The position numbers and the translations under genes were made by a program. The notes beneath the pieces were generated by a model. It was not told the DNA's origin. It did no database searches and saw nothing but the letters and a program-made list of their open reading frames with translations. DNA of 64,000 nt, taken from assembly GCA_958009085.1 (NCBI GenBank), contig OY253683.1, positions 186,001-250,000 on the forward strand. Direction: 5' to 3'. Each line of letters starts with the position of its first letter. Position 1 is the stretch's first letter. This DNA comes from Protoeuglena noctilucae. Its lineage: Eukaryota. Below, in pieces: positions 1 through 64,000 of this stretch.

Positions 1-3000
1 TCAGGACCTCCAATGAGCGCTGGGCCGACCTGGGACTCCACGTGCAGCGCGTGGCGGGTCTGCTTAAGCCCAGCCGCGCTGGGTACCTGCCCCGCGTCGC
101 CAACCTACCCCCGGGGACATCGGAGGCTCTGCTGGTACAGCAGGTGGCGCAGGCGCTGGGACCGCACGTGACGGCGGAGGAGCTGGTGAGGGTTGCGTGA
201 CTGTGGCTGTGATTGTGATGGGTGGAGAGTGCGCGCAACTGTTACGGTGGTGGAGCTGGTGAGGGTGCAAGCAGGTTAAGCTCGCGTTGTATGTGCAATG
301 TCGCACTCCTGTCGCCTCCCCCGCAGCTGGACGACGACGGCCGCCGCGTCCGCTCCCAGTCGCGTCCCCTGGTGGACCTCTTCCTGTCCGTGCGTGCCTT
401 CGTCCCATTCACGCGACTGCGCTTCCTGCCCCTGCACCACCGACCCTTCGTGGACGCCTATGCCGAGATGGCCGAGGCTGTGTGGTGCGTGCCTGTGCGG
501 GAGGGGCAGACGATGGCTGTCTATAGAGCTCTCTAATGGTCATTGTTGACGATGTCATGTTCCTTGCGAGCCAATGCGACTAAGTGGGTGCGACCCAGCT
601 TGCAACACGCTCGGCCCGCCGCAGCATGGCAATGGCACACAGCCTCTCTTGCACGCAGCGCGGCCCTGGCAGAGCCCCTGCCGAAGCTGCCGGACATTCT
701 GGGAGATCCGAGCGGGGAAGGCGAAGTGGCGCGGGCGTTCGCGGATGCGCGGCGCTCTGCGGTGGCGAGGAGGGCGGTGGGCGCCGCGTTCCCCGCCCTC
801 TTCCTCTACCTCCAGGAGTGCTCGACGCTCACCGCCGTCATGATGCTGCTGGTGCAAAACCCCAGCGCGGCGGTGGCCCTGATTGACGCCCCGGTGAGTC
901 ACGCAGCGCTCTGTGGTGCTTGGATAGCGCTCTGGCATGCCCTCTGTTTCTCTGTCACAATCGATGTCATGCTGTCGCTGCCACCTCACAGCGCCCACCT
1001 CTCAATGGCCACCTGTCGGCCCTCCATCGCAGGTCGCCCCCGCCTACGCTACGGTGATGGAGACGACCCTCTTCAGAAACTGCCAGCAACACTTGCAGAA
1101 GCTGTGGAGCGGTGAGGGCTGCCGTGACATGCCTTCCTACCTCACAGACTGTGAGTCCTCGTGCTGACCAATTCAACGCTGCCTGCCACTCAGTTCATTA
1201 GAAGGACTGAAACCCTCGCCATGTCCCATCCAATGTACGCGACCGTTCTCTCAGCCCCGCATCCCACGCCCTCCCCACCGTACTCTGTGCGCCCAGCCCC
1301 GAGTCTCGACTCCCCCCAAATCGTGGCAGACTTGACCAACATGACCCAAGGGGCTTTCTTGCATCTCTCTGTCATCATGGCCGTCGCCACCCTCACCTCG
1401 TTCGCCACCGTGCCCCCACTGACGGTGCCCAAGCGCGACATCGCCGCGGCTGCTGACACGGGGCCGCTGCTGCGCGGCGCCAGCAACTTCCTGCATTACC
1501 TGGAGGAGAGGGTGGTCCTGGACCCGGGCCTCCTCACCACGTGCCCAACCGCCTTCCCCCGAAAAGACGACACGATTGAGGCGTACCAGCCGCAGCCGGG
1601 CGCGGGCGGGGATTTCTGGGAGCTCTCCGAGCAAGGGGCCAAGTGCTACGCGCAGTTCGCGATCTTGCGGTTCCAGATGCTGGCACCCAACGAGCCAGGC
1701 ATCGACGGGCTGCTGCCGGTGCGTGTGGATGAGAATAATATAATGCAATGTCTTATGGTTGAGAGTATCCATACGTGGTGGGAGCTGTAGCTGGCGGCTC
1801 CACTGTTGCTAGCAGTGGCTGCCGGTGCGCTCAAGACTGAAGATGATGCATGGGAGTCGAGCAGCCGTCCGTCCTTGTACGCAGGGCTTGGCTGCGATCA
1901 TGGTACTGGGCTGGATGCACGCTTCCGCTCGGGCCGTGTTCCGGAAGGAGGGCAGGGACTCCGCCAACCCTCTCATTCCTGATGCCGACCTTCTGTGGTG
2001 CGAGCATGGATGGGGATGCTTGCAGCCACCCTGGCTGGCCGGCGCATGCGTGCGCGTCACCTTGCATTTGTATGGAACATGTTCGTGGCTGTGCAATCTG
2101 TGGAGACGCCGCGCTGCCTGTGTCCGTGCAGTTTGCGGAGTGCGTTCCTCCGTGTGTGCGATGCGGCGAGGCGGGAGAGGGAGGAGGCTGCGGGCAGAGA
2201 GGCGGCGTCATCCGCAGCGACCGAGAGGGGACAGGAGGAGGAGGAGCGGGCCAAGGCCGAGCAAGAGGCGGCGGAGGCGCGGAGAGTTGATGAGGAGGCA
2301 GCCAAGGCTGAGGCAGAGGCAGCTGCAAGGGCCAGGGCTGAGGCGGAGGCAGCTGCCAAGAGACGCGCTGAGGAGGCGGCTGCCAAGGCCAAAGCTGAGC
2401 AAGAGGCGGCTGCTGCCAAGGCTAAGGCTGAGCAAGAGGCAGCCGACAAGCGCAGGGCTGATGAGGAGGCAGCTGCAGCGCGTGCCAAGGCTGAGCAAGA
2501 GGCTGCGGAGAGACAAAGGGCCGAAGAGGCAGCCAACAAGCGCAGGGCTGAGGAGGAGGCGGCAGCTGCATGGGCCAAGGCTGAGGCAGAGGCGGCAAAG
2601 AGACAAAGGGCTGAGGCAGAGGCAGCTGCCAAGGCAAAGGCCGAGCAAGAAGCGGCAGCTGCAAGGGCCAAAGCGGAGGCGGAGGCTGCAGCGCGGGCCA
2701 AGGCTGAGCAAGAGGCGGCAGAGAGACAAAGGGCTGAGGCAGAGGCAGCTGCCGAGGCCAAAGCCGAGCAAGAGGCTGCAGAAAAGCGGAGGGCTGAGCA
2801 AGAGGCGGCAGCTGCACGTGCAAGGGCCGAGGCGGAGGCTACAGAGAGGCGCAGGGCTGAGCAAGAGGCGGCTGCAGAGAGGCGGAAGGCTGAGGAAGCT
2901 GCAGCGCGTGCCAAGGCCGAGCAAGAGGCAGCTGCGCGGGCCAAGGCTGAGCAAGATGCTGCACGTGCAAGGGCCGAGGCGGAGGCTGCAGAGAGGCGGT

Positions 3001-6000
3001 GGGTTGAGCAAGAGGCTGCTGCACGCGCAGCCGCCCAGCCGCGGACAGCCACCGCAGCGGCTCTGGCGGCTGAGGGCACGCTGCGCCTGAGCGGCCCCTC
3101 TGCGTCCCCGGCGTCGTCGCGCGACGCAATCCGCAGCCATTGGTGGGCGGAGATGGTCGTTGCGGCTTCCCTCCACCTGCGCTTTTTGGTCGGCGGTGTG
3201 GACGTCGGCCCTGACACCTGGGAGGACGCCGTCAAGCATGCGAACCCCCTCCACTGGGACATGTTCCTGTCGGTCCAGGAGCTCATCGAGTCCCTGGTGA
3301 GCCATGACAGCAGCGAGGAGCGATAAAGAGTCGCGAACGGTAAGCAGGTACCGTAGATGGCGCATCGGTGCGACACTGGTCACTTTCTGCCCGCTCGCAC
3401 GCCCTCGCAGGTGCAACCGTACCTCCGCCACCTCCCCGACGGTTTCTGGCCCAGCCCTTCCCGCCCCGCCATGCTGGCTGCGGTGGATGCTGGCCTGGTG
3501 GGGAAGGAGCCCCACTTCAAATGGTTCCGTGCCATCTGCCTGTCTCAAATGGACGTCGAGACTGCATACACCTTCTGCCTCGTCATGGCCCAGATCAGGC
3601 GAGCGACAGCCGCAGCTCGTGTGTCGTGCAAGCTTGGACAGTAGTGGTTGGGCCGGCCTGGGTGGGCAGTCATGTCTTTCTGTGTTCCTGCCACCTCCTC
3701 TGCTCCACGACACCCCTCGCGTCTCCCCATGTATGCGGGGCATGTCAGCAGCGTGTATCCAAGCCCTCTCACTTGATGTGGGTGCAGGAAGGAGGACATG
3801 TGGATCAGCCGTGGCGCTCTGCTGGGGCAGGACAACGCCAGCAACCCCGCAGCTGTGGCCTGGCGCATCCGCGTGCTTCGTGCGGTGGCGGAGGGGTGGA
3901 GGGTGGCGTCGGGGAGGGACCCGGGAGCAACGCGGATCGACGGTGAGGTATGGGCGATGCGGTGTGGGTGTGGGTGTGGGTGTGGCCGTGGCTGTGCGCT
4001 GGAATGTGAGCGGATCATCAAACGACGGCAGTGCAGTGGCATTCCAGCCAACGCCTCGTTTTCCATCGCAGGCAAGAGGTGCTATCAGATCGAGGAGATC
4101 ATCAAAGCGACCCAGACGCAGCTGCGCGTGGGCAACATCCAGATGCCAGCATCCCCGCGCAAAGGCCACGCCAGCCCCACGCAGTCGCGGCTCACCTCGG
4201 GTCCCAGCGGGGGCACTGTCAGCCGCGATGCGTCGCAAAGGGAGGGCAGCGCTGACGGGGGCAGCGAGGGCGGCGACGGGGCAGCGGGGCGGGACTCGAC
4301 AGGGCAGCACTCATCGGCAACTGCGGCGGCGCTGGCGGCCGTGCGCCCCCTGCAGCTCACCAAGCCCTTCGCCACGCAGGCTGCCCCCGCGATCGCCGCT
4401 CAAAAGGCCTGGTGGGCGCAGCTGGCGGAGGCGGCTGCCTTGCATTTGAGCATGCTGGCGGAGTGGCGCCCGGTCACGCCTGAGACGTGGGCATCGTCGG
4501 TGCGGGAGGCGAACCCAGAGGCCATGGCCAGCTTCCGAGCCATTGAGAGGCTCATCGACGACCTGGTGAGTGTCTGGATGCAAATCTGAATGTGGCTATG
4601 GTCAGTCGTGACATGAGAGTCACTCACGTTTGCATTGCTGCAGCTTTCAGTAACCCCTGCCGTGTACTGCGCATGCCGCCCTGCATCCCCTCGCTCCCTT
4701 GCCTCAGGTCAAGCCATGCTTGGGCAACTTGTCACTCCTGCCCCGCCCCTGCCGCCCCGCCCTCTTGGCGGCCATCGGCGCGGGGTTGGCGGGTACCAAC
4801 ATGCGGTGGCTGCGGACCATCTGCGTCTCTCAGATGGATGTCAAAGCGGCGTTCACCTTCAGCCTGGTCATGCGGCAGCTGAGGCGAGTGAAGGAAGGGC
4901 GGACGCTTGGGTGATGGGAGGGTGGTTGCGATGGGGTGGGCTGTGGAGCGAGATGTTGTCTGGGGCTGTGCTGCGCTGGCGTGACTGGTAGTGCTAGTGA
5001 TTGGTCGTGACAGTTATGACTTGGGCAGTAGGGCGACTCTGTGCTAGCTTGACCATGGTACCATGGTAGTCGTGACCTGACCCTGTACAGCCATGGCACC
5101 CTCCCCCGCAGGAAGGAGGAAGCCCTGACGCTGGACTGGGATTGTCTGGTGAAGCGGGACGACGCCAGTGACCATGAGGCGGTGGAGTGGCGCAAGCGGC
5201 TGCTGCGGGCGGTCAAGTTCGGGTGGCAAGGGGCCACGGGGAGGGACCGCCGCGTCACCCTCATCGACGGTGAGGTTGGGGACGAGCGGGAACGTGTTTG
5301 TGCGTGAGACAGCATCGTGGCACGGTTTGCCTGGGTGGCGCAGTGCGGGTTGCGCTGTGTGTTGTGGCGGAAACAGCATCGTAGCATGACTTGGCTTAGC
5401 GGTGCTTGGGTGCTCTGTCCACGATATTGTGTCGCACCCACTGGCTCATGTCTCACCAATACCAGTAGTCGCACCCATTCCCATCCTCCGCCCCTCATCT
5501 CCGATTCCGCCCCTCCCATGCACCCGCAGAGGCCGAGTGCCGTCGCATCGAGTACATGGTACGGACGGTGCAGTCAATGATCAACGCCGGAAAGGTCAAG
5601 GTCGGGGTGCCGGTAGCGCCCAAGGCACAGGTCTCTCTCCCCACCACGCCAAAGGGCGCGGCACAGGGCATGACAGGCTGGGCAGGGAGTGCGGACGGTG
5701 GTGCAGATATGGGCAAGGATGCTGGCCAGGGACGGCCCCCCACCACCGCGTTCGCCCTGCACCCTACTCAAGCCACGCAGGCCAAGCCCATTCCCACCAG
5801 CCCCGCCAAGCCCGCCCCCGCCCCTATGGTCATCGCCGTCTCGCCTGCGCGCCACGACACGCACCGACCGTCGCAGCACGCGGCGAGCGCTGCGACCTCG
5901 ACTCCAAACATTCGCTTCCAGCCGCCCTCACCGCCCCAGCCATCGCAGCCATCTCAGCCATCCCAGCCGCCCCCGCCGCCACCCCGGGCCGTGGGGCTGC

Positions 6001-7239
6001 AAGGTGACACGCCAGCCATCGCGCGTCCCTATGCATCGGACCCTGCCGAGGAGGCGCAGGCTGCGATCCAGGAGGCGGTGGCGACGCTGCGGCAGTACCC
6101 TCCCGCGGACCACCGTGCTTTGTCCAAGTGCAAGCGCCGGGTCATGGCAGCCGCCAGCAAGGCAGAGGGCAAGGTGGATGCCGGTACCTTTAGGGACCTG
6201 AAGGGGCTGCAGGTGGAGCTTACCCGGGCCATCTCGGCACTGCAGCTCTCCAACCTCAGCCGGGCGGTCGTGGTGGTGGGGGAGGGCATGCCGACGACGG
6301 GGGTGGCAGCGCAGGGCGCAATGACAGGGACTGCTGGGGTAGCGGCAGGGCACAGTGCGGCAATGGCGGGGCCAGCGCATCACGCGCCGAGCGGAGGCGT
6401 GGCTGCGGGGATGTCGGGAGGTCCGGCAATGTCTGGCGCTTGGGGTGCGGCGTCCCAAGGCCCCGCCGCGGCTCCGGCCCCCGACCCCATCTCTCTCTCT
6501 GCCATCTCCGCCATCCGCGCCACGCTGTCATCGGTTGCAGCCTCAGATGGGATCCCCGCTCTGCAGGCGGCAGCACCTGGGCTGGTGCAGGGTTACGGGG
6601 CTCCTGTGGCTTCGGCTGCGTTAGCTGCCAACCTCGTCGCACCCGTCACCGCCCCGCACTATGCTGCGATGGCCACCCCACACGCCCACTCGCTTGGCCC
6701 TGCCGGCAGCGGCGCTGCCTGGGCTATGCAGCAGGCAGCTATGCAGCAGCAAGGGCATCTGCAGCAAGGGGCTATGATGCAGCACGGGCTTGTGCAGCAG
6801 CAAGGCCCGTTGCCTGCCAAGCACCCCCATGCTGCCGCCCCCGCCCCGGCTCCCGCACCTGCATCGCAAGAAGAGGACGAGGACCCCAGCGAGTGCATCA
6901 TCTGCGAGGTGGGGGGATTTTGTGATTGCAAGCAATCGTGGATGCGTCTATGTGACAGCAGACTTACTCTCAGCACCCGCACTTGCGCTTTGTTGTGCTC
7001 GCTCCATCTCTGCAAGCTTCCCTCAGCATTCCAATCCCTTACCACCCTTGCACTCCTCTCCTCATCCCCAGGACGCGGAGGCAGACATCACGTTCCTGCC
7101 GTGCGGTCACCAGATCTGCTGCTTAAAGTGCGCCAAGGGATGGAAGCGCAAGGCAGGGACCTGCCCCAAATGCAGCAAGCCCATTCAGAGGATGGCCGAC
7201 GAGGACGGCTTCATTGCTGAGGGTGCGTGGGGCGTCTAG
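1..7239 (+). CDS. Large multi-exon protein (5' end lies outside the window) with an Ala/Glu/Lys-rich repeat, two copies of an unknown ~200-aa domain and a C-terminal RING finger (C3HC4_3/IAP-like); putative E3 ubiquitin ligase
   Basis: A chain of + strand exons is bounded by GT..AG. The last exons join as ECIICE|DAEADITFLPCGHQICCLKCAKGWKRKAGTCPKC and end at TAG 7237-7239. A Pro/Gln/Ala-rich low-complexity region lies at about 5600-6880. That all exons belong to one gene is inferred, not proven. Confidence 0.6.
2160..3030 (+). repeat. Coding tandem repeat (AKAEQEAAA / RRAEEEAAA units), a long charged helical or coiled-coil segment
   Basis: Many imperfect copies of gccaaggctgagcaagaggc-like units sit in frame in ORF 1995..3326. 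Confidence 0.9.
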
Positions 7240-7595
7240 GGGTGGCGCATCCCATGGGGACTGTCGATGGGGCATGAGCATTGTGTTGCAGCTTGGCTGT
7301 CGAGAGCGTTCCCGTTTTCTGCTGTTGTGTTGCTGTGCTGGCTTGGATGAGGCATGGTATGAGCGAGAGCATTTCTTCTCTGCGGTTGCATGGCGCTCTT
7401 CTGTTTAAAGTGCACCGCTGTCGAGTGCCTGGAAAACAAGCAAGGGAACCTAGTGCGAGCGTGGGGCGTGCGAGTGCGAGTGTGGCTGCAGAGTTCGCTT
7501 GGAAAGGGCGTGGGACAGTTACATAGCGGGAAGCTGGAAGCAGGAAGCTGCCGCGGGGTGGAAAGCAGAGGTGCAAGCAGGGTACACAGTGCGTC

Positions 7596-10500
7596 TCATC
7601 CGCTGCCCTCCCCCGGCTGTGGCTCGGCCAGGCGCTCCAGCAGGCGCCTGCGTATGCTTCGCACAAGGCTCTCCAAATCCGAGACGTTGCAGAGCGACAG
7701 GCTGGGGCCGGCCCAGAGCTGGCGGTGCAGGGCGCGGGCGGCCCAGGGAGCCAGGCTGACGGGGAGGCTGTGGGGCCACCGTGACCCCATCGCCACCAGC
7801 ACGTCCGGTGGGGTGGCGTCTGCGCGGCGGAGCTTGGGGAACTCCGGGGGCATCGACGCCGTCTCCAGGAACCCAGACAGGGTGCAGGGGGCGTCGGGGA
7901 CGTGACGGAGGACCGACTCCCACACACTGCGAGGGGAGGGCGGCAGGGGTACGCCAGTCACGACGACACATGAGCCACGGTTGCAGCGCTGCTTACGCCG
8001 CGTGAGGTGCAGCGGCACTCGCATCGGCAAGCTGAGCAATGAAGAGACGAGAGCGGGCGAGTAGAGATGTTTGATAGGTCACGAGCATGCACTTGCAGGG
8101 GCGCGCACGCACACCCCGCACAGTCACACAGCACACCCCGCCTCATGTTCTCAACCCAGGCCCTCACCGGTCGAGCAGAGCCGTCCCCGCGGCGCCCCCG
8201 TCCGCCGCCGCCGCGCGCGCCGCGAGCATCCGCGCCCAGTCCTCGACCATCCCGGCCATCAGCATCGTGTTGCGCAGGGGCTGGCCCACCATGCTCTGCT
8301 CGGCCCCGGCGAGGTCGTCGAGGGCCGCAGGGGCCACCTCCGGCGTCGCGCAGAGCGTCCGCGTGACCACGAGCACCTCCTCCAGCAGCGCACACCGAGC
8401 GAGGGCCGCCAGGGCCACCACACCCGGTCGCGGCGCGGGCTGCCCGTCGTCGCCAATTGCGGGTGCGAGGAGCACCCCGGTGCCGCAGGTGAGCACCAGC
8501 GACGGCGCGGGGTCCTCCCCGAGCGGCCGGGCCAGGTGCAGGGCCAGGAGGACCAGGCGAGAGGCCAGGCCGCCCTCGCCGGGCGCCCCAGGCACGAGCC
8601 CCGCAGCCATGGAGGCGCGCAGGAGGCGGAAGGCGCTGCGGGACAGCAGGGCCGCGACGGTGGCGAGCAAACACCGCACTTCGGCCATCCAGTTGGCCAG
8701 GGTCAGGCGGGGTGGTGGGCGAATGGGCGGTGGGGCCCAATGAGCCAAGCTGGACCAGTCTGGGCCGCCACCCGGGCCCGCCTCGCTTTGCTCGCTCGAT
8801 AAACCTGCAAAGGTGAAGGGCGTGGGCGAGGTGAAGGGGTGTGAGTGTGGTGAAGGGGTTGCTCACGGCCAAGACTGCCACTCTCGCTGCCACAGCCCCA
8901 TCCCGCACAATCCCGCAAAGCGCTCACCCGCCAAGGTCCGTGCAGCGAGGGCGTCCACGGCAGCGAGCTCTCTCGCCACCTCAGGCCGCGCCAGTCGCGC
9001 TGACATGGCCCCCGCCACTCCCTCGATCCAGGGGTAGGCCAGGTCGGCATCCGTGCTGGCCTCTGCCAGGTCCTTGGACGCCACTTCCAGCACCGAAAGC
9101 ACGTCCGGGTCTCGCACTGCAGGGATGGAGAGGGAGTGCTGTGGTGGGTGCGGTGACGGGGCAGGAGGTGTGCAGTGAGAGGTGCGGTGGTGAGGCGGGA
9201 GCGGCGTGGTGGTGGGTGCGGTGGTAAGGCGGGGACCGGCGATGGCAGTGGATCTGTGGCAGTCGGTGGAGCAGATGGTGCGGGTACCAGTGTACTGCAT
9301 GTCTCTCTCGCAACCCACCCTGCTCACCGCACCTCCACCCCCGGCCCCACCCATCACATCCCTGCTCACCGCATGCCTCCAGGAGTCGGCACCCGTGCGT
9401 GACCGACGCCCCCAGCGACGCAGCCAGGCACCCCGACTGAATCGGCTCCCCAAACACCGCCCACAGTCCCACCCCAGTCCCCTCCACTTGACCCTCCCCG
9501 TTCTCAGCACCTCCCGCCCCCGCCCCCGCGCCCCTCCCTCGCCCAGCCGTCTCCAGCAGCTCCGCGGACTGTGCCAGAAACATTGCGGCAGCTTCTGCCA
9601 GGTAAGATTGGACCCCGCCAGGGCCCAGGAGGAGCGCACAGGCGTCCCGCACCAGCCCACCCACCGAGCCTGCGGAGTTGATGCAAGTGGGATACCAAGC
9701 ATCAATCCACAGCGCCAGCAGCAAAGTACAAGCGCCACAAGCACGTAGTCACTATCCAACCATCGCTTTCCATCTGCCATCGCCGGCGTTGATGGCTCGC
9801 CTGGCTCACGCGACGTGGAGGCTTGCGCTTGCATGTCTGGGGTGTTGGAAATCATGACGGGTATCTGCCGTCCACCGATCGTCATCTGCACGCGCGGGTG
9901 CTCTCTCCGGGGCGCGTGGGCCATGGTGGGCTCCCCGAGGGCGTTCTGGCAGTTGCGGACCACGTAAGCCTCGCAGCCCCGGTGGGCGCGTGCCAGTGCC
10001 GACAGCACGCTCATGCTGCAGGGCAGAGGGGAGGAAGCAACGGTCGCTGCGAGCCAGAGCAACACAGGAATGGACAGGAGAGCGTGCATGCAGGCAGATG
10101 TGCGGAGAGAGGCGAGAGGCCTGGCAGTAAGGACGACCTCCCCGTCGATCCCGCTGGACAGGAGCGTTAACGTCAGGTGGAGTCTCGCAGTGCCCGGCCC
10201 GCAAGCGACGCGCCGCTCACCACGCCCACGCGAGCAGGCACGCCAGCTCCCCCGTCTCTGTCCCCGGACTGCACCGGCCCCCGCACGCAGCCAGCGCCCC
10301 CGCCACAGCCGAGGCCACCAGAGCCCCACGCCCCCACCAAGGCGCCACCTCCTCCCGAAAAGCCGCGGCGCCGTCCGTCGCAGCGCCGCCACTGACCCGG
10401 CCCTGTCCCCGCGCGTCAACCCCGCCACCCCCAGCCCCATTGGTGCCACCCGCCACCCCACCTCGTGTCGCCCCGCCCCCCGCCACGCCAGTGCCGCTGG

Positions 10501-13351
10501 CAGTCCCCGTCGAGGTTTCCGACCGCAGCCCCCGCGCCCTGGACGCCCGAGGGTCGCCCCCCGGTGCCTCAGACGCGGCAGCAGCCGGGGCACCGGGCTC
10601 GGCCACCCCCGCCCCCGCCCCCGCCCCTGACGTCAGCATCCCTGGCGTCAGCAGGACGCGGCACCCGTGCATGACGCAGTGGAGGTCTGCTGCCACGCGC
10701 ACCGGGGATCCTCCCGACTCGAGGGCCCACAGAGACGCACGCAGCTGGTCGCACACCCCTCGCAGCGCCAAGGTGGTCGGCAGGCCCCGTAACGCCGCCA
10801 TGCTGAACCCGGTCCTGCCGCCCCTCGCCTTGGTCTGCGAGAGTACATGAATCGCGTGTGTCGTGAGCCTCGCCAGCCTGGCAAGGGAAGCTCAGTTGAG
10901 ATGAGGGTGTGCAAGGGGCCAGGCTGCAGGTCATGGGTCGCATGTGTGTGACTCCATCTCATGAGCATACATGTCATGTCATTTCATGTGTCACCCCATG
11001 CCACCTCGCCTGAGCCAAGGACTCTGCCCAGCTGCCCCCCAGAAGCCACCCCACAGCGTCCTTTGCGTCCCACTCCACCGACGCCCAAACGTCTCTGGCA
11101 CTTTCTGGCGGCCGCAGGGGCCCCACGGAGCGCACCGCGAGGTGAGAGACGAGCTGCGTCGGGAGGATGGCCTGGGTGAAACGACGGAGAGAGGGAGGGG
11201 GTGACGGCAAGCATAGTTGGGATGCGAAGCACCGCTGGCATTGCATGAACCGAGCACGTACACACGGTGGCACTGTGCAGGCAACCGTTGCACATGCTAA
11301 TGCATGCTACAGGTGTGAGCATAATCAAGCGTGAGCAGCGTCATCTTTCTTGCAAATGACAACCCTGCTGCCATCGCGTGCCTGGGGCAGAGGGCTGACG
11401 TCCGCGTCCGGTGCCTGGCGCCTGCGGACCGTGGCAGTTGTCGGGGTCACGTCGTGTGCGGGGGTCTCTGGCGGTGGGGTGGCAGCCGGGGCCGGGGTGG
11501 TGGCAGGGGCTGGGGTCCCCACGGGGCGGGCGGCTTGCTGCTGCCGAAGCTGGTCGAGCTCCCACTGCGGGACACGAGGGTGCAGGGTCCGACTGTCACT
11601 GTCACGCCGGGGCTCAACAACTCCCTGCTTTACTGCTTTGCCAACCCTCCCAGCGCCAGAGCACCTCCAGTTGTATACACAGCCACGCCCCACGTCCCAC
11701 CTATGCACCCACACATCCCGCCGGCCCGCGCCTCGCACCTGCAGCTCCGTCACTCGGATCTGTTCCTGTGCCACTTGTGCCTCCAGGCCCTTCTTGGTCT
11801 CCATGAGACGCAGCACACGGTCGCCGCGTTCCTGCGCCTGACACCGCACCTCCGCCAGCTCAGCCTGGAGGAGGGTCAGCTGCGGAACGACATGGAGAAG
11901 GTGCACATGAAGCGAGGAATTGCTGGGGTGCGAGAGCTGCTTTGCTCTATCAACTGCCAATTGCTCGTCTACCGCAGATGGCACGAACGTGAAAGCACCC
12001 AGCAGCAGGGAAATCATGCAGTATCATTGCGCGTCTGCCACTAGGAAATGAGCTTGGTTATACTCCAGCCCTCGCGCACCTGCTGCTTGACCGTCTCCAC
12101 CTCCCGCAGCACGTTCTGGGGCACCCCACGCTGGCTGCTCTCCGTCCGCTGGCTGGCCTCGACTGCCGCGGCGCTCATCTGCTGCTTCAGCTTGTGCACC
12201 TGGCCCTCCGCCGTCGCCACTGCGGAAGACGATGCACGCCAATTCACGACCGAACAGCCCCGGCTGCTTGCCCGCTAACAAGCGAGGCGACCCCCGAGCG
12301 CTGCGGTCTCTCACCCCGGTCCCTCAGCAGCGAGATGTTGGCCTCCCTCTCAGCGACGGCGCGGCCCATGCGCTGGATCTCCTGCTGCATCGACTCCATC
12401 TGCCGATGCAACGGGCCGCCCTGCGCCTGCCCCGCCGCCTGCCCCGCCAGAGCCGCCTCCGCCGCACGCGACACGGCCCCCGCCGGGGCGTGGGGCGCGG
12501 CGCCCGGACGCGGCTGGTACCCCCCGCCACCCGCGCCCCACGCGCCACCCTGGCCCTCCCTGGGCCGCTTGGCGCCGTGCCTGCCAGCCTCCCCGGCGTC
12601 GCCGGGCATCGGATGGGACTGAGTCAGCACCGCGTTGCTCCCTTGCGGCGGCGTTGGTCTCTGAGACCAGGCACCGCCGCGTGGAGCCCCCGCCGCCACC
12701 GGCCCAGCCACCACCGCCCCAGCCGTCACCGCCACGGCCGCCACCGCCCCGCCAGACCCTCGCCCTGCGGAAGGCCCGCGTCCCGTGAAGCCCTGGCCGG
12801 GCGCCCGGGAACCGCTCTTGGACGGGGCCGCCGCCCGCTGCAGCGCCGGGTGCATCTGATTGCCTGCGAAGGCGGTGGCGTGCCAGGCGTGATGAGCTGG
12901 TCGGGGATACGCCTCACAGTGCGCTCGCAACAGGCCATCCAGACGCGCACCTGGAACAGCGTGACTCGCGGCGGCAGGAACGTTCGTTCGGGCGACGCTG
13001 GGGCCTGCGTGGCCGTTGTTTCCCGGTAACGGCATTGGCTGCGTGAAGGCCGTCTGCGTCTGGGTGCGTTTCCTGCGATGAAAGGGGGCTGCACCTCTTC
13101 GCACATAGAAATGGTATCGGAAGCTCGCTGACGGAGCCGACGCGCGATCGCATGCGCGCGCAACCGCGCTGCCATCTTGCACAGCAGGTGAGCCGGACTC
13201 ACGACTGCACGTGTTGGTCCACGGCCGCGTCGACCATGTCCAACGCGGCCATGAGATCGTCATCGTCCTGCGCATCACGAAAGAGGCGAGGCGCGATTAT
13301 CGGGCGCGACGCCACGGGCCGCGTCCACCGCGTCCCTCGCGCTGAGCTCAT
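7596..13351 (-). CDS. Multi-exon coiled-coil plus helical-repeat protein, possibly ATRIP/SUV2-like (ATR-interacting protein)
   Basis: It has an acidic N-terminal motif DDDDLMAALDMVDAAV (about 13215-13265), coiled-coil exons at 11740-12410 (QMESMQQEIQRM..., QAELAEVRCQAQER...) and Leu-rich helical C-terminal exons (LLEEVLVVTRTLCATPEVAPAALDDL). This order recalls plant SUV2/ATRIP. A TGTAA poly(A)-like signal lies on the minus strand near 7519-7523. The family call is from architecture only. Confidence 0.4.
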
Positions 13352-14042
13352 GCACCCGCGTGGGCGCAGGGTATGCCGATTGGGCAACGGCTACGATGGA
13401 TTCTAATTGAGAGGCCACAGAATCGGCCGACAAAGGCCATAAAAATCCATTGCTATGCTTCAGGACCGGAGGTGTGTCTCGGCATGCTGAGACAGGGCCG
13501 TCTGTGGCATCGAGACCCTTCTGCGCGTCGACACGACCGGCGCCATCACCAGAGGGGCTTGCGAAAGTATCGCGCCGTCTCACCAGGTGGCCTGGGTGCG
13601 TCATCGTGCGGCGAGACCCTGCGCCTCTGCGGCACAGCCGCCATTCGCGCCTGGGGCTGCCGCCCAGGACCCGCTGTCAGGCCACGGCAACTTGGAACCT
13701 AAAACGCTTCAGACACCGGGCTGGGGAAAAGCAGCGCGACCCCCGCGCTCACGGCGTTAGCCGTGGTGTCTGTGCGACTCAGCCGGGACTTGATCTGGCC
13801 CAAGGTCCCATCCACTGGGCTATATGACATCTGCCACAGGATTGTGCCACGTCTGGATGGCGATGGTGCTGACTGGAGGCGGCTGTCTTCCAATGTTTCC
13901 GACACCACCTTGCAAGTCGTCGAAATCGCTTCCTTCGAAGCCCTCTGCCGTGCACACGTGAAGGAAACGTGACGGGGGATTCTGCAAGTGACAGGGCGAT
14001 TGTCGAACAGCTGGATTGGGTCTGGGAGGGCCTTGTTGAGAG

Positions 14043-16550
14043 ATGAGCGCCCTGTGGGCCTCACCTCTGGCGCGCCTCTGCCCAGGGGGCCACTCGCGAT
14101 GGTCCCGTTTTGTGACTGTGGCCGATCGCCACCATCCTGTGGCATGTCGCGCTCTGGATGTGCGTAGCGAGTCCGAACGCCTAGCTTTGGAGGTCGAGAG
14201 CGCCAGGCTCCAATTCGAGGCAAGCAAGACTCGCCTAGCGGAGCTGGAAGCGAAGATGGCTGAAGTCAAGGCCGCAGAGACTGCGGACGCGACGAGGAGG
14301 CAGCAAGCGGAGGCGGAGGCGGGCGAGGACGAGGAGGACTCGGGTGCGTGCGCGCCCGGGACGCCCGCGCGGTTGCAACTCGGATTTGGAGAGCATGACG
14401 TGAAATGTGATTCGCTTGCCGTTCCTGGCGCAGAGAGCGAGTCGTCGCGCGGGAGCTCGGGGCCGACGACGGGCTTCTTCCTGAAGAAGCGCAAGACACG
14501 GCTGAAGAAGCGCAGCAGCTCGATGGGCAGGCTGGCGTCTGCGCAGCGAACGGACGAGATTCGGCAGGAGCGCGACATGGGAACCGCGGAGGCCGTGGAT
14601 GTCGTGTCGCCGCTGCTGAGCTCGGATGGGTTTGGGTTCGTGTCGGCCCCACCGAACGACGAGCTCAGCAAGGAGGACGCCCGGGACGCGTACAACGTGG
14701 GTGTCGAGGGAGATGATGCGCTGTGCATGCTTCCCAAGCCCATCTTTGTGGTTTCCGACTGCACGGGAGAGTCGGCGTGCAACACAGGCGAGCGGAGACC
14801 GCGCTGCCGCGTGATGGCCGCCAACCTCGCTCAGCTGCGAGATGGTGACTTTATTAAGGGTCCCAATCATCGTGGCGCTCGCAGTCAAGGCGGCGCTGGG
14901 TCAGTTCGAGGCCCTGGTGTCCACCTGCATTCCCGCGAATCTGATCATCTTCCGTTTCGTGGCGGACCGGCACAAGATCTTCGAGATCGTGCGACGAGCT
15001 CAGAGGGAGGACGCCCTCGTGGTCTTCACTCTGGCAAGTGTACACCTGCAAGACACGTGCACCTTGTCTCGCTCGTCGCCAGCGCGTGCACCCGCGGGAC
15101 GGGGCCTTGTGGGATGCACCAGATGCCCGCCGCTCCACGCAGGCGGACCCCGAGATGGCCAAGGCGATGATTAGCGCCGCCAAGCTGTACCGGGTGGCGT
15201 GGGTCGACCTCTGGACGTACCTCATTAACGCGCTGGAGGTGACGCGGCCGTTGCGTACCTCCCACCGGGGCTGCCGGGGCTGCCGCGATAAACAATCGCG
15301 ATGTTCGTTTACGATGATCGTTCAGCGAATTGTCATGGCGCCTTTCTGCTCCGCCCCTGCAGAGCCATTTGGAGCAGGTGCGCATCGGCAAGCCCCTCAC
15401 GGAGATATCCCGGAAGAAGGTTCTGGACAAGGACTACTTCAAGCTCATCGAGGCCGTGGAGTTCACGAGGTGCGGCGAGTGACTCGTTGAACTCTGCGTA
15501 ACGCAGCACCGCGCCCGTGCGTGTGACACCACAGCGAGAGGAGGGAGGCAGTGGGTGCGCCTGGATTACAACACCTGTCGTGTTTGTCTTGCAGGAAGAT
15601 GGACGACGGGGCCAACCCGCACCACTGGAAAGATGCTGACCTGTTGATACTGGGCGTGTCGCGGTCCGGCAAGACCCCGCTGTCCATCTACCTGGGGCAG
15701 CGGGGGTACAAAGTCGCCAACCTGCCCCTGGTGCCGGGCCTGCCGCTGCCCAAGGCAAGGCGGGGTGTCGTGCTTGCCGGTGCATACGCTCAGAAGATGC
15801 CAGCACAGCTGTGCTTGGTCGTTGCGGGAACAGCGCGCGGTTTATGTCATTGGTGCCAACAAAGACGGAGCTTGTCGCGCGATTACTGTCTTAAACAGGT
15901 CTCTGTCTCTCTCTATCTCTGCAGGAGCTGAAGGAAGTGGACGGTCGCAAGGTGGTGGGCCTGATCATCGATCCCAAGACGCTGTCCAACATCCGCGCGA
16001 ACCGCATGAGCGTCATGGGCGTGGAAGGGGAGCAGACGGCGTACAACAACTTGCGGGTGCGTCACGTGTGGTGTGCAGCTTGGACTGTGTTCCACAATTG
16101 CACAGCTTGTCAACCTCTCATTGGCTCTTGAGGACTGTCCTTGAGAGCCTGAGCGGGTCGCACCAGCCAGGCGTGCCTGTCGAGCGATGGGAGGTACCTA
16201 ACTCTCGATACCGGACTTGCCTGGCGCGCAGAAGATCGAGGAGGAGGTCGCATGGGCCAAGAAGCTGTACCAGGACCACCCGGACTGGCTGGTGCTGGAC
16301 GTGACCTTACGGTGAGAGAATGAAGTGGATGCCTGCCAACTGCATAGCGCCGCTGCTCGGGGATGTCGTCGCACCATCTCCCGCAACTGCTTCGGGGTGG
16401 CCATGATGCAATCTTATGCTCATGTCGCGCCGCAGGGGCGTAGAGGAGACGGCAGCTCGGATCCTGCGTGCTATGTCGGACCGGACGGGCGACGTGCACC
16501 CGCTTTGGCAGCAGGGCGTCAAGATTATGCAAGGAGTGGCACTGGATTGA
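14043..16550 (+). CDS. PDRP1: Chloroplast pyruvate,phosphate dikinase regulatory protein (bifunctional kinase/pyrophosphorylase, DUF299 family)
   Basis: Motifs [44 protein letters not shown] (P-loop), [10 protein letters not shown] and [15 protein letters not shown] are present. There are 7 predicted introns, three with GC donors. Stop TGA at 16548-16550. Confidence 0.93.
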
Positions 16551-17055
16551 TGCCATCGCTCTGCATTGCGCTATGTGGGCTGGTAGTGAGCGGGTGACTT
16601 GGAGGGCGTGGTGCTGTGCGTGGCGGAGCACGGGGCAGACCTGGTCAACACGGGCGGGGAGCCTGGCAAGGTGCAGAGATGCGTGGAGGAGCTGCGGCGG
16701 CGGCGGCTGGGCGAAGGTGGCAGTGGCCGCTGACGCCGAGCGGAGGCGCAGGAGCGTGTGTATCGCATGGATAGCCATGTCGCTGCAAGAGCGCTTTGCT
16801 GCGAGGGCGTGGATAGCCATGTCGCTGCGAGATGGCGCTGCGAGAGCGCTTCGCTGCGAGAGCATGTCTCATGTCAGGTTGAAGTTCCACCTGTAGCTGA
16901 GGTGCCGCCGAGGCACTTCGTCCTCATCTTGCTCTAGGTCCTTCGTGAGCACTCCATTCAACCATCTGCATCGCCAGGCGCGGCGCGGCATGCCCGAGGC
17001 AGCAGGGCTGCTCCCTCGCGCCGCGCGCCACCCGGCCGTCGGTCCGCGCCTGTCT

Positions 17056-19807
17056 CTAGATCGTGAGCCCCGCGGGCATGCCCGAGGGGTTGAAGCCCAC
17101 GTTGTCCTTCTCCTTGCGCTTCTTGCCCCCGTTGAGCAGCGCCGCCAGGGCGCTCTCCTCCTCCTCCGGCGCCTCGACCATCACCGCCTCGGTCGTGAGC
17201 ATGATGGCCGCGATGGAGCAGGCGTTCTGGATCCCCGACCGCGTCACCTTGGCCGGGTCGATCACGCCGGCCTCCAGCATGTCCACGTACGTGTCGTTCA
17301 TCGCGTTGTACCCCATCTCGAACGGCTTGCCCACCAGCTTCTCCGCTACCACCTCGCCGTCCACCCCCGCGTTCTGCGCAATCTGCTTGCACGGCGCCCG
17401 CAGCGCCTTGATCACGATGTCCACCCCGATGCGCTCCTCCTCGTCCGTCACAGAGTCCCGGAACGTCTCCAGGTACTCGGAAAGGTGCAGGTGAGCCGCA
17501 CCGCCCCCGGGGACAATGCCCTCCTCCACTGCGGCACAAGACGACATGAGTGTCCTTGTCGCATGCGCATGAGCAGGTGCCGACACGCAGAGCACAGCCA
17601 TTGCAAGAACGCTGCCAGTCGTGCTCTCTCTCTCTGCAACGACGGCCTCCCCCGCACCCTCAGCTCGCAGTGGCGCTGCGGCAAACTCACCCGCCGCGAA
17701 CGTGGCGTTCTTGGCATCCTCGACGCGCAGCTTGCGGTCCTCCACCTCGGCCTCCGTGAAGCCCCCGACCTTGATCACCGCCACCCCGCCCGCCAGCTTG
17801 GCGATGCGCTCCGACAGCTTCTCCGTGTCGTACACCGAGTCCGTCTGCGGCGATTGAGCAAGGACAGCCGTTACCAACATCGCTCATGGCGCCCGCCCAG
17901 GCATGGTGGCAGCATGCCGGCACCCGCAGCGCGTACATGGCACAGCTGCTGCCGGCGACCCAGGCGCAGGCGTCCCACGCACCTCTGCGAGCTCCTTCTT
18001 GAGCTGCGCGACGCGCATCTCGATCTCGTCCTTGGACGCCTGGTCGGCGATGAGGGTGGTGGTGGTCTGCGCGATGGTCGCCTTCCGGGCCACGCCGAGC
18101 TGGTCCATGGTGACCTGAGCCAGAGACATGGCCAGGTCCTTGGCGATGAACTCGGCCCCCGTCACGATGGCGATGTCCTGCAGGAGGGCCTTGCGGCGCT
18201 CCCCGAACCCGGGCGCCTTGATGGCGCAGACCTTGAGGATGCCCCGGAGCTTGTTGACCACCAGGGTGGCTAAGGCGTCGCCCGCCACGTCCTCCGCGAT
18301 GATCAGAAGCGGCACGTTGGCCTGCGAAGCGCGGGGAGCGGCGCGGTGACTGACGCGGCAACCAACGGGCGAGGGTTAGCATCGCGGCGCACCTGCACCC
18401 AGCTGTCGACCTCTCATCTCGCTGTGAGCGTGACTGAGACTCACCCGCGTGACCTGCTCGAGGATGGGGACGAGATCGCCGACGCTGTCGACCTTCTGGT
18501 CGGTCACCAGCACGCGGCAATTGTCGAACTCGCAGAGGGAGCGCTCCGTGGTCATGAACTGGGGAGAGATGTAGCCCCGGTCAATCTCCATGCCCTCCTG
18601 GACCTCGATCGTCGTCTCGAACGAGCTGCTCGTCTCGATCGAAAGCACGCCGTCGGCGCCCACCTGCGAGGGGCGCACACGGGCGAGCGTGGAAACCTCG
18701 CATGTGCGTCGCGCGATGCGAACACACGCACCCGCACACGCAAGGGCGCCGCGCGCGCACCTTGTCCAGCGCGTCCGCGATCATCTGCCCCACGACGTCG
18801 TCGTTGCCCGCAGAGATGGAGGCCACGTTGCGGATGTCGTCACGGCCCCGCACGGGCTTGGCCATCTCCTTGAGCTTGGCCACCACGTGGTTGCAGGCCT
18901 TCTCGATCCCGCGCTTCACCACCATCGCGTTGGCGCCCGACGCGACCGCCTGGACGCCGGCGCGGGCCATGGCGCGTGCGAGGATGGAGGCCGTCGTGGT
19001 CCCATCGCCCGCTGCGTCGTTCGTGCGGCCCGCCACCTCCTTCACCAGCTGCGCCCCCGCGTTCTCGACCGGGTCTTCCAGCTCGATCGCGCGGGCGATG
19101 GAGACGCCGTCGTTGATGACCTGGGGCACGCCGAAGGCCTGCTCCAGCACCACGTTGCGCCCGCGCGGGCCCACCGTCGAAGCCACCGCGTCCACCACCT
19201 TGTCGATGCCCCTCAGCAGGCGCTTCCTGTGCAGAGGGAACGAACGGCGGTCACGGCGTCCGCGGCGGTGCTCCGCGTCGCCGCCGGAAGCGCGGGGCGC
19301 GGCGGGGCGGTGGATAGGCGCCCAGAAAGTGCTGGAGACGCTTTGCCGCCTCCCCCCCGCTCGCACGCGCGCCGGGACGTGGCGAGCGCCCGGTGCGTGG
19401 CGGAAACGAAATTACTCGAGCGTTTGGCAGGGGCTGCTGCCCGCATGGCGCGGCAGCGGCGTCGCGGCGGGGCCCGGCAGCAGTCGCCCACCTTGACTCA
19501 TCCCCGTACAGGATCTGCTTCGCCTCCGCCTGCGCGGTCAAGCGAGCAAAGCGGGCCTTGCCCCTGGGCGCCTGACGAGCCGGGGCGCCTGCGAGCGCGG
19601 GGAGGGGGCCGGTTGCCGGGTTCTCGAACACCGCCGCTGGGCCGCGCGCCGGGGCCCTCTGCGACGGCCCGGCCGCCGCACGAAATCCATCGACGCGCGC
19701 CGGGCAGTTGTGACGCGCCAGGGCCCCGGCGCGCACTATAAAGGCCGGCGGAGGGCCGGGCACCCACCCGTGAGCGCGGGCGTCGCGATGGCCGCAGCTC
19801 CCGTCAT
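17056..19807 (-). CDS. CPN60A: Chloroplast chaperonin 60 alpha subunit
   Basis: Motifs [71 protein letters not shown] and VIDPAKVTR are present, with an alpha-type C-terminus GMPAGLTI*. A transit-peptide-like N-terminus starts [13 protein letters not shown]. Confidence 0.95.
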
Positions 19808-20033
19808 TCTCGCGCGCTCAACAGGCACAAGAAGAACTGGGTCCCGCAGCAGGGGGCCAGGGACGCGAAGCGGGAGCCACCCACCAGAAACACGTCAGAT
19901 GGGCTGGTGACGAGACGATTAAGGGGGTTCGAGACGACGTGCTGTGCTATTCTGATAGAAAGGGTTTCTCTGATTGCCTGGCTAACGCTGTTCTGATCGA
20001 AGGGGGCACCAACCCTCTGGATTGCCTGGCAGG

Positions 20034-20668
20034 ATGGCGCCCGCAGGATGGCGCCCGCCCAGCGGCGAGGCGCAGCTCGTCATCCAGGCGCTGGGGCTGG
20101 TGCCGCATCCCGAGGGAGGCTTCTTCCGAGAGACGTTCCGCTCTGGAACCGCCCCCATGGTGTCAAAGGTGCCCCAGTCTGCCCTGGCGCCCACATGTGC
20201 TTTCCTGGGCTGCTGCAGGTGGTGTGAGCAGGGACCTTGGCTTCCACCCGGTCAACACAGGGCGCGACGGTGGAAGTGGATGACCGGGACGCCCTCATCG
20301 CCACGTCACGGAGCCGCTCGGAGGGCGACACGGGAAACCGCAACATCCTGACCTCGATCTACTGGATGCTGACGGCAGAGGACCAGTGCGGGTGCTGGAT
20401 CGACAACCTGAGCACGCACATCCACTACCACCATGGGGGAGGGCCCATCCGCTACCACATCGTCGATCCGGTCACGGGCCGGTACGAGACGAGGCTGCTG
20501 GAACCGCCCACGTGCGCGGGCGCCGAGCCCCAGCTGGTGGTCCCGGGTGGCGTGTGGAAGGTTAGCCGGCTGGAAGATGGCGCAGAGTACGCGCTCATCG
20601 GGGAGGCCGTGGCGCCGGGATTTGACGCCAGGGACCTCGTCCTGGTCACGGCCGAGATGCTGCGGTGA
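20034..20668 (+). CDS. DUF985 (Cupin_5) family cupin
   Basis: Motifs LGLVPHPEGGFFRETFRS, TSIYWML, HYHHGGGP, PQLVVPGGVW and GEAVAPGFD are present, with one intron near 20169-20260. The 3' end may continue past a donor near 20665. Confidence 0.88.
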
Positions 20669-20982
20669 GCTTTAGGCGGAGCTTTGGGTAATAATGCTTG
20701 AAACCACCCCAGGTGTTGGATTGGCGATTGTGTCGAGCTGGTGACGTGTTGAGTCGGTGCGCTCGCATGACACAGGACCGCTCACATCCTGGTGCCGATG
20801 CAGGGGGGCGTCGCCAGAGGCGTTCGAGGCGGCGGGGGCGTTGCTGCACGAGCGGCTGAAAGCGGGCAGCACCAAGACCTGGGTCGATCACTATGATTGA
20901 ACCGGTTCTCTGCGCATCGGCAGCGAGTCGCAGGAACGTGCTATTTCTACGCAAATTGTATGGCCATGGTGGCGCAGCATTG

Positions 20983-22144
20983 TTACGCCCAGACAGGCCG
21001 CTTGCGTGCGGGCTGCAGGTCCTTAAGAGACACGGTGTTGAGCCGCGCCGCGAGGATGAAGTCGTTGAGAGACACACCCTGGGCCTCCTTGGTGCTCAGC
21101 CCCAGGATGACGCTCGTGTCCGTCAGCGCCGCCTTGGCGATGGGGTGCCCCACGGACTCGGCCATCACCTGAAAGCGACCCAGCGCAGCCTTGGCCGACT
21201 CGGCGTCCTTGGCCTTGAACTCCTGCGGGGTCGGCAGGACGAGGGCCGCAGGTGTGAGGAGACGCGCAGCCGCGATGCCGAGGTTTGATCTGCCAAGGCC
21301 CAGCCCCTCCCGGTACTGAGCATTCAAGCGGTCGGCGCGGATCGATGACTCGCCTGCTGCAGCATGAGGACGTCTCCCTCCACCGCCACGCGCCACCCAG
21401 GCACCCTGCATTTCTTCAGCAGGCACTCCTCCTCAGACAATGCGTCCCGACCGTTCTCCGGCTGCAAGCAACGACGAATCGGCACGTTGTCATCTGAGCA
21501 TGCGACGGGCACAGGAGGCGGGGCGCGGGGCGCGCGGGCCGCACAGCAGCGCCTCTGGGCCCTGCGGCCGCACCGAGACCTCCATGGCGGCCAGCCCGAT
21601 GAATTGCGCCATGCCCGAGGGCGGCTTGACCACGTGGAGAGTGTCTGCATTTCCCTGCGTAAGAGGACAGCTCAGCGCAGGGTCGTCGGCCGCGCTCGGC
21701 CCCGTGCCACCGCAATCCAAAAGTCTAGAGGGTTCCACCCCTCACCAGCGACTTGGCGCCGAACCCCGTCACAAGCTCCCCCTCAAACGCATCACGTGCC
21801 CCCAAATTCTCCCCGAAGAGCGTGCGCTCCACGTTCAGCGAGCCCACCGAGTCTGCGTCCCGAGAACGACAGGGAGGAGTTGTGAGCGCGGACAGCGACC
21901 GATTCCGCTCTGCAGCCAGCCCGCGGAGCCACACAGTGAGCGCACGTCTGTAGACCCGCAAATGAGCGCGGGGAAAGCCAGAGATATGGAGCGCGGGAGC
22001 AGATAAGCTGTCGCGGCACGCCTCACCATGATGCGGCTGCGACTCCGCGCGGCAGAAGACCCGCCGCTGCCGGAAGGACACCGGCCGAGCGGAAGTCGTG
22101 GCGGACGTGCCGGCCACGGCGGGTGCGGCGCGGACGAAGGACAT
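20983..22144 (-). CDS. RAF2: Rubisco accumulation factor 2 (pterin-4a-carbinolamine dehydratase-like), chloroplast
   Basis: A transit-like N-terminus MSFVRAAPAVA is followed by LGARDAFEGELVTGFGAKSL|GNADTLHVVKP, VPGWRV, AESVGHP, GVSLNDFILAARLN and the C-terminus RKRPVWA*. These match the plant RAF2/SDIRIP1 pattern. Confidence 0.85.
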
Positions 22145-22373
22145 GGGCGGCAGTGTGATGGGCGGCTGCGCGAGAACTTCAAAGCACGAGGCCGGGTGCA
22201 AGCGCGAGAGCGACAATGACATGCTAATGGACCGGCGTTGGGACCGCGCGACAGGGATGGGGACATCTCATGGAACTGGCAAGGGCTGGCAGGGCAACCT
22301 GGGCCAGCGTTCATCTGCAGCCGCATGTAACGACCACTCTCTTTCACGATGACTGAGAGGCGGCGCTGGAGCC

Positions 22374-23874
22374 TCAGTCGTCCTCGATGTAGGGCAGGAT
22401 GTAGTCCTCCAGCCGGTATGCGTCGCTGCTGCTGACGGTCCCCTGGGCACCCGACTTGAACTCCGCGGCGACCTCCGCGTCGTTGCCGCCCAGGTCGGCG
22501 ATGAGCGGTCTGCGACGGGGCAGGGCAGGGGCGAGACAGTTCACCACGTGGAAAGGTGGAAGGCATTTGGTGGGATCGGTGCGGGTGATGAGACCTGGGG
22601 CTGCAAGGACTGGCTTAGGCCCCTTGTTCGGTCGCAGAAGCATGCTGATGGGTTGCCGAGGTCGTGATCAATGTGAGGTCTTGTTGGCTCACCGGGGCGG
22701 CACGGAGGGGTACTCCATGAAGGGCGGGACAACCTCGGGGTCGGCGCGAGGGGCGCGGCGGCGGAGGATGGGGACCCACCAGGGCGGGCCAGTGGCGAGC
22801 ACCTGGAGGAAACAGGGTAAGAGATAAGGTCAGCAGACTTGCGACAAGTCGAGTTCGGCAATGGCATGGCAACGCGGTGCAATCATAATTTGCAATGCCG
22901 GGCTCTCTTTTGCACCTGATCCCACGCGGGGGTGACCCGCTCGATGACCTTCGTTCCCCGGCACGACGGGCACCGCACGCACCCAGCCGCTGCAGGCAAG
23001 GGGCGAGGCGTCGGTTGGTCTGGGCTGCCAGGGAAGCGACGCATGCAGGCACCGGCCTCCTAGGCTCCTAGTCTCACTCGGCGCGTAGTTGTGCACTTTG
23101 TGCGTCTTGTTGCCCATGGCGTACTTGAAGTTGTCGATGATTTGCACTGCAGGGAGTGCAGGAAGGCGCAACTGCATCAGCCGCGCGACGGCCAGCTCTC
23201 ATAAAGAGGGGCCCTGGCGCGCCGCAAAGCTCACGTGTGCCCGCCTCGTCGTCCTCGTACAAGTTGAGATCGTTGTCATGCTTCGTCTCGTCGCCGCAGT
23301 GGAAGCATCGGTAGGTGTCAGCAGCGCTCCGATGGAACCTGCGTTTGAACACGCGGCGAGCTCCATCGCCTGGTGCCGGGTCGCATTATATCAGTAACAC
23401 CGCGGCTGCGCCGAGCTCCGGCTCCCCCGACGCGCGGGAGGGCGCGGGGCGGCGGATAGCTGCAGCCCCCACCGGGACAGGAGGGCCAAGGGCCGGGCGG
23501 GCGTGAGGCGCAGCGTCGCGGTGCCGCGGCAGAAGGGGCACGTGATCATCCCCGTCCCGCGGCACTTGGAACACTCGCTCTGGTAGATTTGGCGCCACAG
23601 GTCCCGCACTTGCGCCCCGACGACCATGAAGGACGCGACCTGCACCGAGGCGGGGCCACAGCTCCATGTTGAGGTCTCCGAGCGACTGAGATATGAGTAG
23701 TGAAGCCGCAGACGCGCTTCTTGACCACGAAAGCGCAGCGGGCAGTCCGCTGAGCGTCCATCTTTCCCAGGGCAGTCTTCCACCCCCGCCAGGCGCTCGC
23801 GTCGCCGATGCAGCCCTCCTCACCGTGGTAAGGCCACGGACGATGTCCAGGATGGCGTCGGGGGCGTTCTCCAT
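22374..23874 (-). CDS. DnaJ-type (CxxCxGxG) zinc-finger protein without a J domain
   Basis: Spliced exons give CSKCRGTGMITCPFCRGT, CFHCG and CVRCPSCRGTK. The protein starts MENAPDAILD and ends EDYILPYIEDD*. Confidence 0.7.
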
Positions 23875-24163
23875 CCCGCCGCCCCGCTCTTCTCCGGTCG
23901 CCCGTGGGTGCTTTGCAAACTTCTGCTTCTCCCCGCGATGGCGCCGTTTCCAGTGAGATTGGGACGCCCAATGCGTGCACAAAGCTACTGCGTGATCATC
24001 AAACTCGCGAACTGCCGTCTCTAGGAAGGCACGCATCGGTCCATACAATGGACTGGCGCGCGGGAGCCGCCAGTGGGCCCAATCCTCGCTTTCGAAGCGG
24101 TCGCATCGTTCCACTACCTACTCTTCAACGTCCTATGCATATCGCGGCGCAGAAATGCCCTAT

Positions 24164-27100
24164 CTACCGAATCTTGGCCCCCACCACCGTCTTGAGCGTG
24201 CAGGCGCCCGCGGCCGTCGCCAGCGCCTTGCCCCGGTACGTCACGACGCGCGATGCGTCCGAGGAGCACTCGGCGGACACCGCCTCGAAGATCTTCTTCT
24301 GCAGCCATGGACCGCCAGCAGCCGTTTACGTCGCAGAGCGAGCCGAGCAGGCGCACGCATGCATGCACGTGCACTCTGATGCTCGCCTTCGGGTTCAGCT
24401 GCTCGTCGGGCTCTCCGGGGAAGCCCTCCACGGAAACCCGGTCGCCGGGCTGGGCGCCCGCGGGAGGCTCGACCAGCTCCACCGTCGCCCCATCCGCCGA
24501 CTCCCCGCACAGGACCATCGCTTGCGACTCCACCCCGCGCATCTTGGCGGCCTTCAGGTTGCACACGCACACCACGCTCCTGCGACCAAGCAAAGCGACC
24601 GACCTCACACCACCACCTCAACTTGTGCGACACCACTACCCCGCCACCCCATACATCTCCTGCAGCCCAACCCACTGCAGGCGCGACCCACCTGCCCTGC
24701 ATCTGCTCCTCGGGGATGTACTTGACCAGGCCCGAGACGACCTGGCGGGGTTTGCCCTCCCCGAGGTCAATCTCCTCGATGTACAGAGACTCGGCGTCCG
24801 GGTGCTTCCAGGCCTTGAGGATCTTGCCCACACGCAGGTCCACGCGAGACAAGTCCACGGCGCGGTCGTCCTCCGCGGCCTTCTTGCCGCCCTCCTTAGC
24901 GCCCTTCCCACCCTCCTTAGCTCCATCGACGTTGCCCTTGCCCTTGCCGCCCTCCTTGGCACCCTTGCCACCCTCCTTGGCACTGCTCTCCTTGCCCTTG
25001 CCCTTCGCGTCGGGAGCCTTGTCCGTCGGCTTGGCTGCAGGGCCGTCCGCCACCACCTGCGCGCCCCCGTACCTCGCACGGAGCTCCTCGACCCTCTCGT
25101 TGGAGATGATCTGCAATGATATAAGATAAGCGTGGCATATAAGGGGTTCGGGTAACAGCACCCTGAAATGCGCTGCAACAACAGGCTGGGCTCTTGCGGG
25201 GCGGAGAGACGGAGCGAGAGAGACAAAGAGACCGGGGCTGATAGCGGGACTGAGAGCAAGCTGTGGGCAGGCAGCGGGACTGAGAGCAAGCTGTGGGCAG
25301 GCAGCGCGTTCACCTGGAAGAGGGGCGCCGGTGCGCCAATCACGTGGCCCTGGGGCACGCACGCCGAGAGGTCATGCGTCCGGTCGATGAACGCCGCGTC
25401 CAGCCGCGTGCACTGCGGGAGGGGGCAGAGCAGAGTCTGGTGCTCAGAAAGCGTGTTGGCGCGCATGGCTCTTTGCATACGATGACAACTGAGCTCGACA
25501 GTACGACTTGACGTCACAACTTGCGAAATACACAATCACGCTTGCAACAAAGCCAGACCCAGTCTGCCCCTCTCCCCACGCCCCTCACCTCGTCCCAGTC
25601 CAGGTTCATCTGCGCGAGGATCTTGCGGGTCAGCGACGGCATGTAGGGCTGCACCAGCGAGGCCAGCACGGCCGTCAGGCCCAGCGCCCCCAGCAGCACC
25701 CCGCCCGCGTGCTCGGGGTCCGTCTTGGCAATCTGCGCATAGGCCGCACCACGCGATGGTTGTTCTCACGACCGTCAGTGAGTCCCTAAGTGACTCTCAC
25801 ACGTGGGCGACGTGTCGCACACCGGCCTCGTCCCAGAGCCCGGCAAAGCAAAGGCAAGGTTGCCATGCCACCCCATGCGCATAGCTGCACAGGTCGCAGG
25901 CTATACAGGACAACCCCACCAGCCACGCATCCACTCACGTCCCAGTGCTTGTTGTCCTGGAGGTACTTGTTCCCCACTGCCGAGATGGACATAACGGTCC
26001 TGATGCCCTCCTTCAGCCGCACCTTCTCCAAAGCATCGACGTACTCGACCGTCAGCTCGTGCACTGCGGTCGCGCGATGAGGCCGCGCAAGACATAATAT
26101 CGTGCAGCTGGCAGAGACTAGACAAGTCAGCATCGAATAGCATGGTCATGAGCCAACGCTAGATTATGACGAGATGACTCGTACTCTGCTGTCGGCGAGC
26201 GTCCTGTGCACCACGACGTGTCAAAATGAAACCCCCACGCCACGTCGCGCATGCAAGCCGAGCCCAGCGCCCCTCACCCTTCTGGCTCATCTCAGCGACG
26301 ACCGCGGCCGCCTTGGGGCTGGGAGCGGGCACGCGCCCCCCCAGCCGCGCCGCGCAGTACGACAGCGTCCGGTTGACGAAGTTGCCCAGGTTGTTGAGCA
26401 GCTCCGAATTGTTCTTCGCCGCCAGGTCGTCCCAGCGGAAGTCCGTGTCGGCCGTCTCTGGGCGGTTCACCAGGAGGTAGTACCGCCACACCTGAGATGC
26501 AACGACGCGCGGCCACGTCACAACACGCTGCCACTGCGTTTGTGACCTCAAACCCCAGACACCAGCACATGCTGTCCTTTCCCATTCATGCATGCCGCCT
26601 CATCTACGACCCGAGTCCCTCCCACCCACCCCACCCCATCCACATCCAAGTCACACACCCGTGTCTCGCCCCACTCCCGGCTCCCTCCCTGCCCCACCTC
26701 CTGCCCCACCTCCCGCCTCTCCTCACCTCCGGCGGGATGCCCGTGTCCTTGGCGTCGTTGCCAAAGACGCCCGTGCCCCGGGACTTGGAGAACTTGCCGC
26801 CCTCGTAGTTCAAATACTCGGTGACGGAGATGCTGCGCATCATGGTCCAGTCCCGCCCCGTGCCCAGCTGAGTGCAGGGGAAGATGACCGTGTGGAACGG
26901 CACGTTGTCCTTCCCCATGAACTGCACCAGCTCCACGTCCTCGGGGTTGCGCCACCACCGCTCCCAGTCGGGCGTGTAGTTGGCTGCGGGCGGGGGAGGA
27001 CAGCTGATCATCGTGCTCATCGCGGTGGCAGCCGAGCGCGGCGGCAATGCACGCAACGAGCGACGATAGTACTATGAGCTGATGCTTCCCATGACTGAAC

Positions 27101-30100
27101 GCGTTTCCATTCGACAGCATGGCAGCTTGCGACGGCTTGCTACACGTCACACCCAATTGTAGCGAGCTGAAGCGCCCAGCTGAAGCTGTATGCTGCTTAA
27201 GTGCCAAGCTGAGGCGCCAAGACCGAGCGCCGAGTTGAAGCGCCCTCACCCGTGATGGAGATGTACCCGATCGGCGCGTCAAACCACACGTAAAAGACCT
27301 TCTTCTCGAACCCCGGGAGCGGCACGGGGGTGCCCCATCGCAAGTCGCGCGTGATGCACCTGGGGGGGGCGAGGTGAGTGGCTGCACTCTCAGGCAAAGT
27401 CACTGCAGGTCCCACCACAGGTCAGCTACTACAACAACCTTGCTCAGCAGTCTCAGCTCTCTCGACAATGTCCGTGGCGTGGGGATCGTCGAGCAATATC
27501 TAGCGTGGCAGCTCGCACGGCGCCTGGTCACGAAATCTCCCACACCCGCGTCCCGTGCCTCACCGCTGCTGGAGGCCGTCCCGGATCCACGCATTGGTGG
27601 TCGTCACGCAGTTGGTGGACCAGCCACCCGCAGATGACATCTTCTCGACGTACTCCCTGCAGGGCAAGGCGGTAAACTAGCCAGCGCATCACTCAATAGT
27701 ACGCATACGAGGCGTGTGCGGCACTACCACTGTGCATGGCTCGCCCAGCTGAGGTCTCAGGGCATGCTAGGCCATGCCCAGCATTGCAGCTATGCTTGTG
27801 TACACACTAACGCGTGGCTCGCCCAGCTGAGGTCTCGCCTGAGGCGCGGCTCGATGGCGGGGAGGTCCAGGAAGACGTGCTTGGTGGGCTTCAGCACCGG
27901 GGTGGTGCCGGAGAACTTGCACTTGGGGTTGATCAGCTCCGTCGGATTCAGCAGCGACCCGCACGCGTCTGCGAAGTGCTAAGAGAGGCGCTGTGACAGG
28001 TACATTGAGAGGCGCCGTGAATGAGCGGCGCCGTGACATGTGCTAGAGAGACGCGTGGGTGGTCGGTCAAGCCCAATGTGCCAGCCACGGAGCATAGCCA
28101 GCAGGACGGTGTCTTCTGCACAGCACGCACCGCACTGGTCCCCCCGCGCGTCCTCGTACTTGCACTTGGGGCACGTGCCGACGACGTAGCGGTCCGCGAG
28201 GAACTTGCCGAGACCGGGCGAGAAGAGCTGCTCCGTCTCGCGCTCCTTCAACAGGCCGTTCTTGTGCAGGTCCCTGCGAGAGTACAAAACACCATATAGG
28301 TTGCCCCTTCGCGACCCCCGTGCCCCTGCCACGTGGCACGTGTGGCATCCAAAGCGACAAGTACGAAAGTGGCGGTCCCGGTGTGCCGATCGTGACATGG
28401 CGCTGTCAGCAGCGAGGTCCCTCACAGGAAGATGGACTGGGCGATCTCGGTCTGGGAGCGCGTGGGCGTGCGCCCGAACTTGTCAAAGTCGATGTCGAAC
28501 CATTCGTAAATGGACTTGTGGATCGCGTGGTACTTGTCGCAAATCTGCTGCTCCGTCAGGCCCTCCTCCAAAGCCTGCGGGGCCAATCAGGGGAGACAGG
28601 CATTGACAGCACGTTTGCTGCATCCACCGCACGGCACGTTTGCGTCATCTCCGAGTCGCAATGACTTTATGCAATTTTCGCGAGCCTCGCCTTGGTCTCC
28701 GTGGCCGTGCCATACTCGTCCGTGCCGCACACGTAGACGACGTTGTAGCCCCGGGAGCGGGCGAACCGCGCGTACACGTCGGCGGAAAGCACGCACCCGA
28801 TGATGTTGCCGAGGTGGGGCACGTTGTTCACGTACGGGAGCGCGGAGGTGACCAGGATGTTGCGCGCCCCGGCTAACGGAACCTGCGGGGGTAACAGAGA
28901 GCGGGCTGCTTGCCACTTCACATGAGCGAGGCTCGCGCATGTGCGAGAGGAGTCGCAGCAAGCGGTCACCTTAGGCGTCGACTTCGCCAGCGCCTTCACG
29001 TCAGCGGCGACGACGTCGGACGCAGCGCTCGCGGCCGCTTCGGGAGCCAGCTGCGCGATGGCAGCGGCCGTGGGGCCCAGGTCCACGCGCGCTGCACCTG
29101 CCGCGGCCAACGTGCACGCGACCGCGATCTGCGCCAGCGGCCCCGCCTCCTTCACGTCCCTCTCCAGCGATCCCAGCGCATCCCGCGCCGCAGCGACCTT
29201 GGCAGCGAGGCCGTACGCGGCCGGACGGATGAGCGTCTCTTCCCTCTCGAGCACCGAGTCGAGCAGGGCTTCCTTGCCCTGCGCGAGACGACGCGAGCTG
29301 AGGTTCACGTCTTGATTAACACAGCTGCGGGGGACAGGGCTCGAAGCATCGCCCCTGGGCCCCTCCCTTCTTCCTCATGTCCAGCCGCACCTTGGGAATG
29401 AGCGACGCGCCGACCAGGCGCGCCGCTGTGTTGGGGCATGTGACGTTCACTCCGTCAGATTGCAGCACCATGGGGAACCTGCCGGAATACACCGCGTTCG
29501 CGTCGCGGATGGCCTTGAGGATGTCCTGCTCCGCGCACTCCACGACCTCCACCTGCGGACGAGGCGCGGTGATGCGAGCGTCACGACGTGACCGAAGCAA
29601 TCGCAGGCCGAGCCTTTCGGCTGAGGGCGCGCCCTCCCGGCGAGCCCAGGGGCGAGCAACGGCAGGATGCACGACAGTTGCGCCTTCGGAGGTGTGCCGC
29701 GAATTCTGTCATTCATTCCTGACGCGAGACAGACGTTCAGTACACCAGTGGAGCGCACAGCGAAACAGGGGCTCCGTAGAGCGACTCCTGCCCTCCATTC
29801 CCTCGGCGGCTAAGAGCGCAGCAAGCGGGCAGAAAGGCCGAGCTCCAGCAGCGTCAGCACCAGCGCAAGCTGCAATTTAGCCCCTTATGAACAGCAAGCC
29901 ATGGATCATTAGCCACCCGCGCGCGTGAGGCGCGAGCCAGCACGTAGCGGGTCTGCTCTGATGCAAATGCGAGCGCTCGCTGCCGGATTTGCGGCGCGAC
30001 CCATCCTTTAGCCAGCTAGGCACCTGAGCGGACGCGGCCTTCGCCGCCAGCAGGCATTTTAGGGCCTGTGGGTCCCCACGGCTGCGCACGAGCAGCTTCA

Positions 30101-30101
30101 T
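24164..30101 (-). CDS. MARS: Cytosolic methionyl-tRNA synthetase with an N-terminal extension and a C-terminal EMAPII/tRNA-binding domain
   Basis: Motifs include [18 protein letters not shown] (HIGH), CGTDEYGT, the zinc knuckle [44 protein letters not shown] (KMSKS), LLNNLGNF, and C-terminal VDLRVGKI...HPDAESLY...[18 protein letters not shown]. Stop TAG at 24164-24166. Confidence 0.96.
24885..25005 (-). repeat. Coding KEGGKG(A) repeat linker in MetRS
   Basis: [16 protein letters not shown]...[14 protein letters not shown] lies between the anticodon-binding and EMAPII domains. Confidence 0.8.
25243..25305. repeat. Intronic ~30-bp direct tandem duplication
   Basis: agcgggactgagagcaagctgtgggcaggc occurs twice in a MetRS intron. 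Confidence 0.85.
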
Positions 30102-30762
30102 GACTGGGACCGCTCTCATGCAAGGGGGGCCGCCCCGTCCTGCCAATCAGATCCCGCCGATGTGAGCTGGTCCACAGGCGCCAGCTCTCAATCACTGAGA
30201 CGGCGACAGGGCTGTGCTGCACGGCGCCAGTGAGTGCCACCATGAGACAGATGGTACTTCAACGGCTGGGTAACACGTTTCCGCTCCACTGCTGCCCTGA
30301 CCAGGCGGGAAAACGTGGAGCGGACGGTCAGGGCCGTCATAGGAAAAGCGGGGCGTGCGTCCCATGAGGGATAGGTAGGAAGATGCAGGTGGTTAGGAAG
30401 ATCCTAAGATCGTAGAATTGGCCTAGTGTTAGGTCTAGGAATAAACCGTGGACAGCAGCACTGCAGTTGCATCCAGAGCCAACTAGCGGTGGAAGGTTGA
30501 GATGTGGCAATATGCATCACTAAAGGCATATGCAAGGCACGGAAGCTCGTCAGTACGTGGCAGGTGGACTACTTGGGTGCCGGAGGGTACGGAAGGGCAG
30601 CCAACATGGAAACTTGGGGCACGGGTGGATGGAATGTTGCGGTGGTTCGTTGGGCAATGTGGAAGGGCGGGTGGTGAGTGCGGGGCGATCGGGCGCTACG
30701 ATCACATGTCATCGACGATGGCACGGACCCGTGGGCGGACCACAACATGTGCAGAGCGGCCC

Positions 30763-33700
30763 TCAGGCCACCTGGTCGAGCGACCTGCGCTTGACGGGCT
30801 GCTGCATGGACCACCCGGGGGCGTGCCTCGCGCCGTGGCCGCTGCTGGCGAACAGGAGCTTGTCCAGCGCCGATCGGTCGAAGCGCAGGGCGGGGCACGC
30901 CGAGGAGATGGCGCTCAGCAGTCTCCCCGCGTCGGCAGCGACGGCCTTCCTCACTGTGAGGACCTCGTCCTGCGTGCACGGGTGCAGAGGAGGACTCAGG
31001 CAGTCACTTGCATCACCATGACTCCGTCTATGTAAGGTTGACTGTCTACGTGCACCGTGACAAGACAGCGTCTGGCACGCATGGCTAACAAGCGCAGCGC
31101 ACGCCGTCTCTTCCCGTGTCCCTCACCCCGACGACGCGCTCTCCGTCCGAGCGCCTGCGCCGCTGACCCTGCAGCTCCTGCATGACGCGCCGGTCCCACC
31201 AGGCGACGGCGGCCGAGCCCTGGGCGGTCGCGTAGCACAGGTCGGCGTGCTTCAGGACCATGAGGCACACGAGCTCCATGTCCCCGGCGTGGTGCAGCCA
31301 GCTCTGGGCGCGGGCGCGGCCATCACGCTGCTCGCCCAGGCTGTTGACCTGGAAGCATCACCAGGTGATCAATTGGTGAGGGTGCTGCCTGGGTTGCTGC
31401 CTTTTGAAATGCACACTACTTTTGCGACGCAGGCAGCTCACGTTCGCGACGTGGACCTTGCTTTTGATGATGACCGACATCTGCGCCAGGCGCGACTCGT
31501 ACTCGGGGCTTGACTCGGTGATCAAGTTGGTCACGAGGCCTGCGGGCGTCGGGCACTTGGCATGTGGAACCGACGACAGTGCCCAGACTTTGCCACACCC
31601 GCATCGATCAAGGGAGCGGTTCGTGTCAGACCAGTGGCACAGATGCTGTCGCACGCAGGTTTCGCATTCCTTCATCAGAGCCTGCTGGATCCCGCTCATC
31701 TCACCGTTGACGCGCTCATAGTCGGCGTCGGTCAGGTTGGAGAAAATGTTGGCGTCAGTGGAGGACATTGCGGTCGTGAAGGCAGCCGACGCGCTGGCCA
31801 TCTCCTGGGGGGTCTGGCCGCAGTAGACAAGGTCGAGGGGGTGTCGGCGCCGGCGCAGCTCGGCGTTGCTGACCCCGAGCGAGGCGTGGTGCAGGGCAAT
31901 GGCCGCCACCAGGAGGGCGAACTTGCACAGGACGGGCAGCGGGGCCAGGTCGGGGTGCTTCAGCGCGCAGTAGACGGCGTGCATGGCGTCGACGGCGTGC
32001 CTGCAGCGGCGCGGGAGAGGGGCGCGTTACCTGTCGCGTGCCGCACACCGGTGCGACGGCAGACCCACACGCACAGACACGAGTGCTCCTGGCGGGCACC
32101 TGGGGCAGTGCAGGGGCAGGTTGGCGTGGTTGGCGAGCATCTTCTCGGCCCATGCGACGAACTTGACGCGATGGCAGATGGAATCTGGGATGCGGGCCTT
32201 CATGAAGATGGCGTGGACGGCGGGGACGAGCTGGTCGTGACGCAGGGCCATCGAGGTCCAGTCGCGCGTTCCCATCTTGTTCACGATGCTGGGATCAAAC
32301 CGCGTCGACGGCTTGGGCTCGGCCGACGGCCGCTGCGGCATGCCCATCCCGCGCAAGGAGGGCATGGGCTGCTGCGTCAGTGCACCCTGCGAGAGCCGAG
32401 GCGACTCGAAATCCAAACAGCGCACAAGGACGGAGCAAGCGAGGTGCGGAGCGTCCGGGCATGTCATCTCAGTCGTGCACCACCCACAAACAAGGCTCAT
32501 GCGCACAAGCCGCTGCCGGCTCACCGGGGGCGGGGGCGAGCCCTTGACGACGCGGATTCCTAGACCCGCGGGGATCCCGTCCGTCTCCGACAAAGCCCTG
32601 TCGTCCGCCTCCCGCGCCGTCTCCCGGTTGGGGAGGTGGTTCGAGATGTCAAGGCCCAGGTCCGTGGCCGTGGGGATGGTCCCCACGGAGGGCATGACGT
32701 TGATCTCCGAGACGCGGACGCGGAGGAGCAGAAGCTGCGCCGTCTTGACGGACGCCTGGAGGTGGGCCAGCACCCGCTGCATGGTCTGCGCCACGGTCGG
32801 CAGGGCGGCGGGCGCGGCGCTGGACGGGGCGGCGCTGCTGCGGGACTGGCCCCGCGTGGGCAGCAGCCAGGACCGCCGGCCGCTCTGCCCGCTCTGCTGC
32901 ACGTCCGGGGGTGCTTTGCCCGAGTCGGCCTGCGTCCGGCGGCTGGAGATGCCGTGGGGCCCGTCGTCGAGACCAGCCACGGTGCCGTCCGCCCGGAGCC
33001 ACTGGGCGGACGCGGCCAGCGCCCCGATGCAGGCCTCCAGCGGCGCGACGAGGTGGGTGGCGATGGACCGTCGGATGACGTAGGAGATGACGAGGTTGAT
33101 GGCCAGGACGGCCGCGCAGACGGCGGCGTCGATCACCACCACGCGGGAGTAGAGGCGGTCGAGGGAGAAGACGAACGCGCTGCTCTCGTCGGCGCTGTCG
33201 AACTGCGCGCGTGACAACGAAGGCCGATGGTGGGCGGCGAGCAGCGGGGCTGCAAGGTGGGCCGCGAGGGAGCCCAGCCGTGTCAGACGCACTTGCGCGT
33301 GAAGCGCAGCCGCGCCTCACCTCGAATGCCAGGGCGACGCGGCCCGCCTGGAACTCCGGCCTGGCCCAGTTAAGGACCGTCCCATCGGCCATGGCGACTC
33401 GGGCCGAGACGACCCTGCGACGAGGCGGCAGGACATGTGTGTTACGCACGGGTGCACATGCTGTGCACGGGCGAACGTGCTCTTCACGGTACGCAGACAT
33501 CAGTACCAAGGATGCTTTGGGATGCCAACACGCACAGCGCTGCTCACTGCACCCTCTCGGACTGGTAGAGGCTGTTGAGGTCTTGGACGGCCTGGCTTGT
33601 GCAAGGCGCGCCGCACTGGACCCAGTCCTGCGAGGCGATGGTGGTGACCAGGCGGGCGCACTGGCTGTGCACCGGGTCGGGCAGAGACGTGGCGAAGTAA

Positions 33701-35686
33701 CCGAGCATGCTGCACCCCCAGGCGACAATGCAGGCGAAGAGCATGATGTACGAGGACAGGTCGAGGAGCAGCATCGACGCCAGGAAGCTCGGGCTGCAGG
33801 GGGCGGGGCGGGCCAGGGGGTGTGCTGGCGGTGGACAGGGGTATGCACGTCGGGGTGCGTCGCGAGCGCAGTGGCGGGCGTCCTTACCGGAGCGGGTCGC
33901 CCCCGACGCGTACGGACAGTTTGCGGTGGCTGAGGCTGGTGATGGCGAGGCCCACGGCGACGACGTGCAGGGCCGAGATGCCCGGGACTAGTGCGAGGGC
34001 GGGTCTGCCCTCCATGAGGACGGTGCGGTAGTGTCCGATGTGTTCCGAGTCGATGACTGGCAGCCACGTGAGGCACACGACGAGGACGGCGACGAGGACG
34101 GCCGAGAGCACGCACTCCAGCCACATCATGCGCCGGGCTAAGGCCCACTGCACTCCCTTGAAACGGATCTGCGGGACGCCGAGGGCGGCTACGTTTCTGA
34201 TCGCGACATGCGCAGCACCTGGCACAATCATTTATCAAATGCAACGCAATACCATCTAGCGGCATGACTGCGGGTCTGTGAGCGCAACTCGCCTGGGCCT
34301 GAACGTGAAAGAGCACAGAGTTGAGGAGAAGGGTGGCCACGAGTACGGTAGGAACGACAAAGACGGCGGGGGCGTTGTGGTTGCGCGCCCCCGGGCCGTG
34401 GATCAGGAACCAAGACAGAGGGCGCTCCACGGCGAATAGCCCCGCCGCGGCCAGCACCACGACGGCATAGGCAGGCGACATGAGGACGCGCCACACCTGG
34501 TCCCTGCGGCGAGCGTACGCAGATCATCAGAACGCTTCCGTATGTAGAACTCACAGCTGGGTAGGAAAAGAGACATGGTTTTGATCCTGAAACCCCCGCG
34601 CTCCCCCTGCGCAGCGCACCAGGCGCGGCCCGCCGCAGGCAGAACGTGCGCGTCGGACGGTTGCAGGGTCTCAATGCTTTCCCGCGCCCTCCCAAACGCC
34701 GCCTCCGCGCTCTTGGCCGCGCCCATCGCGTCATCCGACAGGTACGACTTGGGGTGCTCGACCTGGGACGGACCCCCCCGGCGGAGGGACGCGAAGGCCG
34801 AGTCGCGGTCGAGGACACCCGGGGAGCCCTCCGCGGCCCCTAGCGCCGGGTCGGGGCCGGACGGAGACGCCAGGCCGAGGCGCGAGGGCCCGTGGGCGCC
34901 CGGCGAGTCCCGCGGCGCGTCCTCCCGGGCGCTGCCGGCCTCGAGCGCCGACGCGGGGATCCACCCCGCCCACCCCGACAGCTCCATCTCGTCCGGGCGC
35001 TGCGGGATGTCGCGTGACCTGCGCGACGCGCCCCGGGGCGGCGGCGACCCCTCGAACGAGCTGCGCGGCTTGGCGGACAGCATGAGCTCAGACGGTGACC
35101 CCGGGGCGACCCTCCTGGATGGGAAGCCAGCCCAGGCGCCCCGCAGGATGGAGCTCCCGCTGCTGTCGTCGGCTGCCGCGAGGGTGGCCGACCCCACGCG
35201 AAAGGGCAACGAGACCAGGGCTGCGTCCTCCGCTGGGGCTGCCCCGTTTTGGAGCCGGCGCGCTGGGGGCAAGTGGAAGGACACGAGGGTCGATGCGGGG
35301 GGAGCGGAGGGACAGCAAAGCGCGATGGGAGCGCGCGGCGTGGCACCTGGGCGGCCGTCATCGCCCCACAGCCTCGTGGCCACCGCGGGTATGACATGAT
35401 TGAACTTCTTGAGCCGGCCGGAGGCGCTGCGCTGCAGCAGCGTGGTCGCAGCGTCGGTCGCGGGGTTCGGGCGGTCGTCTGCTGCCGCGCTCGCTCGGCC
35501 CTGCGCAGACGGGCGCGTGAAGAGGGTTTGTAGCATGCCCAGCGTGCCCCTCGGGCCCTGCCCGATCGCGCTCGGGATGCCAGCCGGCCCGATCACCACA
35601 TCAGCCTCTCGCATCGACACTTCGGCCTCCAAAGACCTCCTCACGGCGGGCAGATCGCCCGAGACGCGCGGCGCCCTCGCTTGCAT
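30763..35686 (-). CDS. Multi-pass membrane protein with a C-terminal degenerate class I cyclic-nucleotide phosphodiesterase-like domain
   Basis: Several hydrophobic helices lie at about 33050-34500. PDE-like segments read NLPLHCP|RHAVDAMHAV, FALLVAAIALHHASLGVSNAEL...HPLDLVY, NIFSNLTDADYE and VLKHADL...W..RVMQE. Both ends are approximate. Confidence 0.65.
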
Positions 35687-36392
35687 GGCCCAACTGTCCG
35701 GGCCGCGTCACGGCCGCGGCCCGCACGCAGTGGGTGTGTCGACCGATCGTCAGTAACGTCTGAGGAGACAACGCCGAACAGCTCAGCGTCGCGCCCGACA
35801 CGCTCCCGGCGCGCCTCCAGCTGCGGGCGCAAGGGCAACATGCGAGGCGCGCGGGCCGCACCGTCTCCGCCCTTGTCGGCCTCCCGGAAGTGGCCCCCGC
35901 AGCGTCATGAGTAGCTTTCCCTGCGAAGGGGCCGGCAATGTCGAATCAGCGGCCGGCAACAACCTTGCGCGGTGCTTTTTCATACCCGAGGACGGCGGAA
36001 CCGTCGACGCGGGTGCTTGCGGCTTCGTTTACCATCAAAGTACCAGGCCATTGATTTTTCCCCTCGAAGCCCTCGTTCGTCGACTCACCGCGTATTCTTC
36101 GTCGATGGGCGGCACCGAAACGCCCCGTGTTCCTACCCGCCGCGGTAACGCGATCTGTACGTCGCACTGGACCCGACGCCGTCGAAAAGGTACTGACCGG
36201 CGGCGCAAGGAGGGTTAGGGTCTACCCAGTCACGTCGCACCCACATCAGCCAAGCGGCAGCGACGTCGGCGACAACACCCCGACAATAGTTGCCGAAACG
36301 CACGTTTTGATTCAGTGTCACGCCTTTTCGTTCTTTACCAAGCTAGAGTCCCCAGCCCACCTTTTAGCCAGTCGCTCGCACGAAGCGGTTCC

Positions 36393-39300
36393 ATGGGCGT
36401 TCTGGCCATCCAGCGGGCGCCCCTCGGGGCCTGCCCTGCGCCCAGCGCGCGCACCAGGGAGCCTACCCGCGAGTTCGGTCTCGAAAACTTTCCTGAACAA
36501 GGCTGCCGGGCGATTCTCGACCGAATGCTGGACTCTTGCGCCGAGTCCGACATTGCTAACCTCGCGGGAGTCTGCGCCCGTCTCAAGACGGCCGTGTACA
36601 ACAGTGCGTGCCAAGCCCAGCAAGGTGCTCTCCTGCCTACCCTAGCCAGACGGTATCTTGCGTGATTGCCACCCTGCTGCCTCTTATTGCAGACGAAGAA
36701 ATGTGGAAAACGCTTGCGCGGAGGCGCTGGGCCAGTCCGGACCCGCAGGACGCAGAGCATGGAACGTGGAGGTCTCTGGTCCAGGCCGGCAACCTGCGCG
36801 CGCAAAAGACCACCATAGGTGCGGTCGCGGGCACTTTTACTTAGTAACACTCGTCTTTCAGTGCCAAATCGGCGAGATTCGCTCGTGACAGCACGGCGGG
36901 TACGGCGAGTCACCTCGCGGCCCTCTGCCTGCTGCTGGGGAAACGAAGGCATCGAGCCTTCCCGACACGAGCCCCTCGACGACCGTGAGCTCGACCTTCA
37001 GCCACTCCTGCCGCCCCCGCAGAGGTGACCTTGAAGGAGTCCGAGCTCTTCTCCAAGTCGACCTCCCGTCACGTCTTCACGCTCGCCGGCCGGCGCTTCA
37101 TCCTGACCGCCCGTGCCGAAGCGCCGCCGCCCATCGAGTGGGACAGGAAGACGCAGGGGCCGCAGCCGTGGCGCCCGCATGTGCTGACTGCGCGCGTAGA
37201 CCTCCTGCCACAAGGCGTGTCCGAGCGGTCGGCGCTGCCGGGCATGGAGAAGACGCACGAGGAGAGGGCCAAGCAGCGGCTGCAGCTGCAGGCGCTCGAT
37301 ACACCCAGGGGTTCCGAGAGCGGGGCCAGCCAGGGCACCCCGACGAAACTCTTCCGCAAGCGCAGCAAGACGACGGTGTGCGGGCCACGCGATGCGCTGG
37401 CGCTGCATGGTGGCCATGCCGCGACTGCGACCGGCCAACCTCGTCTTGCCCCGCCCCCCGCCGCCGCAGGTGGCTCTGTCCCCCGACTTTGCCACCGCAC
37501 CCCACGGTCACGATGATCGCGATCTGGACGAGGACTGCCTGGAGCTGCAGCACCAGCCGAGCGCCCGGGGGCCTGACAGGGCACACGGCGCGCGCAGCAG
37601 CATGCCATCCGGCAGAGACGGCGCGGGCGCCTGGGCATGCTTTGGGGGCGGGCAGACGCGCGCCCGGAGCCAGTCGGCGTGCTACACCCCCGAGATGCCC
37701 TCCTCGCCCGTCCGGCCTCCCGGCGAGGCGCGCGGCTCCGTGCCGGTCGGGACGTGGGCCGAGACGGTGGAGCCGCTGTCGCCCAAGCTGCAGGGACGCG
37801 CCAACGTGCACCGCGAGTTTGACAAGGGCGTGGCTTCCGCCGCCCCGCGCCCCGCGCTCGGCAAGTCCGCGTCCATGAAAGCCACCGCCATGGACGCCCG
37901 CGCGCCCGTGATGGGCATGGCGCGCGCCGTGCCCCGTGCCAACGGGTCCCGGTCCCCCAGCCCGCCCGCCTCCACGGTCAGCAACAACCCCAGCGCCCGG
38001 GCCAGCATGGAGGGTGGCTTTGGGGGCCCTGCGGACGGCATGCCGCTGTTCATGGCCCTCACCCTTTCGGCCAAGGTCGGGAAGCACCAGGCATACGACA
38101 AGGACCTCCGGAGCCGTGCTGCGGCGGCCAACATCTACAAGTGCGAGGACGTGAGCCGGAAGAAATTTCCCGGGGAGACCCCGACGGAGGAGGGCGGCTG
38201 GGCCATGGTCTCATGTGAGCGTCGGCAGCGCTGGCGGCGCTGTGGCGCAGGGGCGGGCTCTCAGCCGTGTGCCACCGGCTGAGCCACAGAGGCGCGTGAC
38301 GCGTTGTGGCCCTTGTGCTGACACGCCGGACCCGTCGCTCCGCCGCAGCGTGCCACCTGTTCTCCGAGAACACCCCGACGCTGCGGCTGACCAACGTGGC
38401 GCCCGTGGTCCAGACAGAGGAGTTCCACACGGCGTTGTTCCGCAAGTCCCCGGTCGGGGGCACCATCGTCAAGCTGCAGCTCTCGGCGCTGGTCTGCGAG
38501 GCGCCCGAGGCGGCGCGGGTGGTCAGCGAGGCCGGGGAGGTGCTGAGTCAGGCGGCTAGGCGTGGGGCTTACGAGGCCATCACGGGGCGCGTGGGCGACG
38601 TGGTCCTGAGCGGCAGCGCCAAGGAGACCAAGACGCCGAGCACGCTGGCTTCCGAGAACGGCTCGCGTGAGGAGGGCAGCAGCGTGCGGGACCACGCGCT
38701 CGAGGCGCCCGACCTTGCCAGGGACATGCACGCGCAGTTCGCCCTCTCGGGAATGGCCGCCGACGCCGGCGGGTACGGGTCGGGGGCGCCGCGGTCGACC
38801 CTGGCCCCGCGAGAGGACCCCGTGTCGGACGCTTCGGTGGCGCAGCCCGTGCGAGCCACCAAGGGCATGCTGTCCTTGGGGGGGCTGCAGGGCACCGTCG
38901 CTGCGTTCCAAAAGTGAGGCTGCAGTTTGGATCCGGCGCGCTCGTCGCCTCTGCTCTGCGCCGCCTCTGCTCTGCACTGCTCGCTTGTCGTCTGTGCCAG
39001 ACTCAGCGCCCCGGGCTCTCACCCGCACTTGCAGGGCCGCGCGTCTCCTGATCCGGGTCCCCAGCAGCAATCAGGGCCCCACCATGCGCAGCGTGGACTG
39101 CGGGAATAACCACCCCATGGGTGTTCCCTTCCTGGACGGCGAGCAACCCCTGGTGACGATTAGGCTGGCTAAGCAAAACACGACGAGGCGACTGGGCTAG
39201 GTCGTACTCCCTATGAAGGGATCCCTGGTGGCTGGCAGACGTAGCTGACTTACTCCTCCGATCGCTCCCCATCCGCAGCTCCTGGCCGCTGTTGCCCTGG

Positions 39301-40007
39301 CGCTCAAACGGGCCACGTGTGGCTACGCGGCGGCGCGGGCAATGGCGTTGCTGTTCCTGGGGAGCGTCGCTGGGCAGGACACGGAGGCCGTGTGGCAGGA
39401 CAAGGTGACAGTCGAACGACAGGAGATGCTGAGCTGCGCAGGCTTGGTAGATGTGGAGACCGCTGACCCACCGCGCCTTTGCCCCCCCAGTCTGACACTG
39501 TCGCCCGGAAGGCCGCCACGGTGTACTTTGCGCGCAAGATGCTGACGGACTGGATGGAGGAGGCCATTCCGGATGTCTGGCTGGACCCCAAGGACATGGT
39601 GGCGGCACGGGTCAAGGCGGAGGCGGACCAGGCGCCACCCGTGGAGGCGCAGGCGGCCGCGACGCCCGGGGCGGTGCAGGCGTTGACCAAGACCAACTCG
39701 TTCAACGTCCGCAAGGGGGCGAGCGCCCCGNNNNNNNNNNNNNNNNNNNNNNNNNNNNNNNNNNNNNNNNNNNNNNNNNNNNNNNNNNNNNNNNNNNNNN
39801 NNNNNNNNNNNNNNNNNNNNNNNNNNNNNNNNNNNNNNNNNNNNNNNNNNNNNNNNNNNNNNNNNNNNNNNNNNNNNNNNNNNNNNNNNNNNNNNNNNNN
39901 NNNNNNNNNNNNNNNNNNNNNNNNNNNNNNGCAGGACCGGGAAGGGGTACCGGACGGAGATGGACGCCCTGCGCCGCCTCCGCGAGTTGCTGGGGAGCCC
40001 CGCGTAA
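36393..40007 (+). CDS. F-box domain protein (multi-exon, interrupted by an assembly gap)
   Basis: The N-terminus has an F-box-like LENFPEQ...ILDRML...DIANLAGVCARLKTAV followed by DEEMWKTLARRRW...TWRSL. Further + strand exons run to 39730, and a post-gap exon ends at TAA 40005-40007 followed by TGTAA near 40042. Linkage of all exons into one gene is uncertain. Confidence 0.55.
39731..39930. other. Assembly gap (200 N)
   Basis: Run of n characters. Confidence 1.
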
Positions 40008-40254
40008 GAGGTCATTCAGCTGTGTGTCCCGACGGATGAGATGTAAGAGCACGTTCCTGCGTTTGGATGTTTTGCAAGTCATGCGGACCCTGTAAGCCGA
40101 ACGTGTGCAGATTAGCATGAGATGGACGTGATGAGTTGCATGTGATGAGTTGCATTGGTTGGTTGAGCTCGCGCTTTAGAGATCGCTCTCGTGTCGCCGC
40201 ATCGTGATCGCCGTGTACCGTGTTAGCTATCCCGTTCAACCGCGTTTCAGGAAC

Positions 40255-41448
40255 ATGGAAGGCGTCATCGCACCATCTCTGCGTTGCGCGGGGCGCTTGC
40301 GTGGCCCCAGACGCCGCGAATCGAGCACTGCAGCGCACGCGGCGCACGCCACGGCGATGCACCCGCTCCCTTCCGTGAAAGAGCTCATCGACAACGTCCC
40401 CTTCACCGGGGTCCTGCTTGACCAGTTCGGAGTGCTCCATGACGGCAGGAAGCCGTACCCGGGCGCGCTGGAGGCTGTGCGGAGCCTGCACGCGGCCGGC
40501 AAGCGCATCGCGATCGTGTCCAACTCGTCGCGCCGTGCGCAAGGCGCTCTGGGGAAGATTGCGAAGATGGGGTTTCGCGAGGAGTGGTTCGCGGGCGTGG
40601 TGACGAGCGGGGAGCTCACGCACCGGGCCCTCGCGGAGCGGCGGTCGTCCGGCGTGCCCTTGTGGCAAGCACTGGGCGACCGCTGCATCTGGTGCACGTG
40701 GAGCGGGCGCGGGGGAGTGTCGCTGGACGGGACTGGGGTCACCGCGACTCTCGACCCGCGGCGGGCGGACTTTGTGCTAGCGCAGGGGACAGAGGCGCTG
40801 GGGAGCACTGAGGAGGGTCCCGAGACGCGGGAGGCGTCGATGGAGGAGCTGCTGAGCGTCTTGCGGACGTGCGCGGCGGCCAAGCTGCCCATGGTGGTCG
40901 CCAACCCGGACATTGGTGAGCCCAAGACGCAGCGGCAGCGGCAGCGCGGCCAATGAAACAGTCCCAGCATGCCCCAGCTCGCTCGCCCTCTGCAGTGACG
41001 GTGGACGCGAGCATGCTCGTGCCCATGCCGGGGATGCTCGCCAGGGAGTACAAGAGGATGGGCGGTGGGCCTGTGGTCTTGATGGGCAAGCCGGCCCCCG
41101 TCATTTACGAGCACGCCCTTGGCCAGATTCTGGACCTGCAGCCGTCAGAGGCGAGGCAGGGCGCACCAGTTTGCAGGGACCCTGCCGTCGAGTGGTGCAT
41201 GACGCCCTTGCGACGCCCGGCACCCGCCACCACCGCCGCAGTGCATCGCCATCGGCGACAGCCTAGAGCACGACATTGCCGGGGCCCAGGCAGCCGGGGT
41301 GGACTCGCTGTTCATCGCGGGAGGCATCCACGGTCGCGACGTGGCCCTGGAGGGACCGGAGTGGGAGCTGGACGCATCTGCGCTCGAGCGCCTCATCGAG
41401 CAGGAAGGACATGCGCCCCCGACCTACGTCATGCCGTTCTTCCGCTGA
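40255..41448 (+). CDS. HAD-superfamily subfamily IIA hydrolase (NagD-like phosphatase), likely organelle-targeted
   Basis: Motif I LLDQFGVLHDG, motif II VSNSSR, ANPD, motif III MGKPAPVIY and motif IV AIGDSLEHDIAGA are present, with 2 introns. Stop TGA at 41446-41448. Confidence 0.92.
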
Positions 41449-41756
41449 TGTGAGCTACCTCTGGTTTTTTGTGACATTCTCTACCACTCGTGCTTGCCAC
41501 CGCCTGTACTCGGTGACTTTCGCACACTACCCTAACCCTACCCGGACGGTTTTTTCACCGCCGGGCCTCTCATGCGTCTTAAAAAGCGCCGCTGCGGGAG
41601 TTAATTGTAATTGAGCAGCTGCAGACAGTGTCGACGTGGTCGCGTCTTGGTCTCAGAGGCTCCGCGGCCCCCGCGTCCCGTCCCCGGGAGTGCACCGCTC
41701 GCACGAGCTCTCCCGGCCTCGTCCGACTCTTCCGTCGGCATTTCCACGGTCTCAAG

Positions 41757-43782
41757 ATGGGCTGCACCGTGAGCAAGAACCTGGGTGGTCTCGTCCGGGA
41801 TGCTGCGATGCGCGGGGATGTGGTGGAGCTCCAGGAGCTCCTCCGGCGACATCGTGCCGAAGCCAGCAGTCCGGAGGACATCCGGGACGTGCTCTCGAGC
41901 ACGGACAACAAGGCAAGTGCGCATGCTCGCTGCCGGCACGGTGCCACATGGCACCACGAGGGCCACGGTGCCGATGGGACTCCCACCGACGCCCGCAGGG
42001 CCGGACGGCGCTCATCATCGCTGCCAAGAAGTCGCACCTCGCCGTCGCGGAGTTCCTCCTGGAGCACGGCGCTGAGCCAAATTCCCTCAGCACGCTCGGC
42101 ACGGCGCTGCACGTCGCGGCCGAGTACAACAACGTGGCCATGCTGAACGTCCTCGCGTCGCGCGGGGCGCGGCTGGGCATCGAGGATACGCGGGGCAAGA
42201 CCCCGCTGGACATCGCGCTGAGCAAAAACTTCGTACAGTTCGTCAAGGAGTGCTTCCAGTACTGCCCCTTCGCCAACTACTTAAAGGTGGAGCGCCCCCG
42301 CGGTCTCCTGCCTCCCCGCCTCGTCGTGCACTTCGTGGTGGCTCTGGCGCGCGAGAGCGCCGGGAGCTCTCACCGCACGCTGGAGCTGCTGGTGCTGGCT
42401 GGCCCCGGGTCCGCGCGTCTCCTGGGGCGTGCGTCTCTCGCGGGCGCCTCCAGCGCCGTCGTGTACGTGGCCCCCGCGCGGCGCCGGCACGCCCTCCACG
42501 CGCCCCTGCCCGCGCTCCAGGTCAACCTGGCCAGCGAGGTGACGCCCGACGCAAGCCATGGCCACACCGACTTTCCCCGCCTTGCCGACACGCATCGGCT
42601 GCCTCGCCTGCGCTCCCTTCCCGTGTGATCCTGTTCCACCCGAGTTCGTGTGCCGCATCGCAGAGGAACGCGGAGGGCCTCAAGGTCCGCTGCGGCCGCA
42701 ACAACCGCCCGCACGTCCTCCTGCGCGAGCCGTACGACGACGTGGCGGGGCAGTCGCTGTGGGCGCTGCACGCGGTGCTCCAGTCGGACGCCAGGGGGAC
42801 CCCGGCTGCCGCCCCGTGGCAGCGGCAGGAGGAGACCGTGGGGGTCGTCATCGGGACACCGGTGCGTGTTGGCGGGCTGCGACATGGGATGTGAGTCATG
42901 GTTTGTGCTTTGGAATGCATGCCCTCGCGACGCTGTCGGCCGCCTGCCTCCCACAGGTGCCGCCTCCACGCATGCTCGCGCAATTCGAGCAGGACGCGCC
43001 CCGGGAGTTCGTCGAGAGAGCGATGGCGGGCGAGGGTGCGCTTCGCTGCGGCCGGCAAGGCTTGCCTGTGAGCAGTCTGCCCACCCACCCATTGCATGCC
43101 CTGCCCTGGTGCACCCGCAGAGAGCAGCGCCCCGGCGCAGGAGCCCGCCACCCCGCAAGCCTCCGCGCCTCCGCCCTTGTTCCCGTCAGCGCTTCCCAGC
43201 CCCTTCTCTCCTCCCGCGATCGCCTGCGCCCCCGCAGGGCCAAGCGCACCCTCGAATTGCTGCGGTGAGTGTGTCGTGGCAGCTGCAGAGGTGGTCACTG
43301 CGGGTTCGTCGACCTTCCACGACCCCCACGCTACGCATGCTGCTGTCCGCAGCAGTTTGCACTCCCGGGAGCCCCTCGCCCTCCGCGCCCGCGACGCCCG
43401 CGCCCCTGGAGGGCGCAGGGAGCACGACGACAGCTGCGGCTACAGTGTCGCCCCTTTCCTCGTCAGCAGGAGTGCCTCTCGAGGTGCGTTTCCAGCCCCC
43501 GCATGTCCCAGTCGCCTGCAGACGCCCGTTATGGATGTGGGGCCGCATCTGATTGCCCCACCCATGCTCGCTTGTTTGCAGGAGAGTCCTGGGAGGGAGG
43601 ATTCGCTGTGCATTGTTTGCCAGGAGCAGGCGGCGGACGCGGGGCTGTTGCACAACGGCACGCTGCACCGCGTGTGCTGCATGAGCTGCGCGGCGCAGAT
43701 CCAGCGGGCGGGCCGGCGCGACAGCGCGTGCCCCGTCTGCCGGCAGAGGATTGAGCAGGTCGTGCGGGTTTACGAGGCCTGA
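41757..43782 (+). CDS. Ankyrin-repeat plus RING E3 ubiquitin ligase (XBAT-like architecture) with an N-myristoylation/palmitoylation-type start
   Basis: It starts MGCTVSK. Ankyrin repeats read GRTALIIAAKKSH, GTALHVAAEYNN and GKTPLDIA. The C-terminal RING is CIVC...H..H..CC..C...CPVC followed by IEQVVRVY. Confidence 0.85.
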
Positions 43783-44111
43783 GCATCAGGACGACGTTCA
43801 CGTAGATGACCGGACGATGAGAGCGCTTAGCGCTGAGAGATGACGGCAGAGGGAGAGCAAGAGAGCGTTGCTGGGTGATTCGTGTGATTCATCTGGGTGT
43901 CTTGAGATGTGTCTTGCTTGTCGGCCGTAGAGCATCTATAGCGCGGTACAGAGAGGCGTCGCGGCCCTCTTCCAGCAGCACAGTTGCGCCGTGATAGGAT
44001 CACAATGTGTGATCGGATAGGGTCTATATACTACGCTATGGTAGATGGCGCATGCACGCGGCATATGGCCATCTGTGACGGAGCGCGTGCTGCAATGCTG
44101 TGAACACTGAT

Positions 44112-45565
44112 CTATCCTTGCGACTGGGCCCACGCACGCTTGGTGGCCGCCACGTCCACGGCCCATCGACGCCACCCCTCCGGCGCCACTTCTGGCGCCA
44201 CATCGCCACCCTCTGGCGCAGGGGCCTTCAGGCAGCAGCCGTGGCCACGCAAGCGGTCCAAGACCGCACCCGGCTCGCCGTCGTCGAGGCCCAGCACGTC
44301 CGCCAGAAAGGCCACGGGAAGCGACCCCGCGTGCGCCGACACGATCGCACGCACGCCCGGCCGCTCCAGGCGCGCCCGCAGGCGGTCCATGAGGTACGGA
44401 GACATTCGCCTGGCCGACTGGTAGAGCGCCACCAAGCCGGGGGCGTCCCACAACGCCACCCGGGCCACCACCTGCGGTCGAGCATTGTGACAGGGTCCGG
44501 TCAGAGTGGGCGGCCATGTCTGGGGAGAGCCTAAGCGAACTCCGTCACCGGTAGCAAACGGGGTTCTCACTATGGGCACTCACCTGGAGCGCCTGGGACA
44601 CCATGGGATGCCTGAACAGCCGGCCTGGGATCGTCCTCATCATAGCCAGGGCATCCCGCGGGCCCCTCGCAAGCGCGTCAAGGACGGCATAGGCCATGAA
44701 CTCGCCCTCGTTTGACCTTGGGTGCTGTGGGGCAGAGAGAGGATGCACCCATGGCGTGCCAAGCCGGGGGCATGGCAACGGACCTCCCGTTTTTACTAGT
44801 GGTAACGAACGGCCTGTTGGTATGCCTTGTACATTCAAGCGCACCCATCATCTGCCTCTCCGTCGACAGCAGGTCGGTCTTCCTCACCTGCTGCGCCTCG
44901 GCCCGAGTGGACCCTACCGTCAGCCCCCGCGCCCGTTTCCGGCGGCCCTTGCGGCCCAGCTTCCTCCCCGCGCTCGGTGACCCCGGGCCTGCTTCCGACG
45001 CCTCCGACTCGCTGCCAGACAGATGCATGGCTGCCAGCCCAGCTCCTGTGTCCGTGACGCCATCTGCGTCGTGCCTCCCCCGCGCCTGGACCGCGTACAG
45101 CCCCCGCAGGGTGCCCAGCGTGCGGGACACCTCGCCATCGTCGCCCGTCTCTATCGCGATGCGGCAGTGGCACTCCAGCACCTGCACGCAGGGCTCTCCG
45201 CTCGCATCGATGAAGCCAAGCCGTGTGCCTGAGCGTCTCTTAGGCGGAGCCCTGCTGTTCCATGGTAGCCCCACCTCGATAGCAAGCGATCCCTGTTCCC
45301 CATGGACTTGCAATTCCAGGCGAATCTGCTGCAGGCGGCTCTTGGTCCACGCGTACCCCGCCCCCTGCTTGCACCGGGACTTACAGAACGCGAAAGCTGC
45401 AGCCAGCTCCTCCAAGCTACGCAGAGTCGACCGATCGAAGTCTCTGTCAAGCTCTCGATCCAGCACTTCCCCTCTCGTGCCGGACTTCTGCGAGAAGCGG
45501 CTTAGGCGCTCCGCGAGCTCCTCCGCCGTCGCCTCCGTTGCTCTTTCACGGCGCACCCGCCCCAT
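44112..45565 (-). CDS. SAC3/GANP/THP3 (LENG8-like) PCI-domain protein
   Basis: Segments YAWTKSRLQQIRLELQV, VLECHCRIAIETGDDGE, EFMAYAVL, HPMVSQALQ, YLMDRL and LPVAFLADVLG match the family. Additional 5' exons are possible. Confidence 0.8.
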
Positions 45566-46121
45566 GATGGCGCCGAAACCAGAACTTTTCTTTTTGCCAG
45601 TGCTTCTGCTAGCAGGAGGGGAAGAGCGCGGGAGGAGAAGCGGAGGGTCACCCGTCTGACAAACCCGACTGGCGAACGCAATGGCATCGCTTCGTAGCAG
45701 CCATCGCGACAGCGCTTTACAGTCCAGTCAGCAGGTCGCTGCAGTGTCTGCCATCGTCCCTGCCATCGTCTCTCTCCGTCCACCGAGCACAGATAGCACG
45801 TACACGAACATTGTCGGCCCGGACGCAGCTGCAGGGGCAGTGGCGGGGCCGATGGTTTGAACCGCGCGCATAGTCCCCCTGGACATGCACTACGGTCGCG
45901 GAGAGGGACCAGGGCCATGTCGGTTGCGTCGGGCGGCCCGTCGCCGTCCTCCTGGACGACCCAGTCGTCGCGTCCGACCCCGTCTGTGCCACAAGTCGCC
46001 GCGATGAAGCCATCAGGGAGCGGGGCATCGTCGGGACCGCAGAGACTGGTAGTGAGGGGCAGGCAGCGAGGGCGAGGCTGGGTGCGCTCGTCCTCTCCCT
46101 GCTCGCAAGGCCTCGCGGCAG

Positions 46122-48682
46122 ATGGCGATGCGCGACGTGCTCGTACCGTCTGTGCTGCGCGGGAACGGCGTGCTTGGCCCCGGGCGGCCTGAGGTAGCGA
46201 CTTGGACGACACTCGAGGCAGCCCTGCGCCTCTGCAGTTGCTTCTCGAGGCATCTGCTCTGATGCGCACGGCCTGGGACCGCATCAAGCCCATTCTGGAG
46301 CTCCTCGCGCGAAGCATGGAGTCGGACGGCCCTGTCCGACTGGCCGTGGTGCTCTGCCGCCCAGGCCCCGTGCCCGGCAGCCGCGGGAAGGTCGAGGTGG
46401 AGGCGGACTGGCATGCCATGTCCGTCACCGGCAGCGACTGGCTCGCGGCCGTGCCCTCGCGCATGGTGGTGGAGGACGGGTCGAGCGGGGGCGGCGGAAC
46501 AGCGGGGTTTCCTCTGGCACGCGGCCTCTTCGTGGCGCTCGAGAGCATCGTTGCCGACCGGGGTACCTCGCCTTCCACCTCCGCCGAGCCCGGTTGCCGG
46601 GATCACGTCATCGTCGCCTTCGCTGGGAGGTGCGTGTGGCACGGGGATTTGTCCCCGCCGCTGCCACCGCCCCAGGGCCACTGTGTTTCCTTTGCCTCTT
46701 ACCTTTCACATGTATCGTACCTCTCTTCCTGTCTGCAGGAGCAGCGACTCCCGTGACATGCTTCACACGCACTCGGGCCCGACCATGGCGTCGGCGCACC
46801 ACGTGGCGGGCGCCCTCGGTCAGTCCAGGGTATCCCTGTCCTTCGTATGGGCTCCCAGCTACCGGCACTTCGACAGCGGCGCGCTCGAGGTGAGTGCGGG
46901 CGGGTGCCCACCGCCCCAGCACGTCGCGGGAGGCGCTGGTCGAGCGGTGAGGGTCGTCTGCACCAATTGTGACCGTCGCGCTCTGTGCACGCGTGCAGGC
47001 GTTCCGGGCCGGCTTCCAAGAGCTCGCGGGTCACCTCAAGGAGAGTTTCGGGGAGGAGTGGCTGCTGCGTCGCACCCATGAGGTCAAGGATGTCCTTTCG
47101 TGGCATGGCCCCACCTTGCGCAAGTACGGCCACTTCCTGGTGCTGTCGACGGGGCGGTCCGGGCAGGGGAAGGCGGCCGTGCTGCCTAGCGGAGCGTGCG
47201 AGAGGTGCGCGAGTGGACGCCACGTCTGGTACCGTGCCACGCGTGTCCCCTGCCCCACATGACGTAGACGCAGGACGCGGACCTAGTCGCTCCCTCGCCC
47301 CACGCAGGCCATTCCAGCTGGTGTACAAGCAGTACGTGAATCTCATCGCCATTCCTCTCCAGGAAGCCTTGGAGAAGCAGGTGCAGACGTGGCTACTGAG
47401 ACACGACGTGGCTGACTGGTCTCTAATCACTGGTCTCCGAGCTCTGGTCTTGAATTCAAACTGGGTGCGCGTGCGCTTTCCTTGCTGTGCTGCGTTCAAG
47501 CCAGTGCTGCTTCTGCTGCAAGCACAGAAAGAGGCAGAGAGGCAGCGGCTGCGTGCGGAGGAGCAGCGGCGATTGGAGGCGGAGGCGGCCAGCCGACGCC
47601 TGGCTGCACAGCCGAGCGTGGTGCAGTACGGAGTGACGTACGCGCAAGACGCGATGCAGCACCAGCAGCAGGTGAGCAGGGTGGGTCGCTGAATGCGCGG
47701 ATGTCATGCCGGGACCGTAGGGGCGCCACGCACTGCTGAGGCGCACACCGCGTCTTCCGTCGCTTCCCCCGCAGCATCTCCAAGCCGTTTCGGGGGCGCA
47801 GGCGACATTAGTGGCGCAGGCGCAGGCAGCAGCACGGCCGGTGCGCACCGCACGCGCCCTTGCCTGGCCTTACCATCTTGTGCACGCTGTGTGCCTCAGA
47901 TGTTGCGCCCTTCGCCGACGCAGGCGCCCGCGGCTCAGTCTTCACCGTCAGCCTGGCTCAATTGCCAGATCGTGATTCACGGGTTGTTCCACAGCCCCCT
48001 GCCGACCCAGATCGTGGGCACGTTGACGCACGCCCCACCACAACCACGTGAGCCCATGCGCTCGTGCTTGCTGTGACACATCCCTTGCGTCCGTGGTCTC
48101 CTCGTCATGTGATGATTCCGTAAACGAAGTTCTACTGTCGCAGGTCTCGCCAACGTGGCTGGCGTCTGCAATGCATTCAGCGTGCTCCTTTCCGCCGTCT
48201 ACAACGACCTGGCTGTCCACGGAGTCTACGAGTATCGGCTCGGGATCCAGCTCGGCATCCCCGGCATGGTGACGGCACTGGCTGGCTGGCCTGTCAAAGA
48301 CGTGATGCGACCCCTGCCGACTGACCGTAATGGACAGAGAGACCCCCCCTTTCCAGACGCCCGCTGTGGAAACGGCGCTCAAGGCAGCAGCGTACCAAGG
48401 CGGCGCAATCATGCCCTCACACCGCGCGTTCATCTCCGTGCTCGGCCACAACCACGTCCTCCTCTTCGTGAGTCCTGCGGTGCGACGTCGGCCTGCTGCA
48501 CTGCCTCGGCGTCACAGGGATGACACAGCGCCCCTGTTCTGTATGCGCAGCTCATCCAAGACTTCCGGAGCGGCTTCTCGGCCGGTTTCGCCAAGATATA
48601 CATCCCGGAAGCGGTCCCCCTCAGCGTGCGGCAGCTCATCTCGGCGATGTCGCAGCAGACCGCAGCCACGCTGCGGGCTTGA
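46122..48682 (+). CDS. MED25: Mediator subunit 25-like protein (N-terminal VWA domain)
   Basis: The spliced start reads MAMRDVL|LLLEASALM, followed by VRLAVVL, GGGGTAGFPLARGLFVALE, VAGALGQSRVSLSFV and HFLVL, resembling the MED25/PFT1 VWA domain. A Gln-rich middle follows, and the last exon ends at TGA 48680-48682. Confidence 0.6.
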
Positions 48683-48912
48683 CAGGCTTGACAGTTGACC
48701 AACTAGTCTGGCGCGCTCGTTCCGCGCGTTCCTTCTTCTTCCCCTTACCCCCGTCTGGCGCTCGCCAGAGCTCTGCAGCGCCTGTTGCGGGCCAATTCGA
48801 GTTAATCTGCCGCCAGTCTGACAGCAACTTTCAAAGAAGTCGTGCTTTGTACATCGCTCGCAAAGCGGCTACGAGGTGCAGATTTGCTGGCGATAGGTGC
48901 GGCTGTGAGAAC

Positions 48913-51900
48913 ATGCAGGTAAGGCCATGCCGAGCCACTCCGCCGCTCGCGGATGCTATGAATCCGTTTTGGTGTACCGCGCTGCAAGTCCTGCGTCCAA
49001 GGGTGCACAGGAGCCGGCGCACGTGCCAGCTCGCACAGGGACCAGAGTCTGGTCCCTCCATGGCGTGACTCGCACTATGGCCTGTGGGCTTGATTTCGCT
49101 CGGCAATACATGAAGCAACTGAGCTATTTGAGGTAGTTGGCCGCTGTGGGGTCGAACGCGGCTCCTCGCGTTTCATTCCCAGTGCGCCCGCACCGGGCCC
49201 GGGCTCCGGGCCGCTGGCCCATCGCAGGGGCGCCGGAGGCTGACAGCACGTATTCCCCTGCGCGCCGTGGATGCCGCGAAGGACGTGGTTTCGAAATCGG
49301 GCCTCGCGGTGCTCGGCGAGGAGGGTCAGCGCAACGCCTTGTCAACGAAGGTTAGTTGCGCCCGGGAGCGCAGTTGGCGCGATGAAGGCAGAGTCCGGGA
49401 GCGCGGGGGGGTGTGGTTAGTGTCCTCTCGCATACGGGTGGCGACGATTGCGTGGTGCGTGCTCCGATGGAGCCGAACGGTGCAAGTGCATGCAAATGCA
49501 TTTGCCTGCCAGGCAAGACCCACGCTGCAATCGTCCCACGCAGATCAACCCTTTCGAGAAGAAGAAAAACGAGAAGGCCGGTCATCTGATGTGGGAGGAG
49601 GTGACGGACCTGGCCAAGCTCGTGCGTGAGGGCAAGACGAGCTGGGAAGACTTGGACCTGGACGACGTGGACATGCGACTGAAGTGGTGCGGGATGTTCC
49701 ACCGGCGCAAGCGAACCCCGGGCAAGTTCATGATGCGACTCCGGATCCCCAACGGCATCGTGACGTCGTCTCAGGTGCGTGGCTGTCCGCTGCGTGGCGG
49801 CGCCCACCTCGTAGCCCTGCCTGCTGTGCTCCCGCTGTGCACCTCACGTCGCCCTGTGTGCCTTGGCTCTGCAGATGCGCTTCCTTGCCGGGATGGTGGA
49901 GCGCGTGGACGGCTGCGCGGACGTGACGACCCGCGCCAACCTCCAGCTCCGCGGCATGGGCATCGAGGAGTGCGAGGAGGTCTTCATGGGGCTCTACGAC
50001 ATCGGCCTCACCTCGGTTCAGTCCGGCATGGACAACGTGCGCAACATGACGGGCAACCCCATCGCGGGCATCGACCCGCATGAGCTGGCGAGTGGCGCGG
50101 GCGGCGCGTCTCCCTCCAATGGCAGCCAGTCACGGGCCGGCCACGCGCAGCACGATCGTCCCAGGTCCGGCGCCGCCTCGCTCGCAGATCGACACGATCC
50201 CCCTGTGCCGCGCCATGGACGACATGATCACCAACAACCGCAAGGGCAACCCTGAGCTGGCCAACCTGCCCCGCAAGTTCAACATCGCCATCAACGCGAC
50301 GCGAGATGACTTCGTGCACACCCACATCAACGACCTGGCCTTCGACGCCGTCCGCGACCCCAAGGACGGACGCGTCCGCTTCAACGTCGTCGTCGGCGGG
50401 TACCTCTCCATCAAGCGCTGCGCAGAGGTACGCTCTCTTGCGTGGCCCGTGCCCCACTCGCACCGCCCGGCCGCGGTCGCACCCAGACCCACCCAGGTTG
50501 CCGCGGTGGTGAGGCCACCACCTTGGCCTTGACAACCCTCTGTGGCTGCGCCACCGGTGCCGGTCACCGCGCGCCCGCAGAGCTTCCCTCTGGACGTCAG
50601 CCTGGAGGTGGACCAAATCGTGCCCTTCGCCAAGGCGCTGCTCGAGGTGTTCCGCGAGTACGGCCTGCGTCAGGACCGCCAGAAGGCGCGTTTCATCTGG
50701 CTGGTCGAGGACTGGGGCGTCGAGCGCATCCGGGAGATGATCGCCAAGCAGATGGGCGTCAGCGGCTTCGAGCGCGCCGTCCCCGCGGCCCACGACACGC
50801 CCTGGCGCCGCCGGGACCTGATCGGCATCCACGACCAGAAGCAGCCGGGGCTGTGCTGGGTCGGGGCGAGCGTGCCCGCGGGCCGCATCACCGCGGAGGA
50901 CATGTTCGCGTACGCCGACCTCGCGGACAGGTACGCTATGCTGGGACGACCCAGGCTGGCCCACTGGGGGATTCGCGGACCGCGCGCTTTCTTTCGTTGC
51001 TGCGGCACATGCTGCGCACCCTGCCTGCTGCCGCGTCTTATGGGCGTGCCTGGCCCGACCAGTCACGCGCCCTGAGCGCAGGTACGGCTCTGGGGAGCTC
51101 CGGCTGACGGTGGACGAGAACATTTTGATCCCGAATGTGCCCAAGGACAAGGTGGAGGCGATCAAGGCCGAGCCCATTTTTCAGAAGCACACGCTCTCCC
51201 CCGGGCCCCTCATGTCGGGCCTGGTGTCGTGCACGGGCGCTGAGTTCTGCGGTTTCGGGCTCACTGAGACCAAGATGCCCGCGATCGAGACTGCGAGGAA
51301 GCTCGAGGAGGACCTCGACATCCCCCAGCCGGTGAGGGCGCGTTGTTGATGAAACGAGGCGTCACCCTCGCGTTGCCGCGTGACGCTAGCCTCGTCGCCC
51401 CTCGTTGATTCCCGCTCAAGCCCGTCTTTTTGTTCTTCCCTTTCGCTCTGTCATGAGATCAAACAAAGAGACGTGTCTCAGGGGCGCTCTCATATGGGTC
51501 TCAACGCCGTGCCTTTTCCCACAGGTGCGCATCCACTGGACGGGCTGCCCCAACTCGTGCGGGCAGGCGCAGGTGGGCGACATCGGGCTGATCGGATCGC
51601 CGGCCAAGAAGGACGGCAAGGCCGTGCAGGGGGTCTCCATCATTGGTGGCGGCACGATCGGGGAGGGCGCCAAGCTGGCATCGACAGGTGACGCGGTGCA
51701 ACGGTTTGGGCCATCCCGCGCGCTTGTGCGAGTCGTCGGGTGGTTGTTGCTGATTCGTGCTCGTGGCTACTGCGTTCTTGTCACGGATGGCCCCTGTACC
51801 GCCCTCGCCACCTGCGCCACTCCCACCACCCTCACTGCCCTCACCCACCACCCTTGCAGAGTTCGAGAAGGCGGTTCCGACCGAGGACGTCTACGATCGC

Positions 51901-51936
51901 CTCCGGGAGATTCTGATCAACGAATACGGCGCCAAG
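48913..51936 (+). CDS. NII1: Ferredoxin-nitrite reductase (siroheme/4Fe-4S), chloroplast; probably the N-terminal part of a NiR-FNT fusion
   Basis: Exons are 48913-48918, 49183-49350, 49544-49774, 49875-50087, 50188-50427, 50581-50930, 51082-51331, 51525-51687 and 51860-51936. Motifs include RLKWCGMFHRRK, FMMRLRIPNG, DVTTRANLQLRG, GMDNVRN, NLPRKFNIAI, SCTGAEFCG and WTGCPNSCGQ. There is no stop codon after the last exon before the FNT coding region begins. Confidence 0.96.
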
Positions 51937-52060
51937 GTGACCGAACGCAGCGCGGAAGCACGTGGTTCAATCAATTGTGAACATATGCTGCTCAGGCGAC
52001 GGAGGGGGCCCGAGCTGCCACGCGCCGATCCCAACCGTCGCCTGCCCTCCTTCCCCGCAG

Positions 52061-53086
52061 CCCCGGGGCCCTCGCGGCCCGGTGGTGGCAGCCATGTCGG
52101 CCGCGCCTGCGCCCACAGTGCTTCCCGGCGGCAACGGCGGGACCGCCCTGGCCCCGACCCTGGCCGCCCCGGCAGGCGACCTCGTCCCCCCGCCGGCCCT
52201 GGTGGACCGCATGGTCGCCGCGGGCGCGGCTAAGGCTGCGCTGCCAGCAGACAAGGTCGTGGTGCTGGGCATCCTCGCCGGCGTGTACATCGGGCTCGGG
52301 GCGCTGCTGGCGCTGTCCGTGGGGGGCAACGCCCCCGCGCTGGCGGCGAGCAACCCGGGGCTCCAGAAGTTCCTGTTCGGCGCCATCGGGCTGCCCATGG
52401 GCCTGCTCCTCGTCATCACCACCGGGGCAGAGCTCTTCACGGGCAACACCGCCATCGTCACTATGGCTTACCTCAGGAAGAAGGCCAGCCTGGTGCGTGC
52501 CCTGCCTGTGGCTGCTGCAGAACGTTGACATAGTAGAGCCACCCATCGCCACCCCTAGCCACCCGTCCTTAGCCACTCTCACATCCCCCGGGTTCCTCCC
52601 AGCTCATCCCGCTCCGCACCGCCGCCCTCGCAGGCCCAGCTGGCCAGCAACCTGACCCTGTCATTCTTCGCCAACTTTGCCGGCTGCCTGGTTGTCGCGG
52701 CCCTGGCGGTGGCGGCGGGCGTGCCGACGGCAGCGGCACCCACCGCGGTCGCCGTGGCCAAGACCGGCTACGCCACCTTCTGGACCCCCTTCTTCCGGGG
52801 CGTCATCTGCAACTGGCTCGTCTGCTCCGCGATCCTCCAGGCTACGAGCACCACGTCCTTCGTCGGCCGCTTCTTCGGTGTGCTGTGGCCCATCGCCGGC
52901 TTCGTGGCCATCGGCCTCGAGCACTCGGTCGCGAACATGTGCTTCTTCCCGATCGCCATCGCGCTCGGCGCCCCCGTGACGTGGGGGGCTGTCTGGATGG
53001 CCAACCTGATCCCCGTCACGCTGGGCAACATGGTCAGCGGCTTCCTCGTCGCACTGACCCTCACGAGCGCTTACAAGGAGCAGTAG
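52061..53086 (+). CDS. NAR1: Formate/nitrite transporter (FNT) family channel, NAR1-type; probably the C-terminal part of a NiR-FNT fusion (first internal ATG at 52094)
   Basis: Motifs GILAGVYIGLG, GLLLVITTGAELFTGN, ANFAGC, FFRGVICNWLVC, FVAIGLEHSVANM and NLIPVTLGNMVSG are present, with an intron at 52493-52633. Stop TAG at 53084-53086. Confidence 0.95.
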
Positions 53087-53347
53087 CTGTGCTGCACGGG
53101 CAGTGCTGCACGCCGTGTTGAAGACCGCTCTGTGATGCTCGGGGGCCGCCCAACTATGCCTCAGGCTGGCGGCGGGGTGGGGCTTTCTTCTTCTGGCAGG
53201 TAGGGTCATGAGGTCCCCACATCCTCTCCCTGAATCCTCACCGGTCAAAAGAGAACGTGGCGAAAGGGAATGGGCTAAAGTGTTAGCGGGTGTAGACAAA
53301 TCTTCAATCGCATCTGCAAGGGGCTTCTTCTGCAGCTTCACAGCGCG

Positions 53348-54637
53348 ATGGCCGCGCGCTCAGGGCGTGAATCGCCTTTCAAAAGTGACATCTGCAAGGG
53401 TGAGACTTGCTCGCATCGCCTCGCGTCTGGAAACGCCGCAGCAAGTGTTATTTTGACGCATTTCGGCCTCGCACACAGAGCAAGTGGTTCTGGTCACCGG
53501 AGGCGGCAGCGGCATTGGCCTGGAGATCACGCGGCAATTGCTCGAACATGGAGCTCGTGGCGTCGTCATCCTGGGGCGGAAAGGTGCGGATTGGGAGCCA
53601 GCGCGATTGGATATTTGCGAGTCGCAATGTTATGATCGATTGGACTCTTGCGGCCTGTGAGCGCAGCGGACATGATACGGGGCGCCGTGGCTGCGCTCGA
53701 GGAAGCCGGGTTTGCCGGGCGCATCCACAGCGTGGCGGGGGACGTGCGCAACTACAGCGACTGTGCCGGTGCCGTGCAAGCAGCGGGGGACAAGTTCGGG
53801 AAGCTGACGGTGCTGGTCAATTGCGCCGCGGGTAACTTCTTGGTGAGTCCCTGGCCTCGGCTGGCAGCGCAGAGGCGCACAACAGGCGCTCAGGGGTGGC
53901 ATTCCTCGGTGCCGTGTCGCGCAGGCGCCAGCATCGGTTCTAACACCCGGGGGCTTCAAGACGGTGTTCGACATCGACGCCCTCGGCACATTCCACTGCT
54001 GCAAGGCCGCCTACGAGGACCTGCTGGCCACCCGCGGCTTGGTGGTGAACATCAGTATGACCTTGCATTACACGGCCACGTTCTACCAGGCCCACGCCTG
54101 CGCCGCCAAGGCCGCGGTCGACACGCTGACCCGCAACCTCGCTCTCGAGTGGGGCTACCAGGGCATCCGCGTGAACGGCGTGGCGCCCGGCCCCATCGCC
54201 AACACGGCGGGCATGGCCAAGCTGGACCCCAAGGGCCGCGCGGCACCCGTGAGGACCCACCACGTTGCGCGCACATGACCCGACTCGTGCGAACCCACGT
54301 ACCCGCGGCGAAGAAAACGCCCTCCCGCCCTCCGCCGCCGCAGGACCGCAGCGGGCGCCCGGAGGACCGCATGATGCAGGACCCCATCCCGCTGGGGCGC
54401 ATGGGCGAGGCGTGGGACGTGGCCATGGCCGTGCTCTACCTCGTAAGCCCGGGTGCCACGTGGGTCACCGGCCACACGGTCGTCGTGGACGGCGGAAACA
54501 TGCTCTGGCGCCCGCCCGTCGTGAGCCCCGACAAGGTCGTGCAGGTCTCGCGGGCCGTCGAGGCGCAGAGCCGGGCGCCCGAGGGCGGCATGGCCGCCGC
54601 GGCCGCCACGCCCGCGCCCCCTCGCAGCCGCATGTGA
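53348..54637 (+). CDS. DECR2: Peroxisomal 2,4-dienoyl-CoA reductase (SDR family)
   Basis: Motifs SPFKSDICK, VLVTGGGSGIG, LVNCAAGNFL, IDALGTF, QAHACAAKAAVD, IRVNGVAPGPI and VVDGG are present. The C-terminus is the PTS1 signal SRM*. Confidence 0.9.
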
Positions 54638-54702
54638 CGGCAACAACTCAGTGCTGGAACAGAGTCAAAGTCGGCTCAAGCTGAGAGACAGCGCGTCGCG
54701 TC

Positions 54703-55624
54703 TCACGCGGCGTCGGGGTCCTTGGAGGCCCGGAGGATCCGCCCGTTGCCCTCGAAGACCGTGACGACCGGCTGCGCGTCGCCCGCCCCCTCCAGCCTAC
54801 GCTCGGCGTCCTTCACCGCCGCGAGGGCCAGGGCGTCCACCTGGAGCCCCACCCCGGGGATGAGGGCCATGAAGCGCTCGATGCCGCGGGCCATGTCGCC
54901 ACGGAGGAGGAGCCCGGGGCGGTAGATGGACAGGGAGGGGAAGCCCTGCTGCCGCGCCGCCTCCTCCGCGAGGCCCTTGACGCGGCAGTACAGCAGCGCG
55001 TGGAAGAGCACGAAGTCGCTCGCCCAGAGGTTCTTGTTCGCGCCTTGCGCCGATATGAGCGAGAAGTGCCTGGCGCCGGCGGCCTGGGAGCGGCGAGCGG
55101 TCCCATTTAGCGTGATGCGGAGGCAGCGCGCTGTGCAGGCTGCTGTGTAGGCTGTGGGGGCGCCGCACCTTGGCAGCTGCAGCGGTGGCGGACACGCTGT
55201 GAAGATCGACGGCTCGGAAGGCCTCGGCGCTGCCTGCGACTGCGCGCGTAGTGCCGAGCGCCGTGAAGACCGCGTCGGCGCCCTGCGAGAGGCATGAAAT
55301 GTGACGGTAAGGGCCACCCGCTCCATGTGCCAGCATTTGGGAGCGCCCCTGGCCACGCGTCGCGCTGTTTCTCGCCTTGAACGCGGAGGCGCTGTTGGGT
55401 GACTCGAGAAACGCGCGCACGTCCGGAACGACGACGGATTTGAGCCGCTTGAGGTCGAGACCCGCGTCCTTGAACTTGTCTGGGATCGCAGCCTGCGCAT
55501 CGCGGCGCCCGACCACTGTGACCTCTTCCCACGCTGGGCGGGTGAGCAGGTACCCCAATATGTACGATCCCGTGGCCCCAGTGCCGCCCAGCAGCACAGC
55601 CCGCTTGCCCTTCTGGGTGGCCAT
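54703..55624 (-). CDS. HTATIP2: HTATIP2/TIP30-like NAD(P)-binding oxidoreductase
   Basis: Motifs VLLGGTGATG, VTVVGRR, FTALGTTRAVAGSAEAFRAVD, HFSLISAQGAN, LYCRVKGLAE and SIYRPGLL are present. Confidence 0.85.
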
Positions 55625-55980
55625 TGCAACGAGAATATTCAAGCGCAGGAGGAGAGGAAACGAAGCAAAGAGCGACTCGGGGTCAAGGGCGGACCAGAAA
55701 ATGCCCAGAAAATGCCTAGTGGCCTAGGGACTAGCAAGGGAAACTCTTTATCACTGCGTCGCGCGTGACACTGCGTCGCGCCAGATCACGGAACTGGCAG
55801 AGCAGAGACAAGAAGCGCCGATCGCGAATGCAGCAGTAGTGAAGCTCTAATGACGATACCACACGAGTCGAAGGAAACGGAGGGGAAGGGCGCAACTCAC
55901 AAAGCTCTCAGCTCTCTCTCTGCCTCGGCCGTGGAAGGGGGCGACGACAGCATCCAACACGCGCGGGCGATACGCCGGTG

Positions 55981-58726
55981 TCACCGGCACCCGCACACGA
56001 GCCGGCGCCACACCGAGGGGCGCTGGGTGGACCCCGGCGAAGACGCGTGGCTCCCCGCCGCAGAGGACCGGTCCCCGCGGCTCCCCGGGGCCCCCGACTG
56101 AGACGACGGGTGGCTCCCAGACTGTTCCTCGAACCGGTTGACCCCGCGGGACTCGGGGACCGAGCCCAGCAGCGCGCCCCCCTTGCGCGGCTGCAGCTCG
56201 AGAGCCGGGGGCGCCTCTGGGCGCTCCATGGTCCACGGCGCGTCGAGGGGCTGGCTCGCACGGTTCGACAGGGTGCCGACCGACCGGCGATCCGGGCCCG
56301 AGCGGCGCGGGGCCGGCGTCGCCGGCGCCGTGCCCAGGCTGGCGCGCATCCCGCTGACTGGCAGGCCGGCCTCACTGCGGCACACGGGCGAGGGAGTGTG
56401 TGTCGGAAGCGGCAGAGGGCTGGCCAAGTATTCATGGCAGTGCTCTCGTCAGCACAGCACATATTGTGCACCACCCGTCCATCCGATCCATGATCACCTT
56501 GTGACGCGGCGCATGCTAGCCGGGCTGGTGGGATGCACGGGCGGGTGCCCCGCCGCGTGGTCTGACTGGGGCCTGAGCACTCGGCTGGCCTGCAGGCGAA
56601 GCAAAGGTAGCGTTCGTCGTGCTCGTGCAACCAGCGCAGCTGCTGGTATGCCGAGCTAACTGGAAGACCGGAACACGGTTGCTGGTGAGTTGGACTCACC
56701 GACGTCGACTCTGGCGACTGCGTATCGTCTTGGGGGCTGCCTGACCCCGACTCGAGGACAGCGGAGCGGATGATGCCCCCCGCGCGCCTGCCGCGCTGTG
56801 GCGCCCTCCCAGCCCGCTGCTCGGTTGGCGCCTCCGCCCTGGCATCAAAACTGCGGAAGAGGACCCAAGTTGGGTTGACAATGCGCGGGGGACGGCGGCT
56901 GTCATGGTCATACACGACACCACCCGGTGCCACGACCTGTGGCCACGTAACGCACCTGCGGCTGGCTGGGCGAGACGACCCCCTCCCTGCGCGGTGCCGC
57001 AGCCGCGAGATCCACGGCATGCTGCTGGCGGAGAAGTTGCTTGGGTGCATGCGCTTCCACCTCTTGTCGCCCATGTGCGCCTTGATGAGGGCGTGGTTGT
57101 ACAGCTCCGCCGCTGCAAACAGCGCGTGGCAGGAAAGGGCTTACACGTAGAGGTAGCATCACACTTGCAAAAAAGCCAACCATCAGACAGGCCTCCTGAG
57201 CCATTCGACCCCATCGTCTCACCCGAGGGTCTCTTCACGGCGTTCCACTCCAGGCATCTGCGGATGAAGTCCGCCGCGTCGGGGCTCAAGGACCCGAACT
57301 CGGGCCGCGCATCTAACGGCTTGACCATGCTCTCCAAAACCTGGCCGTAGGACTCCCCAGAGAACAGCTCTGCGTCACGGAGAGGCAAGGCATAGGTGTG
57401 GTGGGTCATGGGTAATGGGTGGCGCGTGTCACGAGGAGGGGTTATCGACCGTGCCCACCACGGCGCTCCACGCTGCGCTGCGCCGGCAGCAGTCCCTCAC
57501 CCGTCCCGACCAGCAGGTCCCAGGCCAGCACTCCCAGGGACCAGATGTCCACGGCCGGCCCGTACTCGTCGCGCTTGTGCCTCGGCACCTCGTGGCGGCG
57601 CACTGACCGCATCGAGTCCGTCGACTTGGGCGACAGCGCGCCGTCCACCGTGGGCAGCCCGCTGCTGGACGCCTCGACCAGGCTGGAGCCCCCCTGCGGC
57701 ACCTCCCCAGCGCTCTGCGAGACACGGTCCCTGTCGCCCCCGGCAGAGAACCGATCCTTTGTCACCCCGGAGGCCATCATGACCTCTGGCGCCATGCACC
57801 CGACCGTCCCCGCCTCGCTCAACGCCCGCTTGTGCCTCGCCGTCTGCCGGGCCACCCCGAAGTCCGCCAGGTACACGGTGCTGTGCTCGCCGAGCAACAC
57901 GTTCTCGACCTTGACGTCCCTATGGATGATGTCCTGGCCGTGAAGGTACGCGAGGGCGCTCAGGAGCGGGCCCAGGACGTACTGCGAACAATGACGCAGG
58001 GCAGGCAATTCAGTAGCACTGTGTGATGCTTGCACACGCCGAGCTCCAAACACCTTAATGCATTCCCCTCATCTGCTATGCTACAGAGTGCCCGGCGCGA
58101 TCTGTTTCGACCCACCTTGGCGATGGAGCGATCCGAGCGGTCCATGAGCGGGGCGATGTTCATGAGGTCCCCCATTGTGCTTTGCATGACCAGGCAGAGG
58201 AAGTCCCTGTCCTGGAAGGCCGCCCATAGCGGGAGGATGGCGGGGTGGTCTGCGGACGTGTCAAAAGGCACAAGCACGGTCGCACAGAAGGTCGCAGGAG
58301 GGGCGCATCACACGGCTGTGTTGCTCTCGGTCTCACCGAGGGACGCGTGCAGCGCTGCCTCGGTGACAGCCTCGCGCCTGCGGCTGGCGGCGGCGCCCCG
58401 CAAGTCAAAGACCTTGAGGACGACCGCGCGCTGCGTCTCCTTGTCGACGGCACGGTGGAGGCTGCACTCGGCGCTGCCCGCGAGCCTGTGAGGAGCAGGG
58501 AGGGCAGGGAGCCATGGCGCTTCTGCTCACACCCCCAAGTGTTTCGAGACCGTGGGCTCTCGCCTCACCTCTCGCCCCAAGCAAACCGCGCCACCGTCCA
58601 GTTCGTGCTCGCCGCCACGTCATCGGGGCAGTTGGGCCCCAGGCGCAGGAGGCCGCCAGGGATGACGGGCTCCTGAGACGGCTGGACCTGCGTGCACAGG
58701 GGCTCCGGGAGCGCGCTCGCTGGCAT
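55981..58726 (-). CDS. Ser/Thr protein kinase (Aurora-like algal group) with a low-complexity C-terminal tail
   Basis: Motifs VVLK, alphaC Glu (EAALHASL), HPAIL, IIHRDVKVENVLL, ADFG, MAPE, VDIWSLGV and FIRRCL...KRPS are present. The 3' end is approximate. Confidence 0.85.
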
Positions 58727-59523
58727 GTAGCAATGAATATGATCGGAAAAAAGCATCGCGACCAGCCTGGTCTTCGAATCTTGGCTGGATTTGCTGGATG
58801 GGGCGGTAACAGGCGTGCAAGGCGCAAGCGTGCGCGCGCCAAGATAGGGCGCCGCTTGGGGCGGCGCGAGCCACGTCGTGCTAACAGCGGAAAAAAGAGA
58901 CCGAGGAAATGCATACGGACGTGGGAAGTGAGCTGCCGGCCCAACCCTCTCATCCACCAAATGCGCGCGTCATTGCGGGACACCACACCCCGCGTCCGCA
59001 TCACATCAACCTAAGTTGCGAGCATTTTCATTGTGAGGGCTGCACGGGCCTCCCATACAGGGTCGCCAATGTCCCGCCCACTGGCCGAGCCACCGCGCGA
59101 CGCTCTGGGGTGCTCACGACACTCGATGTCATCCCAATGATCGCGCGGCATGCTGGGTTGGCGCAGACTGCCACTCACCTGCATGCTAGCCGGGCTTAAA
59201 TGCGACGCCTCCCAGCGTGACAACCCGATCCCCGATCCCTGGGGATCGCCGACGAGCCTGTTGTTTGCACGTGGCCCGTTCAGCGCCTCCCGGCCCGCCT
59301 CGAGGGGCCCAGAGCGGTCGTTTGAGTGCGTCGGCTGTTTCCCACGTTGCCACGGATCCCCAGCGCGGATGATTGCGCGCGCGAGCCGGAGCAGCACAAT
59401 TTAATCATGTGATGCGGCCTGGCCGTCCGCCGACGGCAGGACTGCCCCCCCCGCGCGCGGGCGGGCCCGGATACTCCGTAGCCATGAGCCACCGGGGAAT
59501 GACCTGGGTCCCTGACTCGCCGC

Positions 59524-62056
59524 CTAAATCCCCATCGCGGCGCGTGCCACGGCGTTCAGGGCATCCCCCTTACGCAGCTGCTCCGCCTCGAGCTCCTCCA
59601 GCCTCCGGCGCTCCGCCTCCTGCGCCGCACGCTGCTCGGCGCGCTTCTGCTCGGGGTCCACCTCGTCCACGAGCACCTCCCACCCAGGCGCCACGCCCAT
59701 GGATGCCAGAGTGCTGATGTCGGGCTGCGGCGGCGGCGGGCGCTCGAGTCTGGCACACCAGCAGGCTCTACCATACGCCCCGCATGGGCTGCACAACTTG
59801 CCTCCTCGACGGGCTCCGGAACCGGGTTGCCCGGCGCCCGCACAAACAGAGACATGCGAGCGGGCTGGACGTTGAAGAGCTTCGCGCACATGACCCTCAG
59901 CTGCCCGACCGTGAGCCGCGCGGGGAGCTTCTGGGAGCGCAAGGGCAGGGTCTCTTCTCGCATGCCCACGCTCACAGACGCTATCCACGAGGTCGAACGG
60001 CAGAAGCCCGATTCACAAGTCACCTTGACTTGCGTCCCCATGGACGCCCCCTTGCTGCTCGCGACGCTCGTCAGCTTCAGCTCCAACAGCGAACTCTCCA
60101 GCGACCCCGCCTCCTGCGAGCTCGGCATGCAACCGGACTTCGGCTCGCGACACAGCGCCGCGCCGCACGACGTCACGACTTGCGCTGCGCTCATCCGCCC
60201 CAGCCCCGCGCCGCCTGCCTGGGACGTGGCGGCACCCAGGGCCTCCCCGTACAACGACCTCAGCTCGTGATACCTCGGGTGCCGGCGCGAGACCTCGTCG
60301 TCCGCGGCGCCCGTCTCCGACGCCCACGCCGACACGCTCCGCACGTATCGCACTTCGGCGTCCCTTCGCTCGCTGGGCCGCACCGCGCTCCTGCAGGACG
60401 CGCACCCGTGCGGCCCATCTGACGGGGTGGCTGCGTCCCGACACGCCCGGCATGCGCAACGCGCCCGGCCCCGCGGCTCACCCGTTGAGAGTCTTAAGCC
60501 TGGCCATGCGCGCCACGACCTCAAAGCGGCCCCCGCCCGGCGCCCCATCGCCCAGGGGAGTGCCCGAGAGCCGCAACTCCGCGAGAGCCGGAAACTGCGC
60601 CATAGCATCCACGGAAGCCCAGTCCGAGATCCCGCAGCCTCCGAGGAGCAAAGCCGTGAGCCTCTCAAAGCCTCCCTCGCACCGCACGTCGCTGACGTGG
60701 GCGTTGCCAGCCAGGTGCAGCCGCTCCAGGGCGGGCCAGTGCTTCAGACGCTCCACCTCCACCCACCCCTCGAGTCGGTTGTGGTCCAGCGCCAGGTGAC
60801 GGAGCCTGGCCAGCGCCGGGCACTCGTGTGGCGTCGCAGGCGCGTCGTCCAAACGCCGTATCTCGTTGTGGCACAGATGCAGCTCCTCCAGATCCGTCGC
60901 GGCACCCAGGGCACGCAACGCGCCACCCAGCGTCACCCCCGTGCGGTTTAAGACCACGACACGCAGCCGAGACAGAGCCGGGACTGCACGCGGTGACACA
61001 GGCAGACTGCTCAGCATCAGAGTGAGTGACGGTGCGATAGGTGGCATAACGTCGCAGCAGCCATATAGCTCACCGCCACCCTCGGGCACCGGCCCCAGCC
61101 GCGCCCGGCTCAGGTCGAGCGCCACCAGCGACGGCAGCTTGGAAGCCACGGCGCCCACCGCGGCCCACGAAGGGAGCAGGGACCCAGACAGGTCCAGCTC
61201 CTCCAGCAGCGGCGCAAGATCCCTGCGAATCCATGGAAGCGCGAGTCTCGTTACAAGACACGCTCTGCGTGCCCAGAGTTGCGGCGCCATGCCCTGCCCT
61301 GCCTGGGCCACTCGCCCCAGCGATTCGCCGTCGTCCTCGGCGTGGGTCACGCCGGCGTCCACGAGCACGGCGGTCCGTAGCCTGCCCGTGTCCCCGAAAC
61401 GCTTCTCCGCCTTCTCTTTCCCCACCAACTCGATCGGCTTCGTGCCCCCCTTGGCGGTGGCCACCACCAACTCTGGGGCCCAAGTCACACTCCCTTGCAT
61501 CGGAGCATGACGATGGGATTGCAGATACTCAGCACGCGCGCCCCGCTCGTCGCACACGTCCCGCTTGCCGCCCCCAGAGTCCCTGAAACGTACCTGACGA
61601 TGCCGGCCCGCTCCCGTCATCCGCGACTTGATATCGCGTCCTCAAAGCGTGGTAGAGGCTGACCCGAGGGTTCGCCTTTTCCGGACGCACGAACGATCCC
61701 GCCACGGGGCCCCCCTCGCAGGAGAAATAGCGCACCCCGCCCAGCGACCCGTCGTGCTTGCCCCGGGTCGGGTCGTCCCATTCGACCCCGACCCATTCCC
61801 CGTCGTAATTCCCAACGGGTCCAACGTAGCGAACTGCGGGGAGTCCGCCCGACACGCGTGCGACTTCATTTTTGTCTCTGAGCTGTCACTCCCTCCCCAC
61901 GCCTCCCGCGATCGGCAGAGGGCGGGAGTCTCGTGGCCATCGCATACAGCGTCGGCAAAGAGCCGGCAGATGCATCCGGTGTCCATTCTCGGCCTCACCC
62001 GTCCCGGCGCTGTTGCCCACGGCCACGCGGTCCCCTATTGCCATGCCTGACGGCAT
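59524..62056 (-). CDS. TBCE: Tubulin-folding cofactor E (CAP-Gly, LRR and ubiquitin-like domains)
   Basis: The CAP-Gly reads IGDRVAV...GT|VRYVGPV...WVGVEWDDPTRGKHDGS. LRRs include LEELDLSGS, LEELHLCHNEI and LRHLALDHNRL. The UBL reads QKLPARLTVGQLRVMCAKLF. The start is ATG 62056 or 62044. Confidence 0.92.
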
Positions 62057-62443
62057 GCGCGCCCCAGCCTAGCAACTCCCGTCTTCGCAAGTGCAGGACC
62101 AAAGTCATTTTCAACGCTGACACATCGGAATGCTGCTTCAGTGTTAAGGGTTCTACCCTCTGGCGCTGCAGCACAGCTGGCCCGCTCTAGAGCTTGCGGA
62201 TGCCTTGGGATCGGTCTCTTCTCAATGGACCAGTGGACGAGTAGCGTATCTTCGCCGCCTACAAGGATGATGGACATCGACCTCGAGAACCCGTGAGCCA
62301 GCAGCCCGTGTTATCCGAGCTAGAGCACCCGTAGTGCGGCCGTGGGGAGGTGTTTCCCCGTCTGGGGCAGAACCCGTATCATTCAGGGAGGATGCTGACA
62401 CGTGCTGACACTTGCGATCACTTGTGGTCGCTCCTATTCAGTA

Positions 62444-63645
62444 TCATGCGCCCACACCCGGCCCGTAGAAGTCGACGGTCCTGTCGTTGAGGGGCTGCGT
62501 GTTCCGGAAGTTGAGGTAGATACCGCGCTCCAGGCCCGAAGACTGGCCCACGTACCTCATGAACTGCAGGACCTGCCCCGCTGCAAGCACCGCACGAGGG
62601 GCCTTCCGGGCATGTCATCTGGCGCTGGCCGCCGCAGGGCAAGCACTGCCACCACCCTCACCCGAGACCAACACGGGCTGCAGGTAGACGAACCACCTCA
62701 CGCCTTGCGTGCATGGTGGCGTGGTCAGGGAACCCACGTACGCCGCGGCGGCAGAGTCCACGGGTAGCAGCGCCCGTGGATCGATGGCCCCGCCACCCCG
62801 CGTGTCCAGTGTCGCTGCCCCATTCTTAGCCTGCACGGGCAGCACAACACACATGCAGGGCGTCGGTCCCAGAGACCCCGAGAGTGAGCTGGGTGCACAT
62901 ATCCCATATGCTCAGCCCCGCACACCTGGTCCAGGGCCGCTTGCACGAACGCATTGGCCTTCGGTCCCTCCTCCAACAAAACGCCCACGACCGCCACGGT
63001 GCCGTCGTCAACAGCCTCGTGAACGCAGTGCGCCTCCATCACGTGACTCGTGCCCTGGACTGTGTGCTCTGACGGCACGTGGAAGTGGATCTGGCGTAAC
63101 CTGGAGCCATAGCAGCTGTCGAGCGTCAGGAGCGGGACGCGTGCTGCACCGGATGAGCGCCACGCTGCAGGGCTCACGACGTGATCGCGCCTCCTGAGCA
63201 TACGGCGGACTCACGTGAATGGGCTCCCGGCGATGAGAGTCTGTATTTCGTGCTCGAACGTGACCACAAACGTGCCGTGGCCCGAGTCCGTCACGTTGGC
63301 GCGCGAGGGGAGCCAGAGGTGCTGAAGCGGCACGTCTGGCCCCGCGTGATGGGCGTGACTCCCGCTGGGGTCCAAATCGATGGGACTCTGCGCCCTGCCC
63401 CCTCGGCACACGCCCCGCCACAGCTGCGGCCCTGCCAGGTGCCCGTAGCTCCACCCCTCCGCGTCTACACGACCGCGAAGGGCCTTGGCAGCATGCTTGG
63501 CACACACCATGCATGCGATGAGCACGAGAGCCCGCGAAACCCAGCGGAGGGCCGGGATGGCGGGCTCGGGCGGGGAGGCCTGCCCAGAAGGCTCGCCCTC
63601 CTTGCCCAGCACGGCCGCCTCTACATCTGAGGCTTCTGTCTTCAT
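62444..63645 (-). CDS. Alpha-carbonic anhydrase with an N-terminal hydrophobic anchor or signal
   Basis: Motifs WSYG...GPQLW, QSPIDL, QIHFHVPSEH, MEAHCVH (three His zinc ligands), YVGSLTTPPCTQGVRW and NFRNTQPLNDR are present. Stop TGA at 62444-62446. Confidence 0.93.
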
Positions 63646-64000
63646 CTCATACTCGGCCTATCTGGGGACGGGTCGAGGAATGCGGGCCTAGCTTGAGCCG
63701 CTCAGGCCCTTCAACGTTGCGCCAGATCTCGCAGTGCCGCTGAGTCATGGATTCGCGCCGCCCTGCGCAGGTGGGTGTGCCGACATCAGACAGTCTTGAA
63801 TGGCGTGTGCATGGCCGCTGAGAAGTTTTTGCGTGCACAACAAATTTGCTTGGACACACACTGAACGCACGTGGCGGTCCCTGGGGGCGTGACGGATCTC
63901 AGCAACCTCGCGGATCGCCCGTAGTTTCCAAGACGTCGCTCAGGCTGGCAGAGGAGGCCCTGAAAGATGGGGAAGCTCGCGGAGATTTTGAGCCATCCAC

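Follow-up and report, generated by a model that had tools for sequence, protein, structure and literature searches.

We have analysed a gene of a marine green alga in which a chloroplast nitrite reductase is joined in frame with a nitrite channel protein on a single mRNA. The gene lies on the + strand of the window (the whole stretch of 64,000 nucleotides studied here) between positions 48913 and 53086, and its 11 exons splice to an ORF of 2583 nt that encodes 860 amino acids. The locus is a genuine, expressed fusion of a ferredoxin-nitrite reductase (NiR) gene to an FNT channel gene and yields one spliced mRNA. From N- to C-terminus the product consists of a transit-peptide-like N-terminus, a complete NiR (residues ~40-570), an Ala/Pro-rich linker of ~40-45 residues and a complete FNT (~613-856). 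A sequence-only reading of this DNA had predicted one gene, one mRNA and one 860-aa ORF; RNA contigs, an identical public protein and a relative with a continuous ORF now bear this out. The parts of the gene are listed in Table 1. Genes are tightly packed here: the preceding gene has an RNA contig that runs to 48814, and from 48818 the 5' untranslated region of NiR is seen.

Table 1. Parts of the NiR-FNT fusion gene, with positions in the window
Feature	Position	Strand	Evidence or remark
5' untranslated region, up to RNA contig reach	48818..48912	+	without ATG; X4 contig side 98 nt at joint 48915->49180
Coding exon 1 (ATG CAG only)	48913..48918	+	joint 48918/49183 in X2, X4, X5
Intron 1, 264 nt, GT..AG, directly after coding exon 1		+	joint 48918/49183
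Exon 2: Arg/Ala-rich, transit-peptide-like N-terminus (residues 1-33, pLDDT <50) and NiR start	49183..49350	+	RNA joints, AlphaFold
Exon 3 (NiR, INPFEKKK...)	49544..49774	+	RNA joints
Exon 4 (NiR)	49875..50087	+	RNA joints
Intron 4, GC..AG	50088..50187	+	RNA joint listed GG..CA with 1 ambiguous base; +1 shift gives GC..AG
Exon 5 (NiR)	50188..50427	+	RNA joints
Exon 6 (NiR; NIR_SIR and NIR_SIR_ferr)	50581..50930	+	Pfam, RNA joints
Exon 7 (NiR; C453 and C459 in SCTGAEFCG)	51082..51331	+	Pfam, RNA joints, alignment
Exon 8 (NiR; C494 and C498 in TGCPNSCGQ)	51525..51687	+	Pfam, RNA joints, alignment
Exon 9, final NiR exon, 77 nt, end ...REILINEYGAK (K566), phase 0	51860..51936	+	RNA joints
Fusion intron, 124 nt, GTGACC...CCGCAG	51937..52060	+	spliced out in RNA (X2, X4, X5), retained in DNA
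Linker, residues 567-612 (PRGPRGPVVAAMSAAP...LVPPPALV)	52061..52198	+	AlphaFold, alignments
FNT channel part 1, remainder of exon 10 (T693 in LFTGN)	52199..52492	+	Pfam PF01226, E 2.6e-23
Intron 10, 141 nt, GT..AG, within FNT domain	52493..52633	+	joint in X2 and X4
Exon 11: FNT part 2 (H807 in GLEHSVANM), stop TAG 53084-53086	52634..53086	+	Pfam, E 6.3e-37; LCIA and NirC alignments
3' untranslated region, up to RNA contig reach	53087..53135	+	last contig position 53135 in X2 and X4, 53120 in X5

Splicing across the fusion junction

The final NiR exon (51860-51936) ends in ...EYGAK at the donor AAG/GTGACC, and the acceptor ccgcag ends at 52060. Removal of this 124-nt intron joins YGAK in frame to PRGPRGPVVAAMSAAP..., and the frame continues through FNT to the TAG, with one further intron inside the FNT part. 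Left unspliced, the NiR frame stays open for 99 further codons, until 52231-52233. The proposed joint, 51936/52061, was found in one contig each of three marine metatranscriptome runs (X2, X4 and X5, from two studies, P1 and P2), where it is listed as 51934->52059, cut +2, GT..AG, skipping 124 nt. Since the predicted joint is found in RNA, the junction is more than a chance reading. No contig of the DNA-type run X7 has the joint, and the intron is retained there. Depth in the bin holding the intron (51937-52060) is accounted for by the 77-nt exon; the intron itself is thus covered by no RNA contig. All ten introns of the model are seen as RNA joints in X2 and in X4, and 8 of 10 in X5. Record 2 of X2 is a single contig of 2669 nt that reaches from 48880 to 53135 and holds the complete 2583-nt CDS of all 11 exons, flanked by 33 nt of 5' and 49 nt of 3' untranslated region. 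These RNA data are assembled contigs, from which neither rare isoforms nor the starts or relative levels of transcripts can be read.

The sequence features named by the sequence-only reading all proved correct; three details were amended. The gene model had to be corrected in two places, intron 4 (GC..AG) and the first coding exon (ATG CAG alone). The FGAxPR ending cited for comparison does not apply to green-algal NiRs, which terminate in ...FGATPK(A)n instead. The absence of a TGTAA signal from 51937-52093 was confirmed but has no weight; the whole window has 13 on both strands versus 15.9 expected by chance, and because TGTAA is not enriched there, a missing copy is uninformative. A hidden stop codon had been named as a possible flaw: the DNA-type run shows 0 differences from the window over 48000-53530, and therefore no stop codon is hidden by sequencing error.

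The same fusion is found in public sequences. P0111 (860 aa; JGI/IMG and Logan contigs of up to 2725 nt) is identical letter for letter to the spliced model, although it and the P1 runs possibly come from related campaigns, which makes their independence uncertain. A catalogue of marine transcripts contributes the fragment P0029, which continues from NiR into the linker. In the relative L001, with 74% identity in NiR and 61% in FNT, a single uninterrupted ORF runs from INPFEK to the stop and contains NiR, linker and FNT. Just upstream lies an unspliced intron-like piece that matches intron 2 of the window in position, and the L001 contig continues for 1036 nt beyond the stop; it thus looks genomic, and the fusion there needs no splicing. 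L002, 94% identical to L001, has a 17-aa in-frame insertion in the linker, with both domains intact.

NII1 and NAR1.1 are separate genes in Chlamydomonas and other green algae, and NII1 and NAR1 are often neighbours in nitrate-assimilation clusters, such as ...NII1-NAR1-NIA1... of Micromonas RCC299 (PMC4620153, PMC2944026). The gene described here unites the same two families, which serve the same step (nitrite enters the plastid via FNT and is then reduced by ferredoxin-NiR). It differs in that a single ORF encodes both, in that the NAR1 transit peptide has shrunk to a linker, and in that no NRT2, NAR2 or NIA was found in the 48 kb upstream or 11 kb downstream (among ORFs of >=130 aa). The separate state in these algae, the local packing and the absence of an FNT family from 118 of the best 120 NiR relatives listed would all suit a reading in which NiR and NAR1 are two packed genes that look joined through mis-splicing, read-through or an assembly artefact. 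We consider this extremely improbable: NiR has no stop unless it is spliced into the FNT frame, the joint is the sole form in three RNA runs of two studies, the relative has the fusion with no junction intron, two closely related variants differ by an indel that keeps the linker in frame, and the DNA-type run matches the locus without a difference. The reading of two unfused genes is contradicted by these observations.

The reductase and channel parts

Pfam NIR_SIR and NIR_SIR_ferr match the NiR exons in the architecture of a duplicated NIR_SIR_ferr plus NIR_SIR, and precomputed annotations assign PF01077 and PF03460 to P0029, which represents the cluster, as well as to the fused relative P0002. 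The tobacco and spinach NiR structures match strongly (3b0g, E 6.7e-157, residues 57-568; 2akj, E 3.8e-155, residues 37-568), while sulfite reductases score merely E 1e-20 to 1e-23, placing this part nearer to NiR than to sulfite reductase. The cysteines C453, C459, C494 and C498 (C-x5-C ... C-x3-C), presumably the cluster/siroheme ligands, are invariant in four aligned fusions. Judged by these matches, the NiR part is a complete siroheme/[4Fe-4S] ferredoxin-nitrite reductase. Residues 1-33, which are Arg/Ala/Gly-rich and disordered (pLDDT <50), are a candidate plastid transit peptide.

The Form_Nir_trans domain (PF01226) matches 52061-52492 (E 2.6e-23) and 52634-53083 (E 6.3e-37), and the two FNT exons cover profile positions 2-93 and 96-235 of 240. 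Residues 601-850 match LCIA (PDB 9v2a, E 1.4e-57), which is the closest solved structure, as well as NirC and FocA. H807, in GLEHSVANM, aligns with EHSVANM of LCIA, NirC and the 3tdp channel; H807 and T693 (ELFTGN), which we take to be equivalent to FocA T91, are invariant among the four aligned fusions. The central pore residues of FocA are H209 and T91 (PMC9380403). In the FNT tree, built on a set without Chlamydomonas NAR1.1, this part groups with a green-algal FNT of Monoraphidium (SH-aLRT 91, unstarred). The FNT part is a complete six-helix NAR1-type channel, with nitrite suggested as its substrate by the fusion partner only; plastid localisation, pentameric state and nitrite selectivity are predicted from homology only. 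Both domains look functional as far as their conserved residues and profiles indicate.

In solved FNT structures both termini lie on one side of the membrane, so the NiR would sit on the same face in either domain order. The topology argument of the sequence-only reading is well founded in FocA, whose N-terminal domain is cytoplasmic (PMC8914244); by the usual equivalence the N-terminus of an inner-envelope channel would be stromal. AlphaFold predicts two confident domains and a disordered linker, as had been expected, with a mean pLDDT of 86.3 and values <50 only at residues 1-33 and in a 36-residue linker stretch, 574-609. The linker has a GC3 of 0.86, compared with 0.91 and 0.94 for the NiR and FNT parts, respectively.

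Fusions in other algae and their linkers

Other algae have such fusions as well, in both orders. Both families are borne by 14 of the 56 proteins listed, and the clusters of public collections include three of the order NiR-FNT and 13 of the order FNT-NiR, one of the latter from a chrysophyte. The FNT-NiR proteins (P0041-P0052, P0176), whose sources include one Epipyxis sp. PR26KG (chrysophyte, EukProt) and one MMETSP entry, resemble the NiR-FNT proteins in having both families in one chain and a variable linker with a short conserved motif, and their NiR is expected on the same face. In contrast to NiR-FNT, their FNT comes first, after a signal-peptide-like N-terminus of the secondary-plastid kind. 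In the NiR tree as in the FNT tree, the FNT-NiR proteins form a clade of their own (support 100 and 95, respectively, both starred) and thus represent an independent fusion. A single clade for the three NiR-FNT NiR domains was rejected by the AU test (p 3.9e-07). Trees and AU test together argue for at least 2-3 independent fusion events. The suspicion that the fusion is undescribed agrees with our paper searches, which yielded no description of a NiR/nitrite transporter fusion as NiR-FNT or in the reverse order; fused proteins nevertheless sit unannotated in public collections, FNT-NiR in other algae among them.

The linker carries the motif R571..V574.A576 A577..A580 A581 P582, together with M578 (ATG at 52094). 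The R..V.AA part is kept in all four NiR-FNT linkers compared (RGPVVAA, RGRAVVAA, RGKAVVAA, RRTPVAAA), which otherwise vary in sequence and length around R..V.AA..AAP. The linker also resembles the transit-peptide tail of stand-alone NAR1: Micromonas pusilla has ARPTAVAAAAP just before the core (ARPTAVAAAAPAGDALPP). V-x-A/A is a type of transit-peptide cleavage site, and the linker motif resembles it. The FNT-NiR linkers have a motif of their own, [ILVF]-R/P-G/A-G-F/S/W, in 13 of 13 (e.g. SIRGGF), and stand-alone FNTs with signal peptides have a similar xGG motif 10-15 residues before the mature start. A pure tether would have no need for a conserved motif.

These likenesses suggest a plastid polyprotein, in which one transit peptide would import a precursor that the stromal processing peptidase or another protease cuts in the linker, at the old NAR1 transit-peptide end. 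Soluble NiR and ordinary NAR1 would be released, and the benefit of the fusion would lie in co-expression, co-import and 1:1 stoichiometry instead of channelling. Because the linker motif resembles the end of the stand-alone NAR1 transit peptide, cleavage into two proteins is a serious rival, although on balance we think it rather unlikely. There are precedents: fungal mitochondria cleave the Arg5,6 precursor at an internal site in their matrix, and Euglena and dinoflagellates make plastid polyproteins. However, the motif is of low complexity (Ala/Val/Pro/Arg) and comes from three clusters and one variant, so that chance or composition could yield it, and its role may instead be in docking or gating by the N-terminal region of the FNT. 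We know of no green-algal case in which the stromal processing peptidase cuts internally after a 570-residue folded passenger, which also counts against cleavage. Our best guess is that the mature protein remains one chain.

M578 is the sole possible separate FNT start. Its ATG is in frame, 33 nt past the acceptor, and L002 likewise has Met at this position. This start, or an internal promoter in intron 9/exon 10, could give a stand-alone FNT as the main channel, leaving the fused form minor or regulatory. The FNT-bearing contig of X4 is deeper than the NiR contig (42.5 vs 19.4), a weak point in its favour as such contig depths are not comparable and cannot rank gene parts. Such a dual output is improbable: the Met is replaced by Ala in P0096/L001 and by Leu in P0101/P0107, X2 has a single contig with a single depth throughout, the 3' part in X5 is no deeper than the 5' part, RNA contigs neither start in nor cover 51937-52060, and a product initiated at M578 would be without a transit peptide.

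Import and reduction of nitrite

In the scheme that we favour for the intact chain, a single N-terminal transit peptide would import the entire protein, and the FNT part would insert in the inner envelope with its N-terminus stromal, as the usual pentamer. One NiR would be tethered at the stromal mouth of every channel subunit. Nitrite would meet the reductase on entering the plastid, with 1:1 stoichiometry, co-regulation, high local substrate and little free nitrite. The scheme as a whole, from whole-chain import and the inner-envelope pentamer to NiR at the stromal mouth and immediate reduction of nitrite, seems to us somewhat probable. Fusions in both orders suggest that import and reduction of nitrite are physically or stoichiometrically coupled. 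A bolder version can be offered tentatively: at least three separate algal fusions (NiR-FNT twice in the green lineage, FNT-NiR once, of ochrophyte type) may each form an envelope-anchored pentameric pore with five reductases, a covalent transport metabolon in which nitrite leaving the pore would reach the active site directly and the stroma would be almost without free nitrite.

Related couplings are known. In FocA-PflB of Escherichia coli the soluble N-terminal region of an FNT channel, on the cytoplasmic side, provides a functional coupling to the enzyme by which the permeant anion is made or used (PMC8914244); there the link is non-covalent, the enzyme is different and formate is exported, whereas here the enzyme is covalently on the same N-terminus and nitrite would be imported. 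LCIA/NAR1.2 of Chlamydomonas is likewise a plastid-envelope FNT (the localisation being predicted in our case), but it is a stand-alone protein reported to act in bicarbonate uptake in the CO2-concentrating mechanism (PMC4620153), while the substrate of the present channel is suggested by its fusion partner only. A further case comes from raphidophytes, whose nitrate reductase is joined to a truncated haemoglobin (PMC4620153); it too links a nitrogen-pathway enzyme to its substrate supplier, although both partners there are soluble, with no membrane channel.

Nitrite is toxic, and of all steps in nitrate assimilation its entry into the plastid is understood least. A covalent link between channel and reductase provides a handle on the coupling of transport to reduction, on the FNT N-terminus as an enzyme docking site (cf. 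FocA-PflB) and on the substrate of NAR1-type channels, and it may serve as a template for engineered channel-enzyme fusions. For annotation, prokaryote-style gene callers split the locus (P0108, P0109, P0119), and counting NiR and NAR1 genes by their domains would give wrong numbers. Marine metatranscriptomes of two studies contain the fusion transcript, so the fusion is in use in the sea. That such fusions arose repeatedly and independently, and in both orders, argues strongly, in the Rosetta-stone sense, that unfused algal NiR and NAR1 also cooperate.

Structure and surroundings of the fused gene

We have analyzed the segment 48913-53086 of the forward strand, in which exons resembling NiR (ferredoxin-nitrite reductase) are followed directly by exons resembling FNT (a NAR1-type channel). 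In Pfam searches NIR_SIR and NIR_SIR_ferr matched stop-to-stop ORFs across 49421-51980, and Form_Nir_trans matched at 52061-52492 (E 2.6e-23) and 52634-53083 (E 6.3e-37). The last NiR exon ends in ...REILINEYGAK and is followed by GTGACC; the last base of the acceptor, ...ccgcag, is 52060. Excision of these 124 nt gives PRGPRGPVVAAMSAAP... and places the entire FNT in the NiR frame, which when left unspliced meets its first stop at 52231-52233. The gene product is 860 aa long. Nine introns are GT..AG and only intron 4 is GC..AG; their sizes range between 100 and 264 nt, and the 124-nt fusion intron (65% GC) does not stand out. At third codon positions GC amounts to 0.91 for the NiR part, 0.86 for the linker and 0.94 for the FNT part. 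The 95-nt leader seen upstream of 48913 contains no ATG. What the sequence-only reading had stated about exon, intron and frame agrees throughout with the window sequence and the Pfam matches. Its appeal to a missing TGTAA poly(A) signal proved empty: TGTAA occurs 13 times in the window against 15.9 expected, and since the pentamer is no commoner than chance it is uninformative either way.

Table. Exons of the fused gene and other features of the window
Feature	Positions	Strand	Remarks
Kinase-PPPase	15527-15928	+	
Cpn60/TCP-1 chaperonin	17059-19411	-	
Cupin_5	20228-20665	+	
Methionyl-tRNA synthetase	24117-29374	-	with tRNA_bind domain
Upstream gene	48047-48814	+	no Pfam match in ORFs >=130 aa
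Exon 1	48913-48918	+	ATG CAG, two codons only; then 264-nt intron; RNA-supported in 3 runs
Exon 2	49183-49350	+	
Exon 3	49544-49774	+	
Exon 4	49875-50087	+	
Intron 4	50088-50187	+	NiR part; GC..AG, GCGAGT...TCGCAG, 100 nt; RNA joints in 3 runs
Exon 5	50188-50427	+	
Exon 6	50581-50930	+	
Exon 7	51082-51331	+	
Exon 8	51525-51687	+	
Exon 9	51860-51936	+	last NiR exon
Exon 10	52061-52492	+	
Exon 11	52634-53086	+	
Short-chain dehydrogenase/reductase	53457-54634	+	adh_short_C2, E 8.7e-22

Of the window's 275 stop-to-stop ORFs with at least 130 aa, 253 were scanned against Pfam, the remaining 22 lying within the fusion locus. No MFS/NRT2, NAR2 or nitrate reductase was found among the 253, a size class from which short exons escape. 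Barring such exons, the fusion is outside any classical nitrate cluster within this window. The neighboring upstream gene has three RNA-supported GT..AG introns (joints 48047->48144, 48267->48356 and 48467->48551), and its RNA contig stops at 48814, about 4 nt before the first NiR leader base seen (48818). The downstream dehydrogenase gene has one RNA-supported intron (joint 53841->53924, in run X2 only).

Evidence for a joined transcript

The stretch is present in marine metatranscriptome runs of two studies and in DNA-type runs from a single organism. We compared window 48000-54000 with three RNA runs (X2 and X4 from one study, X5 from the other) and one DNA-type run (X7). The joint 51936/52061 (GT..AG, skipping 124 nt), predicted beforehand by the sequence-only reading, was recovered in one contig in each of X2, X4 and X5 and was absent from X7. 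A 13-kb contig of X7 matches the window over 48000-53530 with 0 differences; thus the fusion intron is present in the DNA, and the same match excludes a stop codon hidden by sequencing error, a case that the earlier reading had allowed for. Introns were seen as joints in 10/10 cases in X2, 10/10 in X4 and 8/10 in X5. A single X2 contig of 2669 nt spans 48880-53135 through the gene, its length being that of a 33-nt leader, the 2583-nt ORF and a 49-nt trailer. The bin containing the fusion intron has the depth expected from the 77-nt exon alone, so that no RNA contig lies over this intron. As assembled contigs rather than reads, these data establish that the joined form exists and is the one assembled, while starts, ends, rare isoforms and levels are invisible in them. 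The X4 depths (42.5 vs 19.4) were discarded as a hint of a separate FNT transcript, since contig depths are not comparable.

One database entry, P0111 (860 aa; from JGI/IMG and Logan, with a longest contig of 2725 nt), matches the spliced model letter for letter. Another entry, the marine transcript catalogue fragment P0029, has NiR continuing into the linker (residues 567-612); an internal gap of 54 residues (EEDLDIPQ...GGGTI) takes out most of exon 8 together with the end of exon 7, and the remainder is identical. Either the assembly collapsed at the conserved segment, or this is an alternative form that keeps the frame. Both entries are counted as consistent but not independent, because their sampling campaigns may be shared with the runs. 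We regard the fused gene as almost certainly real and expressed; that the locus holds two separate genes, or is an artefact, is very improbable.

In X4, at 51525-51531, four other contigs join the conserved VRIHWTGCPNSCGQ-coding stretch to different upstream sequence, with a bin depth of 280.9. These probably belong to other organisms whose NiR or SiR genes share the segment, which is the likely reason that the X4 assembly is broken into two contigs there. This organism's genomic contigs carry gene calls (P0108, P0109 and P0119) that break the locus into fragments, one of them a 144-aa "protein" running from ATG 52094 into intron 10; prokaryote-style annotation therefore misses the fusion.

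Fused relatives and the number of origins

Both domains were found in 25 of 384 collected proteins, in two orders. NiR-FNT is represented by 7 proteins in 3 clusters (that of the window; P0002/P0096; P0040/P0101/P0102/P0107), and FNT-NiR by 18 proteins in 13 clusters (representatives P0041-P0052 and P0176). The FNT-NiR representatives have 759-949 aa, apart from one 409-aa fragment, and signal-peptide-like N-termini; their sources include one chrysophyte, Epipyxis sp. PR26KG (EukProt), and one MMETSP entry. When the FNT part of P0002 was searched against proteins of 429-1367 aa, 14 of 56 matches had both NiR families and the FNT family. The FNT family occurs in only 2 of the 120 top-ranking NiR relatives listed. 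The named green and red algal NiRs (Chlorella, Chlamydomonas, Volvox, Coccomyxa, Bryopsis and Porphyridium among them, with Pedinophyceae sp. YPF-701 at 60% identity) have 550-650 aa and end in ...FGATPK plus a short Ala-rich tail. Within the best 150 of 1940 matches to the linker-plus-FNT exon, only P0029, P0119 and the reverse-order fragment P0176 are relevant, the others being ordinary or fragmentary FNTs. Against clusters of at least 50 members, P0111 matched only ordinary NiR clusters (score 0.76) and no fused cluster, a result taken as uninformative. Bacteria have FNT fusions of other kinds (P0053-P0094), in which the partner is a response-regulator receiver (PF00072; about 430-490 aa, e.g. 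Planctomycetota), CBS (PF00571; Vibrionaceae "FocA"), an MFS nitrate/nitrite porter (P0080, 706 aa) or GAF domains (P0072).

The closest fused relative, P0002/P0096, has the same domain order, with 74% identity for NiR and 61% for FNT. On its 3665-nt contig, L001, the segment from INPFEK to the stop is a single uninterrupted ORF (L001:227-2629). Directly upstream is a pyrimidine-rich stretch ending cgatcgcag/ATCAAC, exactly at the position of window intron 2, preceded by an ORF ending GLAVLGEAGRIHASNPK that matches the end of window exon 2. Because this intron-like stretch is retained and 1036 nt more follow the stop, L001 has the look of genomic DNA, or at any rate of RNA that is unspliced. 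Its ORF being continuous, the NiR-FNT junction needs no splicing in that organism. A second contig, L002, is 94% identical over the last 335 residues, with a 17-residue in-frame insertion in the linker and intact flanking domains; such fast change of linker length with the frame kept is predicted by selection on the fused ORF. The only place where a separate FNT might start is the Met encoded at 52094, which P0096 replaces by Ala and P0101/P0107 by Leu. An additional stand-alone FNT made from an internal start, which would be compatible with the other readings, seems improbable. Contig L003 carries an ordinary unfused NiR ending FGAVEK and a stop. The closest NiR not seen fused, P0267 (68% identity), was discarded as uninformative on fusion, its ORF entering an intron after GKAVQ.

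A quick NiR tree of 40 rows pairs the window with P0096 as its sister (99, starred) within a group holding the Pedinophyceae NiR and P0267 (99, starred). The NiR of P0101 is placed elsewhere, and the FNT-NiR fusions form one clade (100, starred). An AU test on NiR rejected a single clade of the three NiR-FNT fusions (log-likelihood difference 63, p 3.9e-07). The quick FNT tree (42 rows) has the FNT-NiR fusions on one side of a starred branch (95) and groups the three NiR-FNT sequences with the Monoraphidium FNT (support 91, not starred), a picture with which a single old NiR-FNT fusion followed by losses or replacement is also compatible. From these trees, independent fusions probably number three, and at least two.

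Proposed tethering or possible cleavage of the fused chain

Over residues 57-568 the protein matches the solved NiRs of tobacco (E 6.7e-157) and spinach (E 3.8e-155). The FNT part matches Chlamydomonas LCIA over residues 601-850 (E 1.4e-57), and less strongly NirC (E 1.1e-20) and FocA (E 5.7e-18). None of the four cluster cysteines (C453, C459, C494 and C498), nor either of the pore residues T693 and H807, varies among the aligned fusions, so both domains are apparently intact; H807 aligns with the EHSVANM motif of solved channels. A central His and Thr are important in FocA (PMC9380403). The AlphaFold2 model (62-row alignment; mean pLDDT 86.3, pTM 0.67) falls below pLDDT 50 only in residues 1-33 and 574-609, and 572-612 has no secondary structure. 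The predicted protein would thus have a disordered N-terminus and then two folded domains, with some 40 disordered residues as the linker between them.

In the mechanism that we propose, the N-terminal peptide would take the whole chain into the plastid, the FNT part would enter the inner envelope with its N-terminus on the stromal side, and NiR would be kept tethered at the stromal mouth of the channel. In solved FNT structures the N- and C-termini are on the same side of the membrane; therefore an FNT-NiR fusion would put NiR on the same face, and the same NiR face in both domain orders fits a need for proximity. FocA's soluble N-terminal domain lies in the cytoplasm; it gates the pore and interacts with PflB, an enzyme (PMC8914244). 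We consider a tethered channel-enzyme plausible and lean slightly towards it.

The main rival is a polyprotein, in which the linker would be cut to release ordinary mature NiR and channel, the fusion securing co-expression and co-import. Several features of the linkers point this way. The NiR-FNT linker varies in sequence and length, yet R571, V574, A576, A577, A580, A581 and P582 are invariant in 4/4 aligned proteins, and the L002 linker retains RGKAVVAA. One type of transit-peptide cleavage site is V-x-A/A (cut at the slash), which the linker motif R-x-x-V-x-A-A resembles. The stand-alone NAR1 of Micromonas pusilla has ARPTAVAAAAPAGDALPP directly before the conserved core, where the window has ...RGPVVAAMSAAP...AAPAGDLVPP. 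Since this motif is like the end of the stand-alone NAR1 transit peptide, the linker looks like its retained tail, and may still be cut. In the reverse order, the linkers have [ILVF]-R/P-G/A-G-F/S/W in 13/13 cases (e.g. SIRGGF, lying after the last FNT helix and ahead of NiR), and stand-alone FNTs with signal peptides have a similar xGG motif ahead of their mature start. Should these motifs serve for processing, the fusion would be a polyprotein yielding ordinary mature proteins. However, they are of low complexity and the sequences are few, so the cleavage motif is a lead rather than a result, and we hold the polyprotein to be possible but rather unlikely.

Novelty and significance

Reviews of algal nitrate assimilation treat NII and NAR1 as separate genes (PMC4620153 with its supplementary table, and PMC2944026, in their available portions). 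The fusions named in the available portion of PMC4620153 are CNX1G-CNX1E and the raphidophyte NR-haemoglobin, beside a promoter-reporter construct. The NiR-FNT fusion does not appear in the accessible portions of PMC4620153, PMC2944026, PMC13284251, PMC8679911, PMC10328945, PMC12269273 and PMC12054182. We found no description of it in the literature searched, to which most subscription journals were external, so that an earlier description is possible. The fused sequences were already in public collections, unannotated. Both protein families are known; what is new is the recurrent architecture. The fusion will surprise those who work on algal nitrogen assimilation and on FNT channels, and it gives a direct way of testing the coupling of transport to reduction.
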